Source: Malacoraja senta (taxonomy: Eukaryota). Taken from it: DNA of 64,000 bases. Positions 1-64,000 of the stretch are shown one piece after another; positions within the stretch are counted from its first letter, which is position 1; each line of letters opens with the position of its first letter. A model generated the notes under the pieces. The model made no database searches. It was not told the origin of the DNA and worked only from the letters and a program-made list of their open reading frames with translations. The DNA is taken from assembly GCA_038087875.1 (NCBI GenBank), contig CM075988.1, positions 19,346,001-19,410,000 of the forward strand. The letters run 5' to 3'. A program made the translations under genes and the position numbers.

Positions 1-1437
1 AAAATCTACAGTGATGTTTTCACATCGGGAACTAGTGCCTGAGGTAGAGCTGCTGCCTCACAGCACCAGAGACCCAGGTTCGATCCTGACCTCTGGTGTT
101 GTCTATGTGGAGTTTGCAATTTTTCACTGTGGCCACGTAGGTTTATTCCTTGTGCTTCGGTTTCCTCCCACATCCCAAAGTCGTACGGGTTTGTAGGAAA
201 CTAGAGAGCTACTGAGCTACTACCTACCTCGTTGTAGACCCTCAGACTCTGATTGGACTTTACTGGACTTTATCTTGCACCAATCATCATCATTCACGTT
301 ATTCCCTTTATCATGTATCTGTACACTGTGGATGGGCTGATTACAATTATATATTGTCTTTCCACTGACTGGTTAGCACGCAACAAAAGGTTTGCACTGT
401 ACCTCGGTATATGTAACAATAAATTAAATAAACTAAACTAAACTGGGTTAATTGGCCTCTTAAAAAATGTCCCCTAGTGTGTAGTGAGTGGATAACATAG
501 AACTAGTGTGAACGGGTGATCAATGGTCAGCGTGGCTCTCGATGGGCCGAAGTGTGTATTTCCATGTTGTGAATTTCAATCAATCAATCTGTTAGAATAT
601 TCCTTTCTCTTTGACTAAAAATGTTTCCCAATTTTGGATAATAACCAACTCGTTCAAATCCGGACATCACAGGTAGAAGTTGAACATTGCTCCCCTGCTA
701 CACATATTCAAACTTTGTGAAATAATGTTTTGTTTTTGGAAGTTTGAAGATCTGGGTGGCAGGCTTTTCAAATGCAAGGCTGTGTTGAAGAACATAATTA
801 ATTTACGGGCTTTGAAGGAAGATTATCTGATATGTAGTGTTGTGCCATCTGCTGTACAAAGGAGTGTAAGGTTTGGAAGAAACAGATTTCTCTGCCAGGG
901 AGTGCTAATGAAAGTCTGTTTGAGAAAGGAAGCAGGTATCCGTCAGCCTATTTACCGAAGCATCAGGATTTCTCGGGCTACGTGCTGAGAATTCTGATCA
1001 TAACTTTTCTTCTGTAGTTGAGAAGAGAAAATCTCTTGGCAGAGATCAAAAACAATTGTCTAGTCCTGATAAAAAAAAAAGGTAAAGCAGTATCGATGCT
1101 GGAAATCTGCAATGGGGTCAAAAAGGGTTGGAAGCACTGTGAAGACCAGGCACCATCTGTGGAGAGAGGAGCAGGGTCAAGGGTATACTGGCAATGGAAC
1201 AATGTCATTCTTATTTGCTTCAGATACATATATAAAGATCAAAAATACAATGAATTCATAACCGTAACACTAGGTAAGCATAATAAAGCAGAACTGAAGT
1301 CTGTAGTGCAATCAAAGACTCAGTACACAGTACATAGTTGCGGAGGTTAGTGTTGTGCAGTGTTCAAGAGCCTGATCTTTGCTGGGAAGAAGCTGTGCTT
1401 CAACCTGCTGGTCTGGACTGTTTATAAAATTGTGCCA

Positions 1438-1742
1438 TTGACACCTTGCATTTGGAAAAAATAAGATTTGTCTTAATTGACAAACCAGAATTATTTGTTA
1501 GAATGTGGTCTCCATTTATTGAATTCTTAAAAAAGTGAATTGGTTTAACACAAAATCAGGGTTGAAACTTGAGTTTGGGATTGGATGAATAATTATACTC
1601 AACATCTCCTGGATCTATCTCCACAATCTTGTTATATGTAATTTCTTTTTTCATCTTCTTTTTCTCTCTTAGTTTATAGTTTCTCTTTTTTTTTTTTTAA
1701 GAAATCTGTAATTAAATTGTCGATTACTATTATTGTATACAT
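1438..1742 (+). mobile_element. L1-clade LINE 3' fragment
   Basis: TLHLEKIRFVLIDKPELFVRMWSPFIEFLKK*, homologous to the 25452 copy, then T-rich UTR. Confidence 0.7.
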
Positions 1743-2327
1743 GCCTCTCATCTTAAATCTATGCCGTCTCATTGTGGAATCCGCTATCCTGGAAAAAAGA
1801 ACTGTATCCACCTTCTCCCCATAACCCCTGATCAGGTGTCAGGGGTTATGGGGAGAAGGGAGGAGAATGGGGTTAGGGGGGGAAAGATAGATTAGCCATG
1901 ATTGAATGGCGGAGTAGACTTGATGGGCCGAATGGCCTAATTCTGCTCCCATACCTGATGACCTTATGGCCTTATCCATGCTTCTCAAAAGATCACCCTT
2001 CAATCTCCTACATTCCAATGAAGTAAGTCCCAGCCTATCCAGTCTCTCTTAATAACTCATACCCTCCAGTTCCAGTAAACATCCTCCTGAATCTTTTTTG
2101 CACCCTTTCCAGTTCGACAACATCCTCTTTAATCTAGTTTAGGTCCCTCATTCTTGGTGCGCCTCATTTAAGTCATAATGTCATATTCATAGAGTGATGC
2201 AGCATGGAAACAGGCCCTTTGGCCCAACTTGCCCACACCGGCCAACAATGTCCCAGCTACACTAGTCCCACTTGCCTGCGCTTGATCCATATCCCTCCAA
2301 ACCTGTCCGATTCATGTACCTGTCTAA

Positions 2328-2657
2328 TAGCCCTGTCCCACAGTACGAGTTCATTCCAAGAGCTCTCCCGAGTTTTAAAAAATCAAACTCGTGGTAAGCA
2401 CGGAGAATGAACGTAGCGGGTACGTCGGAGCTCGAGGACGTCTCTTACCGGCTCATAACGCTAACGGCAGGTACTCGGGAAGACTCGCTAACGGCAGGTA
2501 AGCACGGGAAGACTCGTGAAGATTTTTCAGCATGTTGAAAAATGTCCACGAGAGCCCCGAGTACCGACGAGTGGACATTACCGTAAATCTCCGAGTTCAA
2601 ATCAGGGCAAACTCGGGAGAACTCTTGGAATGAACTCGTACCGTGGGACAGGGCTTT
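2328..2657. mobile_element. MITE, PIF/Harbinger-like
   Basis: ~48-bp TIRs AGCCCTGTCCCAC.GTACGAGTTCATTCCAAGAG; TAA on both flanks (2325-2327/2658-2660); interrupts a CR1 tail. Confidence 0.88.
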
Positions 2658-5153
2658 TAACTGTTTCTTAAATGATGGGATAGTCCCAGCATCAACTACC
2701 TCCTCTGGCAGCTTGTTCCATACACCCAACACCCTTTGTGTGAATAAGTGAGAGGAGTAGAATTAGGCCATTCGGCCCATCAAGTCTCCCAATCATCTAT
2801 TGAATCATGGCTGATCTATCTCTCCCTCCTAACCCCATTCTCCTACCTTCTCCCCATAACCTCTGACATCCTTGTCTCTCTCAACTTTGTGTTAAAAGAA
2901 AACAAGACATTTGTTCCAATCTCATAGCTAGAAATTTGCAGATCAGGCAACATCCTTTAAGATCTCCTTTGCACTATGAGAAATGACTGGAACAGGAGGC
3001 TGTGCTCAGGCTGTGGTCTAACTGGTGTGTGCAGTTCGAGCATAACCTCCCTCTTTTAATATTCTTTGCCTTAGTTAATAAACAAAAGCATCCCAGATAC
3101 TTCTATAACCACCCAAACATTTCCCCAGGGTGGAAATGTGAAAGACTCATGGGCATGGGTTTAAAGTGAGAGGGCCAAAGTTATTTACTGAGTGGTGGGT
3201 GCCTGGAACGCGCTGCCAGGAATAGTGGTGGAGGCAGATACGATTGTGGCATTTAAGAGTCTTTTAGATAGGCACATAGATAAGCAAGGAATGGAGGGCT
3301 ATGGATCGCATGCAGCCAAAGGAGATTCGTCTATCATGGTGTCATGTTCGGCACAGAAATTGTGGGCCGAAGGGCCTGTTCCTGTGCTGTACTGCTCTAT
3401 GTTCTAAATTACCTGCACTGCCACTGGTAATGACCTGTGTACATGCACTTCTCATGTAACATGAGACATGTAGTGACCAAGGACCTGTGTAGATCACAAA
3501 ATCATGTCTATGACTATAGCCTGGATATCAGCTGTCCTGGTTTTGGGTAGCATGCAAAACAAAGCTTTTCACTGTACCTCGTTACACCTGACAATAATAA
3601 AACTCAACCTAAACCAAGTCATTACCTGTCCCAAAACTTGCAATGCAGGGCGCATCCACTTTTCTCAACTATTCCTCCCTTTACAAGAAGTGATGTGTCC
3701 TAACAATGTGCAAGTGATAAAGTGCAGCATCGGATCTGTAGATTTATACACGTCGTTGCAAGATTTCCAACACTCAGTGCTGGCCAGTCTCGTTAACAAC
3801 ACAACTGGTGCCCAAGGATGTCTATGGAGACCAGAGCAACAGAGTGACCTCAGCTACACAGCCCAGCATCTGGTTAATGACTGCACCAGCAACCTCTGTA
3901 AATGGGTGTCTGATAGTGAATAGCCACCAGTACCTCGTTCTCCAAGACTTGAGCTGCTGATTACAGCAGAGCAAATCCCAGAGGGACTGGCGTCTGAGTC
4001 ACAGAGACAGAAATGATTCTGTAAATGAAATCAGAACGCCCAGCTGCTCCACTTCTCCCCGTGAGCAGGGCTTAGCATTTAGAAACACAGGAACAAACCT
4101 TTCTTCAGCCAGTTAGAGTACTCAAGCATGTTATGCTTTGCATTGTAAAATACCCCAAAGATTCATTAGCGGAGAAAGCCAACATTGCAGAAGTACCATT
4201 CATGCAATGTTTAGTTCTCTAGTGTTCTCAGCCAAGGTCAGATGTTTCACTCTGATCCAGCATGACCTACTACAGATACAGTGTTTCCATACATTATCAT
4301 TCCTTATTAATCCTATTCCTCATCATTCCATGCTCAATTTATGGGCATTAGGGTGCTGTCAGTTTTACTAGTTTTGTGTTAGCTCTATCGTCCCCTGTGT
4401 TAGGCCAGTTTCTTCCCAGCTGCTATCAGGCAACTGAACCCAACTAGAGAGTGGTCCTGACCTACAATCAACCCCATTGGAGACCTTCGGACTATCTTTA
4501 ATCAGATTTTACTGGACTTTATCTTGCACTAAATCAACCCGGCGTGCACAATCAAATAAGATCAAATAGAACAAGTTGTCCGACAACTTTAGGCTGTGCA
4601 CGCCATACGCGTGAAGAAGAAGAAGTGGACGGCGTGATTGCAATCTTGTACAGCCTATTCACCAATTGGATAGCACGCACCAAAAAAAAATTGTCACTGT
4701 ACCTCGGTACATGTGACAATAATAACAAACACTAAACTGCTTCCCAATCCTACAGCAGTGTGAGAGGTTACTCAGGTGAATTCACTCTTGCCACTGAGTT
4801 AGAAGGTTTGGAGTGCAGCCCACGCTGCAAAAATTCATGCAAAACCTGCGCTGGTTCTTTGATGCATTGCCCAAGTGTCTCTCTCCTTGGCTTTCTCCAT
4901 TGCCCTAAGCCTATACCCTCTAGTTTTAGAATCCTCTACCCTGGGAAAAAGACTCTGAGTGTTCACTTTATCCGTGCCCCTCATGACCTTGAACACCTCA
5001 TTAACTTCACCCCTCAGCCTCCTATGCTCCAAAGGAAAATGGTCCCAGCTTATCCAAACTCTCCCTAACTAAAGGCCACAAGCCCAGGTAACATCCTGGT
5101 GAAGCTCTTTATCACTCTTTCTAAATATCACGCAACAACCAGAAATTTTAGTT

Positions 5154-5360
5154 AGACAAAAGTGCTGGAGGAACTCAGCAGGTGCAGCAGCATCTATGGA
5201 GCGAAGGAAATAGGCAACGTTTCGGGCCAAAACCCTTCTTCATGTCTCGGCCCAAAACGTTGCCTATTTCCTTTGCTCCATAGATGCTGCTGCACCCGCT
5301 GAGTTTCTCCTGCACTTTTGTCCACCTTCGATTTTCCAGCATCTGCAGTTCCTTCTTAAA
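5154..5360. mobile_element. Inverted pair of Penelope-like terminal fragments
   Basis: ~75-bp inverted arms; 14-bp TSD CAGAAATTTTAGTT (5140-5153/5361-5374). Confidence 0.88.
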
Positions 5361-6845
5361 CAGAAATTTTAGTTTGTACTAACAAGCAATAGTTACTCAT
5401 GACAGGAATCTCCTGCTCAAAATAGAAGCCTGATTTTTAACATAGGAGGTTGTTCGGAATGTATTGAAGGATGCAAAACAAAGGTGAAAATAAACTGAGG
5501 GAGCAATGCAGTTGAAGTGTTTTCTAATTCAGAGAAGACAGGAATATTCCTGAAAATAAGAAAATATCTTAATTTTATTCGCGCCTTGAGAAAAAGGTCA
5601 AATAACAATCACGGGAATTAACAGACAGCTAGCTTAACATGGCCAGTGGGAGAAATATTCAAAGCTATTTTAAAAAGGAGCAAGTCAAGTGCACTTAATG
5701 AGAACAAAACTAATAATTTTGAACTGACAAGAGTTCTAAAAGGTAGGTCAGGCCCAACAAATTAATTAGAATTGTTTTAGATGATGCTAATGATAGGATT
5801 GGTTGTTGGTAAAAATCCTGTTCACTTGACTTTGAGAACGTGTTTGGTGTGATGTGTGTTTTTTTCCGGTTGTATACTGGGCTAATCTATTGACTGGGCC
5901 AGGGAGTTGATTACCGACAGCATGGAACTGATCGCAGGTTTGGTGTGTGGGGGCTATATTTCAGAATACTTGAAGCCTTTCTTCCAAATTGATTGATTGA
6001 TTTATTAATTGAAAGTTTCAGCATGGAAACAGGCCTTTCCGCCCACCGAATCCATGCCAACCATCGATCACTTGTTTCACACTAGTTCTATGTTATCCCA
6101 CTTCCCCATGCACTCCCTACACACCAGGGGCAACCAACAAACCTGCACATCTTTGGGATGTGGGAGGAAACCGGAGCACCAGGAGGAAACCCACGTGGTC
6201 ACATGAAGAACAGGAAAATTCCACACACACAGCGCCCAAGATTAGGATTGGACCCGGGTCTCTGGCACGTGGGGATGCAGCTCTACCAGCTGTGCCAGTG
6301 CGCCACCCAATGTTTCATGGAGTGAAAATTATTGCTTACCCGGTGTCTCCGTTCTCCTTATTACGGCTTGTGTGTTATTTTCCTCTGTTTTTGTGTTTCA
6401 TTTCATCTTATCTGTAAATCTGCTTTTTAAAGTGCATTTGGAAACTATTTTCTAGATCTTTGGCCCCCTTGGGACATATTAACATTCACAGAGCGAGGGT
6501 GAACAGGAGTTGCTAAGCATTAGCAAATCCTGCAGGAACAATATAAAAATTAGTTTTAAAAATTCTGCTTTAGTTTTGCTTAGTTTAGAGATACAGCATG
6601 GAAAAAGATCCAGCCCACCAAGCCCGCGCTGACCAGTGATCATCTGTACACTAGTTCTATCCTACTCACTGGGGGGCAATTTACAGAAGCCAATTAACCT
6701 ACAAACCTGTACGTCTTTGAAAACTCCGTACATATACAACTCCGTACAGATATCATTTGTGGTCAGGAACACAAGGTGCTGGAGTAACTCAGCAGGTCAG
6801 GCAACATCAATAGGTGATGTTTCGGGTCTCTACTTTGCGTCCTTT

Positions 6846-7183
6846 TAGTTTAGTGTTAGTTTAGTTTGGAGATACACCGTGGAAACAGGCCATTCGGCCC
6901 ACCGAGTCCATGCCAACCATCGATCACAAGTTCCCACAACTTCTATGTTATCCCATATTCCCATCCACTCTCTACACACTAGGGGGCAATTTACAGAGGA
7001 CAATTAACCTGCAAACCCTCACGTATTTGGGACGTGGAATAAACTGGAGTACCCGGAGAAAACCCACGTAGTCACAGGGAGAATGTGCAAACTCCACACA
7101 GACAGTACCCGAGGTCAGGATCAAACCCGGTTCTCTTGTGCTGCAAGGCAGCAGCTCTACCAGCTGCGTCACTGCGCCGCCCT
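6846..7183 (-). mobile_element. tRNA-derived V-SINE (HE1-like), full length
   Basis: Pol III A/B-box-like head, V-domain GAGTTTGCACATTCTCCCTGTGAC, CR1-like tail with (TAAAC)n. Confidence 0.88.
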
Positions 7184-8247
7184 AGGTATGGACTTTATAG
7201 GTAAAAATAACTTCGATCAGACAGGTTAAGGTTGGAAATGAAATGAGGGCAGATTTGAATAAGAGAGACAGTGCTTAAGGAGGGGGATCTGCTTGCATTG
7301 GAGAATAACTGAGTGAAATGGAAGCAGAGAGGGTGGCCACTTTGTAACCCAAGCATGGAAATGCAGCAGACCCATACACTCATAAAATATTTGAGTACCG
7401 CAGGCTGTTACAAAAGGACCAGTATCAGAAGATACAGACGCAATTAATATTGGAAAGGCAATTAGCTACCACTGACACAGGATTTTGTGAATGATAAAAT
7501 ACTGGGAATATAATCTAATTTCTGGGGGACTTAAAAATGGAAAAAGCTATGACAAGGAGTGATGCATCATTCAAGAGCATGTCCCCTGTGATTGATGGCA
7601 GCTGAGAAAGATTCAGGGTAATGATTCCAGCCTGCCAAAAGACAAGTCATAAATTTGCCAGAGCAGATCTTCCTGTTAAAACATATAGCTGACTGTAAAG
7701 TTTCTAATGAAAACAAATATTATGAGTAAAGGAATGAAGCACCAGCAGTTTTGACAGAAGAGAAATTATTATACTTATGCAAAACATACACATCCAAGGC
7801 TGGAGATTGTCCACAGTACTAACCTCATTCTCCACTTGCACAACACTAACCTCAGCAACCATCAACTTCTGTGGAATGCCTGACTGAGACTTGCTTATTG
7901 CCAAAGACTTAGACGGGGCAGAATTTGGGAGTGTTTGATAAAACTGTATGTGGATATTCCAACACTAGAAGAGAACGTACTGGTCCTTATCCTTCGATCC
8001 TGACTATGGGTACGGAGTTTGTATGTTCTCCTCGTGACCCGTGTGGATTTTCTCCGAGATCTTCGGTTTCCTCCCACACTCCAAAGACGTACAGGTATGT
8101 AGGTTAATTGGCTTCATGTATGTGTAAAATTGTCTATAGTGTGTGTAGGATAGCGTTAGTGTGTGGGGATCGCTGGTCGGTGGAGACTCAGGTGGGCCGA
8201 AAGGCCTGTTTCCGTGCTGTATCTCTAAACTAAACTAAACTAAAACT

Positions 8248-8485
8248 TATATTGGGAAATGAGCCAGGCCAGGTGGCTGATGTTTCAATGGAAGGGCATT
8301 TTGTGGATAGTGAGCATCTCCATAAGCTTGAACTATTTTAACTCCCATTCCCATACTGACCTTTCTGTTCTGGGCCTCCTCCATTGCCATAGTGACGCTA
8401 CAAGCAAATTGGAGGAACAGCATCTCATATTTTACTTCATGTAAACCAGCGATATGAACGTTGAATTCTCTAATTTTAGGTAACA
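8248..8485 (+). mobile_element. Penelope-like element GIY-YIG fragment
   Basis: YIG at ~8248; NYFNSHSHTDLSVLGLLH...LEEQHLIFY; homologous to 35680-35950. Confidence 0.8.
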
Positions 8486-8619
8486 TACTTACACTCCCCC
8501 CCTCCCTCCCCTAAACATCAGTTAACCAGTTCCACAGTTCACAAACGATGATCTAAAAGGTCATAAACTTGGTAAAAAAAAAGGAACATCGTGCTAAGGT
8601 TAAGAGAATGCAATCAAAC

Positions 8620-9160
8620 AGGGATTTTGAGGAACCTTTGGAGTACTGCATGTAACTTTGGTCGCCTCATTACAGGAAGGATGTGGAGTCTTTGGCGAGG
8701 GTGCAGAGTAGGTTTACCAAAATTATGCCTGTATTAGGGGGCATAAGCTACAGGGAGAGGTTAGACAGAGTTGTATTGTTTTTCTCTGGAATGCCAGAGG
8801 TTGCAGAGAGACCTGATAGAAGTATATACAATTATGAGAGGCATAGGTAGGTGAGGCACAATCAGAACCTTTTTTCCCAGGATGGAACAATCAAGTACTA
8901 GAGAGAATTGCTATAAGGTGAGTGGGGCACAGTTTAAAGGAGATGTGTGGGGAAAGACTTCTACATAAAGGGTGGTGGTTGATGCAGATGTGATAATGAC
9001 ATTTAAGAGAATTTAGGATAGGCATATGAATATGCAGGGAATGGAGGGATATGAATTATGTGCAGGTAGATAAGAGATGGTCTTGGCATCATGTTTAGCT
9101 CAGACATCGTGGGCTGAAGGGCCTGTTCTTGTGCTGTGCTGTTCAATGCTGAAAGTTCTA
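8620..9160 (+). mobile_element. Old CR1 3' fragment
   Basis: LEYC..WSPHYRKD-like coding remnant followed by the GGGCTGAAGGGCCTGTT...CTGT tail. Confidence 0.8.
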
Positions 9161-10746
9161 TGTCATTTGTCTTTGGCTGTACTAAAGACTTTTTTTTGTA
9201 CCTCTGATATATTATTTGTGTGTGTTGAGTTTACAGGCCCGTTAAGCTGTCGCAAGTAAGAATTTATCTGTTGTCGGTACATATGCCAATTAAAGACTCT
9301 TGAGTCTTGAAAGTTTAGATGTTCTCTGTTATCGAGTGATAGAGTTTTACTGTGTGGAAACAGGCCCTTCTGCCCAACTTGCCCACAACGGCCAACATGC
9401 CCTATCTACACTCGTCCCACCTGCCTGAGTTTAGCCCATATCCCTGTAAACCTGTCTTATCCATGCACCTGTTTCTATTTTAAATGATGCGTTGAACTCT
9501 TTAGATGAAATTTACAGTAGTAAATAAACAGAGGAATCTTGCATTGATATTTCAATGGGTTCACTCTCGTGCAAGCTGAGAAATTCGATCTGATTTCAGA
9601 AATAATTAATCTCACATCACTAGTGGTACCTAGCCATTGTTACAAATACCAGAAGATTGGATAGTCAAACTAGGACACAGTAGTGAGACACAGGGAACTG
9701 CAGATGTTGGGATCTTAAGCAAAACATAATGTGCTGGAGGAACACGGCAAGTCAGGCAGCATCTGGGGAGGGAATGGACAGATGACGTTTTGGGTCAGGA
9801 CCCTTCTTCAAGAACATGATACTGGCAATCCAAAGAAGCTCAATACTCACTTGAATGGATATTTTCAATGGATATATTGAGGTCAATTGATATTTTTAAG
9901 GCAGAGATAGATAGATTCTTGATTAGCATGGGTGTCGGGTTATGGAAAGATGGCAGGAAAATTGGGTTGAAGAGGGAAAAATAGATCAGCCATGATCGAA
10001 TGGCGAAGTAGACTTGATGGGCCGAATGGCCTAATTCTTCTCCTATTACATATGAACGTATATGAAACTCTTTTCATGTTCAAAAATATCCTAGAATGTT
10101 TTTGCTGTTGGAGTGGACAGGATTTTTAGAGGTTCTCAGATGTGAAGAGGTCAGGCCATATATAAAACCATCACTGCAAGTTCTCATTGTGTTGACTAAA
10201 CTGCATGTTACCCCATTAAAGCAACACTCAAGGCCTTTGATCCAGTTTATTTGAAGCAGGAACTAATCCCGTTTATTTGAAGCAGGTAATTAACTCTGGG
10301 ATGTAGTTTGCTGTCGGCACTGACAAGCGATGGCTCTCTTACATCAAATCTCGACACAAGTTCAGCGACATTCCATCATCATGGCACTGCAACGTGGATT
10401 CTGAAAGAAACATTACCCAGATTAATTAGTTATCAAGGAACCTGCACAGAGTTCACTTCTAACGTTATTTTTTACCTTAGTTGAAACATTACGATAAAGA
10501 ATATTCTACATTTCTATAGAGCCTTTCATTGGCTTAAACAATGCATAGCTTCTTTTTTTAAGTCTGGTCTCTACTGTGATGTCATAGAGGCCCAGAGTCA
10601 TAGAGTGATACAGTGTGGAAACAGGCCCTTCGGCCCAACTTGCCCATACCGGCCAACATGTCCCAGCTACACTAGTCCCACCTGCCCGCGTTTGGTCCTT
10701 ATCTCTCCATGTGCCTGTCTAAAGGAAAAACATTTTGGAGGGATTC

Positions 10747-11048
10747 ATTTTAGTTTAGTTTAGGTTAGAGATACAGCGGGGAAACAGGCACTTTGGACCA
10801 CCGAGTCTGCGCCGACAGGCGATTCCCGCACACTAGCACCATCCTACACAATGGAGACAATTTACAATCTTTACCAAGCCAATTAACCTGCATACCTGTA
10901 CGTCTTTGGTGCATGGTGGGAAACTGGAGCACCTGGGGAAAACCCACACGATCACAGTGAGAACGTACAAACTCTGTATAGATAACACCCATACTCAGGA
11001 TCGAAACCTGGAACACTGTAAGGCAGCAACTCTATTGCTGCCGCCCTA
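10747..11048 (-). mobile_element. V-SINE (HE1-like)
   Basis: Same family as 6846-7183. Confidence 0.85.
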
Positions 11049-13743
11049 ATTAATAAAATAAATATGGGATTAATAACATTACTCTGCATCAGAATGGTAT
11101 CATGGGGCTTTCTTGTGTCTGCCTACAGAATTGTAGCTGTAAATGATAATGCAGTTGAATTTCTCTAGCATATCCACCTTTCCAGCATTCACAGTCTCTG
11201 GTGATGTAGGAACGGCTGCTTAAACTCCATCTATTTCCTTTAGCTCCTTAGCACACATATCAATCATCACGGACAGGTCGATGTGGATTTTGGGCTAAAC
11301 ATGGCATTATCGTTTACAAAGTCTTGTTATGTGAATCCAGACTCTACATTTCCGTCAGTCGTATTTGGTATCTTGGTAAATGCAAAGGGTGGTGAGTGTA
11401 AGGAACGAGCTGCCAGAGGAGGTAGTTGAGGCAGGGACTATCTCAACATTTAACAAACAGTTAGACAGGTACATGGCTAGGGCAGGTTTGTAGGGATATG
11501 AATCAAACGCAGGCAGGTGGGACTAGTGTAGCCGGTGTGGGCAAGTTGGACCGAAGGGCCTGTTTCCACACTCTATCACTCTAAAACTCTAATAAAGTAA
11601 TCATACCAAAGGCAAACAAAGTTCTCAGACTCAGTGGTTCTCTCAGTGCAGCAAGGACTTACTGTACTCTCCCAGAATCAACTTGGGGTTTAAAGATTGG
11701 ATGTTCATGTCTCTTGTAATTGGCTGCCCTTATGACAAAAAAAATCATCTTGTTGCCTCCATTGTATGACAGCATCCCATGTGCCTTTTTACCCTCATTG
11801 TCCTGCTACCATTGTCCAGTAACGTTTGATTAAAGATAGTTCAAAGGTCTCTTGAGGTAGTGCAGTCAGTAGAATAGGTTTAGAGGGATAGGGGCCGAAC
11901 GCAACAAATGGGACTAGTTTTGTCTTTTTGCACTATTATTGCTTATTTTTTATGTGTATGTATATATATATATGTGTGTGTATGTGTGTGTGTGTCTATA
12001 TGTGTGTGTATATGCGTATATATACTGTACATAAACTAAACTTTTGCTGTAAGTAAGAATTTCATTGTTCTATGTGGAACATATGACAATAAAACACTCT
12101 TGACTTGACTAACGAAGATCATCGGCATGAATGAATTGGGTCAAAGGGCCTGCTTCGGTGCTGTGAGACTCTATGACCATGCACTTTCATCATATCCCCT
12201 GAAAGCATGCATTAGCTGTCCCTCTACAAGGAGTAATATCAGATGCACCAGATTACCCACTCTGTCCCCTCTCATACGGCATCTCATTGAGAGCCCAGTC
12301 ATCTCCCAAAGATCTCCTCTTGTTTTCTACTGCATGTAGTTTGGAAGGCAAAGAGTTATAAATTTAAAAAAAAACGCTAATCTAGCAATGTCTATTACTG
12401 GCTAAATAAAGGCCACTTTAGGCTGATTAAAACGATAATACGTCTGAACTTTATAATGACTTTAGTTTCTCAAAATAAATTAGTTGCAGGCATTATTCAA
12501 GGACGACCTTCTCTTGATTCACCTGCAGCTAATGTGCACGGCATTAATTTCATTAATTAGACCAGCGGATCCTCCTGCTATTGGAAGCTGGTGCACTAGG
12601 AGACGATTGTTGCTCTTCACAGCGTGTTTTGATGTTTTAAACTCACGACTACCTTCATCTGTCAGCCAACCAGCGATGACCCAGGCAGCCGATGCTAGCC
12701 AGGAGATAAGCTAACTGCCTGCATCGACCTTACTGCTTACAGCTGAACTCGGCAGTGTGGAGAATATAATTAGGTGGAGGATTTTTCCTTTAATTTACTT
12801 CAAGGTGTGGTGACAAAGTCACTGTGAATGGCGTGAGGTTGGAGTCTGGCACAATGCTGAGAATTATCTTCTGTATTTTAACTCCCCTACCCATTCCTAT
12901 AGCGACACAGTGGGGGCGGCACAGTGGCGCAGCGGTAGAGTTGCTGCCTTACAGCGCCAGAGCCCCGGGTTCTATCCTGATTACGGGTGCTGTCTGTACG
13001 GAGCTTGTACGTTCCGCTGTGCCGCCCAACTAATACAGTTCTGCTTCGCCAACTAAGACAGTTGCTCTTCTCACTTGATCTAGTACTTCAAACATCTTCA
13101 ATCAAATCAGGTCTTAGACTTCTCTACTTTAACAAACTCAACTCCTGCTCATCCATTAACTGAAGTACTTCATCCCAGGGTCCTTACTACCAAATCATGA
13201 CCTCTTCAGGGCCACCACAGCCTTCCTGCACTGCGGGACCAGATTTGAATCACTGGCTAATTGTTTGCAATCAAAAAGGCCATGTGTCAATATCCTGGAG
13301 CTGAGACCTGTTTGAATAAACCTCAGGCATGAATAGAATGGGCCAAATGGTCTTCAAACTTTTTGATTTTACTCACATATAACACTGGGGGTGCAGGCTT
13401 TTATCGCCCACCCTTAAACTTCCATGATGTGGTGAGACATGAAGGCCATGGGCTTAGGGGGAGAGAGATGTAAGGGGGATCCTGGGGCAACGTTTTCACG
13501 CAGAGGGTGGCCCGTACGTAGAAGGAGCTGCCAGAACAAGCAATAGAAGCGGATACAATTCAGACTTTTAAAAGACATTTGAACAGATATATGGATAGGA
13601 AGGGTGTCGAGGGATATGTGCCAAATGGTGGCAAATTGGATTAGCCCGGTATGCCAACTTAGTTGGCATGGTCAAGGTGGGCTGAAACACCTGTTTCCAT
13701 GCTGCACAGTTCTATGACTCTATTTGATAGTTAACCTTATTGT

Positions 13744-14370
13744 TCAATTCAATTCAATTCAATTCAACTTTATTGTCATTGCACAGATACAAGTATGGGT
13801 ACAACGAAATGCAGTTTAGCGTCTGTTCGTAGTAATATTGCAATATAGAAATAAAAATACAGAATAAGAATAATATACAGAATAAAAATACAGAATAAGC
13901 AAACAATGTGGACGGAGAGACTGGAGAAATCTATCGGTGGGACTCCGAGTTCAGCAATGTGATAGTGTTGTTGAAGAAGCTGTTCCTCATCCTACTTGTA
14001 CGAGACCTGAGGCTTCTGTACCGCCTCCCTGATGGGAGGAGGGCAAACAGTCCTAGGTTAGGGTGGGAGGAGTCCTTGATGATCTTCCCGGCCCGTCTCA
14101 GACACCGTTTTCGGTGGAGGGCATCCACTGCAGGGAGCGGGGCACCGATGATGTACTGAGCGGTTTTCACCACCCGTTGTAGTGCCTTCCTGTCAGCTAC
14201 CGTGCAACTGCTGTACCATACCGTGATGCAGGTGGTCAGGATGCTTTCGATGGTACAGCAGTAAAAGTTGGTCAGGATCTGGGGGGACAGGTGAGCTTTC
14301 TTGAGCCTCCTCAGGAAGTAAAGGCGCTGCTGCGCCTTTTTGATCAGTTTGGAGGTTTGTTGGTTCCAGA
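13744..14370 (-). mobile_element. Rex1/Babar-like LINE 3' fragment
   Basis: FYCCTIESILT..ITVWY..ALQRVVKTAQYIIG..LP...IIKDSSHP...LLPSGRRYRS...RMRNSFF; (ATTGA)n tail. Confidence 0.88.
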
Positions 14371-14394
14371 GTCAGTTATAAACCAAACATAAAA

Positions 14395-14685
14395 GGGCGG
14401 CACAGTGGTGCAGCGGTAGAGCTACTGCTTTAAAGCGCCAGAAACACGGGTTCGATCCTGACTATGAGTGCTTGTCTGTACAGAGTTTGTACGTTCGCCC
14501 CGTGACCTGCCTGGGCTTTGTCTGAGATCTTCAGTTTCCAACACCCCAAAGACGTTCAGGTTTGTAGGTCAATTAGCTTGGTATAAATGTCCCTCGTGTG
14601 TGTAGGGCAGTGTTAATGCACAGGGATCGCTGGTCTGCACGGACTGGGTGGGCCTGTTTCCACACTGTATCTTTAAACTACAATT
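14395..14685 (+). mobile_element. V-SINE (HE1-like), full length
   Basis: GGGCGGCACAGTGGTGCAGCGGTAGAGC...GGTTCGATCC head, V-domain, tail. Confidence 0.88.
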
Positions 14686-17600
14686 AAAAAGGACAGCAGA
14701 CCCCCTCCACTTAACCAGATGGGTTTTCCTGATAATCTGACTGCTACATTTTAACGACTAATTTAAATGCTAGATTTTATTCATTTGTCATATTCAAATT
14801 GTCTCCTCATTCTCATATAGACTGAGAACCATCACCTGTCTATCTTCTCCATAGATGCTGCCTGACTCACTGAATTACACCAGCACTTTATGTCAAGCTT
14901 TGTGATACCAACATCAGCTGGTTCTTTGATATTTCATGTTTGCAGTTCTTTGCAGTTCCTTGTTATTTCAAATTCTTCCATTACCAGCAGAGGCATCGAA
15001 CATCAGAAGCATGAATCAATGGCCTGGAAGGTATTTAAAAGACATTTGGACAGGCACTTGGGTAGGATAGGTTTACATGGATATAGCCCAACACGGGCAA
15101 ATGGGAATTGCTTAGATGGGGCATCTGGGCCAGCATGGACAAGTTGGACCGAAGGGTCTGTTTCTATGCTGCATGGCTCTATGGTAGTCTATAGTATCAA
15201 CCAAAAGAAAACGTGTTCTATGAGAAATAGAGTAATTCAAATGCAGATGCTTGAAAGCGCGTACCACCAGGCTCAGGAACAGCTTCTCTCCTCTGTTATT
15301 AGGCTTCTGAATGGTTCTTCCATAGCTAGGCTCCTGTCCGATTCGCCTTTACCCCATTATGGACATTGGACTTTGTCTATGGAACTGGTACACTACAATG
15401 CTGTGAACTATATTCTACACTCTGTATCCCCCCCCACCCCCCCTCTCCCTCTGCTCTACCTATTGTACTTGCATTTGGCTTGATTGTATTAATCTATAGT
15501 ATTATTCAGTCTGACTAGATAGCATGCAAAATAAAGCTTTTCACTGTACTTCAGTACACATGCCAATAATGAACAAAACATAAATGTTTACAACACTCTG
15601 TATATTCCTTGGAGCGCTGGAGGATGAGGGGTGATCTTATAGAGGTGTTTTAGATCATGAGAGGAATATATCAGGTTAATGCTCAGAGTCAATAAGGCAC
15701 CCAGAGGAGGGAAACCAACAACTAGAGGACAGAGGCTTAAGGTGAAGGGCGGAGAGGGGAGTGGTGTGGGGGGGGGAGACTATAAAGGTGGTCGGTATAT
15801 GGAACAAGCTGCCTGAGGAGGTAGTTGAGGCAGGCACTATCACAACATTTAAGAAACATCTGTACAAGCACATGGATAGGATAGGTTTTGATGGGTAAAA
15901 GGGCTAAGCACAGGCAGGTGGGACTAGTGTAAATGGGGCATGTAGGTTGGCGTGGGCATTGGGCCGAAGGGCCTGTTTCCACGTTGCATGGTTCTGTGGC
16001 CTAACAACTCCATGTACCACACTACCAAACTAACACATTCTCCAGATTGCTGCGAATGAGGTTTCAAGCCTGTTTTTCCCACATGCCCTTATCACAGCGT
16101 CAGATCAACCCTCCGTCACCAGTTGTCATTAACGTGCTCACTCGCATGTGGCATATATTAGTTTGGTTTAAATTAACATTACCTCAGGCCTCGTACGTAA
16201 GCCAATTCCAATGAAAACTAACAATCGTGGGCAAATGTTTGTCGCAGTAATTCAGCTCAAATGTCCAACAGTTTTAAACAACTTTCATTTTGTATGCATG
16301 CACTGATCTCTATGCAACAGCTGTAACATAATCATAAACCAAATCTGTAACTATAATGTTCTTGCCGAGCACACATAAGAGATTGCAACCTACCGACCGG
16401 ATCACTTCCTCCACCACCACCTCCACTCCCCTCCTAATCATCCAGTTAATTATTTATTATCCCCATGTGTGGCGTGGGTTGCCTCAAATAACTCTGTTTA
16501 ACAAGTAAGGAGCCCTCATGCTGAGAAAAGCTGGCAGCACAAATTAACTGAGAACAGGTCTCCATGAATTAATTAGTGCTTGGCCATCAATTGATGAATG
16601 CAATTTGTTTTATACCCGTAATGATGACCCATAATACTCCAACAAACCACCGCAGATGTACTGCAGGCAGGTCACATCACGGCCTGACATGGCAATTCCG
16701 AAACACAGAAACGCAAGAGGCAGCAGAGAACTGTGGACTCAGCCTGGTCCATCACGGGCACATCCCACCCCATCGTTGAAAGCATCTACATGAGACGCTG
16801 TCTCGAGAAGGTGGCATCTGTAGTTATTTTCAGTTCCTTGTTATCTCAAATTCTTCCCATGAGGATCGCCACCATCCGGGCCGTGCCCTCTTCTCGCTAC
16901 TATCGTCGGGCAGGAGGTACAGAGAAGCCTGAAGTTCCAATAGACAGAGACAATAGATGCAGCAGTAGGCCATTCGGCCCTTCGAGCCAGCACCGCCATT
17001 CATTGTGATCATGGCTGATCATCCACAATCAGTACCCCGTTCCTGCCTTCTCCCCATATCCCCTGACTCTGCTACCTATCTCCGTTAGCTCTATCTAACT
17101 CTCTCTTGAAAGCATCCAGAGAATTGGCCTCCACTGCCTTCTGAGGCAGAGAATTCCACAGATTCACATCTCTCTGGGTGAAAAAGATTTTCCCTTATCT
17201 CCGTTCTAAATAGCCTACCCCTTATTCTTAAACTGTGGCCCCTGGTTCTGGACTCCCCCAACATGGGGAACATGTTTCCACACCACCAGGTTCAGCAACA
17301 GTTTCTTTCCCACAACCATCAGGTCCTTGATCCAACCTAACCCTAACTCGGCAATGGAACACTATAGCCCATCTCTTGCACCACCAGCATGGGTTTGTCT
17401 TGTTTATTTTCTCTGTCATATAGAACGTATGCATGATTTATGTATTATTCATGTATATTTGTTTGCATCTTGTCTGAATCCAGGTGCCTGTGATGCTGCT
17501 GTGAGCAAGATTTTTTATTATACCTGTACTTTACCGTACTTGTGCAGATGATAATGAACTCAATTAAACACGACACTGGTTGGGTGAAATGATTCACTGA

Positions 17601-19583
17601 ACCATTCTAGACTACCATCAAAATGCCACAGCTTGCAACTACTAGAGTTAGATAGAGCTCTCGGGGCTAGTGGAATCAAGGGATATGAGCAGAAACCTCC
17701 TCCTGCACCCATTTTCTATGTTTCTATGTTTCCATGTTTCTTGCAAAGTCACCACCGTCTGACTAAAAAAACTCCCGCTCTTCTCCTTTTTAAAGGCAGG
17801 TCCTTTTATTCTTCTCTGTAGACCCTTCTCAACCCAAAACATCACCTATCCATGTTCTCTAAAGATGCTGCCTGAACTACTAAGTTTACATGCAAAATGT
17901 CTTTCCTACTATAGAAACAAAGAACTGCAGATGCTGGTCAATGCAAAGAACGGCGTCAAGTGCTGGAGTAACTCAGATGGTCACACAGCATCTCTGGAGA
18001 ACATAAGTTCATAAATTATAGGAGCAGAATTAGGCCATTCAAACTATTGTCTACTCTGCCATTCAATCATGGCTGATCTATCTTGCCCTCTCAACCCCCA
18101 TTTCCTGCCTTCTCCCCATAACCCCTGGCACCCGTACTAATCAAGAATCTATCAATCTCTGCCTTAAAAATATCCATTGTCTTCCGTGGCAATGAATTCC
18201 ATTGGTTCACCACCGTCTGACTAAAAAAACTCCCGCTCTTCTCCTTTTTAAAGGCAGGTCCTTTTATTCTTCTCTGGAGACCCTTCTCAACCCAAAACAT
18301 CACCTAGCCATGTTCTCTAAAGATGCTGCCTGAACTACTAAGTTACTCCAGCACTTGGTTCATTCTGTTCTAGTATACATGCCAGAATGTAAAAGGAGCA
18401 TTGAAGATAAAGGCCACTCCACACTGCATTTCTCTGGCATTGCCATTGTCAGTCCACTTGATGAGTCACCCATTGTCTCCGATGGTTTAATTGTACTATC
18501 TCAATGCTATACATTACCATAAAATCCATAGGTTAAAAGATATGTGCACACTCAATCACTGGACATATTCAGGATTGAAACCTATAGACCTTTGAACAGT
18601 TTGGTAATCATAAAACATTTGGATTGTATCGGAAAGTGTGCAGGACTTTTAAAAGGCATTGTACAGAAATATGGATAGGAAGGGTTTAGTGGGCGATGGG
18701 CCAAATGCAGGCAAATGGGACTAGCTCAATATGCCAATTTGGTCAGCATTGCAAGGTGAGCCAAAGGATTAGTTTTGGTTCTGTACAGCTCTATAGAAAC
18801 GTAGAAATATAGAAAGTAGGTACAGGAGTAGGCCATGCGGCCCTTCGAGCCAGCACCGCTATTCAACATGATCATGGCTGATCATCCAGAATCAGTACCC
18901 TGATCCTGTTTTTCCCCATATCATAGATACATAGATACATAGAAAATAGGTGCAGGAGTAGGCCATTTGGCACTTCGAGCCTGCACCGCCATTCAATATG
19001 ATCATGGCTGATCATCCAACTCAGTATCCCGTACCTGCCTTCTCTCCATAACCCCTGATCCCCTTAGCCACAAGGGCCACATCTAACTCCCTCTTAAATA
19101 TAGCCAATGAACTGGCCTCCACTACCCTCTGTGGCAGAGAGTTCCAGAGATTCACCACTCTCTGTGTGAAAACGTTTTTCCTCATCTCGGTCTTAAAGGA
19201 TTTCCCCCTTATCCTTAAGCTGTGACCCCTTGTCCTGGACTTCCCCAACATCGGGAACAATCTTCTTGCATCTAGCCTGTCCAACCCCATAAGAATTTTG
19301 CACGTTTCTATAAGATCCCCTCTCAATCTCCTAAATTCTAGCGAGTATAAGCCAAGTCTATCCAGTCTTTCTTCATATGAAAGTCCTGACATCCCAGGAA
19401 TCAGTCTGGTGAACCTTCTCTGCACTTCCTCTATGGCTATAATGTCCTTCCTCAGATTTGGAGACCAAAACTGTACGCAATACTCCAGATGTGGTCTCAC
19501 CAAGACCCTGTACAACTGCAGCAGAACCTCCCTGCTCCTATACTCAAATCCTTTTGCTATGAAAGCTAACATACCATTCGCTT

Positions 19584-19923
19584 GGTACACAAAAATGCTG
19601 GAGAAACTCAGCGGGTGCAGCAGCATCTATGGAGCGAAGGAAATAGGTAACGTATCGGGCCGAAACCCTTCTTCAGACTGATAGGGGGTGGGGAGAAGAA
19701 AGGAAAAAAGGAAAATGCGGAGGAGGAGCCCGAGGGCTGGGGGAGGGGAGGAGACAACCAGATGGCTGATGAAGGGGAGGGGAACGTTTCGGGCCGAAAC
19801 CCTTCTTCAGACTGATAGGGGGTGGGGAGAAGAAAGGAAAAAAGGAAAAGGCGGAGGAGGAGCCCGAGGGCTGGGGGAGGGGAGGAGACAACCAGATGGC
19901 TGATGAAGGGGAGGGGTTTACGT
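19584..19923 (-). mobile_element. Penelope-like terminal-repeat insertion with internal 134-bp tandem duplication
   Basis: 7-bp TSD TTCGCTT (19577-19583/19924-19930); empty site visible in sibling CR1 at ~33490; units 19649-19782 and 19783-19916. Confidence 0.85.
19783..19812 (-). ncRNA. Minimal type I hammerhead ribozyme-like motif (second of a tandem pair)
   Basis: Same core on the minus strand; partner copy at 19649-19678 has GATAC instead of GAAAC. Confidence 0.65.
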
Positions 19924-22479
19924 TTCGCTTTCTTCACTGCCTGCTGCACCTGCATGCCTACTTTCAATGACTGGTGTACCATGACACCCAGGTCTCGCTG
20001 CATCTCCCCATTTCCTAATCGGCCACCATTTAGATAATAATCTGCTTTCCTGTTTTTGCCACCAAAGTGGATAACCTCACATTTATCCACATTATACTGC
20101 ATCTGCCAAACATTTGCCCACTCACCCAGCCTATCCAAGTCACCTTGCAGTCTCCTAGCATCCTCCTCACAGCTAACACTGCCCCCCAGCTTAGTGTCAT
20201 CTGCAAACTTGGAGATGTTGTCTTCAATTCCCTCATCCAGTTCATTAATATAAATTGTAAATAGCTGGGGTCCCAGCACTGAGCCTTGCGGTACCCCACT
20301 AGTCACTGCCTGCCATTGTGAAAAGGACCCGTTTACTCCTACTCTTTGCTTCCTGTTTGCCAGCCAGTTCTCTATCCACATCAATACTGAACCCCCAATA
20401 CCGTGTGCTTTAAGTTTGTATACTAATCTCTTATGTGGTACCTTGTCAAAAGCCTTCTGAAAGTTCAGATACAACACATCCACTGGTTCTCCCCTATCCA
20501 CTCTACTAGTTACATCCTCGAACAATTCTATAAGATTCGTCAGACATGATTTACCTTTCGTAAATCCATGCTGACTTTGTCCAATGATTTCACCACTTTC
20601 CAAATGTGCTGCTATCCCATCTTTAATAAGTGACTCTAGCAGTTTCCCCACTACCGATGTTAGACTAACTGGTCTGTAATTCCCCGTTTTCTCCCTCCCT
20701 TCTTAAAAAGTGGGGTTACGTTTGCTACCCTCCAATCCTCAGGAACTACTCCAGAATCTAAAGAGTTTTGAAAAATTATCACTAATGCATCCACTATTTC
20801 TGGAGCTACTTCCTTAAGTACTCTGGGATGCAGCCTATCTGGCCCTGGTGATTTATCGGCCTTTAATCCATTCAATTTACCCAACACCACTTCCCGACTA
20901 ACCTGGATTTCACTCAGTTCCTCCATCTCCTTTGACCCGCGGCCCCCTGCTATTTCCGGCAGATTATTTATGTCTTCCTCAGTGAAGACGGAACCAAAGT
21001 AGTTATTCAATTGGTCCGCCATAACCTTGTTCCCCATGATCAATTCAACCGTTTCTGACTGCAAGGGACCTACATTTGTTTTAACTAATCTCTTTCTCTT
21101 CACATATCTATAAAAACTTTTGCAGTCAGTTTTTATGTTCCCTGCCAGTTTCCTTTCATAATCTATTTTCCCTTTCCTAATTAAGCCCTTTGTCCTCCTT
21201 TGCTGGTCTCTGAATTTCTCCCAGTCCTCTGGTATGCTGCTTTTTCTGGCTAATTTGTACGCATCATCTTTTGCTTTGATACTATCCCTGATTTCCCTTG
21301 TTATCCATGGATGCACTACCTTCCCTGATTTATTCTTTTGCCAAACTGGGATGAACAATTTTTGTAGTTCATCCATGCAGTCTTTAAATGCCTTCCATTG
21401 CATATCCACCGTCAACCCTTTTAGAACTAATTGCCAGTCAATTTTGGCCAATTCACGTCTCATATCCTCAAAGTTACCTTTCTTTAAGTTCAGAACCGTT
21501 GTTTCTGAATTAACAATGTCACTCTCCATCCTAATGAAGAACTCAACCATATTATGGTCACTCTTGCCCAAGGGGGCACGCACAACAAGACTGCTAACTA
21601 ACCCTTCCTCATTACTCAATACCCAGTCTAGAATAGCCTGCTGTCTCGTTTGTTCCTCTACATGTTGGTTTAGATAACTATCCCGCATACATTCCAAGAA
21701 ATCCTCTTCCTCAGCACCCCTGCCAATTTGATTCACCCAATCTATATGTAGATTGAAGTCACCCATTATAACTGTTTTGCCTTTATTGCACGCATTTCTA
21801 ATTTCCTGTTTGATGCCATCCCCAACTTCACTACTACTGCTAGGTGGCCTGTACACAACACCCACCAGCGTTTTCTGCCCCTTAGTGTTTCGCAGCTCTA
21901 CCCATACCGATTCCACATCCTCCAAGCTAATGTCCTTCCTTTCCACTGCGTTAATCTCCTCTCTAACCAGCAACGCTACCCCACCTCCTTTTCCTTTCTC
22001 TCTATCCCTCCTGAATATTGAATATCCCTGGATGTTCAGCTCCCAGCCTTGGTCACCCTGGAGCCATGTCTCCGTGATCCCAACTATATCATAATCATTA
22101 ATTGCTATCTGCACGTTCAACTCATCCACCTTATTACGAATGCTCCTTGCATTGAGACACAAAGCCTTCAGGCTTGTTTTTACAACGCCCTTACCCCTTA
22201 TACAATTATGTTGAAAAGTGGCCCTTTTTGATTTTTGCCCTGGATTTGTCTGCCTGCCACATTTACTTTTCACCTTGCTACCTATTGCTTCCGCCCGCAT
22301 TTTACACCCCTCTGTTTCTCTGCTCACCCATTTAAGAACCCCACCACCTCTTATTCTCTGTTTATTATTGTTTTCTTCTTTCCCCCCTACATGTTGGGTC
22401 TGAGTGCTTTCCTTCTCTGCCTCCTGCCTCACACACTGTCTAATAACATTCTCTATTTGAGTCCCTCCCCCCAACCATT

Positions 22480-22640
22480 CTAGTTTAAAGTCTCCCCAGT
22501 AGCCTTTGCAGATCTCCCCGCCAGGATATCGGTCCCCCTCAGGTTCAAGTGCAACCCATCCTTTTTGTACAGGTCGAACCTTCCACAAAAGAGGTCCCAA
22601 TGATCCAGAAATTTGAATCCCTGCCTTCTGCACCAGTCCT
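22480..22640 (-). pseudogene. CR1 ORF1 C-terminal SGNH esterase-like fragment
   Basis: Manual translation GFKFLDHWDLFCGRFDLYKKDGLHLNLRGTDILAGRSAKATGETLN*; DGLH is the SGNH block V DxxH motif typical of CR1 ORF1; not in the ORF track in this frame. Confidence 0.85.
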
Positions 22641-23871
22641 AACATATCCCTTGATTCCGTTAGCCCTAAGAGCTATATCTAACTCCCTCTTGAATACATC
22701 CAGCGAATTGGCCTCCACTGCCTTCTGTGGCAGAAAATTCGACAGATTCAGAACTCTCTGGCTGAAAACGTTTTTCCTCATCTCTGTCCTAAATGGCTAC
22801 CCCTTATTATTAGACTGTGACCCCTGGTTCTGGACTCCCCCAACATCGGGAGCATTTTTCCTGCATCTAGCCTGTCCAATCCCTTAAGAATTTTATATGT
22901 TTCTATAAGATCCCGCCTCATCCTTCTAAATTCCAGTGAATATAAACCCAGTCGATCCCATCACATTCCAAACACACGTCGGACCCGCCATCCAGGGAAT
23001 TAACTTGGTGAATCTATGCTGCACTCCCTCCCTGTAACTCATCTCGTTGAGCAACAGAGAATCTCGAGGGGTTGGGTACCCTACTCTACACTTTTACGTT
23101 CTTAGAATAGTGGCTAAGAATTGCAACAACAATCTGTTAAACAGAGACTTTACTGATGCAAAAGCTATTCAGTCATGTGGATTAACATATTTAAATTTTA
23201 AGTTAATGATTGGCGAAAATGAGAGGGATTAGTAAATTGCTGGTGGGGTTTGGAGCAATTGATTGACTTCCTCTGATAGAAATTTCCATTAAAATCATTG
23301 ATAGAAATACAAATTTGCTCAACTGCCAGCTTTGCAAGGCTGGAAATGCCTTTGTAACAAACTTAAGCAAAATACTTAGTAAAAAGGCATTCAAATTAAT
23401 TAACACCAAATTCAATCATGTTACAAAAATGTTCATCTTATTCAATTAGCTTCAAGTGTTTGAGACACATTATGACCAATTGCTTTAGTAATTCTTCATG
23501 ATTTGATGATAAAAGATAAATTCAAAATTGTAATTTCCCTGTTTAAAATTAGCCAATTAGTTTCATTTCCCTACAATTATATTTGAGTCTTTCCTCCATT
23601 AAGTCCCAGTAACTTTTCCCTGAGATAATGTGTTTTCAGGAAGTAAATCTGAATGCCAATGATTTATTGCAATTTTCTTAAAGCCATGGCAATATTGTTG
23701 CTCAAATTGCAATGTAAATTAAAGTCATTGCTTCAGTCTTACAGCAATGATGCTGGGTGGTGAATTGTGAATGACAAGGTTAATAGGGTTGATAAACTAA
23801 GATTACAGTGCATCGAAGCGTGCAGGTCCGCCCAACACATTATAATAATGTCGAGAGAACCTTTGACATTT

Positions 23872-24180
23872 AGCTTTGTTTAGTTTAGAGATACAGAGCG
23901 GAAACAGGCCCTTCGGCCCACCGAGGCGGCACCGACCAGCGATCCCCGCACACTAACACTATCCTACACACACTAGGGACAATTTACATTTATGCCAAGC
24001 CGATTAACCTACAAACCTGTACGTCTTTGGTGTGTGGGAGGAAACCGAAGAAATCAGAGAAAACCCACGCAGGTCACGGGGAGAACGTACAAACTCCGTA
24101 CAGACAGCACCCGTAGTCAGGATCGGACCCGGGACCCGGGTTTCTGGCGCAGTAAGACGGCAACTCTATCTGTACTGCCA
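23872..24180 (-). mobile_element. V-SINE (HE1-like)
   Basis: Same family. Confidence 0.87.
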
Positions 24181-24934
24181 TTTACATAGCGTTTGTCACA
24201 ATTTGTGTTTCACAGCCAATGAGGCACTTCTGGAGGGTAGCTGCTGTAATTATGTAGGAATTATGCCAATCAATGTACACACAGCATCATCCCACAAATA
24301 AACATGCATTAAAAGCTGAGTGACTATACAATCAGGATAATGGATAAGCTTACACCCTGTAGAGCAAAACACAAAGTGGTGGAGTAACTCAACGGGTCAG
24401 GCAGCATCTTTGATTTAGGTTTAGGAATAGTTTTATTATTTGTGCACGTACCAAGGTACAATGAAAAGCTTGTAGAGAACGTCATGAATAACAGGAAGCT
24501 TTATTCAGGCATTGTAGGTTGACAATACATGGACGTTTAACACTCTAACATAACAGTTGTAGTTGTTGAGAGGCTGTTGCCTCGTGGGCTCGGTTGTGCT
24601 CCTGCTGCGGTGGCAGGACACTCTCAGGAAGTGAGAGGAGGAGCAAGAGAAAGAGAATGGGAAGGTCAGGACTTATATACTGGGACACACCCAATATATC
24701 TCGTGACTCTTTCCCAGGTATGCCGAGGGTTCGCATAGGAGGAGTGGCCTAACTATTAAGTGCTGCTACAAGCTTTGATTTGCATGCGACCAAATCAGAT
24801 CAAACAATACCAAACACAAATACAATCAAGGTCATTTTTCATTACAGGCCTTATTCTGACCAATGTATGAGTTGACCTTACCACCTCTGTAAGGTATCAA
24901 CATTGAGACTCCAAACCAAAGTTTAGGGCAACTT

Positions 24935-25060
24935 GTTCAAGAAGGAACTGCAGATGCTGGAAAATCGAAGGTAGACAAAAATGCTGGAGAAACTCAGCGG
25001 GTGCAGCAGCATCTATGGAGCTAAGAAAATAGGCAACGTTTCGGGCCGAAACCCTTCTTC
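24935..25060 (-). mobile_element. Penelope-like terminal fragment
   Basis: 10-bp TSD AGGGCAACTT (24925-24934/25061-25070); hammerhead-like core at 25035-25062. Confidence 0.88.
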
Positions 25061-25451
25061 AGGGCAACTTAATCTTTATTCACACAATGATTTACTTGAG
25101 TAGGCATGCAAGCCACTGCTAATAACTTCTCTCCTGTTTTATTGTTGCAAGTTATCACTTCTTACACAAAACCACTTGGACTCGGATATTACCCATATAA
25201 TGAACAGGCCATGCTCACTCTGCTGTTAAGGGGCTAGTCTTCCCTGATCTTCAAACTCAAGCTCTCCTTCCTGCAATGGTTGTTCCCAGTTTGTTTTTTT
25301 CCGACCCAAAATGTCGTCTCTCCATTCTCTCCCCAGATGTTGTTCAGCTGGAAAGGGTGCAGAGAAGATTTATGAGGATGTTGCCAGGACACACGTGAGC
25401 CTGATAGAGAGATCTATAGAGAGAGGTTTAGCTCGCTACAACTTTATTCCT

Positions 25452-25996
25452 GGCAAAAAAAACTATACTGAAATTTTGGAAAAACGCTCCCACACCAACG
25501 ACAAAAATGTGGATTTCTAATATGTCGGAACTGTTACACCTAGAAGATATGAGATTCCTCTTAGCAGGTAAACCAGACCAATTCCCAAAGATTTGGTCTC
25601 CATATATCGACTTATTACAAACATAGGGTGCAACAAAATGTTGATAATAAATGTTCAGGACCTGGCGAGGGGTGAGTAAAGATATGAAGTAGGTGCATCC
25701 CTTTCATATTGTCCTATCTTATCTTATTTTTTCTTTTTTCTTTTTCCTGCTTTTGGTTTTTCCCTTTTTTTAAAACTATTTCTTGTGGTTTAGGTCCATA
25801 TGGGTGTTCCTGGACCACTCTTTCAATCACTCACTTACTATCTTTACTAACTCTTTCTATCCTTTCTCTTATTAAAGTTTATAATAAGAAGTGGTACAAG
25901 AAAAGTATAACCTTACGTTTATTGGAGATCACTGTAATGTACAATACTTCTAATAAAAAAAATTTAAAAAAATTTAAAAAAATAAAAAAAATAAAA
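25452..25996 (+). mobile_element. L1-clade LINE 3' fragment
   Basis: Manual translation AKKTILKFWKNAPTPTTKMWISNMSELLHLEDMRF...FPKIWSPYIDLL*; A-rich tail; 12-bp TSD AACTTTATTCCT (25440-25451/25997-26008); splits a CR1 fragment. Confidence 0.85.
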
Positions 25997-26841
25997 AACT
26001 TTATTCCTTGGAACGCTGGAGGATGAGATGTGATCTGTAGAGGTGTATAAGTTCATGAGGGGAATAGATAGGGTCAATGCACAGACTTTTAACCAGAGTA
26101 GGGGAACCAAGAACCCAAGGACATAGGATTAAGGTGGGGGGGGGGAGAGGGGGAGGGATGGGCAGGTAAAGATGATTTAATAGGAACCTGAGGGGCAACA
26201 TTTTTACACAAATGGTGGTGGGTATATGGAACAAGCTGTCAGAGGAGGTATGTTTAAAATAACATTTGGACAAGTACATGGATAGAATAGGGTTAGAAGG
26301 ATATGGGTCAAAAACAGGCAGGTGGGACCAGTGCAGGTGGGGCATGTTGCTGGGCGTGAGCAAGTTGGACTGAAGGGACTGTTTCCATGTTGTATGATTC
26401 TATGATTCTATGTTGCCTGACCCATTGAGTTCCTCCAGCACTTAATGTTTTACTCAAGATTCCAGCATCTATAGTCCCTTTGTTGCCACAGATATATCGG
26501 ATATATCAATCTTCTAAAGGAAGCCTTTGTTCTAACCCAAGGATCCCACAACTCTGAAGTCAATCATTTCAAGTTGTCTCTCATCCAAGAGCTGAATAAA
26601 CAAAACACATTTTCTTTCCTTATCAGGCAAGGGAGTTCTTAATTGTGTTCCATGTTCATATTTTCCTTCTCATCACATAGTCTCTTTGCAAAACAACCGT
26701 TCCCAGACTCGTTATCTTCTCAAGGCCACACAACATAGCCATGAAGTTATCTTTAGCTCTGCTCTCACCAGATTTCATTCACGTGACCATTTTCACAGTG
26801 CTTCTTTGATTTTGTGACCCACATGTTTCTGTGTTTGTGTC

Positions 26842-27010
26842 CTTCTCCCTCTCCCTCTCCATCTCCCTCTACATCTCCCTCTCCTTTTCTCCCTCTCCTT
26901 TTCTCCCACTCCCCATCCCCTTTCCCCCTCCCCTCCCTCTCCCCTTCCCTTCCTCCCTCCCTCCGTTTCTCCATCTCTCCATCTCTCCCTCTCTCCATTT
27001 TTTCTTTTCC

Positions 27011-27096
<86 letters not shown>

Positions 27097-27170
27097 TCTC
27101 TCCCTCTCTCTCCCTCTCTCTCCCTCTCTCTCCCTCTCTCTCCCTCTCTCTCCCTCTCTCTCCCTCTCTA
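26842..27170. repeat. Polypyrimidine / (CT)n microsatellite
   Basis: Pure CT repeat ~27022-27092 flanked by (CTCTCTCTCC)n. Confidence 0.97.
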
Positions 27171-27569
27171 CCTTGCAGCGCCCAACCAGAGCATGTCAGG
27201 GAACTTGACAAGACACAGGGAACTGCAGATGCTGGAATCTTTAGCAGAACACAAAGTGTTGGAAGAACCCAGTGGGCCAGGCAGCATCTGTGGAGGTATT
27301 GGATAGGCAACAGGATGTGGATAAGGCTTTGCTGGCTGTTAAAGCTATTATGTATTTTCATGATTCTTAAAGGTCTCTGAAACACTTACAAACTCTGTTA
27401 CAATTTAAGCAAGTCACTTAAATAAACACAATGGCTACTTCAATATTAACAGCACAATGATTAACATGAACTAAAAGCTAATGATAAACTGCTGCAGAAA
27501 TTCAACAGGTCAAGCAGCGTCTATGGAGGGAATGGACAGACAATGTTGCAGGTCAAGCTTGGTCCAGAA

Positions 27570-28167
27570 CAAACAGTGGTGCCAGCGTAAGAGTCTTGCT
27601 TTCGACATTAACAAGACCAAGGAGCGGATTGTTGCATTCAGGAAGGGAAAGCCAAAGGATCCCTTAACCTGTCTTCATCAGTGGGATGGTGGTGGAGACG
27701 TCAACAGATACAGGTCCTTGGCACACACATATCTCTGATGATCTGCCCTGATCCCTGCACATTGATGCAAACACAAAGAAAGCTCACCAGTGCCTCCACT
27801 TTCTCAGAAGATTGAGGAGATTCAGCAGGTTGACAAATTATCGAACTTCTACGGGTGTAAAGCGGTGAGCATACTGATCAGTTGCATCGTGGCCTGTTTT
27901 GGTAACGTGCATTCCTAAGAATGATGGAGGCAGCAGAAAGTGATGCTGCATCACGGATACTGACTTCCCCACCTCTGAAGGGATCTACAGTAAGCTCTAC
28001 CTCAAAAAGGCAGCTAATGTCATCAAAAACCCCACACCACCCTGGCCACGCTCTTATATCGCTACTACCATCAGGAGGAAGGTGCAGGAAAGCTGTGATC
28101 TCCAAGTTCAAGAACAGCTTCCTCCCAGCAACCATCAGGGTCTCAAAGCCCTGTACAACACAAACTT
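27570..28167 (+). mobile_element. Degraded Rex1/Babar-like LINE fragment
   Basis: NKTKE.IV.FRK and HPGHALISLLPSGGR...FKNSFLPATIR. Confidence 0.8.
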
Positions 28168-28480
28168 TGGGCGGCACAGTGGTACAGCAGTAGAGTTGCT
28201 AGAGTTGCTGCCTTACAGCACCAGAGACCAGGGTTCGATCCAGACTTTCAGTGCTGTCTGTATGGAGTTTGTGCATTCTCCCTATGACCGCAGGGTTTTT
28301 TCCAGGTGCTCCAGTTTTACCCCACAATTCCAACGACGTGCAGGTTTGTAGCTTAATTGGCCGGTGAAGATTGTAAATTGACTTTAGTGTGTAAGATAGT
28401 GCTAGTGTACGGGGATCGCTGGTTGGCGTGGATTCGAGTGGGCTGAAGGCCCTGTTTCCACGCTGTATCACTAAACCAAC
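28168..28480 (+). mobile_element. V-SINE (HE1-like), full length
   Basis: Same family. Confidence 0.87.
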
Positions 28481-29656
28481 CACAAACCTACCTCAGCTAC
28501 CTCACTGTGGACTTTGTATAAGGTTGCACCAAGCCCTTCATCTTGCACTATTGTGGTCTGGTTAGCTCGTACAACTTATTTATTTGTTTTGTTGTGTTGT
28601 TGCAGTAATGTGCCTGTAAGTGCAGCAAATAAGAATATCAGTGACTCTTGAGGTAAAGGAAAACAATGTTGAAATTCTGGTAATAATCTTCCAAACATTT
28701 GTAGATTTAACTGTTACCTTGAGGGCAGAAAACTGGAAATGTTACACTTAACCACACTGATCATTTGAACCTCAGCGGCAGAGAATATTCTGGGAAGATA
28801 TATCAGGGACAAGTGGGGATTGATTAGAGAAAGCCAGGAGCGATTTGTCAAAGACAATTCCTGCCGAACTACCTTGATAGAATTAAATGTACACAGATGC
28901 ACCCTCTTAGTTTAGTTTATTAGTTTAGTTTAGACATGCAGCGTAGAAACAGGCCCTTTGGGCCACCGAGTCCACGCCAACCATCGATCACCCCATACAC
29001 AGCACTATCCTGCACACTAGGTATGGTGGTGCAGCGGTAGAGTTGCTGCCCTGCAGTCCTTATAGCGCCAGACACCCGGGTTCGATCCTGGCTACGGGTG
29101 CATGAGTGCATGGAGTTTGTACGTTCTCCCCGTGACCCGTGTGGGTTTTCTCAGAGAACTTTGGTTTCCTCCCACACTCCAAAGACGTACAAGTTTGTAA
29201 TTGGCTTGGTGTAAATGTAAAAATTGTCCAAAGTGTAGATTGTGTAGGAAGGAACTGCAGATGCTGGTTTAAATTGAAGATAGACACAAAAAGCTGGAGT
29301 AACTCAGCGGGTCTCGACCCGAAACATCACCGGTTCCTTTTCTGCAGTGATGCTGCCTGACCCCCTGAGTTACTCCAGCTTCTTGTGTCTACCTTGATAG
29401 AATTATTTGTTGAAGTAACAGAAAAAAAAGGATGTAGAGGGAGAAGCATTTGATACAATATGCATGTGCCTCCACAGAAATGTGATAAGGTTCCACATCA
29501 ATATTGAAGGCCATGGAATAAAAGGAGAGGTGGCAGCAGAGGAGGAGAATTGGCTGAGTAACAGGCACAGAGAAAGAAGTCGAGCAAGATGTTTCAGTCT
29601 GGAGCGAGGTGTACAGCCGAGCTCCCGGGCGCAAGCTGGCACCATTGTCTTCCTAA

Positions 29657-29887
29657 AGGGCCTGTCCCACTTTCACGACCTAATTTCACGACCTCTGCCG
29701 AGTTTGCCCTTGACGCAAACTCGCAGCATGGTCGTCACGAGGTCGTAGGAGGTCGTAGGAGGTCGTAGGTAGGTCGTAGGTAGGTTGTGATGCAACTCGT
29801 AGGTACTCATGGTGTTTTTCTAGCCTGATGAAAAATGTCCACGAGTAAAAAAGTCGTGAATTAGGTCGTGCAAGTGGGACAGGCCCT
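29657..29887. mobile_element. MITE, PIF/Harbinger-like
   Basis: TIRs AGGGCCTGTCCCACTT.CACGACCTAATT; TAA/TTA flanks; internal (AGGTCGTAGG)n. Confidence 0.88.
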
Positions 29888-31245
29888 TTAATGATGTTGG
29901 CTCTTGGCTATGTAAACAGAGCACATTCCCAAATTTACAGAGCAGCACAGAACGCGGAGACCTAGTGAAATGTAAGGAGTGCAGCCACAGATTTCAGGGA
30001 GAGCTCGACAGGCTGTTGGATGGGGCAGGCGGCTGGCAGATGAAAACATGGGTGTGTTTCACTGGGTCAGAAGAATGAGAGGGGGCATAACCTGCTCAAT
30101 CCCTCCCTGTAGCTCAGGCCCTCACGTCCTGACACCATCCTCCAACATCTGCTCATGTTCATGTTATAGGAGCAGAATTAGGCCATTTGGCCCATCGTTT
30201 CTACCCCGCCATTCGATTGTGGCTAATCTATGTTTCCCTCTCAACCCTCAGGGTCGATCGACGCTCAGCATTCTTTCTAGCTTAATGGCATCTTTCCTGC
30301 AGAACGGTGGCCAAAACAGAGCACAATACCTTGAGTGCGGCCTCACCAACGTCTTGTACGATCAAGTAGAATAGTGCATGACATTCCCTCCTCCCTGATC
30401 CTCAATGCTGGTGTCCCTTAGGGTTGTAAGCTCACTCCCCCTACTAATTGGCCACAGTAAATGGCCCCTGGTGTGTTGACGAATTGTATCATCTGGGAGG
30501 ATTGATGACGATGCGAGGATAATAAAAAATGGGGGGTCAATGTAAATGAGTGGCTGGTGGGCGACACAGACTCGATGGGCTGAAGGGCCTATATCTGTGC
30601 TGAATCTCTCAAGGACTCTACGACTGTAAGGTAAAGAAATATTTTGGACGACATGGGAATCAAACATTATGGGGAGCAAAGGATACAGCATGGAAATAGG
30701 CCCTTCAGCCCACCAAGTCAACTCCAGTCACAGAGCACCCATTATTATACTTTGCATCCACTCCCTACATCTTAGAGATAATTTTCATGGGCCAATTAAT
30801 CTACAAACCCACATGTCTTTGAGATGTGGGAGGAACGAAGCACTTGGAGGAAACCCATGCAGCCACAGGAAAACAGGCAAACTCCACACAGCTCAGGATC
30901 GAACCCATGGTCAGGATCGAACCGTGGTTCCTGGCACTGTGAGGCAGCAGCTCTACCGGCTGTGCCGCTGAACCACCCAGTGTATAATCTTTGTGCATAA
31001 TTATAGAATAATGTATTTCTGCAGATATTACCAGACCTTCTGAGTATTTCCAACATTCCCTTTTTGGTCTACTTTAGAGATATAGCATGGAAACAGGCCT
31101 TTCAGCCCATCATGTGGACCATCATTCACCCGTCCACTCTAGTTCTGTTATCCCACTTTCTCATCCACTCCCTACACCCTGGGCTGCAATTTACCGCAGC
31201 CGATTAACCCACAAACCAGCACGTGTTTGGATTGTGGAAGGAAAT

Positions 31246-31722
31246 CCTGGGATGGCAGGACTTTCATGTGAGGAAAGACTGGATAGACTCGGCTTGTATA
31301 CGTTGGAATTCAGAAGACTGAGGGGGGATCTTATAGAAACTTACAAAATTCTTAAGGGGTTGGACAGGCTAGATACAGGAAGATTATTCCCGATGTTGGG
31401 GAAGTCCAGAACCAGGGGTCACAGTATAAGGATAAGAGGGAAGACTTTTAGGACCGAGATGAGGAAATCATATTTTACACAGAGAGTGGTGAATCTGTGG
31501 AATTCTCTGCCACAGAAGGTAGTTGAGGCCAGTTCATTGGCTATATTTAAGAGGGAGTTAGATGTGGCCCTTGTGGCTAAAGGGATCAGGGGGTATGGAG
31601 AGAAGGCAGGGATGGAATACTGAGTTGGATGATCAGCCATGATCATATCAAATGGCGGTGCAGGCTCGAAGGGCCGAATGGCCTACTCCTGCACCTATTT
31701 TCTATGTTTCTATGTTTCTATG
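31246..31722 (+). mobile_element. CR1 3' fragment inserted in a V-SINE
   Basis: ERLDRLGLYTLEFRRLRGDLIETYKI...TRGH..RVVNLWNSLP; (TTTCTATG)n tail. Confidence 0.92.
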
Positions 31723-32841
31723 AAACCGGAGCACCCGGCCAGGTCATAGAATCATAGAAACATAGAAAGTAGGTGCAGGAGTAGGCCATTTGGCCCTTCG
31801 AGCCAGCACCGCCATTCAATATGATCATGGCTGATCATCCAGAATCAGTGCCTTGTACATGCTTTTTCTCCATATCCCTTGATTCCGTTAGCCCGGAGAG
31901 CTGTATATCTAACTCTTTCTTGAATACATCAAAGTCTGTGGCGCTGTGTGGCAGCAGCTCTACCAGCCGCGCCACTGTGCCGCCCTGTGGTGACCTCCTA
32001 CCACTCGTTTATCTTAATGCTTTCAATAAATAAAATTCTGCTGGAATCGGCAGCAAGCAAGTGCCTGCTTGTCCAGTCTCCCAGTATTCAGTCCCACTGC
32101 AGCCAGTGGCATTAAATATTGGCTGCTGTGTGTATAATGAACAACCACGGTGAATTTTTCTTCCTAAAGTTTAATGAGATGGTTCAAGTGGGATTGAATA
32201 TTTGCACAAGGCCTCCTGAAACAAACCTGTGCTACACTAATAAAATAATTCTACGCGGCCAATTCTATCAGTTTGTTAATATATTATTAATAAATCTTCA
32301 TTGATATTGTGCATTCAAAGCAGACTTATTATGCTTGAATGAGATCACGATAGCTAAGAGGTTGAACATAGATCTCAATCTCGTGAAACACTGCAAGTAT
32401 TGCTTTTGCAATCACATCGAAAGCTCACCAACAACTCTGCTTCCATAGGAGATTGAGAAGATTCAAGAGGCATGGATGGATATGGATCGCAGTTGGGCAA
32501 GTGAGAATAGTTTAACTTGACTTCATGTTGGGTACAGACACTGTGGGTTGAATGGCGACCTCCTGTGCTGTACTATTCTATGTTCTATGATTCAGTATGT
32601 TGACGAATATTCGATCGAACATCCACAGGTACATGGGTAGAGAACATACTGACTGGTTGCTCAAACTCGAATGCTCAGCAACGAAGGAGACTTCAAAGAG
32701 CAATGGACGCTGCCCACTCCATCACATATACTGACCTCTCCACCATTGAATGGATATACAGGAGATGCTGCCTCAAAAAGGCAGCCAATATCATCAAAGA
32801 CCCACACCACCCTGGCCACGCTCTCATCTCACTACTATCAT

Positions 32842-33651
32842 AGATACATAGATACATAGAAAATAGGTGCAGGAGTAGGCCATTCGGCCCTTCGAGCCTG
32901 CACCGCCATTCAATATGATCATGGCTGATCATCCAACTCAGTATCCCGTACCTGCCTTCTCTCCATACCCCCTGATCCCTTTAGCCACAAGGGCCACATC
33001 TAACTCCCTCTTAAATATAGCCAATGAACTGGCCTCAACTACCCTCTGTGGCAGAGAGTTCCAGAGATTCACCACTCTCTGTGTGAAAACGTTTTTTCTC
33101 ATCTCGGTCTTAAAGGATTTCCCTTATCCTTAAGCTGTGACCCCTTGTCCTGGACTTCCCCAACATCGGGAACAATCTTCCTGCATCTAGCCTGTCCAAC
33201 CCCATAAGAATTTTGTAAGTTTCTATAAGATCCCCTCTCAATCTCCTAAATTCTAGCGAGTACAAGCCGAGTCTATCCAGTCTTTCTTCATATGAAAGTC
33301 CTGACATCCCAGGAATCAGTCTGGTGAACCTTCTCTGCACTCGCTCTATGGCTATAATGTCCTTCCTCAGATTTGGAGACCAAAACTGTACGCAATACTC
33401 CAGGTGTGGTCTCACCAAGACCCTGTACAACTGCAGTAGAACCTCCCTGCTCCTATACTCAAATCCTTTTGCTATGAAAGCTAACATACCATTCGCTTTC
33501 TTCACTGCCTGCTGCACCTGCATGCCTACTTTCAATGACTGGTGTACCATGACACCCAGGTCTCGCTGCATCTCCCCATTTCCTAATCGGCCACCATTTA
33601 GATAATAGTCTGCTTTCCTGTTTTTGCCACCAAAGTGGATAACCTCACATT
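32842..33651 (-). mobile_element. CR1 3' fragment, same young subfamily as 18923-22642
   Basis: Near-identical to 18923-20095 without the insert; (TATCTATG)n tail; TATCAT at both junctions (32836-32841/33652-33657); splits a Rex1-like fragment. Confidence 0.93.
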
Positions 33652-34889
33652 TATCATCGGCAAGAAGGTACAGGAGCCTGAAAACCGTGACCTCCAGTTT
33701 CAAGAACAGCTTCTTCCCAGTGTCTATCAGGCTCGAACACTGCACAACACTAACTTTAGCAACTATGATCTTCTATGATCTATGTCTTCAGATGCATTAT
33801 GAGCTTTATTAGTACACCATTATGGTTACCTATATTATGGTTGTTAATTTATTGTATTACTGATTATTATATATTTATATGTGTGTTATGCATAGACAGA
33901 GCTATTACGTTGCAGCAAGTAAGAATTTTGTTATTTAGTTGTCGCTACTTATGTCGACTAAACACTCTTAACTCTTGAGTTGACTTTTGCTGATGTTTGG
34001 CTAAAGATGTGAGCATCGCTGTTTCAGGCAATGTTTTTTACAACATCGGCCATCTGATGAACTTGGTCTGGAAAATCTCGGGGAAACAACTAGGGTTTTG
34101 CATTGTCTTCGAAGAGAACAAGTCACACTGGCAGAGATGAAGAACTCGCTGGGAGCTGTTGGCAATCGACAACTCGTCCAGATGGCTATGAAGCCAAACA
34201 ATTAACCTAAGTGCCTCAACACAACTCATTCCGATGCCAAGCAATCAGGAATTGCAAGGCAACTTTGAAGTTCTGCAGTGAAGAATTTTGGCCAGTCCAA
34301 TTAGACAGAGAATTCTCGGCCCAGAACTGTGATTTCCTTTTTGATGACCAGTTTATATATTCATAACCCAAACTTCATTTGTAAAAGGTTAAGAATACTT
34401 TTTCATTTTTGTTCCAGGAACAATTCTCGATAGAGCTTTGCTAATATTTGGTGGCCTTTGAGGTGTGCTCCAGCTTTGCTGCAGATTCCACACAAATTAT
34501 ACACTTGATAAAACTTGATGAGTGATAGTTTAGCTGCTGTCATTGTGAATTTTACAAGGTTAATATGGCCACGTTCTGTTATTCTAACAACCTCTTAGCT
34601 CGCTGCATGTATCTTGTTTTCAAGCATGAACACTGCCAGGCTGTAACCTATCCAATGGATACTTTTGTAAGTATGCTTGAGGACTAAACATGGCCAATTT
34701 AGCTGGCCACAACTCTGCTCTACCAACAGAGAAAGCTGAAAACACACAGCAGGTTAGGCAGCATCTGTGGTATGACAAACAGTAATATTTCAGAACATCT
34801 CTCCACAGAAATAGGCACAGGTCCACATTTAGGGTACCACATTGCAATTGTACAAAGCAATTATCAGGCTGCACTCAGACGATTGTGTA

Positions 34890-35182
34890 CGGTGGTGCAG
34901 CAGTAGAGTTTCTGCCTCACAGCGCCAGAGACCCGGGTTCAATCCTGACTATGGGTGCTGTCTGTACAGAGTTTGTACGTTCTCCCTGTGACCACGTGCG
35001 TTTTATATGGGTGCTCCAGTTTCCTCCCACATCCCAAAGACGTGCAGATTTGTAAGTTAGTTGCTTTCGTAAATTGTCCCTGAGGTGTAGGATTGTAGGA
35101 TAGAACTAGTTATGGTTGATCGATGGTCATCGTGGACTCGGTGGCCAAAGGGCCTGTTTCCACGCTGTATTTCTAAACTAAG
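34890..35182 (+). mobile_element. V-SINE (HE1-like)
   Basis: Same family. Confidence 0.87.
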
Positions 35183-35679
35183 TTCTGTTCACCACACTAC
35201 AGGACGGATGTGGTAGCATTATGGAGAGTGCAAAAGACATCTGCTAGGTTCAACAAACGGTGAGCTGGAGGGACTTAGGCAGCATCCGTGGAGGGAATGA
35301 GCAAGAGATGTTGCAGGTCAAGACCCTTCATCTGGACAGGAGGATTAGAGGTAAAGCCTGTATAGTCATGCAGAATGCATAGAAACATAGAAAATAGATA
35401 CAGGAGTAGGCCATTCGGCCCTTCGAGCCAGCACTGCCATTCAATATGATCATGGCTGATCATCCAAAATCAGTACCCCATTCTGGCTTTTTCCCCATAT
35501 CCCTCGAGTCCCTTAGCCCTAAGACCAGATCCTTCAGCCCACCTCATCCATGCCCATTTAAGCTGGTCCCATTTACGTACACAAAAATACATAAAGTGCA
35601 GGAATAACTCAATGGCTCAGGCAGCATCTCTGAAGAACATGGAAAGGCGACATTTCCTCCTCTAACCTCATTATGACCT

Positions 35680-35950
35680 TCGGTGCTCCTCGTATGGCCT
35701 GCTTTACATTGGCGAGACCAAACGTGGAAAGGGCTGCTGTTTTGTTGAACACTTGCACTTGGCCAGTTGGATCTCCTGGTTGCTAACCATTTTAACTACC
35801 CTTCCCATTCCCATACCGACCTTTCTGTCCTGGGCCTCCACCACTGCCAGAGTGAAACTGCACACAAGCTGAAGGAACAGCACCTGATATTCCACTTGGG
35901 TAGCTTACAACCCAGCAGTATGATCATGGAATTGTTCAATTTTAGGTAAC
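35680..35950 (+). mobile_element. Penelope-like element GIY-YIG endonuclease fragment
   Basis: RCSSYGLLYIGETKR (YIG motif) then VANHFN..SHSHTDLSVLGL...KEQHLIFHLGSLQP. Confidence 0.85.
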
Positions 35951-37544
35951 TAACCTAAACTAAAATGTCTAGTTTGTGATGAGTTATATATTTTGACAGT
36001 TCAGTGAGGATCTTCTAGGACTGACCATAAGATTCCAGCCAAATGTTTAATTAGTAATGGAAACTATAGGGCAGGAATAACTGGGAGGGTGGCACACAGC
36101 AGTACATTTGCTCAGGTAGAGAGGCAAGCTAAAATGCTCTATGTCTGAATAAAAATCTAGAAAAAGATTTCAATTGGAAAAAAAATGAGAATATTGGAAG
36201 GGTGACAAAAAATGATTAGAAAATCAAAAATAAAAGTGAAATAGAAGAATTAACTGCGATTAAATAATTTGGAGAGCATTGTTAGGCTTTATTTTAAATA
36301 GTTTTTAGGATCACATTGATCCTTTAGTAATGAAATACCCTTCAAAAGCAGGAACCCGTAAAGGATTAGATTTACTCCCCACATCAATCAGGAGAAATGA
36401 AAGAGTTTAAATGTCAGTTCACTCACGTTAGATGGGAGACTCAGGACCGGGTCAAGTGGCATGTTATTGGTGAGTTTGGAGCATTTTAGCCATATCCAGA
36501 AAAATTGAAAATACAAATTTGACATAAGAGGTCAGCAATTCCCGAATGTCAGGGTGAGCGTAAACATCTGCTGGATTTATTGCTGGGCACCATACTTCCG
36601 AGGCAGCTGCCTTACATAATCGGAAGGTCGCTTAGCTAGAGGCCGTTAAGCGACTGGACGTTAAATAGTGGACAGGCCACAACTGGATTACAGCATCCAC
36701 TTCTGGATCCCACACTTCAGGAAGGACGTGGGTGCCCTTGAGAGGATGCAGAAACAATTTACTGGGATATAATCATAGAGTCACACAGCATGGAAACAGG
36801 CCCTTCTGCCCAACTTGCCCATGCTGACCAACATGCCCCATCTGCACGAGTGCCACCTATTTGGCCCATATCCCTCTAAGCCTATTCTTTCCATGCATTT
36901 GTCGAAATAGACAATATAGAATGTAACTCCTCCGGCAGCTCGTTCCATATACCCACCACCCTATCTATTTCTCTCACGATCTTAAATTGTTTGGGATTGT
37001 TCCAAGGATGAGCGATTTCAGTCACAAGGTTTGACCAGAGAGGCTCCTTGGAGCAAAGAAGGTTGAGAGGAGATTAAATGGAGATGGACAAGATTAAGGC
37101 TGTCTGCACATGGTAAGGGGAGACGGGATTTACATTAACATTTGTATCAGATGTTGGCCAGGCCACACTTGAAGTTATGTGTTCAGTTTTGGTCACCCTG
37201 CTACAGGAAAGAGTGCATGGATGCCACAGCAAGGATGTTGCCAGGACTCAAGGGCCAAAGCTACAGGCAAAGGTCGGGCAGGCTCAACCTTGGAGCATAG
37301 GAGGATGAGAGGTGATCTTATAGAGGTATATAAAATCATGAGGGGAATGGATAGGGTAGACAGTCATAAACATTTTGCAGGTTGAAAAGTCAAAGACTAA
37401 GAGGGCAGAGCTTCAAGTTGAGAGAGGGAAAGTTTAATAGAAAAAGGTGGGGCAGTTTTTTTTACATATGGAGTGTGTGGATGCCTGGAACGCACAGCCA
37501 AGGGTAGTGGTGGAAGCAGATAAGATAGTTTCATCTAAGAGGCT

Positions 37545-37636
37545 CGGCACAAAATACTGGAGTAACTCAGCGGGACAGGCAGCATCTCTGGATAGAAGAA
37601 ATGGGTGACGTTTTGGGTCGAGACCCTTCTTCAGAC
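37545..37636 (-). mobile_element. Penelope-like terminal fragment
   Basis: 14-bp TSD TCATCTAAGAGGCT (37531-37544/37637-37650). Confidence 0.88.
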
Positions 37637-40381
37637 TCATCTAAGAGGCTTTCAGATAGGCACAGGGAATGGAGGAATATGGATCACATGCAGCAAGAGG
37701 AGATTAGTTTAACTTGGCATCATGCCCGACACAGACATTGTGAGCTAAAGAGTCTATTCCTGTGCGTACTGTTCTAAGAGGGGAATAGATTGGGTAAATA
37801 GACGGGGTAGGGGTATCAAGGACTTGAGGGCATTTTTAAGGCGAGAGGGGAAAGATTTAATAGGAACCTGAGGGGCAACTTTTCAACACAGTATATGGAA
37901 TGTAGTATAAATGTAGATATCAGGAAGGAGCTGCCAGAGGAAATAGTTGAGGCAGGTACAATAACAGCATTTAAAGGACATTTGGACAGGTACATGGATA
38001 GGAAAGATTTAGAGGAGCATGGGCCAAACACAGGCAATTGGGACTTGCCTAGATTGGGCATCGTGGTCGGTATGGACAGTTTGGGCTGAAGGCCCTGTTT
38101 CCCTGCTGTATGACTCCATGGCTTAGTAACAGATGGATTAAGAATTATTGTAGGCACACTGATCGGAAGTCAAGGACTAAACATTCAAGGAAGATGCCGA
38201 GGAAAGATGTTTTTATGAAGAGACTGCTGAGGATCTGGAACACGCTGCTGTCAGGGGAGATGAAATGAAGTAATTTCAGAGTTTCAGAGGGTATTGGATA
38301 AAGCTCTGAGAGAATTAACTGACAGAGCCATGGGGGAAGAATGGGAAAATGTGACAAACCAGGCTGGTCAAAGAGATAGCATACTCAATGGGCAGAATAG
38401 TCTCCTGTGTCATATTAACGCTGTGTCTCAAAGACATTTCCTTTAGATTGCAGAATCTTTTATTTAGGATAAATGCAAGAGCTGTAACAAAGCACCAAGT
38501 GACCGTGATCTAATCCCAACGCTACAGATTTGAGGGATTGTTGTTATAGAAGGTCAGCATGATGGCGCAGTGCTAGAGTCGTTGCCTTAGTGCTTGCAGC
38601 GCCGGGTTCGTCTGTACGGAGTTTGTACATTCTCACCGTGATCTGCGTGGGTTTCTCCGAGATCTTCGGTTTCCTTCCACACTCCAAAGACGTACAGGTA
38701 TGTAGCTTAATTAGCTTGGTAAATGTAAAATTGGTCCCTAATCTGTGAAGAATAGTGTTAATATGCGGGGGGGGGGGGGGGTCGCTGGTTGGCGCGGACC
38801 CGGTGGGCCAAAGGGCCTGTTTCCGCGCTGCATCTCTAAAACTAAAAATTTCAAACAAAACTCAAAGTGCTGAAGGAATGCAGCAGATCAGGCAGCATCT
38901 GTGGAGGGAATGTACAGGCGACCTTTCAGGTTGGGACCATCTGCAGACTGATGGAGTGCGAAGGGGGTGCGAAAGCTGGAAAAGGGATGCAGGGGCAGGA
39001 CAAAGCCTGGCAAGTGATAGGTAGAAAGACATGTTGACCGTAGTAGTACGTTTTGGTTAGAAGATGGTCAAAGAGCAGGTGAGCTGCAGGAATCACAGAG
39101 GGGGAGCAGTAGGAGAGGGTCTCACACTACTCCAAACCAGATAGAAGCAGAGTGTTATAGAGCTGTCCATTTACACTGAGTATGGCAAAGGTTGCTGCCT
39201 ATAATGGTGTTTACATATACGATACGATAAGATACAATAAAACGTTATTCATCCCTGGAGGGAAATTGGTCTGCCGACAGTCACAACACACAAGGTACAT
39301 AAAAACTTGAAATTAAAAGTGAAAACAAAGAGAAAAAGACAAGCTGTTTAAGAAGGAACTGCAGATGCTGGAAAATCGAAGGTAGATAAAAATGCTGGAG
39401 AAACTCAGCGGGTGCAGCAGCATCTATGGAGCGAAGGAAACCCTTCTTCAGACAAGAAAAAGACAGGGAACTGTTGGCTGGCAGTATTTTTCAACAAAAA
39501 CATGCCCTTCATGAGGATAAGGGATTGATTATCAAAGGAGTGCAAGAACACTGTTGCGGCCCCAAAGTTCGCACATGCAAGGATCATTCTCTGTTTGTGT
39601 CTCCACACTAACTGCACGCCACTATGACGGTGTTACGCCACATACCGATGGCCTTGCAATTGAATATTGCATAATCGTGGCTGGTGGAGTTGGAACAGTA
39701 TTTTCTGCATCTCCAGTTGAGAGGACACAACTCTCCACAGTTTACAATGTCACCAAGTCAGCAGTCAAACAAAAATGTATTCAGTATTAGAGTGAGCAAA
39801 TAAACCAAATGCAGGATTGGCAGCCGTTCAGTCCTCGGTCTCCGTGGATAGATGCTCGAAATACTGTAAGGCCTTCTGTGGCTGCTCATCTAATGTGAAT
39901 AGTGGCGTCTCGTAATCCCAATTCCTATAACAGATACCGAAGGCCATGTTGGACTTTGCCGCATGTTTGAAGCAGATAGCAACGCTACTCCGTCAGTTCA
40001 AGGTACCTAGGGAGATTAACAAAAATAAAACATTTCTGTTGTTTGAACTGTGGGCCAGCCAGTGATCAGAGCACTTTGCCATGCCCTAGATATTCATTGC
40101 TAATGTGTTTATTGTTTTCAGATGCATTTTGCAAACAATTGATAGAGCGCGCAGCAACTGAAACATTAAATTGATTTCTGGGATGAGATGATGGTGTTTC
40201 AAGGAAAGATGGACTCAATGGGCCCCTTACTCCCTCGGGCTATGTGTGGCAAGTGAATTTGTTGAAATGATTGGAAGAGATTTATCAGGAAAATGCTGAG
40301 AAGGTGATCAGGGGGGAATCTGGAATTGGAATGTAGCATCATATGTAGAGAGGTTCCTGTGAGTACGATTCCCCAGGCTGG

Positions 40382-41890
40382 GTGAAGGTAGGACCACTGA
40401 AGGATAAAGGAGGGAATTTGTGCTTGGAGTCTGGGGATGTAGGCGAGGTACTAAACTACTACTTTGCATCAGTTTACACCAAGGAGAAGGTCATGGGGGA
40501 CAGTGGGATCCGTGTGGAAAATAGTAATATGCAAGGGCAGTTTGAGATTAAGAAGGAGAGGTATTGGGGCTCTTGGAGCATCAGGTGGATAAATCCCCAG
40601 GACCTGATGGGATTTATCCCAGGTTACTGAAAGAGGCAAGAGAGGAAATTGCAGGAGCCCTGACGAAAATCTTTGCGTCTTCACTAACCACAGACATGGT
40701 CCCAGAGGACTGGAGATTAGTTAATGTTTTCCCTTTATTTAAGTAGGGAGAATCCAGGGAATTGTAGGCCAGTGAGCCTCACGTCAGTGGTAGAGAATCC
40801 ATTGGAGAGAATTCTTCCGGATAATATTTTCTCCCGTTTGGAAGAGAATAGAATAATTAGGAACAGTCAGCATGGCTTTGTTTATGGCAGGTTGTGTCTT
40901 AAGCCCCTGTCCCACTTACGTGTCCTTGACACGCTAATTACGCGACCTCGCATTGAGGCGGGACGGTCGCACGCGACTTCATGCGTCCGCACAGCCGTCT
41001 GGAGCGTGTGACGTCATTTGAAGATGGACACAAAATGCTGGAGTAACTCAGCGGGACTGACAGCATCTCTGGTGAAAAGCAATGGGTGATGTTTCGGGTC
41101 GAGACCCTTCTTTAGTCTGAAAGAAGGGTCTTGACCCGAAACGTCATCCATTGCTTCTCTCCAGAGATGCTGCCGGTCCCGCTGAGTTACTCCTGCATTT
41201 TGTGTCTATCTTCAATTATCTTGGCCCCGCTCTGGGAGTAGAAGTGGGGGCGGATCCGGACCGCAACGGCCGTGAGCCCCAGGCCGAGCTCGGCGATTGT
41301 TTGCCTGCTTCTGCTGCTGTTGGAGGTGAGACGTTGCGTTGCGCCAGGGTCTTGGGCCTGTCCCACTTTGGCCGTCAGTTACGCGACAGGCCGGTGGCGC
41401 GCGAAGATTTCGTTCGCTACAAAATTTCGGAGCCCCGCGCGATACCGCGCACAACTCCATACCCCTCCGCGCTTCTCAGTGGGACCGGCCCCGCGCGGCC
41501 ACGTGATGCCCGTGCGCATCAATGTGACGATGAGGTCGTGTAATTTGCGTGCTAAGGACACGTAAGTGGGACAGGGCCTTTACTATCTTTTTGAATTTTT
41601 TGAGGATGTGACAAAGTTGATCGGTAAGGGTAGGACAGTGAATGGAGTGAATGTATTTTAGTAAGGCATTTGATTAAGTCCACCCATGGTAGGCTGATCC
41701 ATAAGGTTAAGATGCATGGGATTAACTTGGTCACATGGATTCAGAACAGGTTTACTGATGGAGGATAGAGAGTTGTGGTGAAACAAAATTATCCAGGCTG
41801 CAGGTCTGTGACCAGTGGAATTCTGCAGGGATCTGCACTGGGGACCTCTGCTGTTTATGAAAAAATATAAATGACTTGATTGTAAATTAT
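40382..41890 (+). mobile_element. Degraded CR1 ORF2 (RT) fragment interrupted by a MITE
   Basis: KSPGPDGIYPRLLKE, PEDWR, RPVSLTSVV, QHGF, then EFFEDVT after the MITE. Confidence 0.88.
40902..41579. mobile_element. MITE, PIF/Harbinger-like, GC-rich, containing a Penelope-derived hairpin
   Basis: ~48-bp TIRs AG.CCCTGTCCCACTTACGTGTCCTT; TTA TSD (40899-40901/41580-41582); extra internal TIR-like GGGCCTGTCCCACTT at ~41354. Confidence 0.9.
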
Positions 41891-42409
41891 TTACAACGGC
41901 GATGCCAGGATTCAAGGCCTGAGCTATATGGAGAGGTTAAGCTAGATAGGATACTCCTTGAAGCACATGAGGCTGAGACATGATCTAATAGAGTTGTATA
42001 AAATCTTGAAGGGAATCGATAGGGTGCATGTGCGCAGATTCTTTTACGCAGAGTAGGTGAATCAAGAACTAGAGGGCAGAGATTTAAGATGAGAGGAGGA
42101 ATATTTAATAGGGACCTTGGGGGTAACTTTTTCCACAGAGCGTGGTGGATATACAGAACGTGATGCGAGGTGAGATAGTTAAGGCAGGTACGAAAACAAC
42201 TATATTATTTAAAAGACATTTGCACAGACACATGAATAGGAAAGGTTTAGAGGGCTATCTTCTTCTTCTTTTCATGTCCATCTTGTTACAAATGTTGACC
42301 TCGCTGTCATCGTCCGCACTGAAAAGGACGCAAGCTTCCGGCGAAAATCAGTGGAAGCCATCACTTGTCGCAATAGAAGATGGTGGTAGCAGAATTACCT
42401 CGGGATACT

Positions 42410-42516
42410 GTGTTTAAGAATCGCCGTCTGAAGAAGGGTTTCGGCCCGAAACGTTGCCTATTTCCTTCGCTCCATAGATGCTGCTGCACCCGCTGAGTTT
42501 CTCCAGCATTTTCGTG
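42410..42516 (+). mobile_element. Penelope-like terminal fragment
   Basis: 14-bp TSD TACCTCRGGATACT (42396-42409/42517-42530). Confidence 0.85.
42426..42457 (+). ncRNA. Minimal type I hammerhead ribozyme-like motif
   Basis: CTGAAGA-A-GGG(TTTCGG)CCC-GAAAC-GTT: CUGANGA box, short stem II, GAAA box, palindromic ACGT stem III. Confidence 0.7.
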
Positions 42517-42869
42517 TACCTCAGGATACTTCCAGTTTCCAGCCCCGCGACGTGGATGCTTCTGCTATGGTGGGCCACAAGTAGCCAAATAGCTCAGTTG
42601 GGGCATCTTGATCGGTATGGACGAGCTGGGCTGAAGGGGTTGTTTCTATGACTCTATGATCTTTCTGGCAGGAAAGCAGAGGGAGCCTGCGATCCACCCT
42701 CTGATACATTGTCAGAGCTGTTGGGTAACTCACCTCTTACACAATCCGGCTGATGCTGCCCAGTAATTCAACTGAGCACAGAGGTCATGTTTCACCTTAA
42801 ATTTTCATCAACGACAGCATTTTACCAAATTTGCTGATAGCGGATGGCGGATGTGCAGGATGTGCAGGA

Positions 42870-43673
42870 GTGGGCGCCGTTTGTATGGCAGCCTGCCTGC
42901 AGTCCGTCGTCTACTTTTTTATTGTCTGAAACATTTTTTTTATTGGAGTCTATTCTTTCTATGTGGGGGGGAACTGTTTTAACCCCAGTCCTACCTGGTC
43001 GGAGATGCGGTTTTCCTCCTAATCGCGTCTCCGTTCTCCCCATGCGGCCTTCCATCGGGCTGGAGCGGCGTTCCTGCCGGGGACCACAGCTTCGGCGGCA
43101 CAGTGCTGGGACACCAACGGGGAGCGGGCGATGCCTTGCCGGGTCGCCGCTCCGGAGTGCTGTGGCCACCGACCACCAACATCGGGCAGCCGCGGTCTGT
43201 GGTTTGAGGGCATCCCACCGCGGGCGGGCGACGCTGGATCAGGAACACCGCGGAGTCGAAGCTCCAACCGGCGCGGCCTGAAGTCCGCGGGCGTCGCAGT
43301 CTCCGGGGAAGGAGCGGCCGCTTCAGACATTTTCAAGCTGCTGAGGACTTTTCCACCCGATGCGGGTGGGCAGACAACATCGGGCTGCCGTTGCGGCGGC
43401 TGGCTGCAGTGGCCTCAGACTGGCCCCGACCTCGGGTGGACTAGGAGGAGGAGGAGGACTGGACATTTAGTGCCTTCCCTCACAGTGGAGAGTGTAGATT
43501 CTACTGTGGGGGATGATCGTGTTTGTGTAAAATCTCTTATAGTGTGTTGTCATTTTTTCTATCTCTTTTTATTATTTGTATGGTTAGTTAACTGTAAAGT
43601 ACTTTGGCTTTTGATTTAATTCAATTGGAAAATGTGCTATATAAATAAACTTATTATTATTATTATTATTATT
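42870..43673 (+). mobile_element. GC-rich non-coding retroposon with L2-like 3' tail
   Basis: CpG-rich body ending TGCTATATAAATAAAC(TTA)n; ORFs in all frames lack recognisable domains. Confidence 0.55.
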
Positions 43674-43908
43674 GTCTTTGTCTAAAATCCTCACGGAGCT
43701 TAACGCCAGCCAAGACACACTGCCAGAAAGTTGCTGCAAAGCTTTCTTGCAACTTCAGAAACCAGCGAGGGATGTTTGAGGGATATATTCTAAGTTTGTT
43801 CTCAAAGTGACTCTTTTAAGTTTTTGCTTTTTGATGCAGAGCAACAACAAATGACCACCAGACGCTTGACGTGGGTTAGATTGAACGGTCTATAGGTTTA
43901 AGAATACA

Positions 43909-44207
43909 GGGCAGCACGGTGGCGCAGCGGTAGAGCTACTGACTTACAGCGCCAGGGGTTCGATCCTGACTACGGGTGCTTGTCTGTAAGGAGTTTGTAC
44001 GTCCTCCCTGTAACTTGCGTGGGTTTTCTCAGAGATCTTCGGTTTTCTCCCACACTCCAAAGATGTACAGGTTTGTAGGTTAAATGGCTTGGTATAAATG
44101 TAAAATAAATTGTCCCTAGTTTGTGTAGGGTAGTGTTAATGGGTGGGGATCGCTGGTCGGTGCGGACTCGGTGGGTCGAAGGGCCTGTTTCCAACATTGT
44201 ATCTCTA
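43909..44207 (+). mobile_element. V-SINE (HE1-like), full length
   Basis: Same family; an opposite-strand copy follows at ~44345-44582. Confidence 0.88.
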
Positions 44208-44279
44208 ATATAAACTTGGATAAACCTGCAAACAAGAAAACTTGTGACTTGATGAAGGCTTTCTGTCCTTTATGCCGTC

Positions 44280-44343
44280 GGGAATGTATCCCTTATTTTT
44301 ACCTTTTGTCCCTGATTTGGGAGTGAGAAAGTTGGCAACCCTA
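44280..44343 (-). mobile_element. Single end of a hAT-like DNA transposon
   Basis: Reverse complement starts TAGGGTTGCCAAC; partner TIR not found. Confidence 0.5.
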
Positions 44344-45162
44344 ATGTTATCCCACTTTATCAACCGCTCCCTACACACTGGGGGCAATTTACAGAAGCCA
44401 ATTAACCCACAAACCCGCATGTTTTTGGGATGTGTGAGGAAACCGGAACACCCGGAGAAAAGCCATGCAGTCACAGGGAGAACGTGCAAACTACACACAG
44501 ACAGCACCAGAGATCAGGATCGAACCTGGTTCCCTGATGCTTTAAGACGGCAGATCTGCCAGCTACGTCACAGTGCTGCCCATAATTCATTATCAAAATG
44601 ACAAAATTAAGAGCAGAGAATATTTAATTTGACATCTGTTATTTGTCCGAATCACAGTTTTGCTCCACTCTAGGAAACATGAATTGTGCTACTCAATTTC
44701 ACGGTTGCCATAAGGTTTCAGCATCATTTTTTCCTGAAAATGGCCATCATTTCTTATCATTCCACTGAATTCCACTTCCAACCATATATTTTCTTGGTGA
44801 GTAGCACTACATAAGGAACAGGTCCTGTCAAACTATCGCATCTTTCTGCTATGATTTTCTCAGGGCACATCATGAACATGTTTTAAATTGCAGTCCGAGA
44901 TGAATTGGAGTAAAGTAGTTTATCAGAGACAATTCAGATCAAGCTATAAAGAAGAGCAGAAGGCGGACATTGAGGCTGTTTGGTCAATTCAGTTTTAGAT
45001 CTAATCAACATATTTGCTTTGGCTGCTGTTACAATGGCCTTTGGGACACTGCACTGCTACTAAACAAAAATAGCATGCAGCAGAATTTTATTGAAAGAGT
45101 CAACCTTCAAAAAATGCTCGTCTTGGCAAATCTCCTCACACCCAGCTACTTTTATAGGTTCA

Positions 45163-46375
45163 CTAGACCAAGTGCAGACCCATTGGGTCTGTTTCCCCAA
45201 TGCGCGTTTGCTGGGGGGGGGGGGGGGGCAGCGGCGTCACACTAACCACCGTCGGGTCTGTACCTCCAAAGCACGGTTGCGGGGTGGGAATCTGGCACCC
45301 ACAAACACACACACTCATCACAACCCTTGATATTATCTTAATTTTATTAATTGGCGTCTTTTATCCCATCTCCACCCTATCCACTGACGAATAGCCCTCA
45401 CCTCTCCGGTGTGTCTAGAGGGGGGCAGAGAGAGTGTGCACAGACAGAGTTGGAAGAGAGAGAGAGAGAGAGAGAGAGGGCAGAGAAAAAGATAAAGATC
45501 AAAGAGAGAGAGCAGAGATAGGGGTAGGGGGTAGAGTGGGAAGAATGTGGATGGAGGTGGAAGAGTGGGGAGGGGGAGGGGGAGGGGGTGGGAAGTGGGT
45601 GGGGGAGGAAAGGGGGGTGGGGGGATGGGGGTGGGGGAGAGAGGGAAGGGGGTGGGGGAGGGAAGGGGGGAGAGGGAAGGGGGTGGGGGAGAGAGGGATG
45701 GGGGTGGGAGGAGGAGGGGAGGAGAGGAGAGGGTGAGGAGAGGGAGATGGAGAGGGGGAGGAGAGAGGGATGGGGAGGGGGATGGGGAGAGAGGAGTGGG
45801 GGGAGGGGGGGGGATGGGGGAGGGATGGGAGGAGGGAGATGGGGTAGGGGAGGGAGGGGGAAGAGTGTGGAGGGAGGGGGAGAGGGGTGGGGGGAGAGAG
45901 GGAAATAGTGGGGAGGGAGAGTGGAAGGGGGAGGGGTAGGGACAGTCCATCTGTTCCCCATTCCCTATCACCCCCAATCCTCTTTCTCTATTCCAACACA
46001 TGTGATGACGCGCTTCGACACAGGCTGCGCGGGTTGGGGGGAGGGGCTGGGCTTGGGCTGGGGCTGCTGCAAAAGCATATGTAAATGGATCCATTCTGAT
46101 TGGACATATGTGAGCATTTGGCATTGTGACATCACACGATGGAACGTTCACCAACATTCTATTGGTGAGAGCTTTTTTTTTGTAACATTTTGAAATTTTG
46201 GGGGGGGGAGAAAGATTTTATTAAAAATGTGTACATAAACACGACGAAATTTAATCAGGAGTGGCTACTTGGAATGAAAAGTGAAATCTCTACCGAAATG
46301 GAAAAAATCTCGGCGTTTCTGCGTGTGGTGTTGGCATAGCGACAAATCAAAGGCTGGCAGCCACAAGACAGGCAG

Positions 46376-46408
<33 letters not shown>

Positions 46409-46420
46409 TTTAAAGATAGA
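45163..46420 (-). mobile_element. Non-autonomous Helitron, unit 1 of a tandem array
   Basis: Minus strand begins TC (46420) and ends CTAG (45163-45166) followed by T; palindrome CAGACCC-ATT-GGGTCTG at 45175-45191 close to the 3' end; internal G-rich and (CA)n tracts. Confidence 0.85.
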
Positions 46421-47683
46421 CTAGCCCCAAGTGCAGACCCGTTGGGTCTGTCTCTCCAACGCGCGTTTGCCGGGGGGGGGGGGCTGCGGCGTTCCTCCAA
46501 AGCACGGTTGCGGGGTTGGAATCTTGCACCCACAAACACGCACACTCATCACACCCCTTGATATTATCTTAATTTTATTAATTGCTTCTTTTATCCCATC
46601 TCCACCCTATTCACTGACGAATAGCCCTCACCTCTCAGGTGCATCTAGAGGGGGGGGGAGCAGAGAGAGTGTGCACAGACAGAGTGGAAGGGAGAGAGAG
46701 AGAGGGCAGAGAAAAAGATAATGATCAAAGAGAGAGAGAGCAGAGAGATAGCAGATGACAGGCGCTGCAAGTGGAAAAGTGTTTTATTAAATCATAAAAT
46801 GTAAATAACTTAAAATACAACAATTTAAATGGTAAAGATAAAATGTATTCAGTTTATGTTCATTTTGTTTTGTCTCTTGCTCCATGTTTTGTGTTCTTTC
46901 TCGTTTATCCTCGACATATTCAGTTATTACTTCTTGGGTCTCTCCTCTTTCTCGCTCCACACTCTTCCCCCTCCCTCCACACTCTTCCCCCTCCCTCCCC
47001 TACACCATCTCCCTAATCTCCTCCCTCCCCCCTCCCCCACACCTCTCTCCCCTCCCCCATCCAAGGGGTGGGGGGAGAGAAGGGAGGGAAGGGGAAGGGA
47101 GGGGGAGCGAGAGAGGGGTGGAATAAGGGGGAGAGAAGTGGAACAGTGGGGAGGGAGGGGTAGGGGGAGTGGTGGATGAAGGACAGAGGGGTAGGTGGAA
47201 GGGGGCGGGGGAGAGTGGGAAGGGGGACTGGGGGAGAGAGGGATGGGGAGGGGGAGAGAGGTGTGAGGGAGGGGGGAGGGATGGGGAGGGAGGGGATTAG
47301 GGAGATGGGGTAGGGGAGGGAGGGGGAAGAATGTGGAGGGAGGGGAAGAGTGTGGAGGGAAAAGGGGGGTGGGGGAGAGAGGGGATGGGGGTGGGAGGAG
47401 GAGCGGAGGGGAGGGAGAGGGGTGAGGAGAGGGAGATGGAGAGGGGGAGGAGAGAGGGGTGGGGGATGGGAGGACAGAGGGGTGGGGGAGGGGAGAGAGG
47501 TATGGGGTAGGGGGTGTGGGGGTGGGATGGGGGAGTGAGGAGAAGAGGGAGATGGGGTAGGGGGAGGGAGGAAGAAGAGTGTGGAGGGAGGGGAGAGGGG
47601 GTGGGGGGAGAGAGTGGGAAAGAGTGGGGAGGGAGAGTGCGAGAGTGGGGGGAGGGGGGAGAGGGGGGGGAGGGGAGGGGGGG
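46421..47683 (-). mobile_element. Non-autonomous Helitron, unit 2 (runs into assembly gap)
   Basis: CTAG 46421-46424, hairpin CAGACCC-GTT-GGGTCTG 46434-46450; 46421-46750 closely repeats 45163-45520. Confidence 0.8.
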
Positions 47684-47883
47684 NNNNNNNNNNNNNNNNN
47701 NNNNNNNNNNNNNNNNNNNNNNNNNNNNNNNNNNNNNNNNNNNNNNNNNNNNNNNNNNNNNNNNNNNNNNNNNNNNNNNNNNNNNNNNNNNNNNNNNNNN
47801 NNNNNNNNNNNNNNNNNNNNNNNNNNNNNNNNNNNNNNNNNNNNNNNNNNNNNNNNNNNNNNNNNNNNNNNNNNNNNNNNNNN
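47684..47883. other. Assembly gap (200 N)
   Basis: Run of N adjoining a G-rich low-complexity tract. Confidence 1.
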
Positions 47884-49639
47884 TACTCCACCATTAAATC
47901 CCTCCTCATCTCCTTTCTGAAGGTACTTTGTAATAAAGGAACTGCAATTTTAGCTAAACCCAATTTCGTTCATTCCCACAAGTCTTGAAAATTATCATCG
48001 TAAATCACCTCACTATTAGATTTGTAAAGATGTAAGTGGATGTCCAGATTGAGGTAAATTTGTACCAGCTGGGGCTCCACTGGAAACAGTCCCATCCCCA
48101 GGTTAGACAGCTATGGATTCAAGACCTGATCCAGTAATCCAAGCAGCAAACCATCACAGAGTAGTTCTGATCAAATGCTGCACTCTCAGAGGTGCTGCCT
48201 TTTGCATGAAATATTAAACTGAGGTCTGTTCTTTCCAGCAGATGTAAGCACCCATGCTGGTGAACAGGAGTGTTATCTCAATGTACTGGGCAAGATCTGC
48301 CTCCACCACTACTCCCTGGGTGAGAAGCACAAAACTTAAAGGAAATGTGCAGGGCGGGGCAGGTTTCTTACCCAGAGAGTGGTGGGGGCCTGAAGTGCGC
48401 TGCCAGGGGTGGTGGCGGACGCAGATACAGTAGAGGAGTTTAACAGACTTTCAGACAGGGACATGGACATGCAGGAAATCGAGGGCTGTGGATCATGTGC
48501 TGGCAGAGGAGATTAGTTTATCTTGGAATCGTGTTCGGCACAGACATGGTGGGCTGAAGTTCCTGTGTTGCGCTTTCTTACCTACCATGTTCTATTTATT
48601 TCCAATGAAAATTCATAAAAAACTGATTAGCTTAGAAATCATTTCCATTTGTTGCAACATTCCATGCAGTTACAAGCAGCTTTGCTGGGGGTAGATGACG
48701 TTCGAGATCTTAGGACGACTGGGGTGGAGGAGTGGTCATACCAGTTCCAATGTTTGCATCCTGGTATCCCTTTCGTTAGCACATCTTCACCAACCAACAA
48801 TGGGCCATTATGGACTCCACCCTTCCTGAGGTCACCTGTTGCCGACCCTGATTTGTTCTGGTCTTCTATCGCAACCAGTCACCCCCCACATCTCTATCTT
48901 TCAGTCTGAAGAAGAGTTCCAACCCGAAACGTCACCTATTCTTTGTCACAGAAGGCTGTGGAGGCCAAGTCAATGGATATTTTTAAGGCAGAGATAGATA
49001 CTGTAGATTCTTGATTAGTACGGATGTCAGAGGTTATGAGGAGAAGGCAGGAGAATGGGGTAGGAGGGAGAGATAGATCAGCCATGATTCAATGTCGGAG
49101 TAGACTTGATGGGCCAAATGGTGTAATTTTACTTCGGAGTCACGTGAGTGACTACGTGAAGAACCCCGTCAGGGCGCATGCGCGTCATTTACGTCTGACG
49201 CATTGGCGACAACGGCAGCTCGAGCTCGGAGCTCCTGCTGCAACGTGAGTAAATACAGCTCCACCAAAGTCGGGGAGACTTTGGAGGAGTTAGAAAAAAG
49301 TAAATAAATTGTTTCTGTGTGTCTTTTCCCCACATACAGGAACAAGGAAAAGGTGCAGGCTGCTGCCGACAAGGAGAGAGAGAGCTGCGGGATGCAGTCT
49401 CTGAAAGGCAGCCTGTCACCTCGGGGGAGTCGCAAGCCGGTAGCGGTGCGGCGACAGACTTGGCAAAGTGCCCAGCCGGGTACACAGCCAACGCCAGTCG
49501 GGCGGTCGGCATAAGTTAAGTCTGTCAGGGCTATAGACTCCGCAGAGTCGGGCCACGAGAGTCCCGTCGGGGACAGGATACCGTTCCCCAGCAGTTATCC
49601 AAAAGGAGCAGCTCATACAGGGGCTGCTCCACAGAGACG

Positions 49640-49880
49640 CTCCAGGAGGAGTTGTGTGGGCGGGAAGCCATAGGTAAGGCTCCGCTGGCAGTGCCTAGGA
49701 GAGGTCTGTCTCATAAAGCCACAATTCCAGGAGGAGTAGTGCAGGCGGGAAGCCTTAGGGAAGGCTCCGCTGGCAGTGCCTAGGAGAGGTCTGCTTCATA
49801 AAGCCATACTCCAGGAGGAGTTGTGCAGGCGGGAGACCGTGTGGACGGCTCCGCTGGCAGTGCCTAGTAGAGGCCTGCTT
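49640..49880 (+). repeat. ~84-bp tandem repeat x3 in the DIRS gag region
   Basis: TCCAGGAGGAGT recurs at 49641, 49726, 49810, each followed by GGCTCCGCTGGCAGTGCCTAG. Confidence 0.9.
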
Positions 49881-50600
49881 GAAAGCACCCTCTTTGCAAG
49901 AGGTGAGTGCAGAAGGGCAGATACGCTCTGACCCTGAGTCCGACGACTTCCAAAGGGAGGGCAGGCAGCTGTCAGAGCTGACACCGTGTGCAGCACGTTT
50001 TGCCATGTCGTCGGATGCTGGTGAGCCTCTGGGTGAGGAACTTGCCACCAGCATAAATTACCAAGTCTCACATCAGCTACAGGAGCTGACAATGGATGAG
50101 ACAGTAACGAAGTATGAAGCCCCAATCAACTGTGGACTGTTCAAAGTTCCTGTTGGGAACAGGAAGAATTGGGGTAAGATGGGCATACTAATGAAAGCCC
50201 AGGAGCATGTGAAGCTCCAGCATATTTTTAAAGTTGCTGGCATCTAGTATAACGAGCTTTGCCAGGATGGTGGATGGAGAGGGCATGACAAATTACAACA
50301 AAAGGCGCTATTGTGGAGTGCCCACTTTGAGATCAATTGCCTCCGCAAGATGCGATTAGACCAACCATCAATGCTAAATATGCTTCACTCTGCCAGCCTG
50401 GCACAGTGCAACTGGCACAGCTGTTTGGCGAGGATTTCGCACAGCAGGTGAAGGAGCTGGAGGAGGAGGCTAAGACGGCAGCCACATATTCACCAAAGCG
50501 GAAGTATCCCTATAAGGGAGCAGACTGGTCCGGGCAAGGGACGAGTCCAGCTACGATGCAGCGCAGTTGGCGTTCGGCTATAGCACCGCCACGGAGGTGA
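49879..50600 (+). pseudogene. DIRS gag-like ORF remnant
   Basis: IRPTINAKYASLC...LFGEDFAQQVKEL resembles DIRS gag C-terminus; position upstream of RT; frameshifted. Confidence 0.7.
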
Positions 50601-50772
50601 GATATCCAGCTCAAGGCCGGGGAAGAATGCCAGGTGGTAAGGAGGTAAGAGGGTCTGGTTCTCATGTAGACAGATCTAATGTGATACAATTAAATGTTTA
50701 CCTCAGATATGTTTATACTGAAGGTTATTCAAGGGCATCGAATAAAGCTTAAATGCAAATTCTGATTTACCC

Positions 50773-52030
50773 ATGCAACATGTTCCAAAAAAGGAGTTTG
50801 ACTTCAGTATCACTGAACAATTGGAAGTTCAGCTGGAACTTGCAAGCTTATGTAATAAAGGTGTAATTGCTAAGGCAGTTTACCAAAGCCATCAGTTTGT
50901 GTCCAATATCTTTCTCAGACCAAAAAAGGATGGGGGGATGCAGAATTATACAGACCTGAATAGGCTTAACCCTTTTGTACGGTATAGACATTTTAAGATG
51001 GAAACGTTTGTGAAGGAGATCTTAAAGATGCGGATTCAGTGTCTGTTCATTTGCAGGATAGATTTAAAATTCAGCTGGATGGGGAATTATGCCAATACAA
51101 TCCACTGCCTAATGGTTTGTCTTCAGCTCCTAGAGGGATTACAAAGTTTTTAAAACCTATTCTAGGCATGATGAGAAGTCAAGGTCATGTGCTCATGGCT
51201 TAGCTAGTTAATATCTTGATTATAGGACAATCAAAGGAAACAGCTGAAGCATCAGTGGCAGTTGGTAAAAACCAATTTTTAATTGGGCTTTATAAGCTAT
51301 TCTGAGGAATTTAAATTTATACCTGTGACACAAATTGACTAGTTGGGTTCACAATGGACTTAATCAACATCATTGTGACCTTGCCCAGGCGAAAAAGGGT
51401 AGAGCTAATTAAGAGCTATATCAAGTTAATTGCTAACACACAGCCTTCAATTAGCCAGGTGACAAGACTGCTGTGGTAATGGCTGGCAGCATTTCCAGCA
51501 GTTCAATATGGCCACTTTATTATCTACAATTACAAAGGTCAAAGGAACAAGCATTGAGGATACATTGGGGTCATTATAATAGACCTATGCTTCTATCAAT
51601 AGAGGCTGTTGCTGATGTACAATGGTGGATTCAGCATGTGTCCACTAGTAGTTCCAAAGTGTTATTGGACCAAGCTTCCATGATTTCCAGACAGATGTCA
51701 GAGCACTTGGGTAGGGTGCTACTGATACAAGATCCAGCGATAGAGACAGATGAACATTGCTTCTGCATACATGGGGAATTAACCAAGAGTACTTTATGGA
51801 CTCAAGGCTTATGGCACTAACTAAACTAGTTGCATGTGCAGTGCAAAATAGACAACACTGCAGCAGTTGCTGATATGAATCACATGGGTGGAATCAAATC
51901 GTTATCATGTGACAGGTTGGCAAATACAATTGGACCTGGAGTAGGGATAGAGAGATTTGGATTGGAGCTATCTATCTGCCAGGGAAACTTAATGTAGTAC
52001 CAGATGGCAGCTCACGAAAATTCCATCATA
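50773..52030 (+). pseudogene. DIRS reverse transcriptase / RNase H remnant
   Basis: FVSNIFLRPKKDGG, DLNRLNPFV..HFKMET, DLKDA (shifted frame); YLDD position reads *LVN at 51201-51212; RNase H KIDNTAAVADMNHMGG and YLPGKLNVVPD. Confidence 0.9.
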
Positions 52031-52037
52031 ACACAGA

Positions 52038-52370
52038 GTGGATGTGGAACCAGGATGTGTTCAAGAACATAGTACTTCTATATGGAAGGCACCAGATCCA
52101 GGGGCAGTGGCAATTGATGCTTTTTCACTAAATTGGGATGATATGTTTGTGTACATTTTCCCACCATTCTGCCTCATAGGTCGGTGTTTGAGAAAATCAA
52201 GCAGGATGCCGCTTCAGGGGTTTTGGTGATACCAAATTGCCTGATTCAACCATGGTTCCCTTTGATGTTACAGATAGCGATCCAACCTCTTTTTGCTGAT
52301 TCCAAACAGTAGGAATTTGCTGGAGCATCCAGTAACGCATTAAGTTCATCCGTTATGTGACGGTACGGAT
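52038..52370 (+). pseudogene. DIRS Dam-like methyltransferase domain remnant
   Basis: AIDAFSLNW..VYIFPPFCLIGRCLRK and downstream QPWFP. Confidence 0.8.
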
Positions 52371-52394
52371 CTGTTAGTTTGCAGGTTTCAAGAA

Positions 52395-53369
52395 TGCCTT
52401 ACATTGGTCGAGGACTTTCTAGGCCAACGGTGTATATACTCGCTGCAGTCTGGAGAAAGAGTACTCAAAAACAGTATATGATTTATGAAAAAAAAAAAAA
52501 AAAAAAGGAACAATATTGTGTTCAAAAGAATATTCAATATGATACTGTAGTTATTGAAAATGTGTTAGAGTTTATCTACACTTTATTATGATGAAGGTCT
52601 TAGCTATACTGCTATCAATACAGCTAGAAGTGCTTTGTCGGCATATCTTGTAATAGGTACACGGACACAAAGTATAGGTTCTCACCCTCTCATATCTAGG
52701 TTGATGAAAGGAATCTAATTCCAAACCGCCTAAGCCTAGGTATATGGTAATCTGCGAGGTAAGCGTTGTTCGTAACATACTTCGTCATTGGGTCCCTGTC
52801 ACGGCTATAACGTTGTTAAAATTAACCATGAAATTGGCTATGCTAATGGCATTGGTGTCAGTACAGAGAACTTTCCAAAAAACTTCAGTTCGAGAGAATG
52901 GAAGTGAATACAGAGAATGTTCTGTTTTATATTTCTGACCTGCTCAAACAAAGCAGGCCAGGTGTGACAGGTTTTAAGATTGTGTTCTCAGCATATCCTA
53001 CAGCTCCATGTTTATGTGTAAGGACACATTTGTTACATTACATTGAAGCCACAAGGGCTTTAAGACAAGAAGAAACAGGATTATTTGTCAGTTACAAAAA
53101 GCCAACATAAAAGAGTGGCAGTTCAGACTATCTCAAGGTGGTTAAAGCAAGAGTTGGTTCAGGCAGGAATTAACATTTATGTGTTTACATCTCATTCCAC
53201 TAGCGCAGTAGCAACATCCGCGGCCAGGGCGATGGACGTTCCCATCGACCATATATTAAAAGCCGCAGGTTGGAAAAATGAACTTGTGTTTCAGCAATTC
53301 TACCATCGGCCGATTGCCGATGGAGGGCTGTTTGCCAACTCAATATTGAGTGCTGTTGCTATTGTTTAA
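52395..53369 (+). pseudogene. DIRS tyrosine recombinase remnant
   Basis: LKQSRPG, LFVSYKKP, QTISRWLK..L..AGI...FTSHSTS (HxxR degenerate), ILKAAGW...FQQFY; several frameshifts and an A-run at ~52488-52506. Confidence 0.92.
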
Positions 53370-53578
53370 AGTCTGTTTTCAATACTGTTTCATTCTGTTT
53401 CGTTTGTTGCCCTACATTAAGAGGGTTTATTGGTTGTTTTATGACCAAAAATAAAACTGTTTTGTTTTTGCATGATATGCAATGTCAGGTTTACAGCATT
53501 ATTGATGATACTCAGTCAATCGATGCAGTGAGAAGCCGGGATTTTGATCTGCGGCATAAAAATCACAGAGCTTTAAAA

Positions 53579-53690
53579 TCTTCACGTAGTCACTCACGTG
53601 ACTCCGAAGTAAAATAGTAAGATTAAACGAGAACTTACCAGTTTGAAGTTTGATCTTTATTTTATGAGGAGTTACGTTGGTGATTACGTG
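53579..53690. repeat. DIRS internal complementary region (ICR)
   Basis: 53579-53615 is the exact reverse complement of 49126-49162; 53614-53690 is the exact reverse complement of 53842-53918. Confidence 0.95.
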
Positions 53691-54145
53691 CCCGCCACGC
53701 CCAACCCTCTCTCATAGAATAAAGGTCATAATGGTAGTTCTCATGTTGATCATCTTAATATGTTACTTCAATTATGGTGTTGTCTGTGATTTCATACCGC
53801 TGCTTTGAAGATTGACGCGCATGCGCCCTGACGGGGTTCTTCACGTAATCACCAACGTAACTCCTCATAAAATAAAGATCAAACTTCAAACTGGTAAGTT
53901 CTCGTTTAATCTTACTATTCTTGATTAGTACGGATGTCAGAGGTTATGAGGAGAAGGCAGGAGAATGGGGTTAGGAGGGAGAGATAGATCAGCCATGATT
54001 CAATGGCGGAGTAGACTTGATGGGCCAAATGGTCTAATTCTACTCCTATTCCTTATGACCAATTTCCTTTCTCCAGAGATGCTGCCTGACCCACTGAGTT
54101 ACTCCAACATTTTGTGTCTATCTATGATTCTAACGCCTGACCCCA

Positions 54146-54452
54146 GATTTAGACTTTAGAGATACAGCGTGGAAGCACTCCCTTCGGCCCACTGAGTCCG
54201 CACCGACCAGTGATCACCCCGTACACTAACACTATCTTACACACTGGGAACAATTTACAAATTTTACCAAAGCCAATTAACCTATAAACCTGTATGACTT
54301 TGGAATGTGGGAGGAAACCGGAGCACCCGGAGAAACCCCACGCAGCCACAGGGAGATGTACAAACTCCGTACAAACAGCACCCATCGTGAGGATCGATCC
54401 CGGGCCTCTGGTGCTGTAAAGTGAGCAACTCTACCGCTGCACCACTGTGCCA
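54146..54452 (-). mobile_element. V-SINE (HE1-like); other copies at ~38-590, 6010-6310, 7991-8245, 12912-13030, 28907-29240, 30680-30970, 38555-38845, 58630-58770, 61578-61960, 62950-63030
   Basis: Same family. Confidence 0.87.
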
Positions 54453-54559
54453 CACACAGTGCTGGAAGGATCCAAAGGACAGTTGCCAGTCTGATCAATG
54501 AACCATGAGGGGAAGAAACCCAATCTTTGGACAGTCATCCCTTTCCTCTTGGAAATAGA

Positions 54560-55340
54560 ACATCAAACATAGCACAGTACAGGCACAGGGACAGGCCCTT
54601 TGGCCCACAATGTCTTACTGTAACTATCTGTATATAATCCATATGTTGAGATAAACTGATCTCGTCTGCCTGCACCAGATCCACTTCCCTCCTTTCCCTG
54701 CATATCCATGTGCCTATCTAAAAGTCTCTTAAACACCACTATCATATCTGTCTCCACCACCATTCCAGGCTTTCCAGGAACCCACCATCCTCTATGTAAA
54801 AATGCCCAACGCATCTCCTTTAAACTTTGTCCATTTCATCTTAAAGCAATTCTCTCCTATCGTTTCTGTAGGTAGGAACTGCAAGTGCTGGTTTACACTG
54901 AAGATAGACACAAAATGTTGGAGTAACTCAGCGGGACATGCAACGTCTCTGGATAGAAGAAATGGGTGACGTTTCGAGTCTGAAGAAGGGTCATTCCTTT
55001 TATCCAGATATGCTGCCTGTCCCACTGAGTTACTCCAGCATTTTGTGTTGATCTTCCCTCTTATCTTTGACATTTCCACCATGGGAATAAGGTTCTGACC
55101 ATCTACCCTCTCTGTTCCTCTCATCATTTTATACATTACTAGCAGGTCTTCCCTCAACCACCGGTGCTCCAGAGAAAACAATCCAAGCTTGTCCAGCCTC
55201 TCCCTGGAGCTTGTATCTCCTAATCCAGGCAGCCTTCTGGTAGACCTCTGCACCCTCTCCAAAGCCTTTACATCCTTCCTGTAATGGGGTGACCAGAACT
55301 GCATGCAATACTCAAAATGTGACCTAAACAAGATCTTGCA
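54560..55340 (-). mobile_element. Old CR1 3' fragment interrupted by an inverted Penelope-like piece (~54865-55055)
   Basis: ORF track FEYCMQFWSPHYRKDVKALERVQR...ERLDKLGLFSLE. Confidence 0.85.
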
Positions 55341-55844
55341 GGTAAATGGCACAATTTCCTAAAATAAGCTGTGATACAGATTATGTGTTTGCTGGGACAG
55401 TTAAACAATCTTCTCCTGTGCCTCTGCACAACAAGGGAGCCAAGCGACCAGCTAATGCATTTGGCTTGGGTTGGTTGATGATGGAATGACAGGTACCATC
55501 TAGAGAACAGATACCTTGCCTTTCAAACAGTGCCATGAGGTTCAGTAGAGCACGCTGACAGATAATCTTTGCATCTCTGGAACAGTGCTATCACCAGCAA
55601 TTCTGAATCCCGTCAATCCTGCACCAGTGTTTTATATTCCCAAATCCCAGAGATATGCCTGAACACACAACCACCTGACTCATTGATGCAGACAGGCAAA
55701 CAGTTTTTGAGTCACTTGTGATTATCCGTTCTGATCTCTTAAGTGCATGGCGGTGTTGTTAGTTACCACTTTGCAAGTTTAACTGTTAGGTGTCCAGTTA
55801 GTATTCAAGAAAACTTTTCTGAGGTGAGTTGGTGAATCAATCTT

Positions 55845-56530
55845 ATCAATGGTATGAACACTGAATTCTCCAATTTCAAGCTGGCTCGAAGGGCCGAATG
55901 GTCTACTCCTGCACCTATTGTCTATTGTTAACCTCTCTCTTTTCACTCACCGCACACACTTTTCTCCCACCATCTCCCACTCCCCAGTCACCCTCCTCCT
56001 TACTCTCAACTCCCATCCCCAAATCCCATATTTCCTTTCTTATCCCCCCTCTTTCCCCTCACCCCCGTCTTCCGCCTATATCGCTCCCTCCAGCTTTACA
56101 TTTCACTCTTGCTCTTCTTTCCTTATCTAAAACCCCTTTGTCTCTTTTTCACCTCTAGTCTTCGTCACTTACTCCACCCATCCACCAACCAATCTCCTCA
56201 CACCTGAGTTCACCTATCACTTGCCACCCTTTGTCCCACCCCCACCTCTCTTTTCCACTTTTCTCCCCCGACTCCACCAGTCTAAAGAAGGGTCCCGACC
56301 CGAAACATCAGGGCTAACAAAATTCAGGGATATGGGGAGAAAGCAGGAACAGGGTACAGATTTTGGATGATCAGCCATTATCATATTGAATGGCGGTGCT
56401 GGCTCAAAGGGCCGAATGGCCTACTCCTGCGCCTATTTTCTTTATTTCTATGTTTCTATCACCTGTCCATTCCCTCTACAGATGCAGTCTGACCCGCTGA
56501 GGTTCCTTCAGCATTTTGTGTTTTGTGCAT
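55845..56530 (+). mobile_element. Penelope-like 3' end (ORF terminus, pyrimidine-rich UTR, terminal repeat) with two CR1-tail insertions
   Basis: GMNTEFSNFK, CT-rich tract, degenerate hammerhead at ~56282-56310; links the short terminal fragments to a GIY-YIG element. Confidence 0.75.
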
Positions 56531-56757
56531 TCTTTTATATTTTATGATCCCTAACATATTGTAATAGTTCCAAAATTTAGTAATTACTAGACTAAGTGGG
56601 AGGGATGGTCCCCCAATGCAATATTCCACCTCTCCACCAATTCCAATATTGGTGACCAGTGGGGGGGGGGTGCTTTCTGGAGTGCTAGTATGGGTGTTGT
56701 GGGCCGAAGGGACTGGTTTCCAGAGGGCTAGTATGGACATTGTGCGCCGATTGGATT

Positions 56758-56922
56758 GGTGGGCTGGAACCTCTGTCACTCAGGCCTGGTGGGCTGGCAG
56801 CTCAGTCACTCAGGCCTGGCAGCTCAGTCACTCAGGCCTGGCGCCGTTGGCTGGCAGCTCAGTCACTCAGGGGCTGGTGGGCTGGCAGCTCAGTCACTCG
56901 GGGGCTGGTGGGCTGCAGCTCA
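56758..56922. repeat. 20-30-bp irregular tandem repeat (GGCTGGCAGCTCAGTCACTCAGG)
   Basis: About six copies visible. Confidence 0.9.
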
Positions 56923-56974
56923 GAAACTGCCAGAAATTCTGCCCAAAGCAGGTGAGAGACTGTGAGAGAAATGA

Positions 56975-57392
56975 GTGGTTTCAGGCAGACCAAACAACTA
57001 ATTTCATTTCATTCCCATTTCCATTGCAGTTTCAAGCACATGGCTGGTCAACCAATTCATTGCATTTTCATTTCATTTCCATTTCCATTGCAGTTTCAAG
57101 CACAGGGCAGGCCAAACAACTCATTGCATTTTCATTTAATTTCCATTTCCATTGCAGTTTCAAGCACAGGGCAAGTCAAACAACTCATTGCATTTTCATT
57201 TAATTTCCATTTCCATTGCAGTTTCAAGCACAGGGCAGACCCAACAACTCATTGCATTTTCATTTCATTTCCATTTCCATTGCAGTTTCAAGCACAGGGC
57301 AGGCCAAACAACTCATTGCATTTTCATTTCATTTCCATTTCCATTGCAGTTTCAAGCACAGGGCAGGCCAAATAACTCATTGCATTTTCATT
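56975..57392. repeat. 64-bp minisatellite, ~6.5 copies
   Basis: CAGGGCAGGCCAAACAACTCATTGCATTTTCATTTCATTTCCATTTCCATTGCAGTTTCAAGCA starting at 57103, 57167, 57231, 57295, 57359 with more diverged copies upstream. Confidence 0.95.
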
Positions 57393-58945
57393 GAGGCTAA
57401 TAAATCATTTATTGCAAGTACATTGCAGACTCACAGTTCAGTTGACACACAGCTTAGAATCACAGTTATTGTCTCACCCTCATGATGTTCCAGAGTGACT
57501 GACTGACGTCTGACATCCGGGGCTTTATACTCCTGGTCCCCTGGAGTCATGATTTTTTAAACATTCATAATTTTTTTATTTTCAGCGATCGGAAAAATCC
57601 TCGGGGCTGCTGCAGCGGAGGAGGACTGTAAGATGGCCAAAAATCATAGTGATATAGAGTCATGTTTTTCCTAAAATCAATTAATAACGTAGACAGGAAG
57701 TGGTCAAGATGAGACTTTTAGTATATTAATAGATTTAGTGATTAATGAGGTAATTACATGATAAAATACATTTAAATCACAGTGATTTATCTTTTGATAT
57801 AAGACCCCTTCATGGTCAACAGGCCAATATTATGTGATTAACATCACCTTTCATTTTCAGCACAACCGTGGACTACTGCAGATGTTGGAAATCTGAAACA
57901 AAATCAGAAACTGCTGGAAATACTCAGTAGGTCAGGCAGCATCGATGAATCTCGTTTTTTGGGAAATGGCAAAGACTGGACTAAGGTGAGAAGAGGAAAA
58001 TGTAAAGGAGATGTGTGGGCAAGTTTTATTTACACAGTGAGTGATGGGGACCTGGAACATACTACCAGGGTGATGGTGCAGGCAGATATGATAGTGAAGT
58101 TTAAGGGTGTTTTAGACAGGTATGGATATGCAGGGAATTGAGGAATAAGGATCATGTGCTGGCACAAGAGATTAGTTTAACATGGCATCGTGATTGTGAG
58201 CTGTAAGGCCTCTTCCAGTGCTGTACTGTTCTACGCTCCATGTTTTAATACTTCTTCATGAGATAGAAGAAGGCTATTTGGCCCATCAAGTCCATGCTAG
58301 CACGAGTGCCATGGCCTCCCCCTGCGACCTATTGTCTCTCTCGTGTCCATTAATGGCCCTCCCAGCTGAACCAGGGGTAATACACGGTGGCTAATTTATC
58401 ACCCTGCTCATCTGGGTGAGGGGTGGGGGAGAACAAAGGAGGACCCACTGAGAACTAAGGGGGGACCACAAATGGAATGTGTTAAAAATGGTTTGCGTAA
58501 AATTTATTATTTTTGTAACTCTGTTGGCGCCCTTTATGTGGCGACTCTTTGCATTCCGTAACAAAGAATATCACTGCGACTCGTCACTTGTGACAATAAA
58601 GTATCATTCATTCATTCATTCATTCATTTATCCTTAGGATGTGGGAGGAAACAGGAGCACACAAGGAATGTCAAGGAAGAACATGCAAACTCCAGACAGA
58701 CAGCACCGGATGTCAGGAGCAAACCCAGGGCACTGAAGGTTTGGTGACAGCTCAATCCTCGGCTGGTGAGAGAGGCAGCCTTGAAATTCATTCTTGGCGA
58801 GTCGAGGCAAACAGCCTTGAAATTCATTCTTGGCGAGTCGAGGCAAACATGCTGCCTGGAGGAAGCAGACCAAATCCAATAGAATGAACTTCAGAGGCAG
58901 AGTAAGCAGACTGCTGGTCCTGCACAGTGTATTAGTGCTACCAAT

Positions 58946-60002
58946 TCTTCTTCTTTTCGTGTCTTTGAAGCTGGTTGGCTATATGACAGTTTCCCATTCC
59001 TTTACACAGTCCTTTGCGTTTTTATTGAACACTGCAAGATCCTTTGAGCTGCACTGGTTGGGTAGTAGGGGGCAGACAAGGCAGTGCTGCATTGTGTGGT
59101 CCTCTTCTCCACATTCACAGGTGGTTTGGCCAGTTTCATAGCCCCATCTGGCCATGGCATCTTTTGATCGCCCTGTTCCTGTTCTCAGGCAGTTGAGCGT
59201 CTTCCACTGGACCCATGGTGCTTCTGAGCCCGGAGGGAGGGCTTCAGAAGGAGGGATACCCATGTCAGTAGGAGGGCGGTCGTCCTGAAGCCTTTTTGTC
59301 CATAGTTGGAGTCTGGTTTCTTCCCGTGATGCTATTAGGGGCTGGACATGGCTGAGAAAGCTTCTCCTGGACTTCAGCCGTTGGGCCGGGGGTACACGTC
59401 CGTAGAGGAGGTGGCGTTCATCATTGGTGGCCTTGGTCATCTCTACTCGGCTGGCGACTTTCCGTCTCACATCAGCAGGGGCAATGCCAGCGAGGAGGTG
59501 CAGGTTGTTTATGTTGGTGGGCTTCAAGCAACCAGTGATTGAGCGGCAGGTGTTATTCAACGCTGGGTCTAGTTTCTTGGCATGGGATGATCTCTCCCAA
59601 ACAGGACACGCATACTCCGCAGAGGAGTAGCACAGGGCCAGAGCAGTAGATCTTAATGTGTGAGCTGTGGCTCCCCATTTGGAGTTGGTCAGCTTCTGGA
59701 GAATGTTATTCCGGGAGTTTACTTTCAGTTTGGTGTTTTTGACGTGTTCCTTATAGGAGAGAGTGCGATCCAGTGTTACACCGAGGTAGACAGGGTTGGT
59801 GCAGTGCTCAAGTGGTGTTCCAGACCATGTGATGTTAAGGGGTCTGTTTGCTTCCCGGTTCCTGAGATGGAACGAGCAGGCTTGGGTCTTCGCAGGGTTT
59901 GCGTGTAGGTGGTTGCGCTCGTAGTAGAGGTGTAGCTCATCTAGGGCTGAGGTGAGATTCGCTTCTACAGCTTCAAACGTACTCTCTTGGGATGTTACAC
60001 AG
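58946..60002 (-). mobile_element. RTE-clade LINE 3' fragment with open frame
   Basis: 344-aa ORF: HANPAKTQ, YLGVTLDRTL, AEYACPVW, C-terminal C.CG..TM.H...C; (AAG)n tail; 12-bp TSD AGTGCTACCAAT (58934-58945/60003-60014). Confidence 0.9.
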
Positions 60003-60064
60003 AGTGCTACCAATGACAGATGAAGATCTATCCAACAAAGTTAATGCTTCAGGAGAGTTTCATA

Positions 60065-60620
60065 GAATGTTTCATAGAGTCATAGAGCATGGAAGTAGGC
60101 CCTTCAGCCCATCTTGACCATGCCAACCAAAATGCTTCAACATAGCTGGTACCATATCCTGCATTTGGCCCATATTTCTCAATCTTTTCTATCCATGTAC
60201 CTACCCAAATATATTTTAAATATCATTATTGTACATGCATGAACTACTTCCTCTTGCTGCTACTCATTCCATACATCCACCACTCCCTGAGTGAACAGTT
60301 GCCACCCCCCAGGTTTTTATTAAATCTTTCCTCTCTCACCTTAAAATTATGCCTTCTCAGTCTTGATTCCACTGCACTGGGAAAAAAGATAATTCTGAGC
60401 ATTTACCCGATCTATTCCCCTCGTGATTTTAGACACCTCTCCCAGATCACGCCTCATCCTCCTGCACTACAAGGAATGAGGTCCAAGCCTGCCCAACCTC
60501 TCCCTGCAGCTCAGGCTCTCGAGTCCTGGCAACATCCTTGTAAATCTTCTCTGCACCCTTTCCAAATTAATGGTATCTTTCATATAGCAGGGTGACCAAA
60601 ACTGAACACAATACTCTAAT
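60065..60620 (-). mobile_element. Old CR1 3' fragment
   Basis: Reverse complement of the QFWSP / RRMR.DL / CR1 tail sequence seen in other copies. Confidence 0.75.
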
Positions 60621-60644
60621 TTGATCAAATGGAAAAAAATATAT

Positions 60645-61000
60645 ATATTTTTTTTTTAATTTTTATTTATTAGAAGTACATTACATTACAACCACATACA
60701 TTAGTACTCGTCATTTATATCTTCTTACAATTAATGTACTCCATTTATTTTTTACACTAGAAAAGGAAAAGATTGAAAGAAAGAAGAAAGTGAAGGAAAA
60801 AGTGAAAGTGTAGGAAATGTGACAACAAAAAGGGACGAAGACCCTATAAGAGCAAAATTAAAAACAAAAGAAAAAGAGTTAAGAAATAGACCCTAGGAAA
60901 GAAAGAAAGAGAGAAAGAGGAAAAAGAGAGAAACAAATATTTTTATGAGCATTACGTAAATGGGACATACCAACTCTTCAACTATCATCCCCCCTTACCA
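60645..61000 (-). mobile_element. L1-like 3' UTR fragment
   Basis: Poly-T start and TTATTAGAAGTA matching the reverse complement of the 25940-25960 3' end. Confidence 0.6.
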
Positions 61001-61727
61001 AATGGAAAAATATAATCAACATATACTCTATTGAGTATTATTTCGCATAATTGATACATCATACCTGGAAGCAAATATAGTTCCCGCAGTCAAAGTTCTT
61101 CAACAAAAGTAAGAGACAAAATGAATCAAATGCTGGGAAGAAGGGGAGAATAGTACGGGAAGGTATGTGGAGTGCAAATGAAAAATGTGTTGGTGTGAAG
61201 TCGTGTTGGGTTGCCAATTGATTTGAGTAAAAGGTGACGTGATTGGGGTTTGGATATGAAGGATTAGGAGAACCATTATGTTGTGATCTGGCCTGCTGCA
61301 GAGTCTGAGACGAATGACCTGCTGAGATACATTGTGGTGAAAATTAAGCAGGGGTAAGTGAGAATGGAAAATGAAATAGGAAAGGAACACATGAAGCAAG
61401 AGACGGCAATGCTTTGAGGCAATGCTTTCTGTTCTTCTTCACTAAATGTGAACAATGCCAGTAATGTCAACATTAATTATCCATCCGTAAATACCCTTGA
61501 ACTGAGAGGGAAGGTAAAATGTCACGTAAAAGCCAGACCAGGCATGGGAAACAGATCACCCTCGCCGGGCATTAGACTACGGTGGTGCTGCGATAGAGTT
61601 GCTGCCTTACAGCAGCAGAGACCCGGGTTCAATCCTGACCTCAGGTGCTCTCTGTACGGAGTTTGTACGTTTTCTCCGGGTGCTCCGTTTTCTTCACGCT
61701 TTCCAAAGACGTACAGGTTTGTAGGTT

Positions 61728-61934
61728 GACACACAAAAATGCTGGAGTAACTCAGCGGGCGAGGCAGCATCTCTGGAGAGCAGGAATGGGCGACGTTTCG
61801 GGTCGAGACCCAAGGTTCCCGACACAAAACGTCTTCCCATTCCTTCTCTCCAGAGATGCTGCCTCACCCGCTGAGTTACTCCAGCATTTTGTGTCTACCT
61901 TCAATTTAAACCAGCATCTGCAGTTCTTTCTTAC
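61728..61934. mobile_element. Inverted pair of Penelope-like terminal fragments inside a V-SINE
   Basis: 15-bp TSD ACAGGTTTGTARGTT (61713-61727/61935-61949). Confidence 0.85.
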
Positions 61935-64000
61935 ACAGGTTTGTAAGTTAATTGGTTTCCGCACGGCAGCTGCACGGAGCGGCAGGGGAAGGAGCCGACG
62001 GCATCGCGCTGGGCCAGGCCGACCCCTACTTCACCAATCCAGTGCCGCCACGACACCGAGCCTTAAAATGAGAAAATAAGAAACTGCAGATCTCCTTTGG
62101 CACTTAATAGAGCTCTTAAAGATAGCAGAGTCAGGGGATATGGTGAGAAGGCAGGAACGGGATACTGAATGTGGATCAGCCAGGATCACCGTGAATGACG
62201 GTGCTGGCTCGAAGGTCCGAATGGCCTACTCCTGCACCTATTGTCTATTGTCTTGTCTAAGATCGGACTTTTCAAGGACTTGGAAGTTGCAAGATGGTGC
62301 TGGAACATGGCGACTCTCTGCTAGCTGTTCCAGAAGAGGATCTATTGTACACATGTATGGTCAGATTCGACTGGATATAAACTGACGTTATATCATCTTA
62401 TATATTTCTATCAGGTCTCCCCACCACCTCCAGCAATCCAGTGAAAAGAATCCAGGTCTATCCAATCTCTCCCTGTAGCTCATACCCCTTCATCCAGGCA
62501 TCATTGTAGTAAACCTCTTCTTCAATCTTTCCAAAGCCTCCACATCCTTCCGGGCAAAGGGGAGACCAGATCCGCAAGCAATACTCCAAGCGGCCTAGCC
62601 AAAGTCGTAAAGAGCTGCACCGTGACTTCCTGACTCAAGAGCAGGCTGCTTAATGCTGAATGTGGTTGAGCTTTCTGAGTGCAACCCGCAGTCATCCGGG
62701 CAAACAGAGTCGTCCATCAGTCCCCTGACAGGTGCTGTAGCTACTAGACAGCCTTCAAGTATCAAGAGTCGAGCACCTGTAAAACCAAAATGATCGGCAG
62801 CAGGATCATAAACCACAGGGTGTCACCCGTAAGTCATGAGCTGTCCAACATGGCCACATCTCTCAGAATTGGTACATGCTTTAGCAACTTGAACAAGCAA
62901 AATATGACATGGACCAGAGAAACTGCCAAGATGCATTTCATCATTTGAGTTCAGTTTAGTTTAGTTTAGTTTGGAGATACAGCACAGAAACAGGCCCTTC
63001 GGCCCACCGAGTCCCACCCACTAACACTATCTGACGCTATCATGTTCAATGCTGACACAGTGGGCCGAAGGACCTTTACGTGTGTTGTACTGACCTACAT
63101 TCTATGCTTTTTCTGTGGGGGACAAAAAGGGACAGACGGTATTTCAGGTAATCCAGGTGAAGACTCTCAACCCAAAATGTTGACTGACCATTTCCCTCCA
63201 CAGGTGCTACCTATCCACCCGAGCTCCACCAGCAGTTTGTTTGTTGAAAAGGTTGAATTGTTGAAGCCAGCGTATATTTATCTGCACCGACTCAATGCTT
63301 TGCACTCAAGCCACTGTAAGTAAATCTCCCTGTATTAAGAGCTATCCCAGAGTATTACTATGATCTTCTCTTGTATAAATATCACAGCCCACGAGGCTAA
63401 CTACACTTGATAAACAGAAACTGTATTGGAAACCCTGGAACGAGCATCTGATTGAATATCACACAGGGGGTTGTGAGGCCGTTCTCCACTCCACAAGGAA
63501 GCTTTTGTTCAGTTTACACCCTTTTCAAAAGCTTCTGGTATCGTCTCAAGTAAAACTAAAGGCTTCCGTGACGGACTTAGCACCATCTCCAGGCTCTTAG
63601 CAAAGTGACACGCTTAACGGATAGAAAACTCTTCATAAGACATGCATTAGAATAACCGGTTCTTCGGAACACGCATCTTTCGAGGCCTCGCTGATTTATT
63701 TATCGAACATAATTTGTTAAATATTTAGCAGGTAGCTCTGGAATGTTTTTGCACCACTCTTTCTACCCAGAGAACCGATCGAAAAATTCCATTTACGCAT
63801 ACACTGGACAGATGAGTGGGGTGAGTGAGGAAGATTTGGTAGCACTGGGCCACATGGACCCACAACATATTCTGTGCCCAGAAACCATCGACTCATTAAA
63901 GGAGAACCGATGAAATACGTCTCCTCTCTTTCAAAATATGGAAGAAAGCTTCACATTTTCTTTTTAGGTATTTTTTTCTGCTTGGCTATAGGTGGGGGTA

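Follow-up and report, generated by a model that had tools for sequence, protein, structure and literature searches.

A tandem Penelope-like insertion in Malacoraja senta with its unit seam at, or one nucleotide before, a predicted hammerhead cleavage site

Can the seam between two retrotransposon units mark the place where the template RNA was cut by its own ribozyme? The question is raised by an insertion in a 64,000-nucleotide stretch of Malacoraja senta DNA (the window), which a preliminary description had taken for a tandem Penelope-like element (PLE) joined at its hammerhead cleavage site. The insertion (19584..19923, minus strand) is a 5'-truncated, partial tandem of a PLE 3' end, or pseudo-LTR. 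Positions within the element are given in its own sense, which is the minus strand, with 0 as the bond after GAAAC-GUU, the predicted hammerhead cut. The insert is bounded by a 7-bp target-site duplication (TSD), TTCGCTT, with the left copy at 19577..19583 and its repeat on the right at 19924..19930. The empty site is represented by a sibling LINE copy near 33455-33574 in the window (119 nt across the site are identical), and 4/4 runs contain a 347-nt skip across the insert, joining 19576 to 19924 with 7 ambiguous bases. Together, the TSD, the empty site and the skip fix the insert at 19584-19923 (340 bp). Read in the sense direction, it runs from the target (...CGAA) through ACGT, AAA, unit A (-134..0), unit B (-134..0) and +1..+65 to the TSD.

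The insert interrupts a LINE on the minus strand at 18919..22672 (the left edge is approximate, and the 5' end lies outside the mapped part). The LINE encodes an APE endonuclease and a reverse transcriptase (RT) (Pfam matches Exo_endo_phos, E=3.1e-13, and RVT_1, E=2.6e-32) and ends in an 8-bp microsatellite tail, features that characterize CR1 elements; the clade name is taken from the tail type. Since the endonuclease and RT frames are open but for one frameshift and the LINE is 97.8% identical to its sibling copy across 822 bp, the PLE insertion is recent, in agreement with the earlier view that a young CR1-type element had been hit. An ATG in the PLE 3' part lies in frame with the RT C-terminus of the host LINE, giving a 201-aa open frame (19021-19626, minus strand) that is probably due to chance. 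LINE tails are doubled over 130 bp at 18793-19050. Elsewhere, the window contains a 64-bp array of 6.1 copies (57002-57392), an 85-bp array of 2.8 copies (49640-49890) and an N gap of 200 bases (47684-47883).

The tandem structure is real, as first described. Alignment and TRF (period 134, score 522) both recover two units of 134 bp on the minus strand, upstream unit A (19783..19916) and downstream unit B (19649..19782), each running from -134 to 0 and differing at exactly 2 sites (19654/19788 and 19716/19850; 98.5% identity). The 65 nt that lie 3' of the predicted cut (+1..+65; 19584..19648, minus strand) are unrepeated, and they end at the same base as the solo copy at 42426-42520. Unit A, read from 19916 to 19783, ends in CCCGAAACGTT and joins CCCCTCCCC, which places the seam (19782..19783, minus strand) either on the bond predicted to be cut (0) or 1 nt short of it (-1). 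Both placements are allowed because the base at 19783 is shared with native sequence upstream of the unit start, which is found in 68 contigs of X1 and has this base in common. The proposal that the units are joined at the predicted cleavage site is thereby borne out to within 1 nt. The GG microhomology slippage named as a competing cause does not fit, as the repeat extends by 0 nt on both sides and shares 1 nt with the native upstream sequence. A restart placed uniformly at random over -134..+105 would land in the 2-nt window with p ~0.008, and one confined to the 35-nt hammerhead region with p ~0.06, both values being post hoc and uncorrected for the number of inserts scanned. The window contains one such tandem.

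The 5' junction bears on whether the same restart took place twice. Unit A is separated from the target by a 7-nt filler (19917..19923, minus strand) made of ACGT, which follows a 4-nt microhomology with the target (CGAA) and matches -4..-1, and of AAA. In the preliminary description, ACGTTTCG was a stub of a further unit that starts at about the same point as the others. Its match to -4..-1 stands, and the chance of ACGT falling in register is ~0.008. The non-target part, however, is ACGT alone (19920-19923), 4 nt and not 8, since TTCG belongs to the right TSD copy, and three extra bases (19917-19919) lie between the stub and unit A. The 5' junction and the hammerhead share an 8-nt exact match, made up of the CGAA also present in the target and of ACGT; the host LINE carries an equally long 8-nt exact match ~790 bp away. 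The host-LINE stretch at 20711..20726 (minus strand), which resembles the filler junction and could have been an alternative template, matches with a score of 12, a score reached by 1.3%, 3.0% and 7.5% of 400 resamples when symmetric queries of different widths are used. A lower chance value for this match (0/300 resamples) was set aside because the query had been trimmed after the match was known. The target end also resembles the hammerhead core (TGAAGAA...CGAA), and abortive second-strand priming could therefore yield the same four bases. Because the left edge of the stub is set by the CGAA microhomology and the host LINE matches equally well, the stub is not a clean second instance and lends partial, non-independent support to a restart at the cut.

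What is predicted to cut at this bond is a minimal type I hammerhead. Hammerheads of this kind in PLEs carry an extra base after A9, a G10.1-C11.1 pair and a palindromic 15.2-16.2 (PMC4209133). Unit A shows all of these features: its motif (19783..19810, minus strand) has the core CUGANGA...GAAA followed by an NUH triplet, the extra A, a stem II of 3 G-C pairs plus U-G closed by G10.1-C11.1, and the palindrome ACGU as helix III. The earlier identification of a minimal Penelope-type core thus holds for unit A, whose core reads CUGAAGA-A-GGG(UUUCGG)CCC-GAAAC-GUU and is intact. The motif has no Rfam match; over the whole window, Rfam returned 0 matches at the gathering score and 6 weak matches, with 0 ribozymes among them. 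Sister PLE copies in the window also carry the motif in their terminal repeat. Both unit B and the solo copy at 42426 have a helix I of 2 bp in register. In unit A, the first pair is lost, as the 3' strand of helix I has been replaced by the start of the next unit. The mismatch at 19654 falls in the GAAA core of unit B and changes it to GAUAC. The locus is therefore not a working hammerhead dimer, with unit A deprived of its helix-I partner and unit B mutated in the core.

Predicted folds add a further constraint. In equilibrium folds of 3/3 RNAs, the pairing probability of stem II is 0.0, and the core is engaged with the pyrimidine tract upstream of it or with downstream sequence; forcing stem II with an open core in unit A costs ~9 kcal/mol. 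By prediction, the pyrimidine tract of unit A (19783-19916, minus strand) forms pairs with the strand of the hammerhead core and so blocks the core. Removal of this tract by splicing, or a start downstream of it, could act as a switch. The fold of the whole insert has a z-score of -3.58, which is not evidence of function because part of it is due to base pairing between the two hammerhead copies, which are palindromic.

The Penelope-like identity first assigned to the insert can be upheld: it is a PLE pseudo-LTR fragment with a hammerhead, a 5' truncation, a tandem and a TSD. Its family has the traits of endonuclease-containing (EN+) PLEs, namely 5' truncation, partial tandem and inverted structures, an optional tail and a TSD, with TSDs of 7, 10, 11 and 14 bp in 4/5 PLE copies tested. 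Family copies end 3' at +65, the standard end, or at ~+100, a further tail of ~35-40 nt. In X1 and X4, 443 and 747 contigs, respectively, run into unlike, A/T-rich sequence before 19584, and some continue into the tail. The insert itself has no ORF. The consensus of the native upstream sequence in X1 can be read as S-Q-F-C-stop, 10 nt before the unit start, and resembles the SNFR/FNFR-stop ends of two decayed ORF pieces (8250-8485 and 35666-35949). The unit start thus probably lies 10 nt past the PLE stop codon, to judge from this reading frame. The piece at 35666-35949 matches P0001 (E=1.8e-7), whose own GIY-YIG hit (E=0.0038) is below the Pfam cut-off and whose look-alikes are GIY-YIG clusters; 0/3 short ORF pieces were matched by Pfam. 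An older sister copy links an ORF end of this type (55842) to a hammerhead (56282). Decayed GIY-YIG C-terminal fragments of PLEs are found at 35577-35949, 8250-8485 (+) and 55842-55880 (+), the first of which meets an inverted PLE 3' end head-to-head. Pattern scans for further copies gave 0 matches in viral contigs, 0 in metagenome contigs and 1 in genome contigs; the last (L001), a stretch of a bacterial MAG with unrelated flanks, was taken as chance.

Where do other copies of the family break? A search of the window with unit B and its 3' part gave 32 alignments, that is, the two units, two low-complexity matches (dropped) and 28 others. None of these 28 PLE-end alignments stops at 0 +/-1; one stops at -3, with a LINE inserted at +1, and one begins at 0, directly next to a LINE tail. 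Thirteen of the 28 start between -36 and -18 (these are alignment starts, some of which are not true ends). Solo copies of ~92-126 bp (42426-42520 on the plus strand; 24970-25062, 37545-37636 and 39340-39453 on the minus strand) begin between -27 and -31, where the hammerhead core has its 5' edge; this is the dominant 5' breakpoint of the family. In five places (5143-5362, 29240-29395, 41020-41220, 54874-55056 and 61731-61941), two PLE 3' ends form an inverted, head-to-head pair, joined mostly within or beside the hammerhead, with 0 at the cut. In view of the 13 starts at -36..-18 and of the five pairs that join elsewhere than at the cut, the hammerhead region is a general hotspot of RT accidents. 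Two copies (39440-39453, minus strand; 54978-54994, plus strand) have lost ~20 nt of stem II-III between short repeats. An older PLE end (56248-56521, plus strand) is broken by a LINE 3' fragment, which sits at +1 from the predicted cut and has what looks like a 4-bp duplication; this is a coincidence at the DNA level and an example of how matches to the cut site can arise by chance.

At the 5' breakpoint, a pyrimidine tract and then YCAGTCT are retained in four diverged copies that have native upstream sequence, an arrangement that fits a 3' splice acceptor or an initiator element. The common 5' ends lie near -30, and the unit start at -134 finds no support as a transcription start. For Penelope of D. 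virilis, a 3' splice acceptor is reported in PMC4209133.

RNA reads from two runs (X21 and X23) come from another, related organism and from libraries poorly suited to the purpose, of which ~1% and 5% were read; small-share runs (X17-X20) were left out of the comparison. Neither X21 nor X23 shows a pile-up of RNA ends at the cut or anywhere else at a threshold of 1/5 of the depth, and none of the loose ends listed (24/1,272) lies at the cut site. In X23, depth falls ~17-fold from bin 19664-19679 to bin 19680-19695, at the 5' edge of the core (19678-19679). With no pile-up of RNA ends, a stem II probability of 0.0 and the common breakpoints of the family elsewhere, the earlier reading of the tandem as a footprint of ribozyme activity is weakened.

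Taken together, these observations (the TSD, the start at +65, both units beginning at -134, the seam at 0/-1, the ACGT and AAA filler, and the CGAA microhomology with the target) make it quite probable that RT switched templates here, with or without cleavage of the RNA. Template jumping, suggested in the preliminary description, is a likely process, as both rounds stop at -134, restarts fall at 0/-1 and the bases between differ. The specific account tentatively favored here, which may well be wrong, is a single target-primed event with an end-to-end jump onto an RNA 3' end at the hammerhead, the end having been made by self-cleavage. The target would be nicked and reverse transcription primed at +65, after which RT would copy through the hammerhead, either uncut or across the nick, to -134. 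It would run off at the RNA 5' end there and move by a jump onto the -134..0 fragment at its 3' end, probably within one RNA molecule because both rounds stop at the same base. After a second run-off, three bases would be added and a third round begun at -1, and the product would be captured by the CGAA end of the target before second-strand synthesis. Such a product would be a dead copy, whose two point changes would have arisen later or as RT errors.

Several observations can be set beside this account. In its favor, unit A ends at 0/-1, unlike standard PLE restarts (+65 and ~+100). The different bases at the two seams, T between units A and B and AAA at the 5' junction, fit what would be expected of variable non-templated additions at run-off, as described for R2 in PMC2718515. 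Duplications at R2 junctions agree with the place where the ribozyme cuts (PMC3774820). For the lizard PLE PAc, one study describes a hammerhead that cuts when the PLE protein is present, a weak product attributed to priming at the template 3' end, and two RT start sites that bound a 30-40 bp tail (PMC11167929). The same study states that cleavage-dead PAc RNA inserts normally and that RNA-seq ends at the cut were not found (PMC11167929), and for Xenopus retrozyme dimers 8/9 are given as lacking cleavage (bioRxiv 10.64898/2026.07.22.740005). Against self-cleavage stand the single locus, the 0/28 other ends at the cut, the helix I of 2 bp, the stem II probability of 0.0 and a filler that can also be read as a host-LINE copy. 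No paper was found in the literature on whether a PLE RT accepts a cyclic-phosphate end.

The alternative that survives best is the same RT event without cleavage, in which the switch took place at the hammerhead for structural reasons; it is a real possibility, if on balance a doubtful one. The unit 5' end would pair with the core strand, ACGU would lie as an unpaired palindrome next to strong helices, and the source of the filler would be abortive second-strand priming by the CGAA end of the target or host-LINE sequence. Junctions, inversions and microhomology deletions do cluster across the hammerhead in the window copies, the panhandle of 5' end and core lies within 4 kcal/mol of the minimum-energy fold, and the core-like target end and the host-LINE match with its score of 12 each offer a source for the filler. 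PAc insertion proceeds without cleavage (PMC11167929). The known hotspots, however, are 5' stops (-36..-18), whereas the event here, with its 1 nt of homology, is a 3' restart. As for the panhandle, it is ordinary, ranking 10/80 among start points, and was rejected on that rank as a special cause of the -134 end. A switch without cleavage must also have met the scissile bond by a coincidence of 1 in 17 or rarer, with the filler's end at -1 as a second coincidence.

A single-unit insert could instead have been duplicated at the DNA level by slippage or end-joining, either while the second strand was being made or afterwards. The units have a common first base and 98.5% identity, and CGAAACGT is present in the hammerhead as well as at the 5' junction. 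Slippage between these 8-mers fits poorly, as it would have copied AAA into the internal seam, where a T is found. In addition, the window sequence has zero flanking microhomology, and the edge of the duplication would need to coincide with the 5' edge of the insert. Such a duplication is unlikely.

Rolling-circle reverse transcription of a 134-nt circular RNA, or of a retrozyme-type tandem source transcript, is very improbable. It would account for the head-to-tail arrangement and for the partial third round; a circular route to PLE tandems was proposed in 2014 (PMC4209133), and animal retrozymes are derived from PLE pseudo-LTRs (bioRxiv 10.64898/2026.07.22.740005). A covalent seam should repeat exactly, but T occurs once and AAA once; the unit begins at -134, which is not a cleavage product, and ligation would not rebuild the ribozyme; and +1..+65 lies outside the repeat. 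These differing seams and this unit start speak against the small circular RNA put forward in the preliminary description, and a go-back joint of the circle type was not seen among the 15/185 joints listed, from RNA of another, related organism in which the upstream unit sequence is poorly covered. Its retrozyme-like reading fails as well, the unit not being cut-to-cut and neither genomic unit holding an intact ribozyme. An assembly artefact is hardly credible: no independent read or contig crosses 19782/19783 among those listed (15/185 joints, 24/1,272 loose ends and 16 pieces), but 2 sites distinguish the units, and the outer junctions of the insert are clean, with the TSD on either side.

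If the jump onto a self-cleaved end is the right account, its consequence for PLE biology can be put more generally. It is possible, though rather unlikely, that the hammerhead cuts RNA in vivo within the retrotransposition complex, that RT reuses the cleaved 3' end as the acceptor of its jump and that a minority of copies carry seams at the scissile bond as a result. PLE tandems would then hold a countable genomic record of ribozyme activity and offer a route from PLE ends to retrozyme-like tandems. In the literature cited, the hammerhead of EN+ PLEs has low in-vitro activity, is dispensable for insertion in one reconstituted system and has no RNA ends found at its cut (PMC4209133, PMC11167929, PMC8557442), and the formation of PLE tandems is left unexplained (PMC2377424). 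A literature search weighted to non-subscription papers turned up no description of seams in PLE tandems that fall at the hammerhead cut. Should seams at 0/-1 recur genome-wide, their count would show that cleavage takes place in the germ line and link it to the way tandems form. The present evidence, one dead copy at a single locus, is suggestive.

Four known systems offer a comparison. In the retrozyme model, the monomer runs from cut to cut, so that ligation rebuilds the ribozyme. The unit found here (-134..0) does not, as it lacks all sequence 3' of the cut and leaves +1..+65 outside the repeat, and the insert does not contain the at least 2 consecutive complete hammerhead units by which retrozymes are recognized. 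It does resemble animal non-LTR retrozymes in being a tandem that is short and non-coding, consists of PLE pseudo-LTR sequence and has one hammerhead motif per unit (PMC7229834; bioRxiv 10.64898/2026.07.22.740005). The 5' junctions of R2, which record the cut of an HDV-like ribozyme, show a similar genomic junction or duplication edge at the ribozyme cut site, together with non-templated bases and microhomology (PMC3774820); the R2 cut defines the template's 5' end and is seen in many copies, whereas here it would define the 3' end that accepts the jump, in one copy. With the minimal type I hammerheads of PLEs, the motif shares the CUGANGA and GAAA core, the extra base before stem II, the G-C closing pair, a loopless palindromic helix III and a very short helix I (2 bp are reported for D. 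virilis Penelope in PMC4209133); it differs in its short stem II (3 G-C pairs plus U-G), in that neither genomic tandem copy is complete and in being a predicted motif. The closest likeness is to the partial tandems of EN+ PLEs such as Penelope, Poseidon and Neptune, which are also 5'-truncated, head-to-tail and flanked by a TSD (PMC8557442, PMC2377424, PMC11167929), with a hammerhead in the pseudo-LTR, an optional tail of ~35-40 nt and, in sister copies, head-to-head inversions. In contrast to these, the upstream copy stops at 0/-1 and not at +65 or ~+100, and both copies begin at one and the same 5' end. The insert is thus a PLE pseudo-LTR fragment that behaves like a PLE partial tandem.

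Follow-up and report, generated by a model that had tools for sequence, protein, structure and literature searches.

A 122-nt duplication of host sequence flanks a DIRS1-type retrotransposon

The window, that is, the whole 64-kb stretch of DNA that was analysed, contains one full-length but coding-defective DIRS1-type retrotransposon lying inside a short CR1 insertion (Table 1), and no further copy of the element was found within it. The reverse complement of the internal complementary region (ICR) matches the left end of the element at 37/37 positions (49126-49162) and the right end at 78/78 (53842-53919), with the two parts overlapping on AAT, and through this region a 78-bp fold-back is predicted at the 5′ end of the minus strand. 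The element starts and ends with ATT (49126 and 53917); the available text of PMC3266345 gives the termini of DIRS1-like elements as NTT, mostly ATT.

The pol remnant was recovered at E 1e-30 to 1e-36 when pol ORFs taken from related elements served as tblastn queries, one of which, from L004, has a Pfam RVT_1 match (E 4e-23); the window sequence itself gave no direct Pfam match for a reverse transcriptase. The recombinase remnant matched PF00589 with E-values of 0.0036-0.011 (the match at 0.0036 falling below the curated cut-off), was 40-49% identical to five PF00589 proteins and was detected by tblastn at E 3e-19. Upstream of pol, where a gag ORF would lie, neither Pfam (no meaningful match) nor tblastn (no match) identified anything in the broken frames at 49126-50700. 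Exact scans of viral, metagenome and prokaryote collections with the right terminus returned 0 matches and no sister copy with flanks, and the recombinase alignment gave 0 confirmed loci among viral contigs. The layout is the same as in the DIRS1-like elements L003, L004, L006, L034 and L043, and as in the available descriptions of the class (PMC3266345, PMC7192593), with inverted terminal repeats (ITRs), a right extension, an ICR with a 3-nt overlap, ATT ends, and pol followed by a tyrosine recombinase, here as broken remnants. By these features the element is of DIRS1 type, in line with the DIRS assignment of the first-pass annotation, and its anatomy is standard apart from the duplication at its flanks. 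The target-site duplication, which DIRS1-like elements normally lack, is here a property of one insertion event and no established family trait.

Table 1. Coordinates of the element, its flanks and other duplications in the window.
Feature	Position	Strand	Description
DIRS1-type tyrosine-recombinase retrotransposon	49126..53919	+	4,794 nt, full length; termini set by ICR; coding regions broken (stops, frameshifts)
Left ITR	49126..49187	+	88.7% to 53813-53873 inverted
Right ITR (53813-53873) and right extension (to 53919)	53813..53919	+	
ICR, circle-junction copy	53579..53690	-	3-nt overlap at 53613-53615
pol remnant	50770..52290	+	By position, the region of reverse transcriptase, RNase H and methyltransferase; split over three frames
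Tyrosine recombinase remnant	52527..53369	+	Three frames
Left duplicate	49007..49128	+	CR1 ORF2 end and 3′ UTR; carries 3/3 derived differences; final 3 bases are the element's left ATT
Right duplicate	53917..54039	+	Family state at the 3 differing positions; initial 3 bases are the element's right ATT
Site 2, intact form	54037..54046	+	8/10 match to the element's initial ten bases; candidate priming microhomology
Private 5-nt insertion	48999..49005 (register ambiguous within span)	+	1-3 nt upstream of duplication start; candidate repair scar
CR1 insertion, 5′ part, unduplicated	48938..49006	+	5′-truncated; translates like ORF2 end of longer window CR1 copies; family extends upstream of 48938
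CR1 insertion, 3′ end, unduplicated	54040..54060	+	
Older short repeat, first half	48904..48941	+	Split by CR1 insertion
Older short repeat, second half	54063..54123	+	
Local templated duplication	17749-17886		138 nt
Tandem duplication	19646-19927		134 nt, young

A 122-nt host segment on the left of the element recurs as 123 nt on its right. The two copies are 97.6% identical over 123 columns, differing by one 1-nt indel and two substitutions. Similarity falls to 82-89% for the next-best CR1 tails of the window, which places the duplication well above the family background. Both junctions between element and flank fall exactly at the shared ATT, in agreement with what had been noticed at first reading. 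This structure is real, confirmed at the assembly level only. In the available text of PMC3266345, DIRS elements integrate with no target-site duplication, which bears out the earlier remark that a long one is not normal for them, and nothing is duplicated in the class beyond the shared trinucleotide; here, in contrast, 122 nt are duplicated, the flanks do not form a contiguous target, and the duplication is both atypical and tied to the insertion.

For the host site, we aligned four of 24 runs to the window (X21, X22, X23 and X3); they consist of short contigs that break at the repeats, and three of the runs were swamped by repeats; from these runs we considered the best 15 of 1,626 joints, 24 of 4,178 loose ends and 40 of 223 differences. 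Neither element junction is spanned by the contigs listed, and none of the listed joints and loose ends falls at the termini of the element, so the runs are neutral on the junctions, on an empty allele and on targeting. The translated host segment agrees with the ORF2 end of longer copies (19140, 31504 and 33057), which we take to be CR1. Joints linking 48935-48944 to 54068-54071, across the two halves of the older repeat, were the commonest among those best 15. Both flank copies also share minority variants: at 49024, 49039 and 54001, the window letter makes up 17.7%, 11.5% and 3.5% of the depth in X21. Because these variants are shared and a single split repeat encloses both copies, the two are shown, on sequence grounds, to derive from one CR1 insertion at one locus. 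The same observations ruled out recombination between two distant CR1 copies.

We then compared the two break points. The first-pass annotation had held that both weakly resemble the circle junction; this stands for site 2, whose intact form matches in 5/7 positions of the arm after ATT, and fails for site 1 (49007), where each arm matches in 2/7, the background level. A match of 5/7 or better occurs at 51 of the 2,433 ATT sites outside the element (2.1%). Among the normal right flanks of 11 related elements, 0/11 reach 5/7 resemblance to the left end (mean 2.2). With only one resembling site and no such resemblance in related flanks, the suggested strand exchange at two pseudo-att sites did not hold up. 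Among plus-strand matches to the left terminus in the roughly 500 nt on each side of site 1, the 8/10 at site 2 is the best; elsewhere such matches occur at 0.59 per kb. Taken with the lack of resemblance in the related right flanks, this match suggests microhomology used for priming and not the choice of a target. Site 1 shares only ATT with the element while site 2 matches in 8/10, the asymmetry expected of one-ended integration, with a modest statistical weight given that 2.1% of ATT sites do as well. The string ATTCT is read at both break points (chance 0.07).

The private 5-nt insertion beside site 1 is lacking in both window CR1 copies that cover the site (2/2), and in the consensus loose end at 49000, which comprises 158, 120 and 196 contigs of three runs (among the 24 of 4,178 loose ends listed). 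It lies in a GATA-repeat context that is prone to indels. A template inside the element (a 10-nt match at 52541) was not accepted, with a chance of 0.06-0.16 by three nulls. That all three differences between the flank copies (3/3) lie in the left copy was not significant (P=0.25).

Compared with the element, seven X23 contigs differed at 45/3,624 positions (1.24%), a rate that predicts 3.0 differences between the flank copies, and 3 were seen. The flank divergence therefore fits the element's own age, and two alleles are not required. The paired repeats of the element show 0 differences in 150 nt against 3.7 expected at 1.24% (P=0.024), and the contrast between 3/122 in the flank copies and 0/150 in the paired repeats (P=0.089) leans slightly towards flank copies that predate the insertion. 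Divergence appears higher in the left part of the element (26/1,579) than in the right part (7/1,069; P=0.03, at a split picked post hoc), as it would be in a chimera; heterogeneity across all seven contigs was not significant (P=0.33).

Of the causes weighed, the one that best accounts for the details of the junctions is a single aberrant one-ended integration into one CR1 tail, completed by repair synthesis primed on microhomology; we hold this reading with moderate confidence. The donor would be a folded minus-strand cDNA, with its 5′ end at the right terminus and its free 3′ end at the left terminus. At site 1, the recombinase would attach the right end to the ATT in a normal-looking junction, while the left end stayed unjoined and its 3′ end annealed through the 8/10 microhomology at site 2, 119 nt downstream. 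Synthesis primed there would run back across the target to yield the left copy, and sealing of the new strand at site 1 would leave the 5-nt scar, whose position 1-3 nt from that break point we count for the model. The duplication would be a functionless product of host repair that arose together with the insertion or close to it in time. The end joined by the recombinase would be the right one, with a mirror-image version as the alternative. According to the available text of PMC7192593, DIRS-1 cDNA is single-stranded and mostly linear, and no amplification of the closed circle junction was obtained; the cDNA is also described, in the text available, as antisense with its left end finished last. 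In the standard model, as given in the accessible parts of PMC3266345 and PMC7192593, the donor is a closed double-stranded circle, with which one-ended joining is harder to picture. Also counting against the one-ended model are the single event on which it is built and the ATTCT at both break points, which suits slippage models too.

The first-pass annotation had also raised two insertions on different alleles followed by recombination. One copy of the family would have landed at site 2 and another at site 1, on a different allele or chromatid, and recombination inside the element would have joined them, perhaps helped by new cDNA homing to an existing copy. The element would then be chimeric and its flank copies allelic. 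We regard this as possible though unlikely. The more diverged left part and the excess of differences in the flanks over the paired repeats speak for it, as do the great depth of the family in X21 and X22 and a preference of DIRS elements for existing copies reported in the available parts of PMC5633606 and PMC5941688. Element body depth in X21 is 4,700-19,000 times flank depth, a rough figure and not a copy number; the depth that remains for private letters of the window was set aside as proof of a copy in X21, since contigs lose rare variants. However, the scenario requires hits 119 nt apart plus a crossover, and it is unneeded where the element's own age accounts for the flank divergence. 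It also sits poorly with the overall test of heterogeneity and with a left ITR that is still an exact match to the ICR and the right ITR, and leaves the 5-nt insertion and the 8/10 match unexplained. Quite unlikely, in our estimate, is a normal insertion followed by separate repair at one junction, in which the other flank or the empty homologue served as template for the 122 nt, through a template switch or a local templated insertion. Two further local duplications of 134-138 nt lie in the same 64 kb without any DIRS element, indicating that repair in this host genome yields products of such size, a point that counts for the one-ended model as well, and ATTCT at both sites would agree with later repair; yet an unrelated break would have to land a few bases from the element end while both termini were kept exact.

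The same pentamer would suit slippage if a tandem duplication with a 119-nt period had pre-existed and the element had inserted normally at its junction ATT, and the young tandem duplication in the window is of similar size. We consider this highly improbable, as the insertion must strike the junction ATT, about one among the 2,433 ATT sites of the window (a chance of at most 4e-4); the rate set against it, 1.3%, is borrowed from the long duplications of HERV-K. An assembly artefact, joining haplotypes or paralogous CR1 junctions into a chimera, seems very unlikely. The element begins 1.24 kb from a 200-N gap (47684-47883) and neither junction is spanned by any record listed, but X21 contigs agree with the left flank at 48497-48920 with 0 differences and 0 gaps among the matches listed, the right flank carries the minority variants of the locus and completes the split older repeat, and a 4.8-kb high-copy repeat with private changes of its own was assembled through. 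A family trait, by which the DIRS family would routinely make long duplications or target CR1 tails (the latter a suggestion of the first-pass annotation), we consider as improbable as the pre-existing tandem duplication, and nothing positive speaks for it. CR1 tails are so dense in these 64 kb, with 6 other close copies besides many distant ones, that landing in one needs no targeting; the intact ICR and 3-nt junction indicate an ordinary pathway; and 0/4 distant relatives with both flanks exceed the 3-nt ATT, a weak comparison, as they belong to other families and their flanks may be chimeric. One of our related elements, L043, had its left end placed by eye and shows no duplication there.

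The closest precedent for one-ended integration is aberrant HIV-1 and ASLV integration, in which, according to the available text of PMC5041404, one end is joined enzymatically while the 3′ end on the other side acts as primer for host synthesis at short homology nearby, and a long duplication of the flank results. That route is experimental in these viruses, which use a DDE integrase and linear double-stranded DNA, whereas for the window element, with its tyrosine recombinase and a donor that is either ICR-folded or circular, we infer it. HERV-K (HML-2) offers a germline likeness in the accessible part of PMC5488345, where 6/451 estimates of target-site duplications are 61-450 bp; its rare insertions with long, slightly diverged flank duplications have also been debated as pseudo-duplications made by rearrangement, and pre-integration alleles are known for two such sites, whereas our locus is known from the filled allele alone.

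Microhomology-mediated or templated-insertion repair of the polymerase theta type leaves short imperfect microhomology, a small junction insertion and a local duplication. The junction features here are alike, and one junction is insufficient for naming an enzyme. In the open-licence PMC and bioRxiv literature we found no report of a DIRS insertion with a long duplication.

The duplication looks like a single accident, and a single locus shows only that a DIRS insertion can accompany a long duplication. The integration route of DIRS elements is still inferred, and in retroviruses it was aberrant junctions that revealed one-ended integration; counting such accidents could test the DIRS route. 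Further cases in the family with the same polarity would provide direct evidence on the form of the donor; otherwise the locus adds another repair scar to the many that this genome has. A broader proposal, which we consider unlikely at present, is that DIRS can integrate from linear, ICR-folded minus-strand cDNA, the recombinase joining the right (5′) end and priming completing the left (3′) end, so that this locus would be a frozen intermediate and aberrant events would be a minority that can be counted and that shares a fixed polarity. The microhomology would then always be to the left terminus, with the scar at the upstream break point and the new copy on the left, and the choice between circle and linear donor would become testable from genomes alone in a very high-copy vertebrate family.

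The first-pass annotation had proposed that a CR1-tail segment at 49007-49128 is repeated at 53917-54039 with three differences, that this duplication brackets a DIRS element, and that ATT is common to both termini, all of which was borne out. Over 123 alignment columns the two copies differed by two substitutions and one 1-nt indel, and both element/flank junctions fell precisely at ATT, the triplet with which the duplication itself begins and ends. Because the nearest other CR1 tails in the window showed only 82-89% likeness to the segment, the match stands above the family background. By translation against longer CR1 copies, the segment comprises the end of CR1 ORF2 and the 3′ UTR. The host CR1 insertion is 5′-truncated at 48938 and split an older short repeat, whose joined form was the commonest among the joints listed in the contig runs. 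At three positions the copies also have in common letters seldom found in the family (17.7%, 11.5%, and 3.5% of depth in contig run X21). These rare letters and the single split repeat indicate that both copies represent one duplicated target, and they ruled out two separate CR1 elements brought together. Wherever the copies differ, at three positions, it is the right one that carried the family state (P=0.25 for such a distribution). The locus also has a private 5-nt insertion, which lies 1-3 nt upstream of the duplication start and was missing from the consensus loose ends in three runs, among the loose ends listed. Further upstream, a long purine-rich low-complexity tract (45455-47883) terminates in a run of exactly 200 N, a gap length characteristic of long-read assemblies scaffolded with Hi-C. 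The repeats of the window presumably resemble those of cartilaginous fish.

The 4,794-nt element between the copies is an ordinary, decayed DIRS1-like copy, with the inverted terminal repeats, right extension, split internal complementary region (ICR), and ATT ends described for this class in the excerpted text of PMC3266345. According to the same excerpt, DIRS1-like integration makes no target-site duplication, whereas the element here is flanked by one of 122 nt. The reverse complement of the ICR (53579-53690) matched the left end at 37/37 and the right end at 78/78 positions, with the two parts overlapping by three bases. Direct Pfam support for the recombinase remnant was weak (PF00589, E 0.0036-0.011, below cut-off), and no direct Pfam match to an RT domain was found in the element; tblastn with the ORFs of related elements gave E values of 1e-30 to 1e-36 for pol and 3e-19 for the recombinase. 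No second copy was present within the 64-kb window, and exact right-terminus scans of viral, metagenome, and prokaryote collections returned 0 matches. Within the gag region, 49640-49890 holds three tandem units of 84-85 nt, 77-91% alike and covered too in other family contigs, and a run of about 21 A (52487-52507) lies where the recombinase region begins.

Coordinates of features in and around the element
Feature	Position	Reading frames	Method
Inverted terminal repeats	49126-49187 and 53813-53873		
pol remnant	about 50770-52290	three, with stops	tblastn
Tyrosine recombinase remnant	about 52527-53369	three, with stops	tblastn
Older short repeat split by CR1 insertion (halves)	48904-48941 and 54063-54123		

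The further suggestion that both break points weakly resemble the circle junction was half right, because site 1 (49007) matched at 2/7 per arm, equal to background, and only site 2 (intact at 54037) matched, at 5/7 after ATT or 8/10 counting ATT. Scores as good occurred at 51 of 2,433 ATT sites outside the element, and over about 500 nt the best match to the first ten bases of the element on the + strand was site 2. For comparison, 50 metagenome loci with related recombinases were all scanned for ICRs, and the 11 having an ATT junction as well as a right flank were chosen by hand, leaving out those with no or a 2-nt flank and hairpins other than element ends. Their right flanks matched their own left termini at 0-4/7 (mean 2.2), none reaching 5; therefore, junction resemblance is not the usual target rule among those relatives. 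The 8/10 match at site 2 reads better as repair microhomology than as target choice. In several distant DIRS families (L004, L006, L023, L034, and L049), the first ten bases of the left terminus resembled site 2, in the form it commonly takes in CR1, at 9/10, probably by chance. In locus L019 (4084-6393), a related DIRS element contains a perfect tandem duplication of 1,155 nt, which may be an artefact of assembly.

One-ended integration followed by primed repair would explain every detail of the junctions most simply, and we hold this reading with moderate confidence, its steps being reconstructed from a single locus. The right end of the element would have been joined at site 1; the free left 3′ end would have annealed to site 2 and primed synthesis back across 119 nt; and sealing at site 1 would have produced the 5-nt scar. 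In this element, the ICR pairs perfectly over 78 bp with the 5′ end of the folded minus strand, and the end left free, the 3′ one, is the left terminus. In Dictyostelium, the available portion of PMC7192593 describes DIRS-1 cDNA as single-stranded and largely linear, and amplification of the circle junction as unsuccessful; the accumulating strand is given, in a partial source, as antisense and lacking its left end until completion on the ICR. The excerpt of PMC5041404 demonstrates this one-ended scheme for aberrant integrations of HIV and ASLV, and rare 61-450-bp duplications accounted for 6 of 451 TSD estimates for HERV-K in that of PMC5488345.

Seven contigs of run X23 showed 45 differences to the element over 3,624 positions (1.24%), a rate that predicts 3.0 differences between the segment copies, as against 3 observed. 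A chimeric element, formed by recombination between two insertions, is unlikely: divergence appears higher in the left part than in the right part (26/1,579 vs 7/1,069, P=0.03 post hoc) and the flank copies differ at 3/122 positions vs 0/150 in the paired repeats (P=0.089; the latter count has P=0.024 at the 1.24% rate), but the flank count equals that prediction and heterogeneity across all seven contigs was not significant (P=0.33). A rate near 0.55-0.65% is compatible with both counts, and the age data allow a single event as well as a chimera. It is distinctly improbable that a later, separate repair event made the duplication. Misassembly is still less probable, given that X21 contigs matched the left flank over 48497-48920 without a single difference; among the contigs listed for 4 of 24 runs (X21, X22, X23, and X3), no record spanned the element/flank junctions. 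We regard as most improbable both a tandem duplication that predated the insertion and a long duplication as a trait of the family. Duplication beyond ATT was seen in none of the four related loci with both flanks (L004, L006, L034, and L043, whose recombinases are 40-47% identical to the query protein), a weak result from other families with short flanks of collapsed repeats, possibly from different copies.

In searches of the open-licence literature, we found no report of a long duplication beside a DIRS element, and the junction is thus a novel variant of an already-known type of accident. It is a doubtful but conceivable reading that the locus is a frozen intermediate of linear, ICR-folded minus-strand cDNA integration and that the family holds a countable minority class of fixed polarity. 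The locus suggests a survey of similar junctions in this abundant family, as their frequency and polarity would bear on the donor form, circle or folded linear strand.

In X21 and X22, depth over the 3′ non-coding and ICR part (53394-53805) was 2-6x that of the element body, and in X3 it reached 0.76-2.5 million vs <400 in most body bins; this excess may reflect a non-autonomous DIRS derivative of very high abundance or a family that has diverged while its ends stayed conserved. The family seemed unusually abundant in organism F (X21 body depth roughly thousands of times flank depth) and was absent from organism A at 91% likeness, which suggests a lineage-specific burst.

Other local duplications had no DIRS nearby. 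A 138-nt direct repeat (17749-17886 and 18207-18344, 320 nt apart) showed 2 mismatches; a minus-strand CR1 tail continues across the 18207 boundary, so 18207-18344 is the original copy, and 17749-17886 looks like a local templated insertion. At 19646-19927, a unit of 134 nt is duplicated in tandem (98% matches) within a short repeat interrupting a young CR1 copy (18919-20087) that is 97-99% alike to 32836-33655. These two cases indicate that this genome copies 120-140 nt locally anyway. A 64-nt unit is also repeated six times in tandem at 57002-57392 (94% matches).
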